Assembly: GCA_051362555.1 (NCBI GenBank)
Contig: CM120640.1
Coordinates: 63,280,788 to 63,344,787, forward strand
Direction of reading: 5' to 3'
DNA from: Lingula anatina
Lineage: Eukaryota > Animalia > Brachiopoda
Length of the DNA: 64,000 nucleotides
Numbering within the stretch: the first letter of the stretch is position 1; each line of letters starts with the position of its first letter. The notes beneath the pieces were generated by a model that saw only the letters and a list, made by a program, of their open reading frames with translations, did not search any database and was not told the DNA's origin. The position numbers and the translations under genes were made by a program. This document shows, one piece after another, positions 1 to 64,000 of this stretch.

Positions 1-645
1 TCCAGAAAATGTATGAGCTGACTACTTACTATGCTTTTTAATGCATTGATTCAGGGAAATATTAAGAAGTGACCATGAATCTACAGTGGTGATGTCTCTT
101 GGATGTATCTGTGATAGTGAAAGAAGAAAGTCACCTAATACTCACTGATACTCTGGTCATAAAATTATGCCAACATAGAACTGAACAAGCTTTATTCTAG
201 TGAAACACAGTTGATGCAATTCTGTATATTTACAAGCTGTGGTTAAAACCGCGGACTTAACAATGGGCACACTTGAAACATAACTGCATTTTTACCCTCT
301 GAAATACTCTATTGTTACAGCACTTAATGTGTCAGAAATTAATTTTATGTTTTGAAGTTATTTTGGTTATGTAAATTAGGGATTTGTTGGTTTTGACACA
401 CATTGTTGAGACATGAGATGTCATGTTCAAATCATGAATTGCACTTAATTTTAATACCACTACTGAAATATGAATGTGATTTTGATTTAAGAATTTATGT
501 AAATGATATCAAACTTACTGATTATCTATATGGAGTTTTAATATATGTGTGTTAAGTGTAGATGTTGTTACAACTTGGTCCTTCTACATAGAAGTGTTTA
601 AAAATACCAGTGAAAATGTATATAACCTTATCTGTGATAATATTA

Positions 646-3243
646 TTGTACCACCAGCGTTAGCGCTGGCGGTACACATGGTTTCGGTCCCGTCCGGATC
701 GTTCCGCCGGCTCCGCCGGCTCCGTTGGCTCCGCCGGATGGCTACCGTTACCGCTTCTCCTCCTAGACGGTAAGGGCCCCCGTACCCATCTCATGGATTT
801 AGGTCACCTATAATCTCAACTCGTTCCACGTAAAATTTGGGCTTTGTCGGTATTGGGGTCTGGGTGTGGCACTCATTGCAATGCACCCTTGTCTAAAAAT
901 GGCAAAATTAAATGCTAATTATCTACCCTACGGAAGGAGTTATGGGAAAAATTTCTATAGACAGCTTTCCAAAAGTCATATGTGTAGATTTCAAATATAC
1001 CCTTGGATTTGACCTTTGACCTTTACTTCAAGGTCAAATGGGCCAAAATTTTCAAAAAAATGAAATTTTTTACGAAAAAAATTTTTTTTGCCCTGTTTTT
1101 CAGACACCACACAGACTTAACCAATAATATTATTGGAAAGTGTTACCCTTCAGGTCATCTTTCATCTCCATGAATTTGGGGTCAATCGGTGCATTTTCAC
1201 GGGAGTAGCGGCCATAAGATACCGAAACTGAAAACTGTCTCTAATTCGGGAACCGTTAATGCTAGAGACCCATTCTTTTTAGCATTTTGTAGAGCATGTA
1301 AAGCCCAACACTGGAGGTGGTCTCGGTTTTTTTGTATTCCATACGGTTTTCGAGTTACGCTGTATCAAAAAGTACATATTAGTGGTAAAAGCAAAATGTG
1401 CAGTACGGTAATGGATAATAAATTTTGAACTCTGGAAAAATAAAACATAAGGCTTGGCAAAGCAGACAACTTGTGTTCAAAAATGACATTATTTCATCAA
1501 ATTTGAACTTCTGAAACTTCAGAGCACCTCCTATTTCAAGAATTTTGACCAAAATGACATTTTCTTTATTTTAATTAATTTTTTCTGTACGAAATTTAAG
1601 GCACATTATGGTAACTCCAAAATTATAACATTTAGTCCCTTATATCTCCAAAACTGGCAGAGATAGGTCCATAGTTACTATTGAAGTTGAATAGGAAGTC
1701 ATATACTGGCAATCTTCCTATGACCTTGAAAGTGACCTTTGACCTACTTTTCACCATGAACTGAACTTTGCAAATTTTTCTTCCCTTTTATCTCCAAAAC
1801 TGGCAGAGATAGGTCCATAGTTACTATTGAACTTGAATAGGAAGTCATATACTGGCAATCTAAATGTGACCTTAAAATTGACCTTTGACCTACTTGAAAT
1901 TTGCTTCCCTTTTATCTCCAAAACTGGCAGAGATAGGTCCATAGTTACTATTGAAGTTGAATAGGAAGTCATATACTGGCAATCTTCCTATGACCTTGAA
2001 AGTGACCTTTGACCTACTTTTCACCATGAACTGAACTTTGCAAATTTTTCTTCCCTTTTATCTCCAAAACTGGCAGAGATAGGTCCATAGTTACTATTGA
2101 ACTTGAATAGGAAGTCATATACTGGCAATCTAAATGTGACCTTGAAATTGACCTTTGACCTACTTTTCACCATAAACTGAACTTTGCAAAATTTGCTTCC
2201 CTTTTATCTCCAAAACTGGCTGAGATAGGTCCATAGTTACTATTGAACTTGAATAGGAAGTCATATACTGGCAATCTAAATGTGACCTTAAAATTGACCT
2301 TTGACCTACTTTACACCATGAACTGAATTTTGCAAATTTTGCTTTCCTTTTATCTCCAAAACTGGCAGAGATAGGTCCATAGTTACTATTGAACTTGAAT
2401 AGGAAGTCATATACTGGCAATCTAAATGTGACCTTGAAATTGACCTTTGACCTACTTTTCACCATGAACTGAACTTTGCAAATTTTGCTTTCCTTTTATC
2501 TCCAAAACTGGCAGAGATAGGTCCATAGTTACTATTGAACTTGAAAAGGAAGTCATATACTGGCAATCTAAATGTGACCTTAAAATTGACCTTTGACCTA
2601 CTTTACACCATGAACTGAATTTTGCAAATTTTGCTTTCCTTTTATCTCCAAAACTGGCAGAGATAGGTCCATAGTTACTATTGAATTTGAATAGGAAGTC
2701 ATATACTGGCATTATAAATGTGACATTAAAATTGACCTTTGTCCTACTTTTCACCATAAACTGAACATTGCAAATTTTGCTTCCCTTTTATCTCCAAAAC
2801 TGGCAGAGATAGGTCCATAGTTACTATTGAACTTGAATAGAAAGTCATATACTGGCAATCTAAATGTGACCTTGAAATTGACCTTTGACCTACTTTTTAT
2901 CATGAACTGAACTCTGCTAATTTCTTTCTCTTTTAACTTCAAACTTGACAGAGATAGGTCCATAGTTACTCTTGAACTTGAATAGGAAGTCATATACTGG
3001 CAATTTACTGTGACCTTGAAATTGACCCTTGACCTACCTTACGAAGAACTTAAATTTGATTGTACCATATATATTTTTTGCAATAGTTTAAAAATTCTTG
3101 TTGATTGCATTTTTACAGCTTGTCAAGCACAAAACTGGTGGCTGTGTCCCTTATTTTGTGTATGTGGGGGTCTATACGAATGCGCTTGCTCCAGCTGGTG
3201 GTACAATATTCGGAGGCGGTATCGCCTCTCTGATCCTCTAGTT
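646..3243. mobile_element. Non-autonomous Helentron/HINE (DINE-1-like) element carrying an internal tandem array
   Basis: 5' subterminal TTGTACCACCAGC forms a hairpin with GCTGGCGGTAC (648-676), followed by a (CCGCCGGCT)-like microsatellite at ~700-740. The 3' end has the inverted copy GCTGGTGGTACAAT (3194), a palindrome GAGGCG-gtat-CGCCTC (3213-3228) and terminal CTAGTT (3238-3243). Confidence 0.75.
1643..3037. repeat. Tandem array of ~10 copies of a 146-bp unit inside the HINE
   Basis: TATCTCCAAAACTGGC recurs at 1643, 1789, 1913, 2059, 2205, 2351, 2497, 2643, 2789 and (diverged) 2935. Period is 146 with one 124-bp unit. Confidence 0.95.
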
Positions 3244-5191
3244 ATATATCTTTTGTAAATGTCAGTCGTACCAGTCAGTGACAGTATTAAGCAATTTGCT
3301 TGTTCAACTGTTTTATCTCTCAACTTGACTGTGTTACAACCAACTTCAGCAATGAAGCAAGCTGCTGGTTTCCAAAAAGAAAAAAAGGGAATGAGGACTG
3401 ATGAAGTTACGAGTGGGAAATATATGTGTTGGGATGACACGATTTAATATGTATATTTGCACACTCACATACTCACAAACACAAACACACATTGTGTATG
3501 TCTTGTTTTAGACTTAAGTAAACTAGTTCACTTGTTGGCAAAGACTGGCTGCGTGAATCTGAAGCTAAAGATGCCTTTTTGCCCACTGAGCATAACCTGA
3601 GAATATGTCAAGTACGAAGTATACAATTAATCTGTAACAGACATTTCACTTGTTTGATAAAATTTTGTAAATTGTCTTAAATTGCAGAATGCGTGAAATT
3701 GTTACCATGTAAAAAATAAGATACTTGAAATGTTATTTCATCGTTTCTATATATTTTTAGAAGTTGTATACTCATGATTATGAAATATTTTATAAGGTAT
3801 TACTTGGTTTTATTAAACATGGTTCCCTGAAATACTTGTTTATTACACAGGTATATGAAAAAGAATTAAACAAATCACAAGAGAATCATTTCAGATGCTT
3901 AAGTCAAGATTTACTGAATGGCGCTTATATTTATCTGGCTATGTTCATGTCATCGTCATCACTGATAGTGTTAAGATTTATCAAATTGCAGTGTTGTAAT
4001 GGTTATCTAAACGTCAAAATTTATCTGTAAATGTTACACAGCTTTAGAATTCGGCCAAATTGAGTAAATCATATTTTAACCCCATTCTTTGTTTTCTTGA
4101 CATTTGTGTATTTTGTCATCTCATCCAGTATTCAATTCGGCTGGTTGAACCAAGGATTCCTTTGATTGAACATTGGTTTATGGGCATTTCATTTAGTGCA
4201 AGTCACGAAGTAGTGCTGCACTGAGTTACAGCAGACAACTATACAATGTACGTAGTCTCCAATAATTAATTCATTCATTCAGCACCTTGTACTTGGTGCG
4301 TTTTGGGGAAATATATTTCTTCATGACGTGTTTTATTTCATTATTATCATTATTTGTTCCTATTGCGCGTGCTCCACTATTTGTTGCCCTTTATTTTGAC
4401 AGTAATTGCGTTTCAGAAGTGATGTCAATGCGTACTGGAATGATGATTTTCAGTGGATCTGCCTACGTCGATATTTTATATTTTCGAGGGGATTTTTATT
4501 GTTTTAAATCAGCACAAAGATGGATGCATTATTGAGTAATTAGATGCAGGAAAAACCCCATTTTCGGTATCTGGATTATAATTAAGGGTTACAAAGCCCT
4601 TAAAGCTATATATATATGTCCAAATTCAGGGGAAGCCTCTCTCTACACTGGTACTGGGACCCTGTTAACGGGAACTTCGTCCTAGGTGTGGACCCCACGT
4701 TTCATGCTTTATATGATAGATACATGCACCTTGTTTTGCTGGTAACCAATAAATGACAACAAATGTGCATTTTAGTTAGTAAATGTGATGATTCATCGCT
4801 GCTTTGATAATCCAGGCGTGATCTAGGACTGATATCTGTAATATCCCAATTCTCAACAAAAGGAGATAGTAGATTTTTGATACATATGAATTGTAAATTC
4901 ATACTTCGCGTGCCCCGCTAGTACATGGGCAAAGGCAGTTTCAACATCTTGTGAACATTGTGTGCATTCATTGCTCCAGAGAACAACACTGTAAAGAGAA
5001 TCATTCAGGAACAAGTAAGTTTGCTTTACAATGTGATGCTCCTTGCGCTTTTATTTATCTACCTCTGTCATATAACTTTTAGGTATAAATCTTTATAGAA
5101 CTAGAATTCAACGTCCGCATTTTGGATCTTCTAAGCAGCGTGTTTATGATTGCCACGTTTCTTGTCATCTGTTTGTTTCTTGTAGGCGACA

Positions 5192-7927
5192 ATGGTATCC
5201 ATTTGGAATTTTCTGTTAACGTTTGTTGTCGTCTTGTGCGGAACAATATTCGTGGTCCACAAGAAATGGCCTTGGCTATGGATGGATGTCCGATTCTTGT
5301 TACTAGGAATTCGCACAAAACGGGAAATCGAGAAATTGAAAAAGACGAACACATCAATCATTGATATCTTTGAAAGAGTTGCGAAAGAGAATGCAATAAA
5401 ACCTTTCATCAAATTCCAGGTTGGAGCAATTAATATGTTCCTTGTTTGATATTCCTTACTTTTGTTGACAGATACTTCACGGTGACTTTTTTAAATTTAG
5501 AAATTTGTCTGATTTAGAGGTTAATAGATATCGATGGATTTAGATTTTGACATTACAACAGTTTAATAGAATTAACGCAATTTTATTTATTTTGAAAATG
5601 GTTTTGTTTAAAATTTGAATATATATAGATTTAATTACTGTATTAAAATAAAAAAAGGAGAGCGGTGCGCAAGTGTAGACCTTCAAACCTTTTTACCTCA
5701 TCTTCAGCTTATTTTTATTTTCAGAAGACCTCTGGTGAGGTATCTATATTTTCGTACCAGAGAGTCAATCAGGAGGCAGATAAGGTAGCAAGATATGCCC
5801 TAAACCACCAGGGGCTGAAGAGAGGTGATGTAGTGGCCGTTATGATGAGGAATGAACCAGAATTCATTTGGATATTCCTAGGTAACTGGCTACGTTTATC
5901 ACTGCTGTCATTTGATCAACGGCATAGAATGTAGTTGTTAAATTTGGTATAATATGTCTGATAGGATATATGGAATTTGGGCTAACTAAATTTATAATTT
6001 AGAGGAATACGGGGCAAATTATTGCCGATCGGTTCCGATTATTTTCTTTTAATGTCTAGATATCTACTTCACTCTATTAATTCATTAATTACAGGGGCGG
6101 ATTGAGGCCGTCTTCTGGATCTTCCGGAAGACGGTCAGATTTTCAAGTTTACATTGACGGATATTTAATTTTTTCTGTCGGAAGACAGTCAAAAAATGGA
6201 GGATGGATCAACAAAGATAATTTGAAAGACTGTCAGAAAATGTCTCTGGATCCGCCCCTGTATTACCACAGTCAAAATTTAACCTCGCAATCGAGCAGTT
6301 CCGCCTTGGATTCTATAACGTCCGGACCCAAAGCGTAATTATTATGTGTTAAATGTTCAAAATGGAGAAAACCTTTTGTGCGAAAACGAATCACCGTCTT
6401 TCGCAATTTTAATTTCAGGTTTAGCTAAAATAGGTGTGATTGTGGCTTTTATAAATTACAATCTGCGAGCTGACCCACTGAAACACTGTTTGAGAGAAAG
6501 TGACGCCAAAGTACTAATTGTTGGAAAAGGTGAGTTTTTAATTTCAAAAAGATATCTATATAAATAAAGGGGACGGTTATAGATCGTACTACTACACCAT
6601 TAATCAAAATGTTATGGCGTATTTTTTTTTTTTGTAACATATTTTTGTATTATGGCTACGCTACTAGATATTTCGTTTTAAGTAGACATTACATCAGATA
6701 TCGAACCAATTCATAATGTTCTTCCTTTAGACGATGACCTATTAAAAGCAGTGGAGGAAATAAACACTGAATTACTAGAGAAGGGGGTAGACATTTGGGT
6801 TTCTGGTGAGGGAATTACGGAAAACATCCCCCAGAATTTTAGCCACCTGCAGAAGGCCACAGAGTCTTCCTCCAGTGGGGAAGAAATTCCTCGTCATATT
6901 CGCCAAGGCATTACACTGATGGACCCGTTAAGTTATGTGTATACATCCGGAACAACTGGTAAGAGTTTATGCGGCTTTTAAATAAAAAGTAACAGGAGAT
7001 TGGTTTCGGTCAGTAAGAATAGCCTACCCATCCATTGCTTGAATCGGATGGCAACTGAAATTGACTTGTAACTGAAGTTTTGAACTCAAGTTAAAATTTA
7101 TCTATAAATTGGAATTAATATACAAGGAATAGTCAGGAATACACATTTTCAAATAAAAGCTATTTTTTTCTTCGTCCTACAGGTCTTCCAAAACCGGCCA
7201 TTATAACTCACCTGCGTTATATCCGAGGCGCTTTCCTGATGGCTGTTCCCACTAAGTTAAATGAAAACGACATAGTGTACACGTCACTTCCCCTCTACCA
7301 CAGCATGGCGGGGGTGGTCGGCCTGAGTGCCGTTATACTAAGAGGTATCTTGTTATAGAAGTTGTAAGACTATATCACGTTTGACAAAGTAGCAAGAATT
7401 AGAAATCCAAATATTTGTAGAGGGGTAATCAATAAAAAAATTCATTTCATTTTTATTACGTTAGACACATATCACGTGTTTGATGTCTTTTATGATTTTA
7501 TTTTTCTCAATCATAAATATTTTGCCTTTCAAAGTGCTGATTTAGGAGTAACCGGAAGAATAATAATTATGTATAGAAATTGCCGGTCTTCTTTTTTTTC
7601 TCTCTTTTTTTTTCTGGAACATGCGGAAGAAAAGTAGATTAGGCAAAACCTCAAGGGCATGACTATTTAAGAAACTGTACCGTGGGTTTTATTTACCGTT
7701 ATTGCATTTTCTGGTCACTGGTTTAAAGATGTGCCTACGCGTCTCATTCTAGGAGCCACTATTATTCTACGAGCTAAATTTTCGGCCAGCAATTTTTGGT
7801 ATGATATCCGCCGCCATGGTGTCACTGTAGTGCAATACATTGGGGAGATATGCCGATATGTTCTTGCTACACCCCAGGTAAAGACTGGCAGTTGATGTTT
7901 TATATGTTCGTTCGTGTGTCTCGCTAG

Positions 7928-7983
<56 letters not shown>

Positions 7984-10691
7984 TTCTTTTTCTTTTCTGT
8001 TTTCTGTTTCCTTTGATTTAAGACACAGATATGGGTGTATTAAAAATAAGCAAAATCTTGTTTCAGAGCCCCTTAGAGAGTCGACACGTTGTGCGTTGCT
8101 TCATTGGAAACGGCCTGCGGTCTGACATATGGTTGAAGTTCCAGTGCCGATTCAAGGTGGACCACATGGTGGAGTTTTACGCTTCAACAGAGGGGAATTG
8201 CTGGTTTTCTAATACGTACAACAAACCGCTTTCGTGCGGGCGACTGTCACCCTTTTTGGTATATTTATATCTTTTCAACAACCTTTTGAACGGCACCTTG
8301 CAATATCATCACCTCTATCACAATTTCTTTGGTAGATGGTTATTTTTTCTCTATAATTTAAAGTAAAATTGTTCTCGATTTAAATTTAATATTTGCGGTG
8401 CAAGTACATTACGGTGTTCAGTGTAACACAGTAAGTTGGTATTTTTATCAATATTACTACATAACTTATCGCATCTTTAAATTTTGAGTAAAGTCCAGAT
8501 AACATTTGCCACGAATGTCGTACGATAAAATCGTATACGTTTTCCGTACGATTATTTTGGGCACCGTAAGTAGCTACGGTCTACGGCAAGAACGTTTATA
8601 TTACGTGTGGGTGTCGTGCCATTTCTCCGACATGACTTTGAGGTTACGTAGGAAAAACCCGGTTGTCGGTAGAAAGGTCTTCGTGCGGGACCCTTTCGGT
8701 CTCAGTACAGTTGCCGGACGCCTTTCGTGCGGCTTTCTTGAAGATCGACATGTTATAGATACAGCCCCTACGGTTTTAAGCACCAATGTGGTCAGAGTAA
8801 GGAAACGCACAATTTCAAATCTATACAAGTGAATTATTTGAAAGTTTAAAGATCTTTACTATTGTAATATTGTAAGCCACCAAAGATGGAAGGTAAAGAG
8901 ACCAATAACAGGTTTAACCATGATCATGATCACCGCAAGATCACCGAACAATGCCCGTTCGGGAACTGTGCGATGCCATCTACTATAATGCTACGGTCTA
9001 CGGCCTACGATTTTTAAAAACTTTCAGAAATCGCAGAGGCTACGGAGGCCGTACGATTTCGCAAGGCCAACGCACAGACGCCACACGAAAAGGGATACGG
9101 GTAGTGTACGAGCACTGTACGGACATCGCATGGCAAATATAATCTTGGCTTAAGATATATAATAAAATGATATTGCTGTCAGACCTTGACTTAATATTTT
9201 TAGTTGTGAAAAACGTATCAACATGCTTTCAGCAACTAGTGTTCCCGAGCTTCTTGGTTAAGTATGATCACGAGAAGGACGAACCTGTAAGAAATGAACA
9301 AGGACGTTGTATCCCTGTCGAGATAGGTAGACCTTTTATCACTATCATTGTTATTTTTATCCTTTATCAACATTAATTGCCTTGATTAGTTTCCACTGAC
9401 ATAACGTTCCTTGTCGGTAGAGGTGCGGCACACAGTACTTTCCTGTAATAAGAATTTTTAATTGCATATTAAGTAACCACTATAATGTCTCTATGCATGC
9501 ACATCGATTGTATAAAAAAGCAACCTTCAGCAAGCAATTCCAAATTTTAGCACAGTTTTGTATACTCGGTGGTGAGTGTTTATATGTAGGCGTTCGTCAT
9601 TGCTTTTATTTCTCGTTATTTATCATGGCTTGTTCTTCCTCAGGAGAACCCGGTCTGTTGATAGCAGCCATAAAAGGAAATTTTACCTTTGAGGGTTATA
9701 AAGGGAACAAAGGGTTGACAGAAAAGAAAATATTACGCAACGTTTTCCAACAAGGTGATGCATATTTCAACTCCGGAGACTTACTGTACACCGACAGTAA
9801 CTATTTTCTTTACTTCAGTGACAGAGTTGGGGATACATTTAGGTAAAGCATCATACTGGATTCAGTAATATGAAGGTATACATCTGTGCAAAGAGTTGTC
9901 TCAAACAACTCCTTGAGCTGTGCAACACATAATTATATGGGTCGAAAATGGTTGATTTCTTCCTTTCTCTCTTATTTTTTCATTCACGACACACAAGTGT
10001 AATTCATATGCAGTAAGTAAAAAGAAGACATTATACTATTATATCTTTATCTACTACACAATGGTTGAGACGATACGTTTGGTGTTGTAGATGGAAAGGA
10101 GAGAACGTTTCCACACTAGAGGTCGCTAACGTTCTAGCAGAGGTAGAAGGCGTGGAGGACGCGAGCGTGTATGGGGTCAAAGTGCCAGGTAAGGGTTGGG
10201 AAGCCACTATTAACCTCACAGATATGAAAACATCCGTTAACTCACGTGAACTATGCCATTAGCCTTCACTTTTCACTCACAAAAGACAACGGGCCTCTCA
10301 ACGCCCAAACCGTTTTCTAAGACAAAATCGTCTCCCCTTGGCTCTAATTCTCATGCTTTTGTCATAATTAGGTAAAGAGGGTAGAGCTGGTATGGCCGCT
10401 GTCACTTTGCAGGAGGAAAAGAAATTAACGTGGCAACTGTTTGAAAATATCTACAATCGTCTTTCCGACCGTCTCCCAGCTTATGCCAGGCCACTTTTCC
10501 TGCGTGTCCAGCACACATTAGATCTGACAGGCACGTACAAACAGAGGAAAGAACAACTCAAAGGACAAGGGTTTAAACCTAGTGAAGTTAAAGACGACAA
10601 ACTCTACTTCCTGGATGAGACGAAACGTGCGTTTGTTCCTCTTGATGCTGAGCTGTACGAGCGCATCATAAGAGGAGAAGAACGCATATAG
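5192..10691 (+). CDS. SLC27A: SLC27/FATP family very-long-chain acyl-CoA synthetase (SLC27A2/A6-like), 11 coding exons, ~637 aa
   Basis: GT-AG exons in consistent phase: 5192-5419, 5725-5881, 6419-6529, 6731-6958, 7183-7344, 7753-7877, 8067-8258, 9233-9326, 9644-9842, 10091-10188, 10372-10691 (1914 nt). Has an N-terminal TM, AMP-binding [36 protein letters not shown], and FATP motifs YFNSGDLL and [19 protein letters not shown]. Confidence 0.95.
6092..6260. mobile_element. ~170-bp MITE with CAGGGGCGGAT TIRs (copy 1)
   Basis: CAGGGGCGGAT...ATCCGCCCCTG; a highly similar second copy lies at 29507-29674. Confidence 0.8.
7935..7980. repeat. (GA)n microsatellite
   Basis: Pure GA run in SLC27 intron 6. 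Confidence 0.95.
8489..9153. mobile_element. MITE-like element with imperfect TIRs in SLC27 intron 7
   Basis: TAAAGTCCAGATAACATTTGCCA versus TGGCAAATATAATCTTGGCTTAA; the interior is CG-rich with repeated TACG motifs. Confidence 0.6.
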
Positions 10692-11899
10692 ATCGTCCCA
10701 AGGGGCGTGTACCAACAGGGCTCCATGTATACTTCACATGAATACACTTTTAAATTTTTTAGTGTTCAGTTACTAAATTAATTAACATAATTTACACGTA
10801 TGTCTTCTTACGGGTGACGTCATGATTGCGATTTTGGGTAAAAAGTGAAAAACGGTTTCTTAAAAATCTTTGAAAATCTGTAATTAGGGGGTCATAACTC
10901 CATAACAAAAACATTTAAACCAAAGGACGGCATGGGATTGTAGCCTATACACTCGTGGTCAACTCTACCAATTTTTGTGGAAAAGCTCTGTTAGGGGATG
11001 AAGTTACGCCCCATACTGATTGCTATCTCACCTCAAAATAGAAAGGTGTTAAATTGACGGGGGCAGCCAGGTCGCTCAGCGGACGCACAGGTCGCTGTCA
11101 TTTTTACAGGTAAAATCTAGATTCGGTCGTTCAACGGACGCAGAAGGGACGCAGAAGCATTTACACTGAGACGACCATGCTTTGGCGACCATTGAGCTTC
11201 CTGGCCACATTTTTGATCGAGGGACGCTAAAAGAACACCGTCTAGTGCACAGGGGGCTTTAGGTTGTAAATTTAAAAATAAAAGATCTTTGAAAACGAAT
11301 CATATTTGTGCTCATATATAATGGTATATAACGAAGAATAGGGATGGTGATTTACCAACGCAGTAACTAGTATTTATTGTTATTGGGGTTTATTGTGCTT
11401 CTTTGCAATAAGTAAGACACTCATTGAATGTATATATAAAATGTAAGGTACTGTATTAAAAACGGGATTAGGTACTTTTAAAATAAATATTGAAAGGTAC
11501 AATTATGGATAAAATATAACGTTCGTCATTCCTTTAAAATCTAAAAGTATATAGCTAAGTTTAAATAGACATACGAAAGCAATCATTATGGTAATATTTC
11601 TCTACAGATAGCATTGTAAGTTATATCTTCTCAACAAATTACTAGCTCTATTTCTACTGTAATTCAGTATATTTTGGTCTATTTTCCTTTTTTCAAGACA
11701 CTGTCCGACTGTGGCATTGTTATTTGTAAATGAATTCAATTTCATATAAAAATTACAAGTCAAACCGTTGAAGTTATTCACCAGGACCAATGAAAGAGTT
11801 AGAAAAGTCAATCCACAGGACAAAACCATGGTTGTTTAGTACACATGCGATGTCTTCCGGGTGTCAAAATCTGTCTGCGTGAGTCTCTGATGGCCTTTA

Positions 11900-14800
11900 T
11901 TAATCTTCTTCACCATCATCGTCGTTCATTGCTATCTCGTCTTTGAGCAGATCGATAACCATTTCGCGTTCTTTGTGAGACAGCTGGTTCTGAAAAAATA
12001 TATATACATTTTAGTCAAAAGCTCTAGTGACGATTCCAAGAATGACATCGGGTGTTACCAATGGTACAAACAACTCTGAATCCGTTTTATTTATTTATTT
12101 ATTTATCTAACCACCTTTTAAAGAATGAAAAAAAAAACAAATATAATAAATAAGTTAGATTGAGATGGAATAAAACGAAATACATAAAAATAACACAGTG
12201 TAAATAGAGGCCAATGAAAAAGATTTTAAAAATAGTCCCACAAGCATGTACTCCTTAGATTGTCTTTCCTGTTAACTGGAACTATTAACTAGAAAGCCCA
12301 ACGTGTATACAAGTCCTGATGGTCCTGTGACCCTTTGCTAGCAGATTTCATGTTTATCATACTGTACATAAAATTGGGCTTATACCAAAAGATATCATTC
12401 AAGCAGGGTCCCTCTCATCAATAAATGATTGAGTGTAAAATGAGATAGCACGGTCAGTCAATGGTCATGGTCTTATAGAATAGAGATTTGCCTGATTTAA
12501 AAGCAGCAGCATTAGTTTTTGGAATTTCTTTTAAAAGCTCTGATGCACGAAATCTGGAGGAAACACCCATAAATCTAGTAACAAATTTGTTTGCAGTGTG
12601 TCTAATAAAGGGAACCGGAGAAGATCAGCATTGGTCAGAATTGTGCCGGAAGTGACGTGCAGTGGTGTTAGAAACGAAGCTGAGTGGTCATTTTAACATA
12701 GAGGTGAACGGCAGTGAAGACGGGTTGTCGGAGGAAAAAGAAGTTTTCTAAACAACATGGTAAGATAACACTTTTTCTTTACGCATTTTGGGCAGAGAAA
12801 ACTTGTAGAAATAATAAATGCATGATATGAAAACGTGACACGGAACTTGAAGGTGCAAAATCGTGCTTAATTGGCGGTCAACTTGTTTTAAAATGAATGC
12901 TGCATCGACCGCCATTGCGACAAAGAGTGTAAATGGAAAATAATTCCCGGGAGGCTGTAAATCGTTGCCATGTGGAAATTTGGCATTAATATAATCCGAT
13001 ATGTCCATATCTAAGTATTTTTGGGGTGTTTTATGGTATGGGCTGCAATTAGAACGAAGTTTTAGAGGTCTTGAAGGACCTTGTGAAAACAAGGAAGTAG
13101 TTCGTAACTAACAAGTGAAATGTACCGATCTCCGACTGCTGTGCACAGCTGTATCTTTTTTTCAATATATTGACGAATTTTTGTCACAGGACAAATAAAA
13201 CATTTCACTGACAAGATCTTCCCAAAAAGACAAAAAGAGAATTCAGGTGAGCTGACAGGTAATTAAGACTAGCTCAAAGTACTAATAATTGACATTATTA
13301 TGCAATACTCAGTTGGTAAAACGATTCTCACAGGTAGATAAGATGTAACATGACCAATTTCTATAGGCTAATGATTGCCAGCCTGAGGAAATTGATTGCC
13401 AGTCTCTTTTGTCAGTGATTTTTAACTCAGATAAGAGGCTGTCAGAATGTCACCTTTGTCTTGGCATTTGTCACTGATTAGCGCCTTTCCCAGTGTAAAA
13501 GGTATATCAGTGTGATCATGTGTGTGGAATTTCATGCCAGATGGACATATAAAGATCTAAAAATTCGTCAATATATTGAAAAAAAAAGATACAGCTGTGC
13601 ACAGCAGTCGGAGATCGGTACATTCCACTTGTTAGTTACGGACTACTTCCTGGTTTTCACAAGGTCCTTCAAGACCTCTAAAACATCGTTGTAATTGCAG
13701 CCCATACCATAAAACACCCAAAAATACTTAGATATGGACATATCGGATTATATTAATGCCAAATTTCCACATGACAACGATTTATAGACTCCCGGGAATT
13801 ATTTCCCCTTTACGCTTTTTGTCGCGCTGGCGGTCGACGCAGCATTTATTTCTAAGTTCCGTGTCACGTTTTCATATCATGCATTTATTATTTCTACAAG
13901 TTTTCTCTGCCCAAAATGCGTAAAGAAAAAGTGTTATCTTACCATGTTGTTTAGAAAACTTCTTTTTCCTCCGACAACCCGTCTTCACTGCCGTTCACCT
14001 CTATGTTAAAATGACCACTCAGCTTCGTTTCTAACACCACTGCACGTCACTTCCGGCACAATTCTGACCAATGCTGATCTTCTCCGGTTCCCTTTATTCT
14101 TTTAGGTGTTTCTGAGACGTGCAAACCGAATGAACTTCGTAAGTGATATTGGCCGGCGATACTATTGTTCGCCACATAAAAGGTATGGTCTGATATCTAA
14201 GCCATAAGACATACGGAATGTTTTTGTTACGCCTGGAGGTTGGGTAGTCATCCGCTGTATTATTTCAATTGAATGTAACGCGATGCTTTCGAGTTACGGG
14301 CCCAGGTTTAATAACGTTGGCAGAGTGGCCGCTGTTTGCCGTGACATGGACTTTTTTCTATATCTTTGGTTTCACATTTGTTGACGAATCTATCATCCAG
14401 ACTAAATATGTCAGGGATTATAGTATTCTTGGACTGGCGATTGACTGGCTTACGACTTATGAATTGCGGGGATAAATTCTGGGTATATCGCATAATGCAA
14501 AATTATGAAAGTCTCCATTGGTATAAAGAACAACACGTCCGTGGTTTTATCACACGGGTTCCGATAGATTTTGTGTAAAGAAGTCAGATAGACATCAGCA
14601 AATTTACTACTATCCACCCAATAAAGGTCGGTCAATAACTTTATTTTCTCTACCACAGTGGCCGTGGCCTCAGGGAATCGAATTATTTCACAGCCACAGC
14701 ACAATATCAGATCTCCCTGACATAAAAACACATCTTTACCACTTCTTTTATTTTTGCAAAGATGTTCTATATACAAGTCGAAGAAAACCACTGTGACGCT

Positions 14801-15453
14801 GAAGGCTTACTTTCGAATAATTATTGGAAGACACTTTTGTCTTCACAAAAATCGCACAGTTCTGCAATTATTTGTCGGGTATTTTGAAAAAATAACCTAT
14901 TGCCCAGAAGCATGATTGCCGAGTTCACACTAATTTCGGTTGTCAAAAGAGTAGGCCTACATGTATATCCGTAAGCATATAGTGCCCTTTATCAATCTTC
15001 GTCATCTCACTCGGTTTGTCACCGAATTTTCATTAAAAAAGAAGAATATGCGTGTGGTAAGGATGGAAGTAAGTGATAAAAGGTTTTCATAAAAGATTAA
15101 ATGAATTATCGTACCCTGTCAGTGTTATCAGCGTCAGCGACTCTCTTGTTCTGAACCAGTCTGCGTCTACGCGAAGCTAGAAATAAGAACAAATAAAACA
15201 ATAAGCTTAGATCAAAGTGATTTAATACACCGCATCTGCACAGCTTTGATAAACGGAAAACTAACTTAAACTAATTGTTACGAGCACATGATGAGAGAGA
15301 TAGTAAAATAATCAGAAAAATAGCCGAGGCGGATCACTACACTGTGCCAGGAAAAGAGCGAGCAACCGTAAGTAACTTACCGTCAGAATCAGCAAACATC
15401 TGCATCAGTATCATAACCAAAAGCAAAGCCGCAAACATCTTAACCTTTGCCAT
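11900..15453 (-). CDS. Arg-rich secreted prepropeptide, copy 1 (3 exons, intact)
   Basis: Exons 15381-15453, 15115-15176, 11900-11989 with phases 1 and 0. Translation: MAKVKMFAALLLVMILMQMFADSDA-SRRRRLVQN-KR-VADADNTDR-NQLSHKEREMVIDLLKDEIAMNDDDGEED*. TATAAAG at 15541-15547 on the minus strand. Confidence 0.85.
12604..14098. mobile_element. Foldback DNA element with ~550-580-bp inverted arms in intron 2 of peptide gene copy 1
   Basis: AATAAAGGGAACCGGAGAAG... (12604 to ~13182) is the reverse complement of ~13559-14098; the right arm lacks ~40 bp; spacer ~375 bp with no transposase. Confidence 0.9.
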
Positions 15454-17151
15454 GTTGAAGATCACGAGTATCTCTGGATATCGTAGCTTGCCGCGTCTGT
15501 TGTAGAATCGGAATACACTTGTTCCTGCCCAAATACGCCGCTTTATATTGGCCAAGCAGTGAAGTCAATGGTTTACGCATGTGCAGAAAGGGTTTTGGGT
15601 GTTAGGCTTCACGTTTATTCCCATCCTATCTACCCGCCCCTGATGCTATGAAAAATGAATACTCCTTTTCCTCTTGGCGAAACGATCGCAATGTCGCAAA
15701 ATGCATTAAACACGCAGAAAGGTCAATTGGAGTCACATTTTTGTTTTGGCCCTTTTAAGATTCCGTAGACCAATTTCTTTCCTTTTTCACAACACTGGGA
15801 CTTATTTCTCTTTTAGAGAATAATAGAGTTAAAGGATATGTTTAATGGCTGAAATACAGTAGGATTATGAAAAGGTGCTTTCACATGCTTTTCTGTGAGA
15901 TGTTATTTGAAATTTTCGTTTTGATGACACATGAAAGATACTTGCTGACTAATGACTAATTTTCACACATCTTTTACACTTGGGGTTTACTTTGGTTCAC
16001 GGAATAAGGGACATAAGAATTAAATTTTACCAAATGGTTAGAATTTCGATTACTTTTTTAAGCCATAGAAGAGCTGATTGCATGAAGGCATAGGACACTA
16101 TAGTATATTCGACATAAACGCCATCGCACGGAACAGCTGAGTTAAGCAGAGGCACTTCTTCCTCAGCTTGGGCCATATAATATTTGTGTAATAATAATCA
16201 AACTGACGAAATGAAGACAAAATAAATGCAGTTGTTTTTGTTTCTGCTATGTACACAAAAACGCCATACATATAATTGTTTCCTTGATTTTACGGCTTTT
16301 AGCCCCTGCATTTTAATCTTATTTTACATCGATCTGGATTACTTTCAAATCTGAGCAACTGATCATGAGAGTTTTAAAAAATATATGAGAAAGGTGCTTT
16401 GAGGAAAATGGTCTCATGCTGTATAATAACATACATGTACACAAACTAGAAATGGCGTTATACCCTTTATTCGGTTTAAGGGTTGCTTTTCGGTGGAATA
16501 CGAGTAGTCTCTTTCGGTATGCATGGGCATTTATCGCTCGAGTGACAGTGTATTATGTCACACTCAACATACATGAAAATCACTTGGGTTGTTAGGGAGA
16601 AAATATCTTTGACGCCAATATCTCATTTATGTACTTATAGAACGATATAAAACAAATAAAAATAATGGCGGATCAGATGATTGCTCACGCAATAACTATT
16701 TATTAGTTACAGAATTTATGCTCTATGACACCTACAGTAATTCGACATAGACCACGAAAGCCATCGTGGATTGTTAGCAGTCTCTCTTGAGGGATATTAT
16801 TGTTGGTTTTGTCTTCTCAACTAATCACTGCTTTCAGCTCTATTTTAGTTCATTTTGATCTATTTTTGTTTTCCTTCTTCAAAACAATCTTCTAGTATGG
16901 AATTGTCCATGAATTCAACTTTACATGTGAATCATGTTAAATTCTATAAGTAGATTCTACATTCTATGAGAATAAATGCATCTTTAATGAATTTATATTC
17001 TTGCGTGAAGAAAAATACAAGCCAGACAGTCGAAGTTATCTGACAGACCTTTTTTAAGTTAGAAAAGTCAATCTAAAGAATTAAATCGTGTTTGAGTACA
17101 CGTGATGACCTCCGGGTGTCGAAAACTGCCTGCGTGGGTGTCTGATGGCCC

Positions 17152-20100
17152 TTATTCATCTTCTTGGTATCCGTCCGGTTTGTCACCGGGATCGTTCATG
17201 TCGTCCTTGAGCAGATCAATGATCATGTCACGCTCGTGGTCGGACAGCTGGTTCTGAAAACGAAAACAATAAGTATTATTGTAGCTAAAAATTCTTTCAG
17301 TGATTTCAAAATGGTCCCGATTTTTATCGAAAGTTACTCTGATTTTAAGACCTCTGAATCATAGCAAGATACCTCCATGTTTTATCCTCAAAATAAAATC
17401 TTTGAAGGATTTACTGCAAGTTAGAAAATTACGAAATATCTAGTAGGCCTACTGGTACATGTCCCTTCAAAAATTTTGATATTTGAATTTGACTACATTT
17501 ACACATTTAAAATTGTAGCTTAATTGTGCATTTCCATCTGCAGTGTATATGATTAAAAGGATGAATAAGACGATTGTTCACAAAGGACCTATTTATTGCT
17601 GTGAACTCTGATGATGCGTCATTTAAGTCAAAATTGATCACGAAACACATCCCAATTCTCAAAAGTCTTTCGAGATATTACTGGCATACAGCTTTGTCTT
17701 TCAAACAAATCGCATACTTCTGCAATTATTTGTCTGATTTTCAATAAATTCAATCTACCGAGGAGAATCGTGGTTGATGAGTTATCACTGTAGTGAGGTG
17801 TCTTTACTAAACGTCTACATATCCGTCACTGATATAATTCATAAATATTTCTTCTTTATTCAAATCGATCATGTTGCGTTCTTTTTACAGACTTGACATT
17901 TAATACGAAATATTTCAGTTTCGAATGTATGCCTAAGTAAAAAAATGCGTTCTTTTTTCAAAAAACTCCAATCTCATGTAAGATATGTGAATGGAGAAGT
18001 GTGTAGTCAGGTGTGTCGCTTCCAATTAACTGAATACCAGGTTTGTTGCGCTGCTGCATTATGTAATATGCAGTGATTTAATTGGGTAGTGCTCCTTTGT
18101 GCAGGTCAAAGCTTGTCTTTGGCAAAGCATGGTTCTGTCAAAAAAGTACCCATATGTCGACAACTACTGCATAGATGAATTTGAAATTTTGCATGCAGGT
18201 GGTCGGTTTTGCAGGTGGTAAAATGAGCTATGCAGTGCTTTACAAATTTGTTAATCTGTGCAGAATGGCGCGAAAAAGGCAGACATTGCCAGACAGATAA
18301 TCGCGCCAAACGAAACGGACCCCACAGTTTTATAGAGTAATGCCCAGACTGATGTACCTACACAGATGCCACACCCAATGTATTGAAATCTTACCACCAG
18401 AGTACAGGGCCCACTGTTTTTCGGGATATGCTGCCACCAAAACGCATTTTTCAAGGCCCTTAGCGAACACCAAACTGGTTTTACCAGGTTAGAATACCAG
18501 ACGACCTACGAAGAACCCGCTGTAAACAGCAAAACATCGTTGTATGTTTCTCTAATGAACTGGGGACCTTGACCGTTTTTGGGTTGAACACTGAAACCTC
18601 GTGGCTTTCTTTATTAATGTCAGATTTCACCTGTAATGCCCAACTAGTCAAAACAGAGTTTACAGACATCCAGAAGAGGCCAACGACGAAGCGTGTGCCG
18701 CGTCTAAAGTGACTTAGGTCATTAACAGCGTCAGTATTTGGAGTGGATAACACATTGGTGCCAAAACGCCAATGGTAGTCATCGACGAAAACCTGAACCA
18801 GATCAAATAAAGGAATAATCTGGGAACCACTTGACTATCATTTGATAGGGGGCACCTTAGGAACAATTTTAGGTTGCGCAGTGAGATTGCCCGTTCACAC
18901 GGAGCACTTTTAATAGCAGATTACTTGGAGAACCAAGGGAATAAGCAGCTACCTTGGTCATCAAAATCGCCATATTTAAACCACATAGACAATATGTGGG
19001 TAGGCCATTACTCGCCAAATCAATGGCCTACATGTCCTGCAACAAATCTGGACCAAATTGGACAGCTTTTGATCGATGCCTGAAATGTTATTCCAGATTG
19101 AACTCTAAAAACCAATCCCAAGGAAAGCCTTGCCACTTGAGAGCGCTTGTAGCAGCCAGAAGAGGTCAGGCGTAACAGCAACCGTTACTGTGACTAGACA
19201 CTGACATGAGGGTCCTTTGTGGAGCGTGTAACTCTTTTACAGACAATAATTTGGAAAATATGGAGATCCAAAATATCTCTTTTAATGGTTGTCGTATGAC
19301 ATAGAATAGGCAATGTGTTTTTGTTTGCTTCTCTGGCGAATTACATTAATTAACTGATATCAAAATGACATCAAAGAGATAATTCAAAGTTATTAAAACA
19401 CGATTTTAATCCTTGTTTTCATTTATCAGTCAGCAGAATAGGAAAAAACTGATGAAATATGATTTGGAAAATATATTCCATATTAAATGTCAAGTCTGTA
19501 GATACTGTGCGCTGATAGAGAAGTAAAAATTAACTCATTGCCAGCAAAAAAAAAAGCACCATGGTCGTCTGTAATCAAATTGATCATATCATGTGGCGCT
19601 CTTTGTCAGACAGCTGATAATGAAGTAAAAGACTCAAAAACGCAGGTTAACCCGATTGGCCAATCACTTTCATAAATGTTTTATAAAAAACATATGAAAC
19701 TGAGCACCGTCATTGGAAGATGGCACTGACAATGAAAGAAAATGTATTTGATAAAGAGGAAGTAGTGTTAGAATACGTTGATACTAGTAGATTAACATAC
19801 CGTGTCAATGTTTGCAGCGTCAACGTCCACAGCGTCCTCAATTTTCTTTCCATTACGCCTGCGCCTTCTACGTCTACGCCAAGCTAGAAGTAAGAATAAA
19901 TTAATAAAGGTTTTAATATTTTGAATATTCAGAATTCGCACAACATAAACAAATGCATTTAACCCAAATTGATTTGTAGGAAAGCTGATTTTTCTTCATT
20001 TGTTTTAAGAGAGAGAGAGGGAGAGAGAGTAAAATTATCAGAAAAATAAAAACACTGTGCCAGGAAAAGAGTGAGCAACTGTAAGTAACATACCGTCAGA

Positions 20101-20166
20101 ATCAGCAAACATCTGCACCAGTATCATAACCACAAGCAAAGCCGCAAACATCTTAACCTTTGCCAT
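17152..20166 (-). CDS. Trp/poly-Arg secreted prepropeptide, copy 2 (3 exons, intact, amidation signal)
   Basis: Exons 20094-20166, 19801-19883, 17152-17253. Translation: MAKVKMFAALLVVMILVQMFADSDA-WRRRRRRRRN-GKK-IEDAVDVDAANIDT-NQLSDHERDMIIDLLKDDMNDPGDKPDGYQEDE*. TATAAAT at ~20254-20260 on the minus strand. Confidence 0.88.
17888..19498 (+). mobile_element. Decayed Tc1/mariner transposon
   Basis: TIRs CAGACTTGACATTTAATA / TATTAAATGTCAAGTCTG are flanked by TA on both sides. The remnant ORF 18874-19083 contains LPWSSKSPYLNHIDNMW, a degenerate Tc1 WPxxSPDLNPIENxW motif. Confidence 0.88.
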
Positions 20167-20694
20167 GTTGAAGATCACGAGTATCTCTGGATATCGTAGC
20201 TTGCCGCGTCTGTTGTAGAATCGGAATACACTTGTTCCTGCCCAAATACACCAATTTATATTGGTTAAAAACAATGGAGTCAGTCACACTTAATGCTTCT
20301 CTATTACGCTCGCAGACCATGAGATAAATATTTCAATGTTTTCAGGATCACTCAGCTGATCAGGAATGATGCACGACACGAAAATGAGAGTGCATTTCTT
20401 AAATGTCCGTGTTATGACATAAAATAATTATATCATTGTGCCATCGTAATCAGGTAGTTAGCGCTTATTTAATTATGTCCCCATAAATGATTAGTCCCAC
20501 TATATACCGTAATGCAGGGAATTTATGATTGCGTCTTATGAAATTAAATACACAATTCAATGTTAATGCTAAATACATGGAAGAAGAGTTTTGTATTGTG
20601 CAAGTGCATACCTCATTATGTGAAACTAAGTACGACTCAACCCTCACGATCCTTGCAAAAATGCGGATTAATTGAGATTCCACGTAGAGAGAGA

Positions 20695-20728
<34 letters not shown>

Positions 20729-20995
20729 TTGAAGGGGGGGGGGGAACAGCTATCAATGTTCAACCTTTGCAGAACGTGTACATATTCTTATCTGAAATTC
20801 GCATAGTAAGTAAGAAGTAAGTTTGCGAATCTAAGGAAAATGCAAAACGTTGTAGGTTATCTTGCATAATCGTTAAGGTTTTACATTTCTGTGATAAATG
20901 AAATTAAAGAGTTGGAAAAGTCAATCTACAGGACAAAATCATGGTTGTCGAGTACACGTGATGACTTCAGGGCGTCGAAAACTCTGCGTGAGCCT

Positions 20996-21298
20996 TTACC
21001 CATCTTCTTCACCATCGTCATCGTTCATTTCTATTTCATCATTGAGCAGATAGATGATCATTTCGCGTTCTTTGTGAGACAGCTGGTTCTGAGGAAAAAC
21101 ATTTTAGTCAAAAGCTCCAGTGACGATTCCAAGAATGACATCGGGTTTTGCCAATGGTAACAATGATTTTAAGACTCTGAATCCGTTTTATCTTCGAACC
21201 ATACATTTTGGACGATTCACTAAAAACTTGAATGACATGATATCACCACAAGTATTCATGAAAACAATGCCTTAACAACAGGTTAAGTAGCCTGGCCT

Positions 21299-21359
<61 letters not shown>

Positions 21360-22216
21360 GGGGGTGTAGGAAACAGTAACAGAGAGGTGATGAAAGAGGG
21401 TACAAAGGGGAGAAAATGTCAAAATCTAAATATTTTTATCAAAACCAAGATTTTCCTTAAATGACTAATCGACAGTCGAAGTGTTCCATCTCTTTTACAA
21501 AAACAAATTTTCATCGGCAACATATCGAAACCCTCTTATTGTTATTTCATTTAATTCATCATATCTGGCTATACGAATCAAATACAAACTATTTTCGTTT
21601 TCAGGTAGAACCTTCTTCATTCTTACTTTCCTGCGCCTGCGAATAAATTCTATGGGTTTGTTTTCTACGTGTGTTATTTCATTCTTTTTAAAATGGAAAA
21701 GAAAATATATTGAAGGGTTAGTAATCAGTGATAAACAATAACATTGACGGCCTATAACAACAGTTATTTGACATACATATATTGAATAATGTCCTCGGGT
21801 ACTTTCCCTTACCAACATATTCAACAGCAATATTGCTGAAGCGTATAGCGAAAAATTGAAATAATTCTACACATGAACAAGTCCAATACTCGAAGGATGA
21901 TGAGACCTTTTGGCACTGTTTCAGCTTTTTTGTGTAATATTATTATTATTATTATTATTTTCGCACAGATGCTATTGAACCATAGATATTATCATGTCAT
22001 GATTTTACTTTACATCTACCACATATTACATCATCACATACGAAACCGGTCTCGTATAATACACAATAGCATTCAATAACATTATTGCTGGATCGTATAG
22101 CGAAAAATTGAAATAATGATACGCATGAGCAAGACGTGGGTGGGCATTCTTAGTGCTAGCTTTCAGGTGCAATTATCGCCGAAACAAGCCTTTTGGCACT
22201 GATCCCGCATATTTGT

Positions 22217-22260
<44 letters not shown>

Positions 22261-22409
22261 GACTCACAGATGTTGATTTTTGAGATTTTGGTCTCAAGAT
22301 TGAATCCAACAGTATAAAGACGCACAATGTCAAACCATTTGTTTTGTCAGCATGCACTCAGGGTCAGCAGTGCAAAGAATGCAAGGACATTGAAAGTTTG
22401 TCATGGCAT
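20996..22409 (-). pseudogene. Peptide family copy 3, probably pseudogenised
   Basis: Clear exon 3 at 20996-21088 (NQLSHKEREMIIYLLNDEIEMNDDDGEEDG*). An Arg-rich exon-2-like segment at ~21590-21650 (EFIRRRRKVRMKK) has uncertain splice sites. A signal-like stretch MP*QTFNVLAFFALLTLSAC* from 22409 contains stops. TATAAATA near 22485. Confidence 0.55.
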
Positions 22410-23114
22410 GGAATCATCTTTCTCCCAGTCCGCTGCGTTCGTCCTCTCCCCCCTCCCCCTCTGCGACTCCTACCTCTGAGATATTTATACAGTTTAATCC
22501 CAGTTCCATTATAAGATTATAAATTACACAACATGAGTTGTTCTAAGATTATGCCGTCTATTTAGGATCCTAGATTATAAGTATTTGTTATAGTATTTGT
22601 TAAAGAATTGAAAGTCGGCTAATTTCAAAGAGGAAGGGCCATAGACCATAACAGTGCACAACGAAGCAATATACGTTTATTGAATTTATATTATGTCTTT
22701 AACAACACCCAGTTTGAAAAATGAATAAGAAGGTCAGTTAAATGTCTTCGATAAAAATGTCTGCCAGGTACTTTCCTTTACCGATAAGCTTTCCACTCAA
22801 TTTCTGACACTTTTATCTTCTCATCACCAATATTTTGTATACATATTGTAGGTTCCTAACCTTGTTTTATCTTTCTATAATTGTCCAAAAAAAATGAATA
22901 AATATTTGTAGGCATATATACTTCACTCCCACAGTAAAAAAAATTGGAACGAACTTAGACAATTTGTAAACATTATTAACCATCGTATCTCAGAAATTGA
23001 TCCCTTTTCTGATACAGAGACGTAAATCCAACTTTATATCGAAAAAGTTGAATTCTAAAAAGCGCTATAAAAATGTACATATGAATCTCAATAAAAAAAT
23101 CCTGTCATTTCACT

Positions 23115-23569
23115 TCATTCATCTTCGTCATCTATCTCGTCATCATTCATGAATATTTCATCTTTAAGCAGATCCATGAGCATATTTCGCTCTTTTTCAG
23201 ACAGCTGGTTCTGCAAAATAATAATGGTGATAACTTAAGTTAGTATAATGAATGAATGAATAAAAATTCACGTTGTATATGCAGTTCTCTTAAAATGACA
23301 ACAACTGGTCGTTTTAGCTAAAAACAGTTTTTCCCGGGGTAAACGACGATTTCCCCATACTTACCAAAGGATAGTGAATTCATTCCAACATTTAAAATAA
23401 GTGCATTTAAGTGATTTTTGGTATAAGTGCATTTAAGTGATTTTTGGTATTAACTCTTAAGATTGTAATAAAAAACTCTTTGTCACAGACTGGGGCTTGA
23501 TAACAATATTTGACCTACGTATTAGATATTTCTTGGTTCCAAGATTTTCTATTTAGTGACTTTCTATGG

Positions 23570-23626
<57 letters not shown>

Positions 23627-23841
23627 CTACGTTTCGCTTGTCACAAGAACATCATCAGGCTGAATGTTGACATGTCGTTGGGTACGTGCTGGTCGACCTG
23701 TGAATGATTCTCACATTAACTGAATAATATTTCATCTCTTTTGAAACAATATTTAGCATACCGTGTTTGCTGCGTCGTCTTCACTGTCCAAATTCTTTGA
23801 TAAACTTGCTCCTCTCCTTCTGCGCCTCCGCCTCCACCAAG
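23115..23841 (-). pseudogene. Peptide family copy 4: exons 2-3 intact, signal exon missing
   Basis: Exon 2 at 23762-23841 reads (A)WWRRRRRRRGASLSKNLDSEDDAANT; exon 3 at 23115-23210 reads NQLSEKERNMLMDLLKDEIFMNDDEIDDEDE*. The position of exon 1 in paralog copy 5 is occupied by a 4.2-kb TIR element. Confidence 0.75.
23626..23663 (-). ncRNA. Degenerate minimal type-I hammerhead-like motif (Penelope-type)
   Basis: Minus strand tcagc-CTGATGA-tgttc ttgtgac aagc-GAAACGTA-gc. The core is intact but stems I and II are weakened. Confidence 0.5.
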
Positions 23842-23902
23842 CTGCATTTAAAAAAAATGAAAATAATTGTTACATTGAATTTTCAAACTAAACGTCAATG
23901 GA

Positions 23903-26735
23903 AGTCTCTGTAAGGTTCAGAATAGGGTGGCACATGACCCTCTCAGATTTTGATGAAAATTGGTGTATTTGTTCATTATAGCCCCAAACCAACACAATGG
24001 ATATTGGTTTGTTTGAATCACCCTCGGTTACCATGGTAACAGCACTTAAAATTTTTCACCCAAGATGGCGGAATCCAGATTGCAAAATTTCAATTTCAGC
24101 TATATTTGAGCTAAAAAAACCATCAATGTGGATAAATAAACATTTTTCATTTTCAGACATTGTTACATATCATATCCTATTTGAACTAAAAACATATAAA
24201 TAAATGTTTTTGGTGGCCTTTAAAAATTAGAAAAATAACTTTGAAAATGGGGAATTTTCAAAAATTCCAATTTTTGCTAAAATGCCCAAATTTGCAAATT
24301 TCAAATACATTTTTCATAGACTGGCCAAAGCCATCTATTATCACCATACATTACATAAGAAAGTACATGTACTGTCCTTTTATAATCAAAAATAAAATTT
24401 TTTTCAAACACATTTTTCAAAAAATTATTCAATTTTTAAAATTCTTAATCCAAGATGGCGGCAACCAAATTGCACATTTTACATATTTGTGTATATTAAA
24501 AATAACAAACATGGTTAAACACATATTTTATATTTGTATGTTGCTAAATCCCAAATCTTGATTAATTGAAAAACATAAAAAATATTATTTTTTGCTGGCC
24601 TTTAAAAATTAAAAAAATAACTTTGAAAATGGGGAATTTTCAAAAATTCAAAATTTTGCTAAAATGCCCAAATTTGCCATTTTCAAATACACTTTTAATA
24701 GACTGGCCAAAGCCACCTATTATTGACATACATTACATAAGGAAGTACATATACTGAACTGTTTTAATCAAAAATAAATTTTTTTTCAAACACATTTTTC
24801 AAAAAATTATTCAAATTTTAAATTCTTAATCCAAGATGGCAGCAATCAAATGGCAAAATGTCCCTATTTCTGCTTTAAACTAAACAAGCATGGATAAAAC
24901 ACACATTTCATTTTAGTATCCTGCTAAATATTATATCTTGATTTAGTCAAATGCATATTACTTAATATTTTAAACAGTCCTAAAAATTTAGAAAAACAAC
25001 TCTAAAAATGGCAGATTTCCAAAATTTCAAATTTTAGCTAAAATGCCCATATTTTGCCATTTTTAAATACATTTTTCATAGACTGGCCAAACCCACCTAA
25101 TATTGTCATACATTATAAGTAAATGTTTTGAGTTAATATTATAAAAAAATCTTTTTTCAAACATTAAAAAAAAATGCATATTTTTAAATTCACAATTCAA
25201 GATGGCGTCAACCAAATTTTCCATTTTTCGCTATTTCTGCTTTAAAAATGGATTAAAATACAAATTTTGTACTTGTGTCCTGCTAAATAACTTGATTTAG
25301 TCAAAAGCACACAGGTAAATATTTTTGTGATCTTTAAAAAAAACTTTAAAATGATGAATTTTCACAATGGGACAATGGGTGTTAATCTTTCAAGGTCATA
25401 CAATAACAGCAATGTGGTGGTATTCTTTTGGTTGACATCCAATAGTTGAGAAATATCTCCTACCAGTCTCAGCTTCAGTTTCAATCTCTTGTGGACCTTC
25501 TACCACTGTCCAGGAAAAAATTCCCTTATTCATAAACTACTATCTATAATGTGCGTGGATTTAGCAGTGCCCACCCCAGATTAGTTAACATTTTTATTTG
25601 ATTCTTTTAATCGTATATGAATATATTTTAAACAAGTCACAGTGAATTAAAACATGTTTTTAGTCTTTCTTATTTGAAAGAAAATGAGGCATCTTCTCTA
25701 CATAGTAGTAAATTATATGAATATTTATTATGGTGTTCAGCATTTTTGTCACAAACTTAAAATACCAATATATATTTTCCCTCATGCTCCTTGCCCTAAG
25801 GTGTTCATAATTTATTAATTTTGCTAATTTTCTTTTGGTATACAATTTATTTGTAAGAATATTTGTTGTAGGTAAAGTCCATTGGTAACCAGCTACACTG
25901 TTAGAAGTTGTGATATCAAAGCAAAGCAAAGCAGTTATCAATGTTAAGGGTGCCTCAACATGATAGTATTTGATGCATTTTGTCCTGAGAATCATGCATG
26001 ATCATACATTTTGACTAGTCCAACATCTGCCTCAACACTGAGGACTAATTTGGCATGTTACAATCAGGTAGAAAGTATCATTATGATAATTTCCCCTATT
26101 TAAGTTACTATTTACAATTTTAATGTAAAGAGTAAAGTTAGGTCACCTGCTAGTTTTCAGTAAAGAAATATGAGAAAAATTTATGGATAACACAGACTTT
26201 ATGATATCAAAACTGTGGGAGCATTATGCTAAGCAGGACTTGATTAGGTGAGTCTTTAATACAAATAGCATGATTATCAAGGCTTATAAAGTAATGCTAA
26301 CTTGTTTTAGTATTTTTTGTGACTGAAAATCTAATGTACTGCTATATCTTTCCGAGAAAAACTGAGCTGCAAGACTGGTTTGTCAAATAAAGTGCAATAG
26401 TACACACCATATCACTCCCATTCTGAAAGGATAAACTTGGCTGCTTGTATTTGTATTATTTTTAAGGCGATACATACACAAGGACCATTATATTTATCTG
26501 ATCCTATCTGTTTTAACTGACCAAGGCGGTCCACACATTTTAATACTGAGAATGACCTTATTTTAGAACACTATTTTAGAGAAGGGGTGCCTCAAAAGTT
26601 ATGGAGATCGGGCTTTTATAATCTATGCCTCCAAATTATGGAACGCCTTACCAAATTTTATTTGAAAAGCAGTTGACTTTGACAGTTTTAAATCCCTTCT
26701 TAAACTCACATTTTTAAATCTGTCTATATCTCTTT

Positions 26736-26787
<52 letters not shown>

Positions 26788-28117
26788 GTTTTTAGTAGTG
26801 TTAATTTTAAATGGTTTCCAATTGTTTCAGATTTAAATATTGGATTGTAGTGATTTTTTAATGATTTTAGTTATATTATTGTAAGGCGCCTTGAGGTAGC
26901 ACGTAAGGCACCATATCAGAATATTATTATTATTATTGACAGATATCTTTTACATGTCTATTTTATTTTACAAGTTTTTTATTTAGAAACCTGGTTGTGA
27001 AGAACTAGAAATCTCTTCCACTTGTATGAGTACCAATTTCTACTGTATATATTAAGTATTCAAGTAATCTGTTCTGTTATCGACTTCAAGTACCTGAGAG
27101 GGCACGACGGGCCTTACAGGGCGCTGTTTTAAATTGGAGGTAGACCATATTCAAGCAGTAAATAGCCGTCAAACACAAACTCACGTTGAACATCAAAACT
27201 TTATTAGAAAACCTGTATCAAAGTTAACACTGACTGTAATTTAGAGTATAGTAACTGACAGTACTTTACTTATTTGTCGATTATATCGGATATTAACGGC
27301 AACTGCATGCACGTGAGGGAGAAGACGAGGTTTTAGTTTTCTTGATATCCGTAGTTAGTAGTGCCGATTATTTACGACCATAAAGTTCTACCAGTCCTTT
27401 CTTGTGGTTAATTTATGAAAAATTGCATATCATGCCGTAAATAAATAACTGTGTGCATTCTCCTTCCACATACGAAACCGACGGCAATCAGAGCTCCCGC
27501 CATCTTGGATAAAATTAGTTATGTTGTATATAAAAAAAAAACGATGTGCGGAAACAAATACTACACACCAGTCAGCATAAAAACAATCCAAGCAATAAAT
27601 GAACCAGAAAACAAGTGCCATTTATCCAAAAAATATCTATTTCATGAGATAAATAACCTTAATTCAATTTATTTACATCTGAATGAGTTCGTAGTTTAGC
27701 AGTCACCGCTACTGCGCATGCGCAGATGGTCTTTTTCGCGTAGTTTTAGCGTTGATTGTTTTTAATGTAATTTAACCATTTTGTGTTTTGAAAAAAAATT
27801 TATTTCAGTTTTTGGTACCTGAATATATGCTGTAAACATCTTGTATAGCCATCTTACATAACTACGTCGGCCATACGAGTTATTTGTCAGTGAATATGGG
27901 GTTACCTGAACATTTTATATAGAAAAGCATATGGGAGAAAAATTTCAGGCTTAACTATAAAACGCTCTAAAAAATAAATTATTTTAAATATGCAACTTTT
28001 CGGGCTCAATTTATTAGTTTTTAGCATAGTTCTTCACAATAAATTAAAAGAAAACAAAATCTGGGAGGGTCATGTTCCAATGCCCCTATGTTATTTTTCT
28101 GATTCTTACAGAGACTG
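23903..28117. mobile_element. ~4.2-kb non-autonomous TIR DNA element with internal ~380-bp tandem repeats
   Basis: Left AGTCTCTGTAAG...ACATGACCCTCTCAGATTTTG matches the right end CAAAATCTGGGAGGGTCATGT...CTTACAGAGACT. CAAGATGGC recurs at 24061, 24451, 24832 and 25198. Confidence 0.7.
26360..26938 (+). mobile_element. 3' fragment of an L2/CR1-clade LINE nested in the TIR element
   Basis: Degenerate C-terminal motifs HITPILKG*TWL, YGDRAF, KLWNALP and FKSLLK, followed by a TTGTAAGGCGCCTTGAG tail ending in (ATT)n. Confidence 0.75.
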
Positions 28118-28791
28118 GTACTTAACAAAGAAACTAGTTTTTCGTGGCATGAAATTGAATATGATTTATTCAATATTTGCGGCTAAATGAGGGTTGCTCT
28201 ACCTGAGGCAATTAAATTGTGATTTTTTTTTCCTTTTTAGAGTTACAAACCGTGTAGATTACCTTTTTGACTCGATGACCGGAACGGCTATGGTATTCGA
28301 AACTATGTGGATCGAATGAATAAAGGTCCCCGTTTCTTTTACATAGTCATTTGTTAAAAGTAAAAACAGGTTATTTAGAGCACATTAATGTTCCATGCTT
28401 CACAAATTTTGGATAAAAACACGGGTACGCCTACCTTCAGGAATCATGTAAGGACAGATATCACAAAGAACAGTGTATCACTGTGCTAACTTCTTTTATT
28501 CAAGTTAAAGTCTACCTTCAGGGCCCTGTCGTGAATATTTCACCCTGCACACGTATTTTCACTTATTTAACATAAAAGTTCATTCTGTGTTACACTTATT
28601 TATCTTATTATACTCCTCTTTGTATATGAAATTTCTCTTTATTGTCAGTAACTTTGCCTAATTTGTGTATAATATTTATACACGTCAGTATTAAAACATC
28701 TGATTTAAATTAGTTTGCCACAATATACTTTGTAAGACACTTTTTAGTACCCACTAATCAAGGCCTTTCTTCTAGAGTAATGCGGGGGATT

Positions 28792-28853
<62 letters not shown>

Positions 28854-28909
28854 ATGGAAATATGATCCACCCAAAGCGACATTACCTGGATAAAAAAATC
28901 TATTTATGA

Positions 28910-29072
28910 TCAATCTAAATAAAATAAAAACATTCAAAAAGGATACAGTTTTCTTTCGTCTTTAGAATGATGCCAAACTCTGGACACGCCTCCAGGAACA
29001 CTACTGCTGTCCATATAATATCTCTAGTACCTTAACAAATTGCCGCAAAGACAACATCACTAAAACTGCCTA
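28910..29072 (-). pseudogene. Duplicated, internally deleted copy of the WDR11 penultimate exon with its U12 donor
   Basis: Aligns by eye with ~38350-38517 (AAAAGGATACA.TTTTCTTTCGTC...GCCGCAAAGACAACATCAC.AAAACTGCC) with a short deletion. Confidence 0.85.
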
Positions 29073-29506
29073 TCTGTATTTATATATCTGAAGTTGCTTA
29101 TGAATCCGCTTCTTATACATGCATGAAAGAAGAACATTTTGGTCAAATCTAGTCTACATAAACAGAGAAATTAGTTTTCAGTGGCATCAAATTGAATTTG
29201 ATAAATTTCATATTTGCGGTTTAAAATGACCACCCAACCAACTGGATGTATCTGATTATTTTTCATAGCATTTTTATCATGAATTTACACTATACTACAG
29301 TATACACCAGGCTATTTTTCTTTTATATTTATATATTTATATTTATATTTTGAACACTATACTTCTAGGCTATTTTCTCCTGAAGCTGTTTTATTAGATC
29401 GGCAAATTCTCCCGCTATTTTTAACCAAACTAAAGCACATATTCGAAGTGTTCTTAACTACACACAAATAACGCTTAAAGGCTTTAGACATGTAGATCAT
29501 TTATTA

Positions 29507-29674
29507 CAGGGGCGGATTTAGGGCGTCTTCTGGGTCTTCTGGAAGACGGTCAGATTTTCAAGTTTACATTGACGGGTATCTAACTTTTTCTGTCGGAAGA
29601 CGGTCAAAAATGGAGGATTGTTCAACGAAGATAAATTGGAAGACTGTCAGAAAACAACTCTGGATCCGCTCCTG
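29507..29674. mobile_element. ~170-bp CAGGGGCGGAT MITE (copy 2) with TATTA target duplication
   Basis: tatta|CAGGGGCGGAT...ATCCGCTCCTG|tatta; the paralogous empty site at ~31324-31332 reads TATTACGAC. Confidence 0.85.
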
Positions 29675-31798
29675 TATTACGACTGGCCAGTTTGACGGCA
29701 TGTTTATCACTCTGTCCTCACTCGTTTCTCATCTCGTTTCTCGTTTGTTTGTCTGTTTTTTTATCCAATTTTCCACTGAGCTCACGCTCAAGGGTGTTGA
29801 ACTCCCAAGCCATAAATACGTTAATCAGAGGGGTTAGTCTTGAAATTTGTTCTTTTTCCGTATGTGAAGACAAGAAGTCCAGTGTAGATCACCATTTTGA
29901 CTAGGTGACCGGAACGGCTATGGCATTCGAAACTAAGTGGATCAAATGAATGAAGGACCTCGCTTCTTTTACAGTCACTTTTTTTATAGTAAAAACAGGT
30001 TAAGTTTGAGCACATTAAATTTTGGATGAAAGACACGGGAATACCTACCATCAGGACTCATGTAAGGGCAGATGTCACACAGAACAGTGTATGACTAAGT
30101 TTTTTTTAGTCAAGTCTCCCTTCAGGACCCCATGAATATTTCACCCTGCACGCGTGTTAACGTATTTTTACTCATTTACCCTATTAATGCAAGATTGTAT
30201 TCAAAACTTTTCAGCAAATAAAATATGTTTAAGTCATTAACGTCGCCTTAGTTTTTCTTCAAACTCGAAAAAAATTTGCGATAAAAGGTCCACTTTTTCA
30301 GGAAAAGACCCCCCTTTGAAATCGCTGGCAACATACATACGGGACCTGGTATTTTACATAAAATTTCTACTAGTGTTACACTTTTTAACCAATTACACCC
30401 CCATTTGTCTTTGCGATTTCCCTTTATTTTCACCAACTTGGTCAAATTTGTTTTTTTTTTGTGTTATTTGTGTAATATTTATAGACGTCTCTCGCGTTCC
30501 GTGATGCAAGCAGAGAATCTTTATAATCTCTCCCCCCCCATCCACCCAATTTTGAAGGATTTTATGTTACAAATAAAAAATGTTTAAGTTTGTTTGTTTA
30601 TATAAATATATTTTATAAATACATACTCGATTTGACAAGTTACGATAAGAAAGAATAGAGAAATTAGTTTTAGGCTTAATTCAAGCTTTTTAGTTTTTTA
30701 TTTGTTTTATATTAGAATGCTTTAATTTTTCAGTTCGGATACTGGTTCTAAAGGACGACAGAAGATAAAGCAAGATGGAGTTTTCTTTCTAAAAATAAAT
30801 ATACTCAAGAACTGATCATTATCATTATTTTTATTTTTATTTTATTAGCCTTTTTAAACGGTTTCGTTTTTACAGATATTTGTTTTTATTGTTTTGTTCA
30901 AAGTTTGTTCAGATTGAAAAAAAAATTAAATAGCAAGTATTCATTGTTTTCAATTTTCACTAATGACTGCCTTTATGACAATACGTTAAACCGGAAATAA
31001 AGCACACGGAATGAAATGAGCGCTTCCACCCTAACACTGTGTCTTTGTTTATATTATAAATATTTTTGCTCGTTTGAGTGTAACGAATTAGAACCTACGT
31101 ACCACTCTTTTTATATCTGAATTTTTAAAATCGCTTCTTATACATTCTTATACGGTTTAAAATGACCACCCGACCAGCTGGATGTATCTGATTATTTTAA
31201 GCTGATTTCATTAGATCGGCAAATTCTCCCCTTATTTTTAACCAAACTGAAACACATATTCGAAATGTTCTTAACTACACACAAATAACGCTTAAAGGCT
31301 TTAGACATGTAGATCATTTTATTTATTACGACTCGCCAGTTTGACAGCTTGTTTATCACGCTGCCCTCACTCGTTTCTCATCTCGTTTCTCGTTTTTTTT
31401 TTTTTTTTATCCAATTTTCCACTGAGCTCACGCTCAAGGGTGTTGAACTCCCAAGCCATAAATACGTTAATCAGAGGGGTTAGTCTTGAAGTTTGTTCTT
31501 TTTCTGTATGTGAAGACAAGAAGTCCAGTGGTGATGCAAATGTAACATGACCACGAAGCAAGGACGTATATTGATATACAGATAATATATAACATCACAA
31601 TTGACATTCTTTTTAATATAAGAAAAAAATGAAACCATTCCTGTAACTTATTCATTTGCCATGTACTGGGGTTCCGTTTCTGATATATAGGCGTAAATCT
31701 AACTTTTTATCACACAAGTTGAATTCTAAGTAGCGCTTTATAAAATTAAGCTTTATAAAAACTGCACATGTGAACGTCGATGAAAAGTCCATTTTAGT

Positions 31799-32693
31799 TC
31801 ATTCATCTTCGTCTTTTATCTCGTCATCATTCATGAATATCTCATCTTTAAGCAGATCCATGAGCATATTTCGCTCTTTTTCAGACAGCTGGTTCTGCAA
31901 AATAATAATTGTGATAACTAAATTTAGTATAAATGAATGAATGAATAAAAACTATTCACGTTGTCGGTGTTGTTCCCTTAAAGGATAACTGTTCATTTTG
32001 ACAAAAAAACAGTTTTTCCTGTGGTAAACGACGACTTTTTTCATACTTACCAAAGGTTAGTGAATCCATCCCGACATTCAAAATTAGTCCATTTTTTCTA
32101 ATACGTTTGATTTTAGGTAATAATCTCTTAAGACTGTAACAATAATCTCTTTGTCACCGACTGGGGTTTGATAACAATATTTGACCTACGTATTAGATTT
32201 TCCATGGTTCCAAGATTTTCTATTTAGTGACTTCCTGCGGAACAATATATAAATCAGCTACTTTTCGCTCGTCACAAGAGCATCATCAGGCTGAATGTTG
32301 ACAGGTTGTTGGGTTCGTGTTCGTCGACCTGTGAACAATTTTCACACTAACTGATTAATATTTCATCTCTTTTGAAGCAATATTCAGCATACCGTGTTAG
32401 CCGCGTCGTCTTCACTGTCCAAATTCTTTGATAGGTCTACTCCTCCTCTGCGCCTCCGCCTCCGCCAAGCTGTCAATTACAAAATACAAAGAAAAATGAA
32501 AATAATTGACATACTGAATTTCATTTAATGCCAATGGAAGTCTTTATCATATTACAGCAAATCAGACACAAACCGTTAAGACTGGACGCGACAAAGAAAA
32601 AGCAAAAAGCTTCAACATACCTTCAGAATCAACAAACATGTGCACCAGCAATATTGTCATTAGGAGCAGAGCAAATCTTTGACATCCACGCAT
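31799..32693 (-). CDS. Trp/poly-Arg secreted prepropeptide, copy 5 (3 exons, intact)
   Basis: Exons 32621-32693, 32393-32469, 31799-31894. Translation: MRGCQRFALLLMTILLVHMFVDSEA-WRRRRRRGGVDLSKNLDSEDDAANT-NQLSEKERNMLMDLLKDEIFMNDDEIKDEDE*. TATAAAAA at ~32771-32778 on the minus strand. Confidence 0.88.
32254..32294 (-). ncRNA. Degenerate minimal type-I hammerhead-like motif in intron 2 of copy 5
   Basis: Minus strand TCAGC-CTGATGA-t-GCTC ttgtgac GAGC-GAAAAGTA-GCTGA. Stem I (TCAGC/GCTGA) and stem II (GCTC/GAGC) pair perfectly; C>A change in helix III. Confidence 0.55.
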
Positions 32694-33246
32694 GTTGAAT
32701 GCAAACCCTCTTGGAGGTGACGAGTCCGTTACCGCGGTCTCACTGGGTGTGGATCCACCCAACCTACCACTTTTTATATCTGAAATTTTTTGAAACCGCT
32801 AATTATACATGCATGAAAGAAAAGAAGATTTATTTGGCGAAGTCAAATCTAGTCTGTATAAAAAGAGAAGCCAGGTTTTGTGGCAAAAACTAGTTTCTGA
32901 AATGATTTATTCAATACTTGCGGTTAAAGGAGGGTTGCTCGACTAGAGGCAATCAAATAATCTTTTTTCCCTTTTTTTTTAGAGTTACAAACCGTGTAGA
33001 TCACCATTTTGACTCGGTGACCGGAACGGCTATGGTATTCGAAACTAAGTGAATCGAATGAATGAAGGACCTGGCCTTTTTTACATAGTCACAAAACAGG
33101 TTAGTTTGAGCACATTAAATTTTGGATGAAAGACACGGGAATACCTACCGTCAGGGTTCATGTAAGGGAAGATGTCACACAGAACAGTGTATGACTGTGC
33201 TAAGTTTTTTTTTATTCAAGTCTCCCTTCAGGACCCCATGAATAAT

Positions 33247-34030
33247 GGGGGTCCGCCATATAGATAAACGTCCCAATAAAATGTTCGTCCCGATAGATAC
33301 GTCTCTATACATACACGTCTCAATAGATTTACGTCTCGTTAAATTTACGTTCCGATAGATCCACCAACAGATTCCTATAAACCCACGTATCTTTAGATCC
33401 AGGTACCGCTAGATCCATCTATCTGACATCGTAATCGGCTAAAAGGCCCATATCAACTTGCGTTGTGAAATTTAGAACACATTTTTATGTTCTTTTTTGT
33501 TTTGTTTTGTTTAGAACACATTTACATGTAAATTCAGAACACTTTTTACGTGTTTGAATGTTACATTTTGAGAACGCTTTAAACAGTGTTCTGACGCTAG
33601 AACAGTAATTAAGCGTTGTGAAATATAGAACACACTTTTGTTCTTTTTATGTTCTTTCACTGAGTATTGTGTGAAAACGATCTAGTAGAATAATATATTG
33701 CTGACTGCGTACTGTCGTTTTAAAGAAGTGCATTTTATGTACTGAGTAGTATACCAACCATTTCGAGCAATAGTGTACCTGTAATGGATCTATCGGTATT
33801 TGGATCTAAAAATACGTGGATCTATAGGTATGCGGATTTAAAGGACGTGGGTTTATGAGGACGTCATATCTATAGGAACGCAAATATATAGGACAGCAGA
33901 AAAAAATCGGATCTATCGGTATTTTAATCTAAAAAGACGTTTTTTCCGTTTTTCTTTTATGTATCTATCGGTAACGGGAGTATAGGGACGTGTAATATTT
34001 TGGGACTAAATTTTATCCGTACGTACCCGA
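33247..34030. mobile_element. Foldback/MITE-like insertion
   Basis: Interrupts CATGAATATTTCACCCTGCA, which is contiguous in the paralogous block at ~30131; imperfect inverted ends and many internal GATCTA/TAGATC motifs. Confidence 0.65.
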
Positions 34031-34349
34031 ATATTTCACCCTGCAGTGCACACGTGTTAACGTATTTTCATTTATATTCCCAATTGAAAGATTGCATTCA
34101 CAACTTTTCAGCAAATTAAATATGTTTAAGTAATTAACATCGCCTTAGTTTTTCTTCAAGAACAAACTCGAAAATTTTTTTAATATCCGCGATAAAAGGT
34201 CCACTTCTTCAGAAAAAGACCCCCTTTGGAATCGCTGGGTAAGGGCTTGGTAATTTACATTAAATTTTAACTTGTTTTACACTTATTATACAATTACACC
34301 CACGTTGTCTTTGTAATTTCTCTTTATTTTCAGTAACTTGGTGTAATTT

Positions 34350-34794
34350 CCCAAATTTTGTTGTTTTAACGTTAAAACAACGTTGAACCATAACGTTGAT
34401 AATACGTTGGATAAACATTGGATTTGAAAGTTGGATCAACGTCAGATAACAACATTGTATCAACCCCAAATGTTAGACAACATTCTTGCATGAAAAGACA
34501 TTAAAATGACCTGAAATGTTTTTATTTTTGGTACAAAACACAGGTACACAATTATAACGTACACTGTAAAAACATCCAAGTGGCTGCTTTGTCTGATTTT
34601 TTCTACGCCTTTAGCTCCTAAGCATGTTTTGCACCTGAGCATGGTGCACCCTTTTAGCCTGGATGTGTTTAGCAGTAGGACATGTTTGATGGCTTAATAT
34701 ATGTAGGGTATATATGTATGGCCTTTAAGCTAAAATTTCTAAGGTTTAGATTAATATATATATAGTTATTTTCTTATATATACATATAAGACCA

Positions 34795-34887
<93 letters not shown>

Positions 34888-35367
34888 CAAAGTCACAGTC
34901 ACCTCAGCCCGTCTATCTATAACAGGGTACCGAGAACTGTCAACTTTATTAGCTTCACTCCATTTACAGCGACTTATTCATCCTAGTGATAGCTGACCTT
35001 GCAAGGAAGTTTATTGGAATGTATTTCTGAATAACAAGTTAAGAAAATTCACTAGTTCACTAAAGACAAAACAAAACAACTGTCACTTTTACTTTAAAAC
35101 ACTTTTTTTTTATTATTTTGATAAAGTTAGTTACAGTATTGATAAACAAAGTATCACGTTTTCAATAATTAATATTTTAAATTACAATCCATGTCTGCAA
35201 GTTTGTGTCAATGACCAAAATACAACGTTGAGTCAACGTCACTTTATGACGGTGTTTTGACGTGGCTGGATCAACGTTGATTTTACGTTAAATTTAGGTA
35301 GATCAACGGCAATTCGACGTATCAACCTGTTTTCAACGTTGATCCAACGTCACTATGCCTGCTGGGT
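34350..35367. mobile_element. Degenerate MITE-like insertion rich in AACGTTG motifs, with internal (TA)n
   Basis: Absent from the paralogous block at ~30440-30470. AACGTTG/CAACGTT arrays occur at both ends, it terminates in GCCTGCTGGG, and (TA)n lies at 34800-34885. Confidence 0.5.
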
Positions 35368-35517
35368 TGTATTTGGTGTAATTTGTGTAATATTTATACA
35401 CGTCTTTATGAAAATATCTCATTTTAATTTTTCCATATTATACATTGTAAGCTACGTGTTATTCACAACGGTTAAGGCAATCAAAACCTTTCTTCCGGTA
35501 GAGAAATGCGGGGGATT

Positions 35518-35557
<40 letters not shown>

Positions 35558-35708
35558 CTAAGGCATGGATATATACATGTATGTTTCACCCAAAGGCACG
35601 TTACCTTGATAAAAGAACTTCAATTTAATGAAAATGAATAGCACTCAGTATTTCTGGAGAAGTATTTTACAGAAAACCTCATTCAGTTCAAAAATCGAGA
35701 TCTTCAAA

Positions 35709-36344
35709 TTAGAATCCGACCTCTGGTGTGAGAAGCGGCGTGGTAGTTGGAGGGCTGCGAGGGCTGGATGAGGGAGGCAGCTGGACAGTGGTCCCGGTGA
35801 CACAGTCCCATGGTGTGTCCACCAGCATCATAGAACCATGCATACAGTAGGTGGTGGTACACCACTCCTTACGGACCACACTTCCAGTTGGATACCACTG
35901 GCCTGCAACCATGCAACCAACATCATGATGGTGTGTTGTAGTTGAGGTGGGTAAGGGAGCAGTGGTCAGGCATCCCCATTCTGCTGGCACACTCCCAAGG
36001 CCGTGGTATGAGCAATAAAAACAGGTTCCATCCTGCATTATGTAGCTCTCAACATTTATTGTCTTGTCGCCGACCCTACACTGGCGCGGGTTGCGTTGGG
36101 TTGTGGTACTGGGATGAGGGCGACTAGTGGAAACAGGCCTGGGGAAGCACTCGGGTTTTGCCACAGACCGCACGTAGCCGTTAGCGCAGTAAACCATGAA
36201 ACATTTCTCGCTGGCGATCAGACCCTCGTGAAAAACTTTGCCTTTGTAAGTACACGTGTCACTTAGCTTTAACGGTAACCCGCAGGCGTACATGACAAAC
36301 ACAGAACCAGCAAACGCCAGGAAAAAATATCCGTGTCCTAACAT
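35709..36344 (-). CDS. Secreted protein (~211 aa) with three 4-Cys VWC-like modules separated by Thr/Pro-rich linkers, single coding exon
   Basis: Signal-like MLGHGYFFLAFAGSVFVMYACG; modules CTYKGKVFHEG..C..C..C, CRVGDKT..C..C..C and CMVAGQWYPTG..C..C..C; linkers PVSTSRPHPSTTT, TTAPLPTSTTTHHH and PPSSSPRSPPTTTP. The ORF is open upstream to 36443. Confidence 0.8.
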   Translation of the reverse strand: MLGHGYFFLAFAGSVFVMYACGLPLKLSDTCTYKGKVFHEGLIASEKCFMVYCANGYVRSVAKPECFPRPVSTSRPHPSTTTQRNPRQCRVGDKTINVESYIMQDGTCFYCSYHGLGSVPAEWGCLTTAPLPTSTTTHHHDVGCMVAGQWYPTGSVVRKEWCTTTYCMHGSMMLVDTPWDCVTGTTVQLPPSSSPRSPPTTTPLLTPEVGF

Positions 36345-37105
36345 GTCTGATTTGTCGGTAATCAATAGAATATGGAGATTTACATGTAGGTGCAACAAGA
36401 TAAAGATGAGGTCTTCGTGATGGAAGCCATACCATATGGGCATTTCTCATATACCAGTAAAGATAAGAAGTTTCTCAATACTATGAAGATAAGAAGTCCA
36501 AATGACGAGTCATGACAAATAGCCACTGTACTATTTATTTTATAAATAAAATGAAACGATAAACAAAAAATTCAATATACATCCAAATTATTGCACAAAT
36601 ATATTTCGAAGAAACGGATTTAGTCTGTAACTTTCGTATAGAAATGAACAGGTTCCTTTCTTGAACAAAAGAGATTGTTCCTAATCTGACAAATCTAAAA
36701 ATAAAGAGCTTAACAAGTTTACTCAGAATGCAACCTCATTAAAAATATTTTCAGTCCGTTCCCCTACTAGTGCATCGCTGAATGAAAAGCATTGTCTGCA
36801 CCTGCACCACGCATAGAGAACTGATATAGTAACTGATGAATTTTATGCAGAACTGATGAAGACCACAGTTTGTCAAAGCATTACTTCCCCTTAGCAAAAT
36901 ATCAGGCCTGCTGCAAACTCTCTAGCAAATTTACTGCAAATTTGCAAGAAATTCTTGCACCAAGTTGCTGCGAATTTGCTGCTAATTTACTGCAAATTTG
37001 TAAGAACACTTTTATGCAAATTTTTATGCAAAATTTTTATGCAAATTTGCTGCATATCAGCTACAATACAAAATTTTCTTGGAAAGTGGTTGCCACAAAC
37101 TTTTA

Positions 37106-37372
37106 GGCTTCGTTCACATGCAATGTCTATTTTCTAAATTCTATTTTCTTTTCGCGCTATCTTATGATCACGGTCTGTGCACTGAATATCCCGCCGCGTA
37201 ATTACTGGCAGCGCGAGCCAGTTACTTATAGTAACTTATAGTAACTTATAGTAACTGGCTCGCGCTGCCAGTAATTACGCGGCGGGATATTCAGTGCACA
37301 GACCGTGATCATAAGACATGCCGCAAATAGAAAATAGAATTTAGAAAATAGACATTGCATGTGAAAGAAGCC
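37106..37372. mobile_element. Near-perfect hairpin MITE (PIF/Harbinger-like ends) nested in an older GCAAATTT-rich element (~36887-37403)
   Basis: GGCTTCGTTCACATGCAATGTC...GACATTGCATGTGAAAGAAGCC, arms ~120 bp, loop of (CTTATAGTAA) repeats, flanks TTA/TAA. Confidence 0.85.
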
Positions 37373-38028
37373 TAAGTTTGAAGCAAACTTTCACTTTGCT
37401 AATGGTGGTCAAAATACACACAAATATAAAAAAAATAGGAAGGTAATAATATACAGTGTAAAAGCATAAATGTCCATCATATTTTTCATCATGTTACCAG
37501 ATACAGATAATAGATAACATCACACTTAATAGTCTACTTGAAATGAAAAAATAATGACAACATTCCTATTACAAGTAACTTATTCATATGTCATGTGCTG
37601 GGGTAACAGCTTGCTCTGCTAGTTCATGTTATCCCTACAGAAAGGAAGCGGTTGTCCTCCACATAACAATCTGTGCTGAAGAAATCTGTTAAGTAAATTA
37701 ATGGTGTTGAAATAATCTACTTTTTTTGTTCACCCATTAAGCAAATTTGGTTTTGGAACTGTAAATAACTGTAGTCAGGTTTAAGTGAGATCTGCTTCAA
37801 TTCAATCCATAATCCTTTGTAAATGCGTCATTTCGTGATCAAGAGCAAAGTTTTGTCAACAACACTATTGTTATCTTGACCATTAAACCTACATTTCACT
37901 TATTTCAACTATGAAATGTTCATGCCATAATGACAACTAGCTAAACCCATCATTTATACTCTACTACAGTTTCAACCACCCTTGCATATCAAGCTTATAC
38001 AATTCCGGCCATCTTATGCTGATGATTC

Positions 38029-41000
38029 TCATTTCTGTACTTCCTGTGCAACATCCACTTCCTGTGCCACTTCCACTTCCTGAGTGTCCTGCAGTTCCTT
38101 CATGAACTGCTGTCCCTTTCCACCTGCCAGATGACAGTAGTAGTGTGCTGCCTCAGTGTTCTGCATGGCTGTCAGGAACCTAGCATACTCTAGAAATACT
38201 GCCTCTAAAAGAGATGCTGGGCTTGTGTCAAGAATCATAAAATTTTGAGTGTTTTCTCTGATCCCACAACCTATTGGTTAATTTCTGTTTTGCCAAATTA
38301 ATTTTTAGTCAAATTATTACCATTCAACAAGAACAAAACAATCCATTAACAATCTAAAAACATACAAAAAGGATACAATTTTCTTTCGTCTTTTGAATGA
38401 TGCCAAACTCTAGACATGCCTCCAGGAACAGTGCTGCTCTGTCAAACTGCTGCTGTCCATATAACATCTCTAGTACCTTAACAAACTGCCGCAAAGACAA
38501 CATCACCAAAACTGCCTGACTCTGGAACCAACACATGGCAACATATAACTAACAATATTGTTTATCTTATAAATAAATCTCAATTACACAGTGAAAAATA
38601 CATAAAAATGAAGATGGTTCTTTTAAGGAGACAACATGCATTTAAAGGTACTTAAATTCATCTACTTACTGATCACTGATATATATATTATATCTTTAGG
38701 GGATATTACTGTTGCATTTTCCTTACTAAAAGTGTATTATATTTAGTTTTAAATATTTTCAAATCAAAACATCCAATATTCGATTAAGTTTACCTTGTGA
38801 TTAACAGCTGCAGAACAAAGATGCTCTGAATATCTTTTCATCACTTCCAAACTCTCTGACGCATTCAAAGTAGCCTAAAATAAATTGGAAAAAAATAATG
38901 ATACACGTATATCACTCTGACCAGTTGTGAAGAATACTTCACACTGAGGTTATTTCTATGTGCTGGCGTGCCTTTGCTGCAAAGGTATAAATTCCTTTCA
39001 GTTTTAGCCAAATCTGTCAAATTTGTTTCTGTCTCCTTGTCTTGGTCAGGGAAGTCTGTATGCAATTGCCAGAAGACTGTTGTGTGTGTGTGTGTGTGTG
39101 TGCGCGCGCACGCGTGGGTGCGTGTGTATACTGGGGTAGCGTTAACACTCGCTAATTTAGCCAAATGCTAAAACGGACTTCAATTGGCTAAACAAAATAG
39201 GGCCGATTTGATTTGTTTTAGTCACATTCAAACCATATTGTTCAAAAAGCAATGAAAAAATAGTGATTTGACTAAGTGAAAAAAATTGCTAGCGCTACCC
39301 CAGATATATATATTGCCAGATATATAGCTTGTTTAGATTGCTAGTTTTAAACCCCTGGCTTGTTATCTATCATCCCTACCTTGGCCAGCCATGCAGCCTG
39401 ATTCCACTCCCCGTAAGTCTGTAGGTAGCGACAGGCATCCAAGCCCTTGTCTATAAGACACAGCAACTGAACACCCTCTGTGAAATAAATATATCATAAC
39501 ATCATATTTATGATGATCTAAACTGCACCATTCCAAACTGACTGATTTGCTTCATCAATCAAAACTCTAAGGGCAATTAATCAAATAATATGTTATCATA
39601 ATAAATAAAATTGAAATGTCTAAATCTTTCAAGTACTACACACTAGTACATTTTAACAGCATTCCTGAAGATCAAAAGAATCTATATACAATATCTTTTG
39701 CTAATGTAAACTGATGTGAATAATAGAGTTGATTTTTTCACTGTTGTAATGCTGATGGTGAAGACAAAACTGCCTAAAATACTCTATTATCATACACCAA
39801 ATTTAATTTTTCTATCACACTGGGACACATAACAATCATTGAGCGCATTCTCAACGAATTAAGCCAGGCTTTACAAAGCCGGTGACCTAAAAATGGCGGA
39901 CGTACATGAAAGAAAAACCGCCTAATCTTTTAATAGTCTCTCCGCCTCCCCACACGTCGTCCCTGCGGGGTATAGTAATTAAATCGCGTCTCCGTTCGCC
40001 ATGCGGAAGCTACCTGAGAAATATTAAGTGCGCATGCTCATCAGTTAAACTCGTGGTGAAGAAAGCATGGCGGCTGAAGGCGATCGAAGGAAAAAAGCTC
40101 TTCTGTTCTATTATCTTTGAAAACAGAGACGAAAAAGGAATAATTTGGCCCATAGAGAAGCAATGAATCGACTATCTACGGAGATAATATCACCAGAGAT
40201 ATTCACGGAAATATTAATGTTTGGAGCCGAGATTTAATTACTGTACCCCGCAGGGACGACGTGTGGGGAGGCGGAGAGACTATTAAAAGATTAGGCGGTT
40301 TTTCTTTCATGTACGTCCGCCATTTTTAGGTCACCGGCTTTGTAAAGCCTGGCTTAATTCGTTGAGAATGCGCTCATTGTCTAATAAATAATACAATGTA
40401 TTGCTTATAATACACTTACAGCTCTTAATCGTTAATACAATAATATAAAAGACATACCTTGTTTAAAAGTTCTCTATAGCGATTTCTTACCTGAAAGCTT
40501 GCCATTTGCAATAAGATTTGTGGCCACCAGTTTGATGGTGCTCTGAGAGGCTCCAGACGACCTTATACTAGCCACCAAACATGCTCTGAAAAATAGTCAT
40601 ATCATCAAACATCCCTTTTATTAGAAAATTGTTACTTACAGTAATTAACTTTAAGTAAAAATACTACTTTATGAGAGAAATTCAAACTGCTTTTCACACT
40701 TATTCAAAAGTCTATTTTTCTTGTATTTGAACCAGAAATGAGCAAGTAATCACTGCAAAATGTTAGTGTACTAAATCTGCCAACTGCTGACATAACAAAC
40801 CAGAAAAAATGTATTCACAGTTGCATTACCTAAGACAATCTATGTAATAGCTGTCATTTTCAGCCTCCGTTTCTAGGAGAAGTTGCACAGCTCTGTCAGT
40901 TTGTCCTAGTAGCATAAGGTTCTCTGCTACTTTCTTTGTGTGTTCATAGGACTCCCTCTTGACATCATGCAGAGCAATACGGTCCAACTGATATTTCTAC

Positions 41001-41177
41001 AATAATCAACATTAAGAAGATAGGATGCTTTTATAAATCACAGAAGTTAGCAGTCTAGTCACAGTCAGGAAATTGTATTTATAAATGTACATAAGTCTGT
41101 GTAATTTATTCCTTTTTACCATCCTCTCACATCTGATGTTATGCTTATGGGATAAAGCAGCCAGCATCCTAAGTGAT

Positions 41178-41239
<62 letters not shown>

Positions 41240-44200
41240 GGGGGGGGGGTATAAATCATAACTTGTAAGTATTATTTCTTTCTCCCCAATCCCATCTTCT
41301 TGACAATATTTATTAATATACATGTAACAATAACCCCAAAGCAGTGTAAGGGAAGATATGGCGGGTAAGTATAGGCAGACTTCAGGTTATAAAATTTGCA
41401 TTATATTTGCTAGGCAAGATCAGGTAAACTTCAACCACCTCATGTACCTTTATAGTTACTAAATATTGCTGTAAAGAAATATAATATTTTGAAAGAGTCT
41501 TGAAAAATATACAAAACTAAAAAGCCTAGAGGATTTACATGTAGATTAATAAAACAATTCAAAGCAAAAAGTCTTGTGAAGAGAGGTTACCTGGAATGTC
41601 TGGTTATCACAGAGAACATCATAGCACGTCTCTAGTGGCTGGTCTTGTATCATGCGCCAGGCTTGCGCCTTGTCCAACTCAGACTGATCATCGTCCAGCT
41701 GAACCAGGTCACAACTACTACTGCCTGGTTTGTACAGGTCACCAGAGCCAGAGCTGCTGGACAGTTGTTTCTGGAGGAGCTGTGAATAATTACGATTCAG
41801 TGCAGTGAATCAATACTGGGTTGATGAACAGTCAATTTTTCATGAGACATAAAAGGGGGGTATTTTTTCTCTCTCTAATACAATATGCAGTCATTGAACG
41901 ACAAGTTACTAAGAAAAATATTATTTTACATTCTGAACTAAATACAAAAAACGCTATTTTCCCCCCTAATTAAATTCAAATAACATCATTCAGACATTCA
42001 AACACGTTTCCCACACTGTATGCATTTATTAGAATGCTCTAACTGTGAATTATAACAGGCTGTTCAAATTGTTTCACCTTTCCCAAAGGCTGCACTTTCT
42101 CTGCCCTGAGATAGTGCAGAGCCACAGTCCAGAAGTGAAGGTCAGACTCATCTCCAAATATCCGAGCAGTAAGAAGGCAGCGCTCTGCTGTCCCAAAGCT
42201 ACAGCTGGTCAGATATGCCTTTAAGTCACTACATGAAAAAATATTTCTGGATAAATGTCTCCTATATGATAGAATATATAGGAAACAGTACATAAAAAAA
42301 ATCTAACAGTTTTAGCTAACAGAAGGTTCACAACCCCTTGCATAATATATGTGACACTGACATATTTTCTGTACAAAAATTAAATATAATTTAAATGAGA
42401 AAAAAAAAACTTGATTTTCATCTTTCTTAGTTGTAAAGCATACAACTAAGAAAGAAAGAAAGAACAATGAAAATCAACTGATTAAAGATACATTTGTTTC
42501 CCTAAAAAATTTCATCAACCTTTCACCATAGGAGGTTTTTATTACATGGTACAACAATGACTATATGGCAACGTCCAGCATCTGCATTTCGACTCAAAAT
42601 GCTGGTAGGAGACCAAATGGGTTGTGCCCACAAGCTGCAGCAATCCTGAGATAAATGGTCAGCACAATAAACACCAGGGATGACTAATTACAGGTAAACA
42701 AACTTCCCAGCACAACTCAAATGTATTTAAGGAAATCAAGCTGAAAGTTGTGCTGGACACAGTGGAAGTTGGACAAAAATTCTCTCCATCTTTTAATACA
42801 ACCTACTTGTCTAATATCTTAAACTGCATGTTGACCAGATGCTGCACCTCATTGTTAATGTGTTGGCCTAGTTCTAGCTTGTACTCTTGCCATGGCTGAT
42901 GCTGTAACAAGTATTTTAGGGTCAGAGCTGCCTTGCTGGGCAGCAGATGGGGGCAGAATATAGGGGCTGAAAAATAACGTAATGTCAGGTGAAAATATCA
43001 AGAAAAAAATCACAAATAAGCTGAAATAAATACTCAGAAGCTAAGTTAGAACTTAGATACAAATATTTTCCGATAAGTTACTTGACTGAGTACATAGCTT
43101 ATTGTTCTTATTCAAATTTATACAACCAAGCATGTGATGGAAACAGTGACACATGTGCTCTGAAGCAGTATGTAAAATTATGCTACTGGTATAACATATC
43201 TCTAAAATTAAAATGAGAGTACTAAAACATTGCTGAAGATGCCACCAAATATTGGCATTTTTTAAATTCCGCATAAAATCTAGTGCATGATGCCTATAAC
43301 TATCTTCTTCAGTGCTATAAGATTACCTGTCAAATGATACTCCTCCAGGGTTGCCATGGCGCCCTTCAAATCCAGATCTGCCACCCGAATGCAGCCATCT
43401 GCTGTTGCCAAGACAGGTTTGTCTGAAGCAGCCCAGTCTATATCATTGATTCTTGGAAGCTCTTTGGGGCACTTCAAAGAGCTTACTTGTTCCAGCTGTA
43501 ATGGTATTTCATTTCTTAGAAGCTAGCTACTCATGGGTAGCAAAACTGTCTACATAAAAACCATTATCATGGCAAAATAAGTGTAAGTCTGAAGTAGACT
43601 ACAAGTGCAGAGAAAATATGTTACACAAGGAATTTTAGTTTTATTATATACAAACACCTGTGAACAATTAAAAGATCATAATAAAGACTCGTCATTTCAA
43701 CATTATATGTAAGCTGCCAATATTTTTCTTCTGTTGAATATAACTGTTTCATGTAATGTCATTTTGACAGGCTAATTAAAGCAGTGTCAGATACTGAAAT
43801 AGAAAAATTATTCATACATCTTTGGTGTCCCATATATCAGCACCATCATTATACATAACTAACAGTTTCTGGTTGCCTCGACCAGGGGCAAACTTGACCT
43901 TTCTGATCCAACCACGATGAGTAGGGATGGCCCTGGAAAACATTTGGTATATTGTGAAAGTAACATTTAATCAAACATGTACAATAAAAATGCATCATAA
44001 GGAAAAACAACTTTTACCAAAAAGCTCATGCGAAACTTATTTTTATGTATTTTTCTTACTTCATAATATCAGAATGAAAATTAAGGAACATTCACAGCTG
44101 TACGACAAATGTTAATTTGGCATTCAAACAAAAATGCTCCTTACTGGCAATTACATAAAAACATTTTAAGGAAGAAGAAAATTGTGAAAATGACAAAAAA

Positions 44201-47200
44201 GAGTTCATGCAGACATTTTAGTTGATAATTACTTTGACAGCCTTGCCCTAAGATCCCATATGTTGAGATTTCCATCCACATCGCCCATCACCATAGTGTC
44301 ACTCTTCCAGGCCAGACTGGTGATGCTACCCATGCCATTCTGTCAACACACAAATCAAACAGTGTACAGAGAACTGCGGGTAATTATCAGACAAAATAAA
44401 AAAATATTTAGAAAAAGAAAATGTGCCTGTGTACTTTGCCTGGGTGGATTTGAGGTGCAGATATGACTTTTTATCTTAAAAGGGACTGAAATGCCATCAG
44501 AATCAGTATTAAGATTCTTCAACCTGCACATACATTTTAGAAAATTGTATTATAAATGTAGCACTATACCCTGCATCTTCTCTTCTTTAACAAGACTTTT
44601 TTCAGCTTTATTGCATAATATACATGTATCATACCATTACCAAAAAATATTTTTAAGAATTCCAGTTTTAGATTCTACAATTTATCAATTCATTTCAGAA
44701 ATATCATGCAGAACTACATGTACCAAGCTGATTACCAGACCTTGAACAAAGAAAGTTCAATGTTCATGACATTATTAAAGTACCTCTGGTGGAATCTTGG
44801 ACCCATCTTTGATGATACTGCCCTCTACAATAAAATGATACAGTAGACCATCGGCATCTGTGAACACAAAATGTTCCCTGGAATGGCCTGCTGTTGTCTG
44901 GGAGCTGCCTGGCTTGTCTGAACTGCACAAAAATAATAAAAACTTACATCTCCCTATTCTGTTAAGATTCACTAACATAATACTGTCAGATTTTTAAAAA
45001 ATCTATAGAATATAACTATTTTCTGTTCTTAACTGTAATTGTTGCTCATAAGATGACCACAGCATAAAAAAACCCTTCTAAACCAATCACGCAGACTTAT
45101 TTTTGAACTTGACCTGCTACTGTAAAACAACAGATAACAGCTGAATGTTAAAAACAAAATGGAAACTGTGACGGTAAATAATATTGTCTTACTTGGTTGT
45201 GGTTTCAGTCGAAATTGCTGCTGGTGCCGAGGTTGTAAGGTCCGTAACTGACAATGTTGTGACTCCCTCATTGGTTTGACGCTTCTTCAGGGTCTTAGTG
45301 CTGTGAGAGGGTGCCCAGCACTAGACAAAAGGAGGTTCGATAAATATGAGCTAAATTATAATCTTTATGTTAACAATCTCAAACAAAGATATTCATTACT
45401 GTAACCAACCTTGGTTACCACTGTATATGAAAACAACAACAACAACAACAACAAAAGAATATATCAAAATAACGCAATTTCTCTGCTCAATTCATGGCCA
45501 AGGGAGGTAATTGTGCAAGTACATATGCAAACACAGGACTGATAAAGTCCTCCTTGTTGGTATTCTATAAGATGACCAAAACTTAGGTAAGACAAATTGT
45601 GGACTTTGCCTTTCAAAATGATTTTGAACAACAATTATCTTCTATGGAAGACTCAGTCTACTGGGCAGACTAGCTCCAGGTCCACCTACTGAAGCTCACT
45701 GCACATTCACAAAATTTAGACCTTACTCACCAAAGCTGTTGTTCTTGGAAAATTCCTTGGCATCTCTCGTATGATTGACAGAGTCCTGAGATCCCACAAC
45801 TCAAAAGGTTTGTCCTTGAACACAACCACAAAGTACTGCCTGCAATTAAAAATCCAAAATCATAACATGTGCAATGAAAACAACACCATTATGCAGGTTA
45901 TTGCAATAAAATCTACGACAATCTTCTCTGGGGACAATCTTATCACCATCTATAAAATCAGTAGGCACTGTATAATTCAACTAATTGGAACCTGGAAGAA
46001 TCAATCACATACCTAAGTAGAGAATAGATGAGTTAATTAGATAATGTGACCAATAAATTATGTACGAAAATATTAAACTGGAAATATAATACTTTTTAAT
46101 AATCTGAACTGGATATGTTATCAGTTACCTTAATGGCGATACAGCTATCAGTTCTATAGGAGACTCTTCCTCCCTGTTCTGTCTAACTTGAGTTACAGTG
46201 CCTATCAAATTTTAAATAATTCTTCACAATTCATAGTATAATTGATATATTAAACATATTGAATAACAAGGAAATTTACTCTCTGCTGTGAAAAGTCATA
46301 AGTACTGTACAAAATCTAAGAAAACTTTTTAAACTTAGGGTAATATAAGATAAGGGTTGCATCCATTCTCCATATTTTCAAAACTGAACAGGCATGTGTG
46401 ATAATACAGTGTATACCTGACTGCACATTAACCAAAACCAATTCATTCTTCACTTGACTGCTGGAGCTGATGCCAGAGTGAGCAAAGGACAGGAAGGCAG
46501 TGAGGCTTACCCAGTCAATGCCCCTAAAAACAAAACAAAAAAGGACATGTTATCATGTTGCTACAATTCTTAGCTTACAGACTGGCATGTTGAATAATTA
46601 TTCAAATTTCTTATAATCTTAACTTTTTGACATTACTTTAGGAAACTTCTCAAATAATAGTTGTGAATTCCAAAACATATGAATAAAGCACAAGTATATT
46701 TTCTCTAATTGTATTTTGATCTTAATGTATAAATCTTTTCTTCTTTATTTTTATTTGCAGTTACATATCTGTATAACTTCGACCTTCTAGTTGCTATGAT
46801 TTTTAATAAATTTACAATAAAAGCTGCTCTGAACCAAAGAGAAAAAAAATTAATAGTGAGCCCAGTTCAAGTAACATGCTGAGACTGTACATTTAAATCA
46901 TTTTTTAAAAAGAATGAACAAAATCAGTTTTGGTCAAAATTTCAGGAAATAAAAACATCCCTCTAAATGCGGCCTTACTTGACAGCTGAGGAATGCACAC
47001 TATATTCTCTGTACTGCTCTCCACTGCTGACATTGAAGACCTGCACAGTGCCATTCGGGGTGCCTGGAGTGAGGAAACAACACACACATAACACATGTAT
47101 CTTATAAACTTGACAGAAATAGTTTATCTCTTTTGTTTGTCTTTTTATTTACTAGTACATGTATTACCCTTTGCTAACCAATAGTTTGAATTTTTAAAAT

Positions 47201-47851
47201 TTACTAACAGCTAACATATGCACGTAAAAAATGGTTTGTACAAAAGATCATTTTCTTGGCAAAAATTAATTTTTTTTATATATCTGTTATTTTTCATCAA
47301 ATTGTAAGGGCGGTGTTGCCTAACCATTATTTTTTTAAAGGATGTAAAAATGCTTATTAATTTCCATTATAGCTGTTGTTTTATGGTAACAAGCTGCAAC
47401 AAGGTGACTCATGACATTAATTGTGGTTCTGGTGACACAGCTGTATGTACTTGTGAAAATGAGGATATCTTTACTAACCAACCGCCAGCAGAGGTTTGTA
47501 GGTGCTGAAATTCTTAGTAGTCAGAGGTGGACACATCTTGATGACCAGAGGAGCTGGACCTAGACCAGACATCATCCCAGTGAGGACAAACTTGAACACA
47601 ATACCATGCCTGCTCTTGCTGGCCAGGCTATCTGGACTGCACACCTGTGTGTTGCCTGAGAAGATAAAGTACCCCATCAGAAATACAAAAATAATATCAA
47701 ACTCTTTTGGACTTTCATTGATAAATGAGATTTAGAAAATGAAACTGTTGAAATATTTTTCATAAAGCTCTGCATAATATGAAAATTACACATTGTGTCA
47801 ACTTATAAAGCTCTGCATGTTATGAAAATTACTTTGGCAAAGTGAAATTCA

Positions 47852-47886
<35 letters not shown>

Positions 47887-50800
47887 AAATAAAAAGATTG
47901 CTCACCTATGTAATCATTGAGTGTGCTCTTAGGGAAAGGTGCATTAGACACCAGAGGAAGCTGACATTCAAAAGCTGAGAACATGAACTTTTGCACTTTA
48001 CTGTGACCAGGAGTATACATTGGAGAATTGCCAGAGAGACTGTCCTAATGAAGCAAATAAAACTAATTAATCTGAATACAAACTATGCATGTTCTATACT
48101 TGGTTTGTCCAACAAGACTGTCCAGTCAACTAAATCAGAATATCAAATTAATGCACAGAGTTTTTATATTCTTTGTAATTAAAGGATATCCACACCCAAT
48201 TAGACAGTATGAAGAAAGTAAAACTTAATTTTAACTCTCATCTGATCATTCGGGATTCTACGAGATATGCGTGCGCCTGGTACTCAATTCTGCGTTTGCT
48301 TGTCCTCGTGCTCACACGTGCACTCGATTATTCATCGATTTTTTATAATTTACGTGTTTTTTTAAAGACTGGTCATACTCTTTTGTGAGAGATTGCTTGA
48401 CAGACAATCTTTTGTACTAATTGACGCTGGTTTTTTAGCATGTCGTCGGCTCAGACCGGACTGCAAAGCGACTTAGTTGGCGCTATTATTGCTCAGGCTG
48501 ATGGCATGTTTGTTATCGGGAAAAGCTTACAAGAAAAGGGTATTTCAGGCAAAACTCAAGACATTATTATGCAATCTTGGCGGACTGGCACACGAAAACA
48601 GTACAACACCTACATCAAAAAATGGATTAATTACTGCACTAAACTCAATTATGATCCCTTTCAGCCAAGTGTGCCACAAATATTAGGATTTCTCACTGAA
48701 CTGTTTGAAGCTGGTCTTAATTACAGTGCCATTTGCACTGCAAGATCTGCTTTATCAGCTTTTGTGCAACTGAAAGATTCCTCAACACTTGGATCTAACC
48801 AGCTCATCAAGCGTTTCATCAAAGGTGTATTTCACAGCAGACCTTCTTTTCCCAGATACCAAACCACATGGGATACAAATATTGTATTAGCATACCTAGA
48901 GAAATTATTACCAGTTTCAGAACTTTCAGACAAAGATCTAACACTCAAACTAGTTATGCTGGTGGCACTGATATCAGGACAAAGATGTCAATCAATTCAT
49001 CTCATGAACCTTAAAACAGTGTTAAAAACTGACACAGGAGTGGCTTTTTTAATTGACGCATTAGTTAAACAGTCTAGACCAACAAAAGATCAGCCAATCA
49101 TAAACTTACCTGGTTTCCCAGAGAACAGCAGACTCTGTGTGTTGAATGTGTTACATGAATATTTAATTAGAACTAGCAAATATAGAAGTAGTGGTGTTTC
49201 ACAACTTTTTCTTAGTTACAACAGACCTTTTAATCCTGTAAAAAGGATACGGTTGCTAGATGGATAAAGACAGTCATGTTAAAGGCTGGAGTGAATACAA
49301 GTGTGTTTAAAGCACATAGCACACGTGCAGCTTCTACTAGTAAAGCTTTTGCTGCCAATATTCCACTCAGTACCATTTTGCGTACAGCTGGTTGGAGTAA
49401 CAACAATACCTTTTCTAGGTTTTATAACAAACCAACAGTATCACAGAATACTAGTTTTGCTTTTTCAGTGCTTGAAAAACTGTGATTATGATTCATGAGA
49501 ATATTGTTTGAGTTGCATTTAAAAAAAAAAAAAACTTGTTTCAACAGTTCTTTGTTCGTGTTCACGACAGCTTTGAAATCTCGTAGAATCCCGAATGATC
49601 AGATGAGAGTTAAATTTAAAGATTAAACGAGACTTACCTGTAAGTTGAAGTTTGATTGGAATTTAACTCTCATCTGGATCATTTGAGGGATTATACGCCC
49701 ACCCTTATTTTCAGTTAACACCCACCCTTCTTCCTTTGTTGCCGTGAACACTCAACTTTAAAGATTGAGTACCACGCAGGCGCACGCATATCTTGTATAA
49801 TCCCTCAAATGATCCAGATGAGAGTTAAATTCCAATCAAACTTCAACTTACAGGTAAGTCTCGTTTAATCTTTAAATTATATAACAAGGAATTAAAAATA
49901 CAATTTATCACATTGAACTCAACCTATGATAAATTTTCTTTAGACAAATGGCTAGATTATTTCTGCTAGTTTCAAATTTTGAATGAGAGGAATGAAGAAA
50001 AATTTGTTTGGCCATAAAAATCTTACTTGTACTCAAGAGCAACTCAATATTTTGCAAATGTATAATTTCAATGACAGGCTTATCATGTTGTGAAAATGAA
50101 TAAGTAATTGGAATAGAAAATAACTGAAAACAAAAATAGATGAATGGGCAAGATATGGTAGTGTCATTTTTATATTAACCAATCAAAAAGCAATGCTCAC
50201 TTCACTGTCAACAGCCATCAAATCCCAGACCAAGACACGCCCATCACTCATGATGAGGCTTATGTTCCGCTCTGTCACTGGGCTGCACACCATGCCGTAC
50301 ACTCTAGCATGCTTGGTTAGACGCATGGGATCTGATTGGCAGCGTAGATCATAAATCATGTCTGGCTGGCTCACACCAATACTGTTTTCTTCTGAAGTTT
50401 ACAAAGAATTAATGTGTAGTGTACAAAATTAGGCATTTATTTACTTTTATGGTCAAATAATTAGTATTCAGCTTTTACACTGAAATCCAAGGTATTTGAG
50501 GATGTGAACTGCAAGTTAAGACTATAAGACTATGGGGACTTTTCTTGCTCTCTAAAAAGGATAATTTACAAAATTAATGAAAATTAAAAGATCTAATGTT
50601 TCATTTATTGGGCTTGATTATTAAGTTTGGGGTTGGTGCTAGTAAATGAAGAACACAATCCACTGTGTGCTATACTGACATTAGTGTATTCTACATATAC
50701 AAAATAAATAATGCTATGCTACATGTAACAACTTTGCACTTAAGATCAAAATACTTGTACAGTAGACCCAAGTACCTTATTTGACATTAAAAACGAACAG

Positions 50801-53800
50801 ATTGCTTTGTATAAAATAATAAAATTGAGGAATGATTGGCATCTCTTTAACTTCTGACAATCTGGCAATGTCCCAATACACAGAACAATTCCTTGCACTA
50901 ACCTTGTGTGCCATATGTTCCCACTTGTTCTGGAGTGGCTGCCACTGCTGCCCCCTTGTGTCTGACTCTCACAGTGATTGACCCATTGTCATGAAGACCC
51001 AAGAGAACATCTCTCTGACTACATGGGATAATCTGAAAGTTTGAGTATAAACATGTACATTCCCTTCTTACAGAATCAAAATGTCACTGGAACTAAGTCA
51101 CTATAATGTTTTGGTTTAGACTTTTATTACAGGTGACCAAATTACTATAACTCCATAAATTCATAGATTTACATGTACCATTTGTAATCCAAGTCATAAC
51201 CACTTTTCGTAAATGAAACAAAAGAACAACGACACTAACCTGTAAGCCAGGTTCACTTTCACTCATAAAATCTAAGGACAGGACACACAGGAATAGCCAT
51301 AACACCCTTAGTCATATAATATACCTGAGCAAAAGATGATCCAGTTCTGTCAATAGGGATAATACCAACTGTCTGGTTAATCTCCAGGTCCAGTATTAAT
51401 ACCTCCCTGGCATACAGAAGTATGATGTGGTGGCGGCAAGTCTGGTGGTAGGTTAACTGTAGGCACTCATTCAGGGTCACATTGACTTCTTCCAAGGGCA
51501 CTGTTCTTAAGTGGTATAAAACATTTCTGAGATGAATGAAGAATGTGATTTAATATTGCCTGAGCAATAGTTTCAGGCACACAATAAAACAATGGAAAAT
51601 TCTAAAATAAAAACAAAATTGATATGGCTGGCACTTGGGTGTGGAGATTTTTGATTATCCACAGCCAAAGGACATGCCTGCTCAAATACATGATACAGAA
51701 ACCACTGACTGCCATATTAGGAACTTTGTCTAAGAAATAAATGAAACTTGGCTCTGCTCACTTCTCTTTCTTTTCTCCTTGGAGTAACTGGCTCATTCTC
51801 TTTAATGTGATCTTACTGGACTTTTTCTCTCCATTCACAGCAACAGGAGCTACAATAAAATATTTTTGTCAGAGAGAAAGCCAAGGAATCAATTTGATAT
51901 TAAAAGCTGGGCATTTAATCTTATCTTGTAAATTGAGACTTTTTTCAAAACACCTATGCCAATTATGTAAAAATTATGAAATTTTAGCAAGGACTTGCCT
52001 CATAGGCATGTAAAATACATTAAAAAATTGATATTTCTTCTACAACATATTTTAAGCAGAGCAAAAAGGCAATGAATGCCTAGAACTTTTTAATTAGCCT
52101 AAAAAGAGAGAGCAAAAAGAGATCTATAAAATGTTTTCATCAATAGTTATGCTTTCTGAGTTTGGAACTCCACAATCTGTAAGTTTATATCATGGAGCAA
52201 CAACTTCAAAGTCACAAAAAAGTCCATGATATTTTAGCATCAAAATTCTGTTCAAGCAATTTAAAAACTCAGAAGAATAATAAAAAATACCTTGCACAGC
52301 AGGCAATTGAGAACTGGGACTGGAGACAAAAAACTTTTTCCCATTACTGGAGGGAACCTTGACCACTGAGAAGTCATCAATAAAAACTATACAGTCTTGA
52401 CCCAGGACTGAAAAGACAAATAAAATTTGTTGAATAATTCACTTACCATTCAGACATCCAACAAATGGTATCTGTCAATGTTACCATCTCATTTATACAA
52501 AAATCTTTAGACACAATATATTTTTATAGACAACTAACAGTAGTATTGTAATTTTAAAATAAACAATTACCAAAGATAATTCATCTCATTTTTATACAGC
52601 ATTTCCTCAAATATTCTGACACCATGATAACATAATTTTCATTAATTAGAAGCTTAGAGGAAAATACATTCCACCTAATTTAACATTTGTAAATGAACAA
52701 GGTAAAAAATATTTTCCTTAATAAGAACTTGTTCTTGTCCTTATAAACTTGTTGAGCAAATAAACACTCCTATCTTTAACCACTTTGAACTGATGACCTA
52801 CATGCCACATTTTTGGAGTCAAATGGGTCAAAAGAGAATGATGTCAGAGTCTCAGTGTATGTTTTCTTCCACAGTTTCTGGCCTGTGTCTGCTCTCCACA
52901 GCACCAGGGAGTACGGAGGACAGAGGGTCACCAGCAGGTCATGGGCGTGGTCCTGATAGGACAGCCATTCCATATCTGAGAAACAGACAGCATTAGTGTT
53001 ATCATAATTATTTGTCTAGAATACTTGATTTAATATCTTTAGAGCAGCTATAAGGTACCCCATACTTAAACTGCTGCTTCAAATTTAATGTCTTGTCATT
53101 AACTTCTATTCACATTCAGGCAGTATATGACAATAACATAAAACATTAAAAATGATATATTTCACTCACCTACACATGCAAACAAACATGCACACACATG
53201 CATGCACTCCCATCTGTGCGCACACAAACACGTACACACACACAGTTTTATCAATAAACTGCTCACCTTGAACAGGTTTGTTTCCATCAGCAAAGTCTAT
53301 TTTACTTGTCCCAGTGCTAATGCTCCAAATCACTATCCTGCCATTAGTGTCTGCTGAAGCCAGACGTAGGGGGTACCCTGTCACAACATCATGGAAATAA
53401 TTCTCTTTCCCCCACTTCACCTGGAATAAGAAAGCAGAACGGTGCATAAGATGCTTCTGAAATACTGGTAACACACTGTGGCAAAGAGAACAAAAGGGAT
53501 TATATCTAAAAATTGCTACATAATTCCAATGCAGAAATTATACTGTAATATTACAATTAAGTGGAAAACATACTTTGATGTTACATTTCAGAATAAGGTA
53601 GGTATTTCAGAATAAGGTAAGTATCAAGGTTACCTTAACTACATTTCCTCTGTGCTTCTCAAGGGTCTGCAAAATCTGTATTAATGAGAAAAGAATCAAA
53701 ATTAGAGAAAAACTGTGCCAATAGTAATGAAAAGTAAGAAATGTAAAGTGTAATATAAGCATATTTATTACTTTTACTCATTGTGACAATAGAAACTTTT

Positions 53801-56008
53801 AAATTGTTAAAGAAAATATTGAATAATTAGAAAAATGTAACAGAAATATTTAACGATAAAATGACATTTTACCTGAAGGTTTTGTGTGTCAATAACCACA
53901 ACTAGGTTTTGACATCCATATGCAAGGAGGCCTTGCCATCCCCTATAAACAATGAAAATAAATAAAACATGACACAATAAAATGGTAATTATTCAATTTG
54001 GTCAAGTGTAGCTTTAAAATGTTACATGTAACATTTTTTTTCTCTGCAAATTTACATGTCAAGACATTTAATCTACTGACCATCAGGGATGCTTATCACC
54101 TGTATGATCAGTTTCAGTGGCACCCACGTGACAATGCTGCAGGCTGGAAATCAGTTGACATATCTTACATGTGAATGCTGTAGAGGCAGCACTTTATTTA
54201 AGTGCTATTAGAAGGTACTTACTTATTGAAATATGAAACATGTATGTGGCTATTTGTAAAGTAGTGCTTTGTTTGTTTGCAGTATATGGTTTGATATGTA
54301 CTATATTCTTATAACATTGCTTGGTTTGATTGGATCTACCTTAATTTATTAACCCACTTATGTAAATGCAAATTGTATTTTAGATTATTTTCATATATAA
54401 ATTTGTTGAATTTATGTTGCCAGAAACAATCAAATCTGAGAAATCTCACTGCCTGTGAACTATCTTGGCACAGTTGTAAATGGTTGTTTTTTAATTATAG
54501 AATATTTAAGTCAGTGTGAGAAAGAGAGCTCCAAAAATGATGGGATTTGAAAATTGCTTAAAGCAATAATAACTCTTCCTTTGAGATTCAAAATTCCACA
54601 AGAAATACATTGTAAACAACGCCTGGAAATATATTCTATTGCATTTTCCCCACTAAAACGACTGTTATTGTAGTAAAACTAAAATCTGTGCTTGTCACTT
54701 GGGCTTTCGATGCTTTTCTTCGCGGTCGACAAGTGCATGACAATGACGTTTAGGTGTCAAGCGGATTCTCGCAAACCTCAGACATAAGTTGCGAGTTTTT
54801 GTACAGTGCGTCGGAGAACGAAAAGCCCAGAATTGCACACACTGTAGATATAAATGCATTTTGAGCAAAAAGATGAATATATCTTATGAATCTTATAATA
54901 TTGTTATATAGTGTTGTTGTTGTCTGCTTTTCCCGCGGTTTTAAGTAGGTCACCAGAAACTAGCGCTCGATACGAGAGGGCTCCGTCAGTTAAAATCTCT
55001 TAAGAGATTTTAAAAAAAAACCGTACGTTTAGGAAAAAAACCCTGGATTAACTTTGAATGCAGGAATGGGGTCGTTGACCATTGGTAAGTACGGGAAAAT
55101 TGCTGTTTTTTCCAGGAAAATTGTATTTTTGGCCAAAACGAAGAGTTATTATGACTATTAAGAATAACTATTTAATTTTTCCGATACAGAGGTATGGGGT
55201 GTGTCAGGAAAGGAGGGCCAAAGGTTGGTTAGTCTGAGAAAGTTACCATATACCCCAGTTGAATTCTTAAACTATGTTTTTTGTTGTTTTTTTTTTTTTT
55301 TTTTTTGTAAATCTTGCAATGTGCACATTTGATAATTTCAGCCTTGACATTTTTATAGCTACATGTACATGTATTCATCTATCAATAAAATTCTCACCAA
55401 GCTTTTTCCACGATATTTGGACAATATATGTTATGTACTTTCTCTAGCTTGTGACAGCTTGGCCTACCACGAAGAACTCAAGTGTTTTCCCTGTGTTCTC
55501 TCAGTGTTAAATAATGTGATGAAATGATCACGGACACATGGAATTTGCACTAAAAGGAATACGATAGGACAAATTTGTCCATTTAGCACACATAAAATTT
55601 ATAATGGTTACAACTAACAAATGACCAACACAGCAGACACTACTGGTACAAGTACTTGTACAGTAATAGTATATACAAAGCTAAAGAGGCGTTTTTTTTT
55701 TTTTTTTAATGACCATCTTCTTGGTCCAGAAAAGGGGGTGTGGGTGAATGTACCGGGTACATTGTTAGAATTTTGATTAAGCTAAGCCTTTTTACACCAA
55801 ATTATGGTTGCAGGTTAAAAGTTAAAGATCGTCTAAAAAGTATGACTGAATCTAAGTAAAAAAATTCACAATTTAAAATAAATCAAAATATAAATAAAAA
55901 ATGTTTCCAGAAATTACAGTACTGTCATGTAATCAGCACTTACCAGTCGCAGGCCCCTTTATTTTGATGATGCAGAGCACCAGAGAGAATCCTGGAAGGT
56001 ACACGCAT
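38029..56008 (-). CDS. WDR11: WD repeat-containing protein 11, ~29 coding exons
   Basis: The N-terminus MRVPSRILSGALHHQNKGACDW|GWQGLLAYGCQNLVVVID..KVKWGKENYFH..LRLASADTNGRIVIW matches the WDR11 family. Exons include 55944-56008, 53873-53942, 53634-53675, 53267-53420, 52802-52975, then about 50201-50391 (YDLRCQSD), 47479-47656 (MCPPLTTKN), 44784-44922 (REHFVFTD), 43328-43496, 42049-42228 (FGDESDLHFWTVA), 40830-40997, 38377-38515 and 38029-38216. Confidence 0.95.
38217..38376 (-). other. U12-type (minor spliceosome) GT-AG intron, last intron of WDR11
   Basis: Donor GTATCCTTT, branch-like TTCTTGAC ~10 nt before CCCAG, no polypyrimidine tract, and the frame is preserved. Confidence 0.8.
39131..39303. 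mobile_element. Small MITE
   Basis: CTGGGGTAGCG...CGCTACCCCAG inverted ends with ATA flanks. Confidence 0.6.
39841..40375. mobile_element. MITE with ~145-bp near-perfect TIRs and 3-bp TSD (ATT), PIF/Harbinger-like
   Basis: att|GAGCGCATTCTCAACG...CGTTGAGAATGCGCTC|att. Confidence 0.9.
41178..41236. repeat. (GT)n microsatellite followed by a poly-G run
   Basis: Direct reading. Confidence 0.95.
48221..49878 (+). mobile_element. Internally deleted DIRS1-like retroelement retaining only the tyrosine recombinase, in a WDR11 intron (antisense to host)
   Basis: The left end TTAACTCTCATCTGATCATTCGGGATTCTACGAGAT and the right end (49795-49878) are both complementary to an internal region at 49578-49696 (ICR). 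ITR match between 48269 and 49762. Confidence 0.9.
48440..49485 (+). pseudogene. DIRS-type tyrosine recombinase, split by a single frameshift near 49243
   Basis: Contains SWRTGTRKQY, RSALS, RPSFPRYQTTWD, SGQR (catalytic R), KQSRP, then in the next frame HSTRAASTS, AGW and FSRFY (catalytic Y). Confidence 0.88.
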
Positions 56009-56704
56009 TGTTAACCTGAACTACTACATGCAATAATGTCAATAGGCTCGGATCACGCGCTTACAACCCTGTCCCTGGGGCCATGTTAGTGCGATCGAGA
56101 TTTTCGGTCGCCATGTTGTCATATGATGTAGAAGATGTTGAGATTGTTAAGCGCACCTAGCACAATCAGGTGTACGATGAGATACGATCTCCTGCGTTGG
56201 TATAAAAATCCGATGATGGACTTATTCCAGCATTTAGAGGATTTCCTCCTTTTTGTGCGAGAAAGAACATTTAGTCTACAAATTTGTTAAATTTCACATT
56301 AAATAATTAAAATGGATTTAATTCAGGGGGGGGGGTCCCCTTTTTTTTTTTTAAACATTCTCTTGATCCACTTCTTAATCCTATCTCCTATCTGTAATTG
56401 CATTAATAAAAAAAAAGGTAAGACACCCAAACCCAATATAGAGGTGCAATTGATGTCACAAGCATGTTATTAAAAATATTTACTGCACAGATTGCTAACT
56501 GTGTTTGATTATTTTAGGGTCCCACATGAAGAATCTTGTATAAAAGTTTCACTCTCCTGGAACCATGAATAATTAAAAATAATTCATCGTTTAACCCCAA
56601 AAAGGAACATTACTGTCACAAATACAAAACGTCCAACTGTGGAACGTTCTACTCACTTTGAAAATTCAGTCATCACTGGTTTTGTTCATTGATTTATCTC
56701 CTAC

Positions 56705-57374
56705 CACCCTGAGCTTCAGAGATAACTTGACACTAACCTCTTCACTATAGCCTATCTTCATCGTGTCAAGTTACCTCTGACCACATTCGATTGCTCCCGC
56801 CGCCCGCCAATCAAATTTAAATCCCACACTCAATGACTCATTGAACAATCTAGCCAATGAACGCGAACGAGTCAAAGCGCGCTTTGTTCAAATCCGGACC
56901 AATCAAAGATAAGGCTGAATATCAGGGACTTGCCGTAACCTGTGGGCAGCACGCAAAATACATCATCCCTCAGTAGATAATGATGCAGGGCCTCAAACTG
57001 CTCTGGTTTTAATTCCGATATACTCATATTTTACAAAGAATCAAGAGATAACTTAACACATTATTTTACGTAGTCACTCGTAGGAGACGCCATGCTTTTT
57101 TTTGTGTACGGTTATGCACTCGGAACTACTCGGATGTCTCCGCACTCGACAATAACTTTGTTGTTAGTATGGAGCTTGCGGAATCAGCCGAGGTTTACCG
57201 ATTGACGGTCAACCAATCAGCGTTTTCACCAAACTTTGGTGAAAAATTTTGAAACTTGGATTCGATTGGCTTATATAAACTAGGTCAAACTATTTTCGTC
57301 AGAGGTAACTTGACACGATGAAGATAGGCTATAGTAAAAAGGTTAGTGTCAAGTTATCTCTGAAGCTCAGGGTG
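56705..57374. mobile_element. MITE with ~75-bp TIRs and 8-bp TSD (hAT/P-like) upstream of WDR11
   Basis: tctcctac|CACCCTGAGCTTCAGAG...CTCTGAAGCTCAGGGTG|tctcctac. Confidence 0.92.
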
Positions 57375-58777
57375 TCTCCTACAAGCATAACGTTGCTAAA
57401 AATTATAATAATCTTCTGTATAGACCAGTTAATTGTTTTTGAGCGACTTAGGTTTGCTTGTCACAGAATATTAAAAAATGGGGAAAATACACCCTACCGA
57501 CAGTAAAATAAGCATTAAATAAACATGTCTCCCTTCATGATCCAAATTTAAGATTATATCAGAAATGTCAAACTATCATGGAACCACAATATATTGTTCG
57601 GTCAGCAAAAGAAAACATTACATATCTCTTGCACACAAGTACTTGAACAAAATGAAACACATTTTGACAATTTTTCTAGGGAACATACGTTACCTACCCT
57701 AGGTTCTAGATTCCGGTATTGCCAGCTCGATCTTGATTTCATATATAACCCATAGAAGCAATACCAGGTAAAAGCGACTCCACCACAAGGTATAAGTTAA
57801 AACTGATAAACTGCCTTGTTCTTCAATAGGCCCATTCTATTCTAGTTTAATCATTGTAGGCCTATGTACCTACATCCTTAATTGCGTTTTGCTCCTCTCT
57901 TCAGTTTATCATGTGGTATTTCATTTTATAGGTATCAATAATATACTATCAATAAGTACCAATAGGTGAAATTTACATGTAGGGGCCTATGCAAAAAAAA
58001 AAAAAAAAAAAAACTTCTGAACTAAATAAAAAACAAAACTATGATATTGAAAACTACATGTATGAAGTCGAAGATACTCAAAGTAAAGGAAATAAGTGAA
58101 CCAAACGTGCGCAGTAAGGACATTGTATTTGGGAAGTTTGTTACAATTAACTTAAACTCAAATTTTGCAAAAGATCTGACACGCAGCATCCAGATCGAAG
58201 ATGCTGAGGTCCAAACGCTAACTTCTCATAACATGAGCGCAAAGCGATGGCTTACATTCCAGTACATGCAGCTGTGCTTGCAGTATTTTGTGACTGCTCA
58301 TATTTTGGTGGTACTTAAAAAACAAACAAAACAAAATAATAATGATAATAATAATGTTTATTCAAAGTATAAAATCCGTTTAAAATGCTCAGTAGATTTT
58401 ACAAGGTAAATGTTATAATTCAAGAAATGGAAACATTATTGATATGAGGAAAATAAACAACTAAAATATTGAGAGTATAGTTACATAGTAGGCCTACAAA
58501 ATTAAAGATCAGTTTAACACCAGCAAATTTGCTGCGCATTGTTTAAAATTAAAATTTTCAGTTCTTTCTCAAATTGTCAGGAGTCTCTAAGATGTTCAAG
58601 AACACTGAGGAGCCATTCATTAGGCCCATTAACTTTTAGAGCGATGTTTTTTTTTATCTGGTTTACATGGTATCAGTAATAATTGATCAAATGATGTCAA
58701 GTTACGATTTAGAGTATGGTGTTTACGTAATTATAGTAAGTGTGTGTGTGTGTGTGTGTGTGTGTTGGGGGGGGGGG

Positions 58778-59003
58778 CAGACGTAGGGGGTACCCTGTCA
58801 CAACATCATGGAAATAATTCTCTTTCCTCCACTTCACCTGGAATAGGAAAGCGGAACGGTGCGTAAATGCTTCTAAAATACTGGTAGCACACTGTGGTAA
58901 AGAGAACGGAAGGGAAATATTGCTACATAATTCCAATCAGAAATTATACTGTAATATTACAATTAAGTGGAAAACATACTTTGATGTTACATTTCAGAAT
59001 AAG
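58778..59003 (-). pseudogene. Duplicated fragment of WDR11 exon 4 plus upstream intron
   Basis: Matches ~53361-53598 (VKWRKENYFHDVVTGYPLRL) and is truncated at a poly-G/(GT)n tract. Confidence 0.9.
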
Positions 59004-59392
59004 GGTTTATATCTAAAAATTGTGCTAAAATGCTAAAAATAGTACTAGTTGCTTGGGTTATTGATAAAATATTGTATGCATAAAAACCGGTTTTAAAACC
59101 GGTGCTATGTGATTGTCCCTGGGTGTGCGGGCTAAGAGACATGCTGAAATAACTGTACATGTTTATTTTAATGTTTTTCTTACTGAGAAACAGGTTTTAT
59201 AGTTAACCATTTTGCATATTATCTATAAGGCATGATATCTGATATCTAAACTGAAAATATATTAGGAAAAAATAGGGGAAAAAACGCACCACCGCACCAT
59301 TTTCAAAATTTTTCATGACGAAAAATTACTTTTTTGGCCTAATGAATGCGTTTAGGGGGCTCAGATGCTGTTGTTTTAATTGTAAAGGGCGA

Positions 59393-61045
59393 TCACAATT
59401 CAGGTTCCCGATTCAAAGGTTTGGCTTCTATAATAGCTCTGATTTCGTTAGCGGAGGAAAATGTAAAATCCTGGGCACTAAGGCACTGGGACTTATAGCG
59501 ATTTTTCGCTAAGCACACGACGTAATCAATTAGATCTAGCTCCTCCGCCATATCTTCCTGTTGCTGTGGCACTTTTGCGATCATTTCTTTGTGTTCCGTA
59601 TCTGGGTTCATCATTCGTCCTCTAGCACTGTCCAGTATCTTTTTTGCCACAGCTGCAAGTTCTCCTTGTGTTTTGGGATACGGTGAGTTGGCAAGCCACG
59701 AACCCGGTTTTCCTTCCATCACATAATAACTTATTAAGTCAAGGTTTAGGTAGTGGGCCATTGCTGCTATACTAGACTCTCCGTGTAAAAACAAGTCACA
59801 TTTTGCTAACGTTAGCACATCTCTAAGAACAGCCCTGCCATTCGCTCGGGCAAACTGCGGGCTTTCGTAAGGATTGTGCACAGCATCTGAATAAAAATTT
59901 GTCTCTCGAACGGCTTTGTTCCAATGAACTTTATTTCCAAATTCTTCTTTAAACCTTTTGACAGCCTCCTCATTGTCTGATGCCACAAATATCCGGATAG
60001 ACTTGGAATTATTTTCTTTGTATTTAATTTTATTGCGTAATTCTTGTGGGAGAACGTTGTCAGGATTCACCACTACTTTTATGACTTTTTTGGTCTCGGC
60101 TATCCATTGATCTAATGAAATGAGTTTTCCTACCTCATCCCAATGATCAGTTGCTCTAACATGTACTCCAATATTGAAATATCCCCTCATTGCTTTGTTG
60201 TACGCCGCCTCAACAGATTGTTTAACTACAAATGCCGGCCTGAAGTACTCTTTTAGCACATAATGAGCCAGCAGTCTAGTGTTATGCGTTATCTCTCCAT
60301 CGAAACTAACTTCTGGCATAGACCCTTCTCTAGTTTTTTTCTTAAAACTTAGATTCGCCAAATTATCTATTCCATATGATTTTACTACAGGCTCATGAGA
60401 CACTATGCAGATTTTATGTTCTGGCTTATTCTTGTCCCCATCTTCTAGAGGCTCGAAGAACCAATTAAAATGATTCACCTGTTGTTTGGATTCGCTTCCA
60501 CAGAAATTGCAGTGGTACCATTTCACTATGGGTTCACCTCCCAATAAAAGACATGATGTCAGTAGTTCTACGGCGTAAAGCACTGCGGATATCATTGCAG
60601 GACCATCATGGCCACAGTAAGATAATGTGTCCTCTATGTAACATGTCACAGAATTTGAGCGCAGAGAAAGGTCTCTATCGTACGATATCACAGGCCCAAC
60701 ATCCCGTCTGAAGTTTTCGAGTTTACTGAGTTCTATTTTTGTTTGCTTTGCAATCCATTCTAGAATGCTACGCCTTGAATGAAGAGTGGCATTTTTCAAC
60801 TGAAATTCTGAAATGGATTTTCCGTCAATAAACCCTATATCCTTTAGTTTTTCGTTTAAAAACTTTGCATTCAGCGCCTCTCCATTTAGCGACGATAACT
60901 GATTTACAGTGTCTATTTTATCGTTCCTTTTGATTTTAGTCGGTATCATACATACCATATAAAGTAAAAGCAAAAGACTAACAACAGCACTTAAATACAT
61001 CATGCAAAGGAATTTCCGTAGACAACTGCGTAGACACTGCGTCAT
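59393..61045 (-). CDS. Intronless type-II membrane GT-B fucosyltransferase-like protein (NodZ/FUT8/POFUT superfamily), ~550 aa
   Basis: N-terminal TM (YLSAVVSLLLLLYMVCMI); motif I IGVHVRATD, motif II IFVASDN, motif III DVLTLAKCDLFLHGESS. First ATG at 61045 (the track start at 61150 is TTG). Confidence 0.8.
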   Translation of the reverse strand: MTQCLRSCLRKFLCMMYLSAVVSLLLLLYMVCMIPTKIKRNDKIDTVNQLSSLNGEALNAKFLNEKLKDIGFIDGKSISEFQLKNATLHSRRSILEWIAKQTKIELSKLENFRRDVGPVISYDRDLSLRSNSVTCYIEDTLSYCGHDGPAMISAVLYAVELLTSCLLLGGEPIVKWYHCNFCGSESKQQVNHFNWFFEPLEDGDKNKPEHKICIVSHEPVVKSYGIDNLANLSFKKKTREGSMPEVSFDGEITHNTRLLAHYVLKEYFRPAFVVKQSVEAAYNKAMRGYFNIGVHVRATDHWDEVGKLISLDQWIAETKKVIKVVVNPDNVLPQELRNKIKYKENNSKSIRIFVASDNEEAVKRFKEEFGNKVHWNKAVRETNFYSDAVHNPYESPQFARANGRAVLRDVLTLAKCDLFLHGESSIAAMAHYLNLDLISYYVMEGKPGSWLANSPYPKTQGELAAVAKKILDSARGRMMNPDTEHKEMIAKVPQQQEDMAEELDLIDYVVCLAKNRYKSQCLSAQDFTFSSANEIRAIIEAKPLNREPEL

Positions 61046-61102
61046 ATCTGTGAAGTTGAGTGCTCTCTCCTCACTGGGATATTTTGCAAACTCCTCCCTC
61101 TG

Positions 61103-61118
61103 TATATATCTGACGTCA
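61103..61118 (-). promoter_or_regulatory. Perfect CRE (TGACGTCA) adjacent to a TATATA box upstream of the fucosyltransferase
   Basis: TGACGTCA at 61111-61118 and TATATA at 61103-61108, ~60 nt before the ATG at 61045. Confidence 0.4.
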
Positions 61119-62113
61119 GCAATATAGTAGAGCTCCCACGAGCAACTCAATAATAAATTATGTACACAAAAAAAAGGATAATTGCACTTGCCATGGCATA
61201 AACTACCATACGGGTGATTTCACTAATTACGGAAGATGTGAAACCCCTTTATAAATTGTTCAACCATTTGATAAGTTCTAGTTCTTGGTTAATACGTGCA
61301 AATTGGAATTCTGCATAGTTACGTAATATTAATTGGATCATTTTATCGCTCTCGCTCCATCTAAAACCTTTGTACTATTGCGCAAATGAGCAATGTGCCC
61401 GTGGAATGTGAATGAATAATAAGAGAAGTGCAAGGTGAATGGTTTGATCATCATCATGTCTAATATTCACTGAACAAGCGGAAGGGCTTGACAATATATC
61501 AGATACTGGCATAAATTCTCACTTTCCGAGATGATAGATTTCGCTTTTCTAGATTCTAGCAATGTTTTAACTCAGTATTAATCCAGATTTGAGACAGGTA
61601 ATGTCTAGTCGGCTTTGATTTCATCTACATGCAAATACAGAAAAAGTTGCAACAATTTTCATGACAGAATTATGCTTATGGCATTTTTTCACAAAAGTTA
61701 TATCTAAATAAACTCCAACACGATACTGCAGTGAATATGTTATGGTAAGTACAAATAATTTAAGTTATTTTTCATAAAGGTAACGAATGGATTAACTGAT
61801 TTAAAGTTTTTCAGTTAGTCATCTTTTGCGAAATTTCATTTAACTATGGTCAATTTTTTAGTTATCTAAATCTGAAGTTCGGTAAACGTTTTTTTTTTCT
61901 TTCTTTATGCCGATTAATTCTATTGCAAAACTCCCCCCACTGATCTGATAGTCCATATGGATAGCCCGGCGTTAGTAATTTCCGACTCCAAATTACAAAG
62001 GCACTCGTTATAAAACGTACTTGACATGGTAGTAAAAATGTTGTTACGTTTTTTGTTGTGATCTGCACAATTTACAGACTCCCTACATATCCCGAAATAA
62101 CGTAGTGCATGTA

Positions 62114-62430
62114 CAGGCCTACCCAACTACCAGACTCGGCACCGAATGATGCTGAATTCACCGGTAGATCAGACCACACTACCCGTTTTCAAGGTGTGTG
62201 TCAGATCGCATTACACAGTATCATACCCTGAACAAATTTTGAGTGGTGATGCAATGCTTTTCAACCCCGCTGAGAATCGTCACTATCACATTGCGTACTA
62301 GGCAAGAGCGGTGTCGCGTCTGATACTGTGTAATGCGATCTGACACACACCTTGAAAACGGGTAGTGTGGTCTGATCTACCGGTGAATTCAGGATCATTC
62401 GGTGCCGAGTCTGGTAGTTGGGTAGGCCTG
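62114..62430. mobile_element. MITE with ~110-bp TIRs and 5-bp TSD (ATGTA), hAT5-like
   Basis: atgta|CAGGCCTACCCAAC...GTTGGGTAGGCCTG|atgta. Confidence 0.9.
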
Positions 62431-64000
62431 ATGTATATAGTGAGCGACACGTCGGTACTGATGGGTCGTAAGAGGGGTAGCCATGCAGATCATGTTTTGC
62501 CGTATGCACAAGGCTAATTATCCCCGAGCCATTAACTACGTATTGTGCTTTTTTTAACTTGGTTGTTAAGCAAAGAGCGCATTCAGGACAGCTGATCCAC
62601 GGACCAACTAAATATGGCCGACCCTACTTTAAAGGAAGCCGCTCAATCCCCTGATGGTCTACCCCCCCCTCCTCATGCGCCATTAAACGGATTAAATCTC
62701 GGCTATTGCTAAGCCCCTGCAGGGACGATGCGTGTGAAGACCATCAGGGAATTAGTCGGCATCGCTTTTAAGTGAGTCGGCCTCCAAGGCTGATTGATAG
62801 AACCCCCATTACCTCCACAAAACCTTACATTTATAGTTCCACACATTCTTTATATTCCTGTATCGTTTCGTACTGGATGACATATGGTTTTCACCTTTTC
62901 TGCAACCAAGGAGGTTTATAAACTGCAATAATACATATATACATCTTGCTTCGACAAGTGTTGATTGTATTATCCATAACCATAAGATAGAACATAGAGA
63001 TTATGAAACATTGTACAGTTGCACGTGTGAAGTAACATCAGAAAGCTTAATTGAAATATACACTCTGGCATATTAAAATATGTCACGCCCAGCACTTTAG
63101 ATACATAAGAAGTCATCCGTTGGAATGAGAAATTAACAGCTGTAATTTGGATGAGTATACTCTAGGCCTAACTCACATCAAGATAAGATCAGAGTTTCAC
63201 ATTTTAAAGGTATGGGAAGTGAATTGTTGGCGCAAAGTACAACGTAAAAAGGGATTGTATTGCGCTTTCAGCACTTTTTCTCCAACAGCGTCAAATACCA
63301 ATTTTACATCATTCATCCAAACACCATCTAAGCTCTTTTCTTACACTGATTTCATAAAATCGTTCAAGATGATTTCCACCTCTCGGAGCAATCTACAATA
63401 CCGATTCTTTTCACAAGTAAGGAAATAAACTGAATTCAACATAGTATGAAATCACATCATGCTAATTCATCACAAGACTTGCTTTATTTTATACAAAAAA
63501 GTCGCCCATATGGCTTTAAAACCAGTAGGCCATCCTCACATTTATTACTCTGTGTGCGTCGCTGTCACAGCAAGTATGAGGCTCTCATATTTCTTCACAT
63601 TTGCAGTCTTGGTTGGAACAGGTCGGTTTCGGTTTCAGACTTTATAAATATTGCCTCATATTTATATTTGACCAATCCATTAAGTAAGTATCTAAAAAGC
63701 GGTATACAAGTGCTGGTAACAAATAGGCTTAGTGCACATACGGTACAAAGGATAAACTACCATATTGGTTATATACATATTGTTACTACTGTACATGTAG
63801 AACTTATTATCGTCTTTATGAGAAAGATGACAAAACTGATTTAATGAAATTTCTTTCAAATTCGTTCCGTGCCATGTAGTAACGGCAGTGGATCCTCCAT
63901 TCCCGTATTGTTACATGGGCCGATCAGAGCTGGTAGTTGGCGATATTCTCACCAACGATGAGTATCTCTGTAACGGACCATATAAACTTGTTATGCAGTC

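Follow-up and report, generated by a model that had tools for sequence, protein, structure and literature searches.

The locus examined here is a tandem birth-and-death family of small paralogous genes in Lingula anatina, and we give about even chances to the reading in which its precursors release an amidated cationic peptide (W-R8-N-amide in the case of copy D) that serves in host defence. The window, which is the whole 64,000-nt stretch of DNA that was analyzed, contains three complete three-exon genes, copies A, D and E, all on the minus strand. Their parts are as follows.

32773..32778, minus strand: TATA box of copy A, 85 nt above the ATG
32621..32693, minus strand: copy A exon 1, predicted signal peptide ending in Ser-Glu (best 10-residue hydropathy 3.07), with a phase-1 GT donor
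32393..32469, minus strand: copy A exon 2, with Ala, the W-R6-GG core and the beginning of the acidic tail
31799..31894, minus strand: coding part of copy A exon 3, with the NQLS motif and the D/E tail, including the stop
20255..20260, minus strand: TATA box of copy D, 94 nt above the ATG
20094..20166, minus strand: copy D exon 1, predicted signal peptide ending in Ser-Asp, matching XP_013381668.1
19801..19883, minus strand: copy D exon 2, with Ala, the W-R8-N-GKK core (an amidation-type Gly and a dibasic site) and an acidic linker
17152..17253, minus strand: coding part of copy D exon 3
15542..15547, minus strand: TATA box of copy E, 94 nt above the ATG
15381..15453, minus strand: copy E exon 1, predicted signal peptide (DNA 96% identical with the D exon-1 region over 213 nt)
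15115..15176, minus strand: copy E exon 2, with a divergent S-R4-LVQN-KR core that has neither Trp nor Gly
11900..11989, minus strand: coding part of copy E exon 3

The three genes are built alike. Exon 1 is 73 nt long and ends in phase 1, the introns are GT-AG, exon 3 is in phase 0, and a TATA box lies 85-94 nt upstream of the ATG; the precursors of 81, 85 and 74 aa (A, D and E, respectively) contain no internal stop. A first-pass annotation of the same DNA had proposed a 73-nt, phase-1 exon 1 for a signal peptide ending in SD or SE, together with canonical splice sites and a TATA box in three copies, and both proposals are borne out in A, D and E. It had also placed exon 2, starting with Ala, at 62-83 nt, and the measured lengths are 77, 80, 83 and 62 nt in copies A, B, D and E. 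The signal peptide is predicted from its features, namely a basic N-end, a hydrophobic core (3.1-3.4) and Ser-x-Ala at positions -3 and -1. After the core, copy D has G-K-K and copy E has K-R, while A and B have a Gly with no adjacent dibasic site.

Five three-exon loci had originally been described. Three of them are complete; copy B consists of exons 2 and 3 only, and copy C is an exon 3 alone. These partial copies and the further remnants in the window are listed below.

23762..23841, minus strand: copy B exon 2, with Ala, the WW-R7-G core and intact AG/GT sites; no exon 1 was found
23115..23210, minus strand: coding part of copy B exon 3, protein 97% identical to that of A
20996..21088, minus strand: copy C, an orphan exon 3 with neither exon 1 nor exon 2
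31094..31145, minus strand: A-type promoter-region remnant ending at the TATA box, with no exon 1 downstream (blastn, 81% over 54 nt)
29079..29169, minus strand: another A-type promoter remnant with the TATA box at its end (78% over 101 nt in blastn, and no exon 1 detected with nhmmer), which may once have been the promoter of copy B
19564..19630, minus strand: decayed exon-3 copy with an early stop, inside intron 2 of D (nhmmer, E 2.3e-8)
17835..17886, minus strand: decayed exon-3 fragment adjoining the end of a repeat insertion (nhmmer, E 0.0027; loose read ends occur at 17886)
14984..15025, minus strand: possible, weak fragment of an exon-3 end (nhmmer, E 0.023)

These counts cover the 64,000-nt window rather than the whole genome. 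Within it, the exon-1 DNA profile detected three copies only (next best E 1.7-2.6), and the exon-2 profile detected four. For D, A, B and E, the cores quoted earlier are found unchanged in the sequence; the fifth, FIRRRRKVRMKK (FIRRRRK) at 21641, reached 1.3 bits with the exon-2 profile (E 19) and is most likely a chance match. The NQLS motif of exon 3, which had been called conserved, has 13 invariant columns in all five copies.

The pattern Ala-Trp(Trp)-Arg6+ occurs three times in the window and in none of 100 Markov resamples. A microsatellite origin of the Arg runs is ruled out by their mixed Arg codons with synonymous change, which is present inside the run itself. Moreover, dN/dS between copies is 0.13-0.59 in nine of the ten computable pairs.

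The family is less hidden than had been supposed, in that copy D corresponds to the L. anatina RefSeq protein XP_013381668.1 (LOC106152583), annotated as uncharacterized. The residues of this protein map with exactly the junctions that had been predicted for D (20094/19883 and 19801/17253). No protein record was found in our searches for the other two complete copies. The RefSeq model takes 21021-21000, part of copy C in another frame, as its first coding exon. Because the resulting 31-residue N-terminal extension depends on a second frame of copy C and on an acceptor immediately below the TATA box, we read it as a model artefact or read-through. Raw-read runs were chosen by species label, and four of nine were examined at the D and E junctions. 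In these four runs, no spliced read spanned any D or E junction and no read fell on D exons 2-3. About six reads fell on copy E, in one of the four runs; there, exon 3 had a mean depth of 3.13, with first mates on the plus strand only, and about 111 read bases fell in the bin of exon 2.

The same start extends well beyond the Lingula loci to which the family had been confined. In stony corals, a tandem family shares the SDA|W-R8-NGK start and has an acidic tail of its own, and the cnidarian precursors include ACROYT_G003721/34/35/44/45 of Oculina patagonica and AIPGENE19529 of Exaiptasia. Because the five Oculina matches share one contig and have close locus numbers, the data suggest a tandem cluster. 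In the Oculina protein P0003, 24 of 42 residues match copy D, including the whole core. A W-R7-9 start also stands at the head of TSP1 proteins and amphioxus dermatopontin-domain proteins; in 9 TSP1-type and 6 amphioxus dermatopontin-type records, it directly precedes the first Cys. The amphioxus proteins are named hemagglutinin/amebocyte aggregation factor-like or dermatopontin, and all of the coral and amphioxus proteins with this start are hypothetical or automatically named; the coral genes show no clear DNA similarity to Lingula. In addition, record P0103 carries the start on a short amphipathic cationic peptide that ends in G-K-R (hydrophobic moment 1.12).

Coral and amphioxus precursors resemble those of Lingula in the SDA|W-R(n) start and an acidic tail (-4 to -14). 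However, the coding sequence of the coral genes is split into two exons by a phase-2 intron in the Ser codon, whereas the Lingula genes have a phase-1 intron in the Ala codon and a second intron. Coral contamination or recent transfer from a coral is ruled out because the exons sit among the window's own introns and repeats, the introns differ in phase, and no DNA match was better than 75% over 40 nt (E 0.03). The tails of the two groups are alike in composition only, given that 26 to 159 of 500 shuffles reach the alignment score. A profile search with exon 3, as proposed in the first-pass annotation, matched no protein but that of Lingula among 1.84 billion representatives, and in a separate set it matched 1 of 1776 candidates. 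Because intron positions and tails differ, the shared start may be convergent.

What follows the Arg run differs between the two kinds of protein. All 83 acid-tail records have a Gly at most three residues past the run, a count made with a profile that itself contains that Gly and on records many of which are near-identical coral ones; the Gly is present in all eight tail classes into which the 83 fall at 35% identity, and K or R follows it directly in 59. In the Cys-rich fused records, by contrast, Cys follows the run directly in 15 of 15. This difference favors a free amidated peptide, since the Gly is tied to the free-peptide form and thus behaves as an amidation donor would.

We weighed this reading against one in which W-(R)n is a short leader that is removed, serving as a polybasic convertase site or as a tag for granule sorting and common to many secreted proteins of marine invertebrates, and the working product is the downstream acidic peptide or the TSP1 or dermatopontin domains. 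The Millepora cytotoxin-1 precursor has reportedly been described with an arginine-rich pro-region. The position of the start directly before the first Cys in the 15 fused records is consistent with a leader, as are the cutting and binding of poly-L-Arg by furin (the part of PMC11394684 consulted). Likewise, the exon-3 motif is the best-conserved part among the Lingula copies, and coral tails keep a conserved end motif of their own. Nevertheless, we consider a mere leader unlikely: the core is identical in Lingula and corals, yet their tails agree in composition only; R-x-x-R is enough for cleavage, yet exactly eight Arg plus Trp are kept in 51 of 83 records; and a Gly specific to the acid-tail form would serve no purpose.

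Under the host-defence reading, signal peptidase would cut after Ser-x-Ala and expose Trp at the N-terminus. The acidic tail, with its short predicted helix, would pair with the Arg run and mask it in the secretory pathway. A convertase would then cut after Gly or Gly-Lys-Lys, a carboxypeptidase would trim the basic residues to Gly, and PAM would amidate the product. The freed polycation would bind anionic microbial surfaces and could agglutinate, permeabilise or enter microbes. The antimicrobial or cell-penetrating role of the Lingula peptides is a candidate role. Several points speak against this reading, among them that the Gly of A and B is not directly followed by a dibasic site, that E has neither Trp nor Gly, and that the RNA signal is faint.

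Ascidian styelins, clavanins and Ci-MAM/Ci-PAP have an anionic C-terminal pro-region. According to the portion of PMC10608444 available to us, styelins and clavanins are amidated cationic peptides whose Trp, brominated in styelins, sits at the N-terminus or close to it, but they are amphipathic helices of 23-32 aa rich in Phe or His, whereas the Lingula core is a homopolymer. Neither P0001 nor P0003 has a styelin or clavanin Pfam match at E up to 0.1. At the curated cut-off, no Pfam family was found for the exons or precursors, P0001 and P0003 included. An ESM Atlas search with the coral protein was uninformative (best score 0.76), and the one usable feature of a single-sequence AlphaFold model (pLDDT 64, pTM 0.27) is a predicted helix at residues 88-101.

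The closest layout is that of the myticalins and modiocalins, linear cationic antimicrobial peptides of mussels, for which we rely on part of one source (PMC5577615). They too form a multigene family with a signal peptide, an Arg-rich core and an anionic C-terminal extension, and they share Gly plus basic residues for amidation by CPE and PAM, three exons and pseudogene copies. The computed charges of our precursors (core, +6 to +10; tail, -10 to -14) agree with this layout, which had been proposed from the letters alone. However, the Lingula core has 9-14 aa and is a W-Arg homopolymer constant across phyla, whereas that of the myticalins has 23-42 aa and is hypervariable and rich in Pro, Arg and Tyr. 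Exon 1 encodes the signal peptide in Lingula but only 5′UTR in myticalins, whose exon 2 holds signal, core and KR site; intron 2 has phase 0 in Lingula and phase 1 in myticalins; and the Lys-Arg site between core and extension, conserved in myticalins, is absent in Lingula A and B. No mussel protein appeared among the named matches of our protein searches. The Lingula family has a myticalin-like layout and is not a myticalin. A near-constant core is in itself unusual beside the hypervariable myticalin cores of that source.

Octa-arginine is a standard designed cell-penetrating peptide. Synthetic polyarginine and Arg/Trp peptides such as R8, W4R8 and NP339 have the same chemistry, with 6-11 contiguous Arg and an N-terminal Trp, but they are designed, whereas the Lingula peptide has a genome-encoded precursor with a masking tail. 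W4R8 inhibits bacterial growth (PMC4053608, Table 1), and Arg3-Arg9 have MICs of at least 2048 uM against Candida albicans (PMC8284473, section 5). One Trp with eight Arg is below the length (at least 11 Arg) that gives antifungal activity (PMC8284473), and the released peptide would more likely be a binder or helper than a strong lytic antibiotic. Furthermore, L-Arg9 is cut by furin (PMC11394684), so that the Arg run could be destroyed instead of released. The same source reports that L-Arg6-9 inhibit furin (Ki 42-114 nM, Table 1), as would fit a released peptide that is no antimicrobial but a regulator, acting either as an endogenous inhibitor of proteases of the furin type or in signalling as an amidated peptide. 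The amidation-type Gly and a core invariant across phyla, as ligands of receptors or enzymes tend to be, point the same way. We regard a regulator as quite improbable: the single core per precursor, the run length of 4-11 across records, the tandem turnover and the decayed copies fit defence genes better, and no Pfam family passed the cut-off for P0001 or P0003.

The block charge pattern of the precursors could also mark an uncut block polyampholyte, with an Arg block and an acidic block, whose role as a matrix peptide is structural, adhesive or mineral-binding, as in the binding of phosphate and calcium in shell, mucus or skeleton. The binding of phosphate by Arg and of calcium by Asp/Glu is established chemistry, and both named hosts with acid-tail forms, Lingula and Oculina, mineralise. 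However, the motif is also found in Exaiptasia and amphioxus, which do not mineralise, and the Lingula genome paper, in the part consulted, reports no secreted acidic proteins among shell matrix proteins (PMC4595640). Neither the supplements of that paper nor those of a 2026 shell-proteome paper contain the accession or the motifs, though these supplements may use other identifiers or lack sequences, and very small peptides can escape shell proteomics. We regard a matrix role as improbable.

A wider reading, which we think possible though less likely than not, takes Trp-(Arg)8 to be an ancient natural effector module of marine animals, an octa-arginine that cnidarians, brachiopods and amphioxus have in common. 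It would be used in two ways, as an amidated free peptide that an acidic tail keeps caged and, fused to TSP1 and dermatopontin-type immune proteins, as a tag at the N-terminus for targeting or delivery, and it would be a genome-encoded counterpart of synthetic R8. The suggestion that the family may be undescribed stands, as no description of a natural W-Arg peptide family was found in the literature searched (the Lingula immune-genome paper being outside its coverage), nor, in the searches run, any of a natural secreted octa-arginine with the same nine-to-ten-residue predicted product in a brachiopod and stony corals. If the host-defence reading is true, brachiopods and reef corals would gain a new candidate peptide for defence or for shaping the microbiome, one whose synthesis and testing are trivial, and the unannotated W-Arg run at the head of many marine TSP1 and dermatopontin-domain proteins would be explained. 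Even if it is only a convertase leader, the start would still be a recognisable secretion motif across phyla and would help to spot small genes overlooked by annotation.

The minus strand of window positions 11000-34000 was read, scanned in six frames and fitted with exon models by script. These models give three complete genes of the W-Arg precursor family, and decayed pieces of exon 3 lie in the cluster region.

32693-31799, minus strand: copy A, complete three-exon gene
20166-17152, minus strand: copy D, complete three-exon gene
15453-11900, minus strand: copy E, complete three-exon gene
19630-19564, 17886-17835 and a weak one at 15025-14984, cluster region: decayed exon-3 pieces

In copies A, D and E, exon 1 is 73 nt long (phase 1) and encodes a hydrophobic leader with Ser-Asp/Glu as its last residues, exon 2 opens with Ala followed by the basic core, and exon 3 (phase 0) carries the NQLS motif. 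All of their introns are GT-AG, internal stops are absent, and a TATA box lies 85-94 nt above each ATG. The layout, canonical splice sites and TATA boxes are therefore as the first-pass annotation had described them. Its count of five three-exon loci holds for these copies but not for the other two: in copy B exons 2 and 3 are intact, yet upstream of them no exon 1 was found, only promoter remnants breaking off at the TATA box, while copy C is exon 3 alone. FIRRRRK at 21641, which had been proposed as the probable core of a further locus, is rejected because the exon-2 profile does not match it (E 19). The window contains the motif Ala-Trp(Trp)-Arg6+ three times, against none in any of 100 resamples.

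Intron 2 of copy E contains a fold-back (MITE-like) element (12604-14098) with perfect 245-nt terminal inverted repeats, and related copies appear among the RNA reads. A repeat insertion in intron 2 of copy D (17886-19500) has decayed exon-3 pieces on its flanks, and RNA runs X7 and X9 contain many copies 90-95% similar to it. Just upstream of the cluster, a 245-codon frame (35709-36446, minus) looks secreted, with Cys-rich repeats and Thr/Pro-rich linkers, and matches no Pfam family at the cut-off. Elsewhere in the window, a 608-codon stop-free frame (59393-61219, minus) matches Pfam NodZ (alpha-1,6-fucosyltransferase) above cut-off and is apparently intronless, though in an animal genome. 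A tyrosine-recombinase-like frame with weak integrase SAM matches (48425-49267, plus) is one that we take to be, probably, a DIRS-type retroelement. A tandem array built from some 10 copies of a 146-bp unit lies at 1481-3040, and a 382-bp repeat present three times at 24135-25115. Two exon-like frames (9421-9846, plus; 53166-53537, minus) are similar, in our estimation, to a fatty-acid transport protein and to WDR11, and matched no Pfam family.

In a Nei-Gojobori comparison by script, over 28-79 codons per pair and without a significance test, dN/dS was 0.13-0.59 in nine of the ten copy pairs, and the tenth was saturated. The low values for B against A (0.18) and C against E (0.13) suggest that the partial copies B and C were under constraint until recently, or may still function in some way that the assembly hides. 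The Arg codons are mixed and differ from copy to copy.

The exon-3 profile matched a single protein, both among 1776 candidates and among 1.84 billion representatives: XP_013381668.1 (uncharacterized LOC106152583, Lingula anatina). All 116 of its 116 residues were placed on the window. From residue 32 onward they correspond to the exons of copy D, with junctions identical to those predicted. The family had been called hidden; copy D was already a RefSeq model, but copies A and E have no protein record in the profile and protein searches made. Residues 1-31 derive from copy C (21021-21000) read in a second frame, joined 21000/20237 to the 5′ region of D through an acceptor that lies directly downstream of this gene's TATA box, and we read this extension as an artefact or as read-through from upstream copies.

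Of nine raw-read runs chosen by species label, four were compared with positions 11700-20400. In X1, of which about 6 in 100 reads were used, the exon 3 bin of copy E had a mean depth of 3.13 (about 911 bases, roughly 6 reads), with first mates on the plus strand only, as minus-strand RNA gives in most stranded libraries, and the exon 2 bin had about 111 bases. About 73 bases fell in the D exon 1 bins, one of which contains a masked repeat; the exon 1 regions of D and E share 96% identity. D exons 2-3 received none in X1. Runs X4, X7 and X9 gave no reads on any exon within 11700-20400. Transcription of copy E is thus weakly supported by X1, and the four runs give no support for that of D. In these runs no joint between exons passed the threshold for listing.

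A search with residues 33-116 of XP_013381668.1 returned five matches among nine candidates: the query itself, Oculina patagonica ACROYT_G003745, in which 24 of 42 residues match copy D, core included, and three unnamed similar proteins. With a threshold of E 10, the profile of these five matched 127 of 4000 candidates (120 of them listed). Words of the query had served to pick the candidates, and the shared SDA-W is therefore partly a product of that choice. After cluster look-ups, 148 proteins were sorted by pattern into 83 acid-tail precursors, 15 Cys-rich fusions, 15 others and 35 without a matched core, the last mostly sequences starting downstream of it. Acid-tail or related records with names belong to Lingula, Oculina (five matches whose locus numbers are close, all from a single contig) and Exaiptasia; unnamed ones are called coral-type by similarity only. 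The fusions comprise nine TSP1-type records (the Pfam assignment being confirmed for the three scanned) and six amphioxus dermatopontin-type records, scoring weakly (E 0.28-7.7) through the W-Arg motif alone. A two-exon coral-type gene is seen at no fewer than eight loci in metagenomes, which account for 8 of the 582 pattern matches listed. Its intron is phase 2 in a Ser codon (six loci with exon 1), whereas that of Lingula is phase 1 in an Ala codon, and the likeness of the tails does not exceed composition. Judged by sequence, the W-Arg core is unusual and recurs across three phyla, and its origin may be either deep ancestry or low-complexity convergence. Among the unnamed records, P0103 is a 64-aa precursor with the same start and then a strongly amphipathic cationic stretch ending in G-K-R, in appearance a classical antimicrobial peptide of the amidated, helical kind. 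P0027, P0033, P0039, P0096 and P0099 have an interrupted Arg run or Pro-rich stretches after it, resembling Pro/Arg-rich antimicrobial peptides.

Every one of the 83 acid-tail records has a Gly no more than three residues past the Arg run, as do all eight classes formed at 35% tail identity; in the fusions the residue next to the run is Cys (15 of 15). An amidation donor would be expected to show just this restriction of Gly to the free-peptide form, a reading that draws on established CPE/PAM chemistry. Gly would also block carboxypeptidase trimming of the run. Because Gly is tied to the acid-tail form, the reading we favour is that the precursor releases its W-Arg peptide in amidated form. 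With cores of +6 to +10 and tails of -10 to -14, the acidic tail would mask the core before release, and the freed peptide would serve defence; we give this reading an even chance. Millepora cytotoxin-1 has been described with an arginine-rich pro-region, and the W-Arg run may itself be a removable leader, which we regard as unlikely but worth weighing. PMC11394684 describes L-Arg9 as both a substrate of furin, as a leader would be, and its inhibitor, and this counts against a released peptide. The inhibition would suit a protease-inhibitor or signal role, which we consider quite unlikely. Plain Arg9 and shorter peptides are inactive on Candida according to PMC8284473, which counts against defence and, with the furin results, keeps both alternatives in play. 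A matrix role is quite unlikely; it is weakened by the report, in PMC4595640, that secreted acidic proteins were not found among Lingula shell proteins. A term search in the text of the supplements of PMC4595640 and PMC13425148 found neither the accession nor the motifs; tables stored as pictures would escape such a search.

No Pfam AMP family was matched. The first-pass annotation had also likened the precursor to known ones, and Ci-MAM/PAP, with its signal, cationic and anionic parts, is one such comparison. The layout of the myticalins is alike, but core length, gene structure and KR site differ (PMC5577615), and the Lingula family falls outside that group. No prior description of the Lingula family was found in the titles and abstract beginnings searched; in two marine-AMP reviews, one of them covered to 300,000 characters, the terms 'brachiopod', 'lingula', 'polyarginine' and 'RRRR' are absent. 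The Lingula cluster is a real family of small genes, mostly unannotated, in which a known precursor layout carries an unusual core whose function we infer.

Follow-up and report, generated by a model that had tools for sequence, protein, structure and literature searches.

An uncharacterised tandem gene family of Lingula anatina predicted to encode small secreted precursors with an oligo-arginine run

The locus analysed here raises the question of whether a brachiopod encodes a natural secreted peptide that consists almost entirely of arginine. In a window of 64,000 nucleotides from Lingula anatina (assembly GCA_051362555.1, contig CM120640.1, forward-strand positions 63,280,788 to 63,344,787; all positions below are counted within this window), a first-pass annotation noticed a minus-strand exon reading A-W-R8-N-G-K-K followed by acidic sequence, and predicted from it an amidated decapeptide, W-R8-N-NH2. 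To answer the question, it is necessary to consider what the gene is, what its relatives have in common, whether it is transcribed and how its product would be processed.

The noticed exon is the middle one of a small gene of L. anatina, real but uncharacterised, called gene B here. The minus-strand segment 19883-19801 is a phase-1/phase-0 exon bordered by a canonical AG acceptor (19885-19884) and GT donor (19800-19799), with the first base of its initial Ala codon contributed by exon 1, and it encodes A-W-R8-N-G-K-K and then 14 residues, 5 of them acidic. Both the reading frame and the splice borders are confirmed, and the content of the exon is as the first-pass annotation described it. The database entry of gene B is XP_013381668.1 (P0002 in Table 1), "uncharacterized protein LOC106152583 [Lingula anatina]", to which exons 1 and 2, together with an exon at 17253-17155, are identical at 100%. 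The gene thus has three exons, exon 3 lying 2.5 kb downstream of exon 2. It was supposed earlier that the acidic sequence ends near exon 2 and that the protein has about 60 residues. Neither holds: according to the public model and the paralogs the acidic sequence continues in exon 3, and the precursor from the MAKV start has 85 residues, with about 60 residues being reached only via a degenerate exon-3 remnant at 19613-19584. This remnant has lost its first two codons (Asn-Gln), CAG is its sole possible acceptor, and a 1-bp deletion leads to a stop after 9 codons.

It is noted that the public model places the start 31 residues upstream of MAKV, and that its first coding exon (21021-21000) lies inside an orphan exon-3 copy, in a different frame; were this upstream start the true one, the signal sequence would become an internal segment. 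When exon 2 is read through its donor, a T-V-C-stop ending appears in three paralogs, resembling a conserved C-terminus; this readthrough is excluded by the splicing of paralog C and by exon 3 of the database entry. A gene B exon 3 at 19725 was also rejected, as it has no paralog similarity and the public model has 17253. The plus-strand frames across exon 2 give short, unsupported ORFs only.

Table 1. Features of the oligo-arginine gene cluster (window positions)
Feature	Positions	Strand	Remarks
Paralog A	11900..15453	-	exon 1 15453-15381, exon 2 15176-15115, likely exon 3 11989-11903
Gene B exon 3	17152..17253	-	33 acidic-tail codons and stop; 100% identical to P0002 residues 84-116
Gene B intron 2	17254..19800	-	2547 nt, per public model; donor homologous to the RNA-confirmed paralog C donor
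Transposon-like insertion	17886..19500		1.6 kb, 28-nt terminal inverted repeats, TA flanks; in intron 2
Degenerate exon-3 remnant	19584..19613	-	inside intron 2; possible alternative acceptor
Gene B exon 2	19801..19883	-	A|W-R8-N-G-K-K and 14 tail residues; 100% identical to P0002 residues 56-83
Asn-Gly-Lys-Lys predicted amidation/dibasic motif	19843..19854	-	processing predicted from the general PC/carboxypeptidase/PAM pathway
Eight Arg codons	19855..19878	-	CGT AGA CGT AGA AGG CGC AGG CGT; no TRF repeat
Gene B intron 1	19884..20093	-	210 nt, GT..AG; junction agrees with P0002
Gene B exon 1	20094..20237	-	71-nt 5' leader, ATG 20166, 24 signal-peptide codons, phase 1 end
CCAAT/TATAAA motif	20255..20264	-	23 nt upstream of where the publicly annotated exon begins; putative promoter
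Orphan intact exon-3 copy	20999..21088	-	between genes C and B
Paralog C	23115..23841	-	exon 2 23841-23762 (W-W-R7), exon 3 23210-23118
Paralog D	31799..32693	-	exon 1 32693-32621, exon 2 32469-32393 (W-R6), exon 3 31894-31802

Gene B is one of four tandem paralogs, A to D, at 11.9-32.7 kb, which have in common a signal peptide, a core of (W/S)-Arg4-8 and an acidic tail; the public annotation includes only one member of the cluster, and not the visibly transcribed paralog C. No exon 1 of paralog C was found within the window, and its signal exon is known from RNA read ends; exon 3 of paralog A was assigned from the gene order. The Arg runs of A, B, C and D have 4, 8, 7 and 6 residues, giving core charges of +4, +8, +7 and +6 against -8, -12, -13 and -12 for the rest of the chain. 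The core of A is S-R4. Between core and tail there is a dibasic site K-K in B and K-R, with no Gly, in A, while in C and D no dibasic site follows the Arg run, apart from the run itself. In the family alignment of the tail 13 of 31 positions are invariant. Genes A and B are 96-100% identical over a block that begins at about -100 and runs through exon 1, and their second exons give no blastn match to each other. Between C and D exon 3 is 96-98% identical and the 14 tail codons of exon 2, counted by eye, show 3 silent and 0 replacement changes, with the differences in the core being mostly indels and replacements. Conserved flanks around a variable core would be a pattern typical of defence-peptide families, by analogy with those in which a conserved propeptide together with a variable core is the rule (PMC5577615).

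We then consider whether the Arg run could be a matter of chance or of simple repeat expansion. The window contains three Arg runs of at least 6 residues (8, 7 and 6), all within this paralog family, and none of 100 first-order Markov simulations of the window contained such a run, the longest being 5. The eight codons of gene B are mixed exactly as the first-pass annotation gave them (Table 1). From this mixture it had been argued that the run is not a simple microsatellite, which stands in so far as Tandem Repeats Finder, at a minimum score of 30, calls no repeat in it; the run has, however, a hexamer periodicity, bases 1-6 agreeing with bases 7-12 at 6/6 positions and bases 13-18 with 19-24 at 5/6. 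Moreover, 11/12 positions agree between its first 12 nt and the run of copy A, and 10/12 between its last 12 nt and the runs of C and D. Because of this periodicity and these matches across copies, gain and loss of 6-12-nt units, as read from the sequence, is the likely source of the length differences. Selection at the protein level, which had also been proposed, fits the retention of the run with differing codons in four paralogs.

The next point is transcription. Four RNA runs (X12, X13, X15 and X18, no tissue being assigned) were mapped, about 6-25% of each run being read. Paralog C is transcribed and spliced: its intron 23761-23211 is crossed by 13 spliced reads (11 in X18, 2 in X15, 0 in X12 and 0 in X13), the start of its W-W-R7 exon is covered, and 16 reads extend into a signal-peptide exon resembling that of D. 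Over gene B, by contrast, the depth in this sample is zero at 19655-20288 and 17119-17435 in all four runs. This would be expected if gene B were a silent or decaying paralog whose open frame is a recent leftover, with the public model having no working transcript behind it. Such a state would also be consistent with its intron 2, which carries two degenerate exon-3 remnants, the second one split by the 1.6-kb transposon-like insertion, with the odd first exon of the public model, out of frame in another exon-3 copy, and with the finding that the myticalins, an analogous family, often include unexpressed members and pseudogenes (PMC12294457). RNA reads lie on the insertion itself at 95-99% identity, their loose ends falling precisely at 17886 and 19500. 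However, in gene B all three exons are open, the splice sites are canonical and the distal exon 3 is intact, its promoter-to-exon-1 block is 96-100% identical to that of copy A, and the RNA sampling amounts to four runs at 6-25% each. We regard silence as unlikely; it would, moreover, be compatible with a reading made at the level of the family.

If gene B is expressed, its product should enter the secretory pathway. The hydrophobic core of its signal peptide has a Kyte-Doolittle 11-residue maximum of 3.35, and two sites obey the (-3,-1) rule of signal peptidase, after ADS (residue 23) and after SDA (residue 25), so that the new N-terminus could be D-A-W or W. Two legal sites, after S-D-A and after [AV]-D-S, are present in every paralog; in D, Val at -1 rules out a cut directly following the hydrophobic core. 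Downstream of the core, gene B has the layout of a predicted amidated precursor, that is, a signal peptide followed by peptide-Gly-[KR][KR]. The claim that Gly plus a dibasic pair forms an amidation signal is borne out as far as the motif goes: in passages of a brachiopod neuropeptide survey (PMC8557429) G[KR][KR] serves as the amidation-site motif of the screens, and a similar Gly-dependent logic has been used for myticalins (PMC5577615, PMC12294457). Among the four paralogs only gene B has G-K-K, and since the signal is absent from A, C and D, amidation is not a feature of the family.

Based on this motif, a single defined decapeptide W-R8-N-NH2 (computed monoisotopic mass 1565.958 Da) would arise by cleavage after S-D-A and after K-K, trimming of the lysines and amidation by PAM, with the Arg run staying intact. 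The predicted core has 9-10 residues, or 12 with the alternative signal-peptidase cut. The motif is complete and the S-D-A site is a legal one. The Arg run itself is, as judged from the sequence, the best convertase site within the gene B protein, with the furin consensus being R-x-[KR]-R, while Lys-Lys, as Veenstra is said to have found in 2000, is the least used among dibasic sites. How the run could survive may be seen from passages of a review (PMC11394684), in which free octa-L-arginine is an inhibitor with a Ki of 61 nM for furin, 0.15 uM for PACE4 and 5.1 uM for PC1. Because L-polyarginines bind furin and PACE4 as inhibitors, a slow turnover of the run is conceivable. In the same passages, however, strings of basic residues are treated as a furin site and nona-L-arginine can be cleaved by furin. 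Together with the lack of RNA reads over gene B, the restriction of G-K-K to one paralog, the second signal-peptidase site giving D-A-W and the poor Lys-Lys site, this makes the motif-based prediction of one exact amidated product improbable.

Alternatively, the Arg run may be simply a multibasic convertase site, so that after the cut and carboxypeptidase trimming nothing of use would remain of the core; the secreted product would then be a C-terminal peptide, acidic and in part helical, with about 50 residues. This would agree with the tail exon being the best conserved part (13/31 invariant, with a confident predicted helix), with the run in C and D being the sole basic cluster from the signal peptide to the tail, and with the furin consensus given above. 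On the other hand, a cut 1-2 residues past the signal-peptidase site would remove nothing, leaving no obvious reason to keep such a site; four Arg would be enough, yet 6-8 Arg with an adjacent Trp are kept in three paralogs; and a conserved propeptide is paired with a variable core in defence-peptide families as well (PMC5577615). It is thus doubtful, to about the same degree as the exact decapeptide, that the run is merely a place to cut.

As to the structure, AlphaFold2, run with an alignment of five exon-3 peptides, predicts that residues 5-22 form a helix (pLDDT of 91 and 86 over the first two ten-residue blocks), so the acidic tail is predicted to be partly helical; since its hydrophobic moment is low (0.17-0.25), the helix is not called amphipathic. 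For full XP_013381668.1 the mean pLDDT is 64 and the pTM 0.27, with pLDDT of 56-65 over core and tail. With these values the prediction says nothing on core-tail contacts, and the suggestion made in the first pass that the acidic tail shields the Arg run finds no support in it. The intact decapeptide likewise gains no confident core-tail contact from it.

A further scenario is secretion of the proprotein without any cut, the small zwitterionic molecule binding polyanions or cations such as mucus, glycosaminoglycans or the calcium phosphate shell. It would explain why no dibasic site is common to the family and why strong opposite charges occur in one chain in 4 of 4 proteins, and passages of the genome paper describe Lingula as mineralising calcium phosphate (PMC4595640). 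The same paper, however, reports no secreted acidic proteins among the Lingula shell matrix proteins, and the accession XP_013381668.1 does not occur in a supplementary file of 1.3 million characters that accompanies a 2026 comparison of shell proteomes; a shell-matrix role has no support in this passage and this file. Moreover, an exposed polyarginine would be unlikely to transit the secretory pathway uncut. This scenario we consider hardly credible.

Searches for relatives returned the gene itself. The exon-3 profile against 1.84 billion representatives had gene B as its sole match, residues 32-116 of XP_013381668.1 against 5.8 billion proteins matched only themselves, and further sequence searches gave no relatives and no orthologs. 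Pfam gave four matches to the protein, all below their own cut-offs, Rfam no family match over 11000-33500, and the ESM Atlas no usable feature match, only generic helical look-alikes with a model pLDDT of 0.49. In our reading of these searches the precursor would be lineage-restricted. A literature search on the accession or locus name found no mention, and literature searches found no linear defence peptide for brachiopods; the main-text passages of the brachiopod neuropeptide survey (PMC8557429) have 0 occurrences of "RRRR" or "antimicrobial", and the MyticalinDB supplement has no peptide sequences matching three motifs.

Taking the above together, we tentatively favour, at slightly less than even confidence, the explanation that gene B is a real gene for a predicted small secreted prepropeptide, probably a precursor of a defence-type cationic peptide. 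In this model, the first 23-25 residues would be removed as a signal peptide, leaving W or D-A-W at the new N-terminus, and the acidic tail, with its net charge of -12, would neutralise the +8 of the polyarginine core in transit. A convertase-type cut at K-K, followed by carboxypeptidase trimming and amidation, may then give W-R8-N-amide, while competing cuts within the Arg run may yield a W-Rn ladder of shorter products. Microbial membranes or polyanions would be the target of the cationic fragment, as they are of Arg/Trp-rich peptides. Against the defence-precursor model stand the zero RNA depth over gene B in all four runs, the core of 9-10 residues, which is far shorter than known linear defence peptides, and the little use reportedly made of Lys-Lys beside R-R-R-R, an optimal furin-type site. 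Note also that a common mechanism of cutting out the core misfits the family as a whole, because C and D have no dibasic site and G-K-K is unshared.

Should this peptide be produced, it would be the first one of essentially pure oligo-arginine that is both natural and secreted, a chemistry which, to our knowledge, has so far been that of synthetic cell-penetrating peptides and convertase inhibitors, and it would belong to the first linear defence-peptide family for brachiopods. The family offers a view of how secretory cells might cope with a sequence serving simultaneously as cargo, cleavage site and protease inhibitor, and it is a clear instance of an orphan cluster of tandem genes with one member annotated publicly. 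If gene B is silent, what is left is an uncharacterised small gene family of modest interest.

Among known systems, the closest in organisation are the myticalins and modiocalins of mussels, for which gill expression and antibacterial activity are family traits (PMC5577615, PMC12294457). They and the Lingula family alike have a signal peptide, an Arg-rich cationic core and a C-terminal extension that is anionic and about 35-90 residues long, are arranged in tandem multigene clusters in which signal and tail are conserved and the core is hypervariable, and are listed as including unexpressed members as well as pseudogenes. The mature N-terminus of myticalin C has consecutive Arg, resembling the Lingula core, and myticalins A and B have a predicted amidation signal of Gly plus basic residues, as in gene B. 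By eye, the signal peptide of paralog D is loosely like the published myticalin consensus. By contrast, the profile and sequence searches detect no similarity, and the gene architecture differs: in Lingula the intron that parts signal from core is in phase 1 and the one that parts core from tail in phase 0, whereas in myticalins signal, core and dibasic site are in one exon, with a phase-1 intron in the tail and a 5'UTR exon (PMC5577615). The predicted Lingula core of 9-10 residues compares with 17-47 residues in myticalins (PMC12294457), a dibasic site, which in myticalins is a conserved Lys-Arg or Arg-Arg between core and extension, is missing in 2 of 4 Lingula paralogs, and the host is a brachiopod while myticalins are confined to Mytilida (mytilid mussels). 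Membership in the myticalin/modiocalin family is thus ruled out by the lack of similarity, the other architecture, the short core and the brachiopod host; in our reading, and by analogy, the Lingula precursor would work like mussel myticalins while standing outside that family.

The precursors of amidated neuropeptides and hormones share with gene B the signal peptide, the short peptide and the Gly followed by two basic residues. In contrast to them, gene B has a single peptide copy and a motif that is not kept in its paralogs, and its predicted peptide is itself a run of cleavage-site residues.

The predicted core, with eight consecutive L-Arg beside a Trp, resembles the synthetic polyarginines R8/R9; for the synthetic Trp-plus-Arg peptide W4-[R5], passages of PMC11394684 and PMC4482483 give a sub-micromolar Ki of 0.10 uM for furin. 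These are laboratory peptides, whereas the Lingula run is genome-encoded, placed behind a signal peptide and joined to an acidic tail. One may imagine that a genome-encoded secreted octa-arginine peptide is the natural counterpart of the R8/R9 cell-penetrating peptides and nanomolar furin/PACE4 inhibitors, made as a self-neutralised proprotein in which the tail serves as the antidote and the run inhibits convertases instead of being turned over; we consider this very improbable. Finally, in natural antimicrobial peptides with poly-Arg motifs, such as tilapia piscidin 4, clustered Arg are described in passages of PMC12371492 as raising the potency of secreted defence peptides, typically as 3-5 Arg on a helical segment, whereas the runs of C, D and B have 6-8 and the Lingula run makes up nearly the whole predicted peptide.

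A profile built from the five intact exon-3 copies in the window (alignment A3) and searched against 1.84 billion representative proteins matched exactly one of them, XP_013381668.1 (E 5.4e-10), named 'uncharacterized protein LOC106152583 [Lingula anatina]'; paralogs A, C and D are thus absent from the protein databases searched. Since this protein matches gene B over three parts, exon 2 of gene B is the middle coding exon of a real, annotated, uncharacterised brachiopod gene, and 2.5 kb downstream a further exon continues the acidic tail. The first-pass annotation had read the exon as A-W-R8-N-G-K-K followed by acidic sequence, which is borne out with splice sites and frame: joining exons 1 and 2 gives Ala, Trp, eight Arg, Asn, Gly and two Lys, followed by 14 residues with 5 acidic ones among them. 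Neither the accession nor the locus name was found in the literature searched.

Features of the gene family and of the public protein of gene B
Feature	Position	Strand	Remarks
Paralog A	exon 1 15453-15381; exon 2 15176-15115; exon 3 likely 11989-11903	minus	core S-R4
Paralog B, exon 1, coding part	20166-20094	minus	start codon 20166, ends in phase 1; 24 residues of hydrophobic signal sequence
Paralog B, exon 2	19883-19801	minus	AG acceptor, GT donor; core W-R8
Paralog B, exon 3	17253-17155	minus	
Paralog C	exon 1 none in window; exon 2 23841-23762; exon 3 23210-23118	minus	core W-W-R7
Paralog D	exon 1 32693-32621; exon 2 32469-32393; exon 3 31894-31802	minus	core W-R6
Orphan intact exon-3 copy	21088-20999	minus	between genes C and B
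XP_013381668.1, residues 8-55	20238-20095	minus	100% match
XP_013381668.1, residues 56-83	exon 2 of B	minus	100% match
XP_013381668.1, residues 84-116	exon 3 of B	minus	100% match

In the public model, translation starts 31 residues upstream of MAKV: the first eight codons are at 21021-21000, in another frame within the orphan exon-3 copy, and are spliced to 20237. Position 20237 follows a CCAAT/TATAAA motif by 23 nt, the spacing expected of a TATA-driven start, and we regard the 31-residue extension as doubtful. The start inside the orphan copy could reflect read-through or chimeric transcripts, or else be an artefact of annotation. The orphan copy with its flanks is 86-95% identical to the copy at 11903-11989.

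The Arg run of gene B is far beyond chance, because three Arg runs of at least six, all within the gene family, are present in the window while no Arg run of six arose in 100 simulations of it with a first-order Markov model. Its codons (CGT AGA CGT AGA AGG CGC AGG CGT) are identical to those listed in the first pass, a mixture showing that no young triplet expansion produced the run. The earlier statement that it is not a simple microsatellite holds in that the codons are mixed and no repeat was called in the run by Tandem Repeats Finder, but the run still consists of two imperfect hexamer pairs. The first 12 nt agree with the run of paralog A at 11 of 12 positions, and the last 12 nt agree with those of C and D at 10 of 12. 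The differences in Arg number among the copies (4, 6, 7 and 8) are therefore probably due to units of 6-12 nt having been gained or lost.

The four paralogs lie head to tail, and all copies have a common plan of signal peptide, core of Trp (Ser in A) plus Arg run, and acidic tail. After the signal peptide, the core charge in A, B, C and D is +4, +8, +7 and +6, and that of the remainder −8, −12, −13 and −12, respectively. In the exon-3 part of the tail, 13 of 31 positions are invariant (alignment A3) and a helix at residues 5-22 is predicted by AlphaFold2 (pLDDT 91 and 86 over the first two blocks of ten). Between A and B the promoters and signal exons are nearly identical while the core exons are too diverged for any blastn match, and between C and D the changes are gathered in the core, with the tail under constraint. 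Intron 2 of A and that of B both contain degenerate remnants of exon 3.

Based on the tripartite plan with its charge compensation, the tandem cluster, the near-identical promoter and signal exons beside diverged cores and the concentration of the C-D changes in the core, we tentatively favour, at somewhat less than an even chance, a lineage-restricted family of secreted prepropeptides with a cationic core and an anionic propeptide. The acidic tail would neutralise the polyarginine core up to processing, and the cationic fragment, once processed, would act on microbial surfaces. That the protein stays uncut and, as a zwitterion, binds polyanions or mineral is very improbable; as to mineral, the Lingula genome paper reports no secreted acidic proteins among the shell matrix proteins (PMC4595640), and XP_013381668.1 is not in the supplement of a 2026 shell-proteomics paper.

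By the (−3,−1) rule, every paralog has two signal-peptidase sites, after [AV]-D-S and after S-[DE]-A, so that the mature protein of B is predicted to begin with D-A-W or W; in paralog D, Val at −1 excludes a cut directly after the hydrophobic core. The Asn-Gly-Lys-Lys of gene B fits G[KR][KR], an amidation pattern of neuropeptide screens (PMC8557429), and the same reasoning has been applied to myticalins (PMC5577615; PMC12294457). From the motif, the amidated decapeptide W-R8-N-NH2 proposed in the first-pass annotation can legitimately be predicted for this copy, but neither expression nor conservation supports it, and cleavage inside the run is a rival. After the Arg run, paralog A has Lys-Arg without Gly, and C and D go directly to Gly-Gly or Gly-Ala without a dibasic site, so the amidation signal is, on motif grounds, not a family feature. 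The strongest predicted convertase motif in the protein is the Arg run itself. Octa-L-arginine has Ki values of 61 nM for furin, 0.15 uM for PACE4 and 5.1 uM for PC1, and nona-L-arginine, cleavable by furin, is still a potent inhibitor (both from PMC11394684); synthetic Trp-plus-Arg peptides inhibit furin at 0.1-1 uM (PMC4482483). By analogy, tight binding of convertases and slow turnover are expected of a long Arg run, and a mixture of W-Rn species would then be as likely as one clean decapeptide, which bears on the earlier question of how the run escapes cleavage. We regard a single amidated product as improbable. It is likewise improbable that the Arg run is a mere cleavage site and the product an acidic peptide, because cleavage one residue past the signal-peptidase cut would take nothing away and a run of four Arg would suffice. 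The shielding of the run by the acidic tail that was suggested in the first pass gets no support from AlphaFold2, whose model of whole XP_013381668.1 has a mean pLDDT of 64 and scores 56-65 in the core and tail regions.

Four RNA runs with the same species label (X12, X13, X15 and X18) were mapped to 14900-24400, about 6-25% of each run being read. In paralog C, 23762 is joined to 23210 across a GT..AG intron by 11 reads in X18 and 2 in X15, with none in X12 or X13, and 16 X18 reads extend from the start of its exon 2 into a signal-peptide exon resembling that of paralog D. Paralog C is transcribed and spliced, and its spliced reads prove that the GTATG after exon 2, shared by every copy, serves as a splice donor; a T-V-C-stop ending of exon 2 is thereby ruled out. 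The signal-peptide exon in these reads differs from that of paralog D at 2 of 30 bases, and exon 2 shows two silent differences, at 23771 and 23791. Spliced reads are present for paralog C (23762-23843, 23118-23210), yet no matching protein was found in the database search.

For gene B, the depth in these partly read runs is zero over 19655-20288 and 17119-17435, except for 0.23 in one X12 bin. That gene B is a silent, decaying paralog is unlikely, and it would be compatible with the prepropeptide family. Intron 2 of gene B houses a 1.6-kb element (17886-19500) whose terminal inverted repeats are 28 nt long and 93% complementary, with TA flanking it on either side. Since the reads within 17753-19654 are 95-99% identical and end exactly at both element ends, they derive from other, transcribed copies of the element. 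Within the element, 48 X18 reads have one joint going back 172 (18852>18681).

Elsewhere, a perfect 245-nt inverted repeat (12604-14098; 100% complementary, arms 1005 nt apart, three nested arm pairs) lies within what is putatively intron 2 of gene A; it could be a foldback element or else an artefact of the assembly. An open frame of 608 codons without introns (59393-61219, minus strand) has a NodZ-like (alpha-1,6-fucosyltransferase type) Pfam match of 29.8 bits against a cut-off of 28.3. A 280-codon frame (48425-49267, plus strand), possibly a tyrosine-recombinase retroelement or Crypton remnant, has a weak, sub-cut-off match to the N-terminal SAM-like domain of phage integrases. A 245-codon frame (35709-36446, minus strand), rich in Thr/Pro stretches and with spaced Cys and Trp, has no Pfam match.

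The closest known system, by analogy, is the myticalin/modiocalin family of mussels, which is alike in precursor logic and cluster dynamics, in the N-terminal Arg stretches of myticalin C and, as in gene B, in the predicted amidation of myticalins A and B (PMC5577615; PMC12294457). By contrast, the intron positions and phases differ, the core has 17-47 residues versus 9-10 in the Lingula family, the hosts are mussels rather than a brachiopod, and no sequence similarity was found in protein searches including the 1.84 billion representatives; membership thus fails on similarity, introns, core length and host. No comparable peptide family is described in the titles and abstracts of 15 of the 22 papers that mention Lingula anatina with 'antimicrobial peptide', and a term search of the main text of the brachiopod neuropeptide survey gave no match (PMC8557429). 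Since poly-Arg motifs of natural antimicrobial peptides typically have 3-5 residues (PMC12371492), a run of eight Arg making up nearly the whole predicted peptide would be unusual among them.
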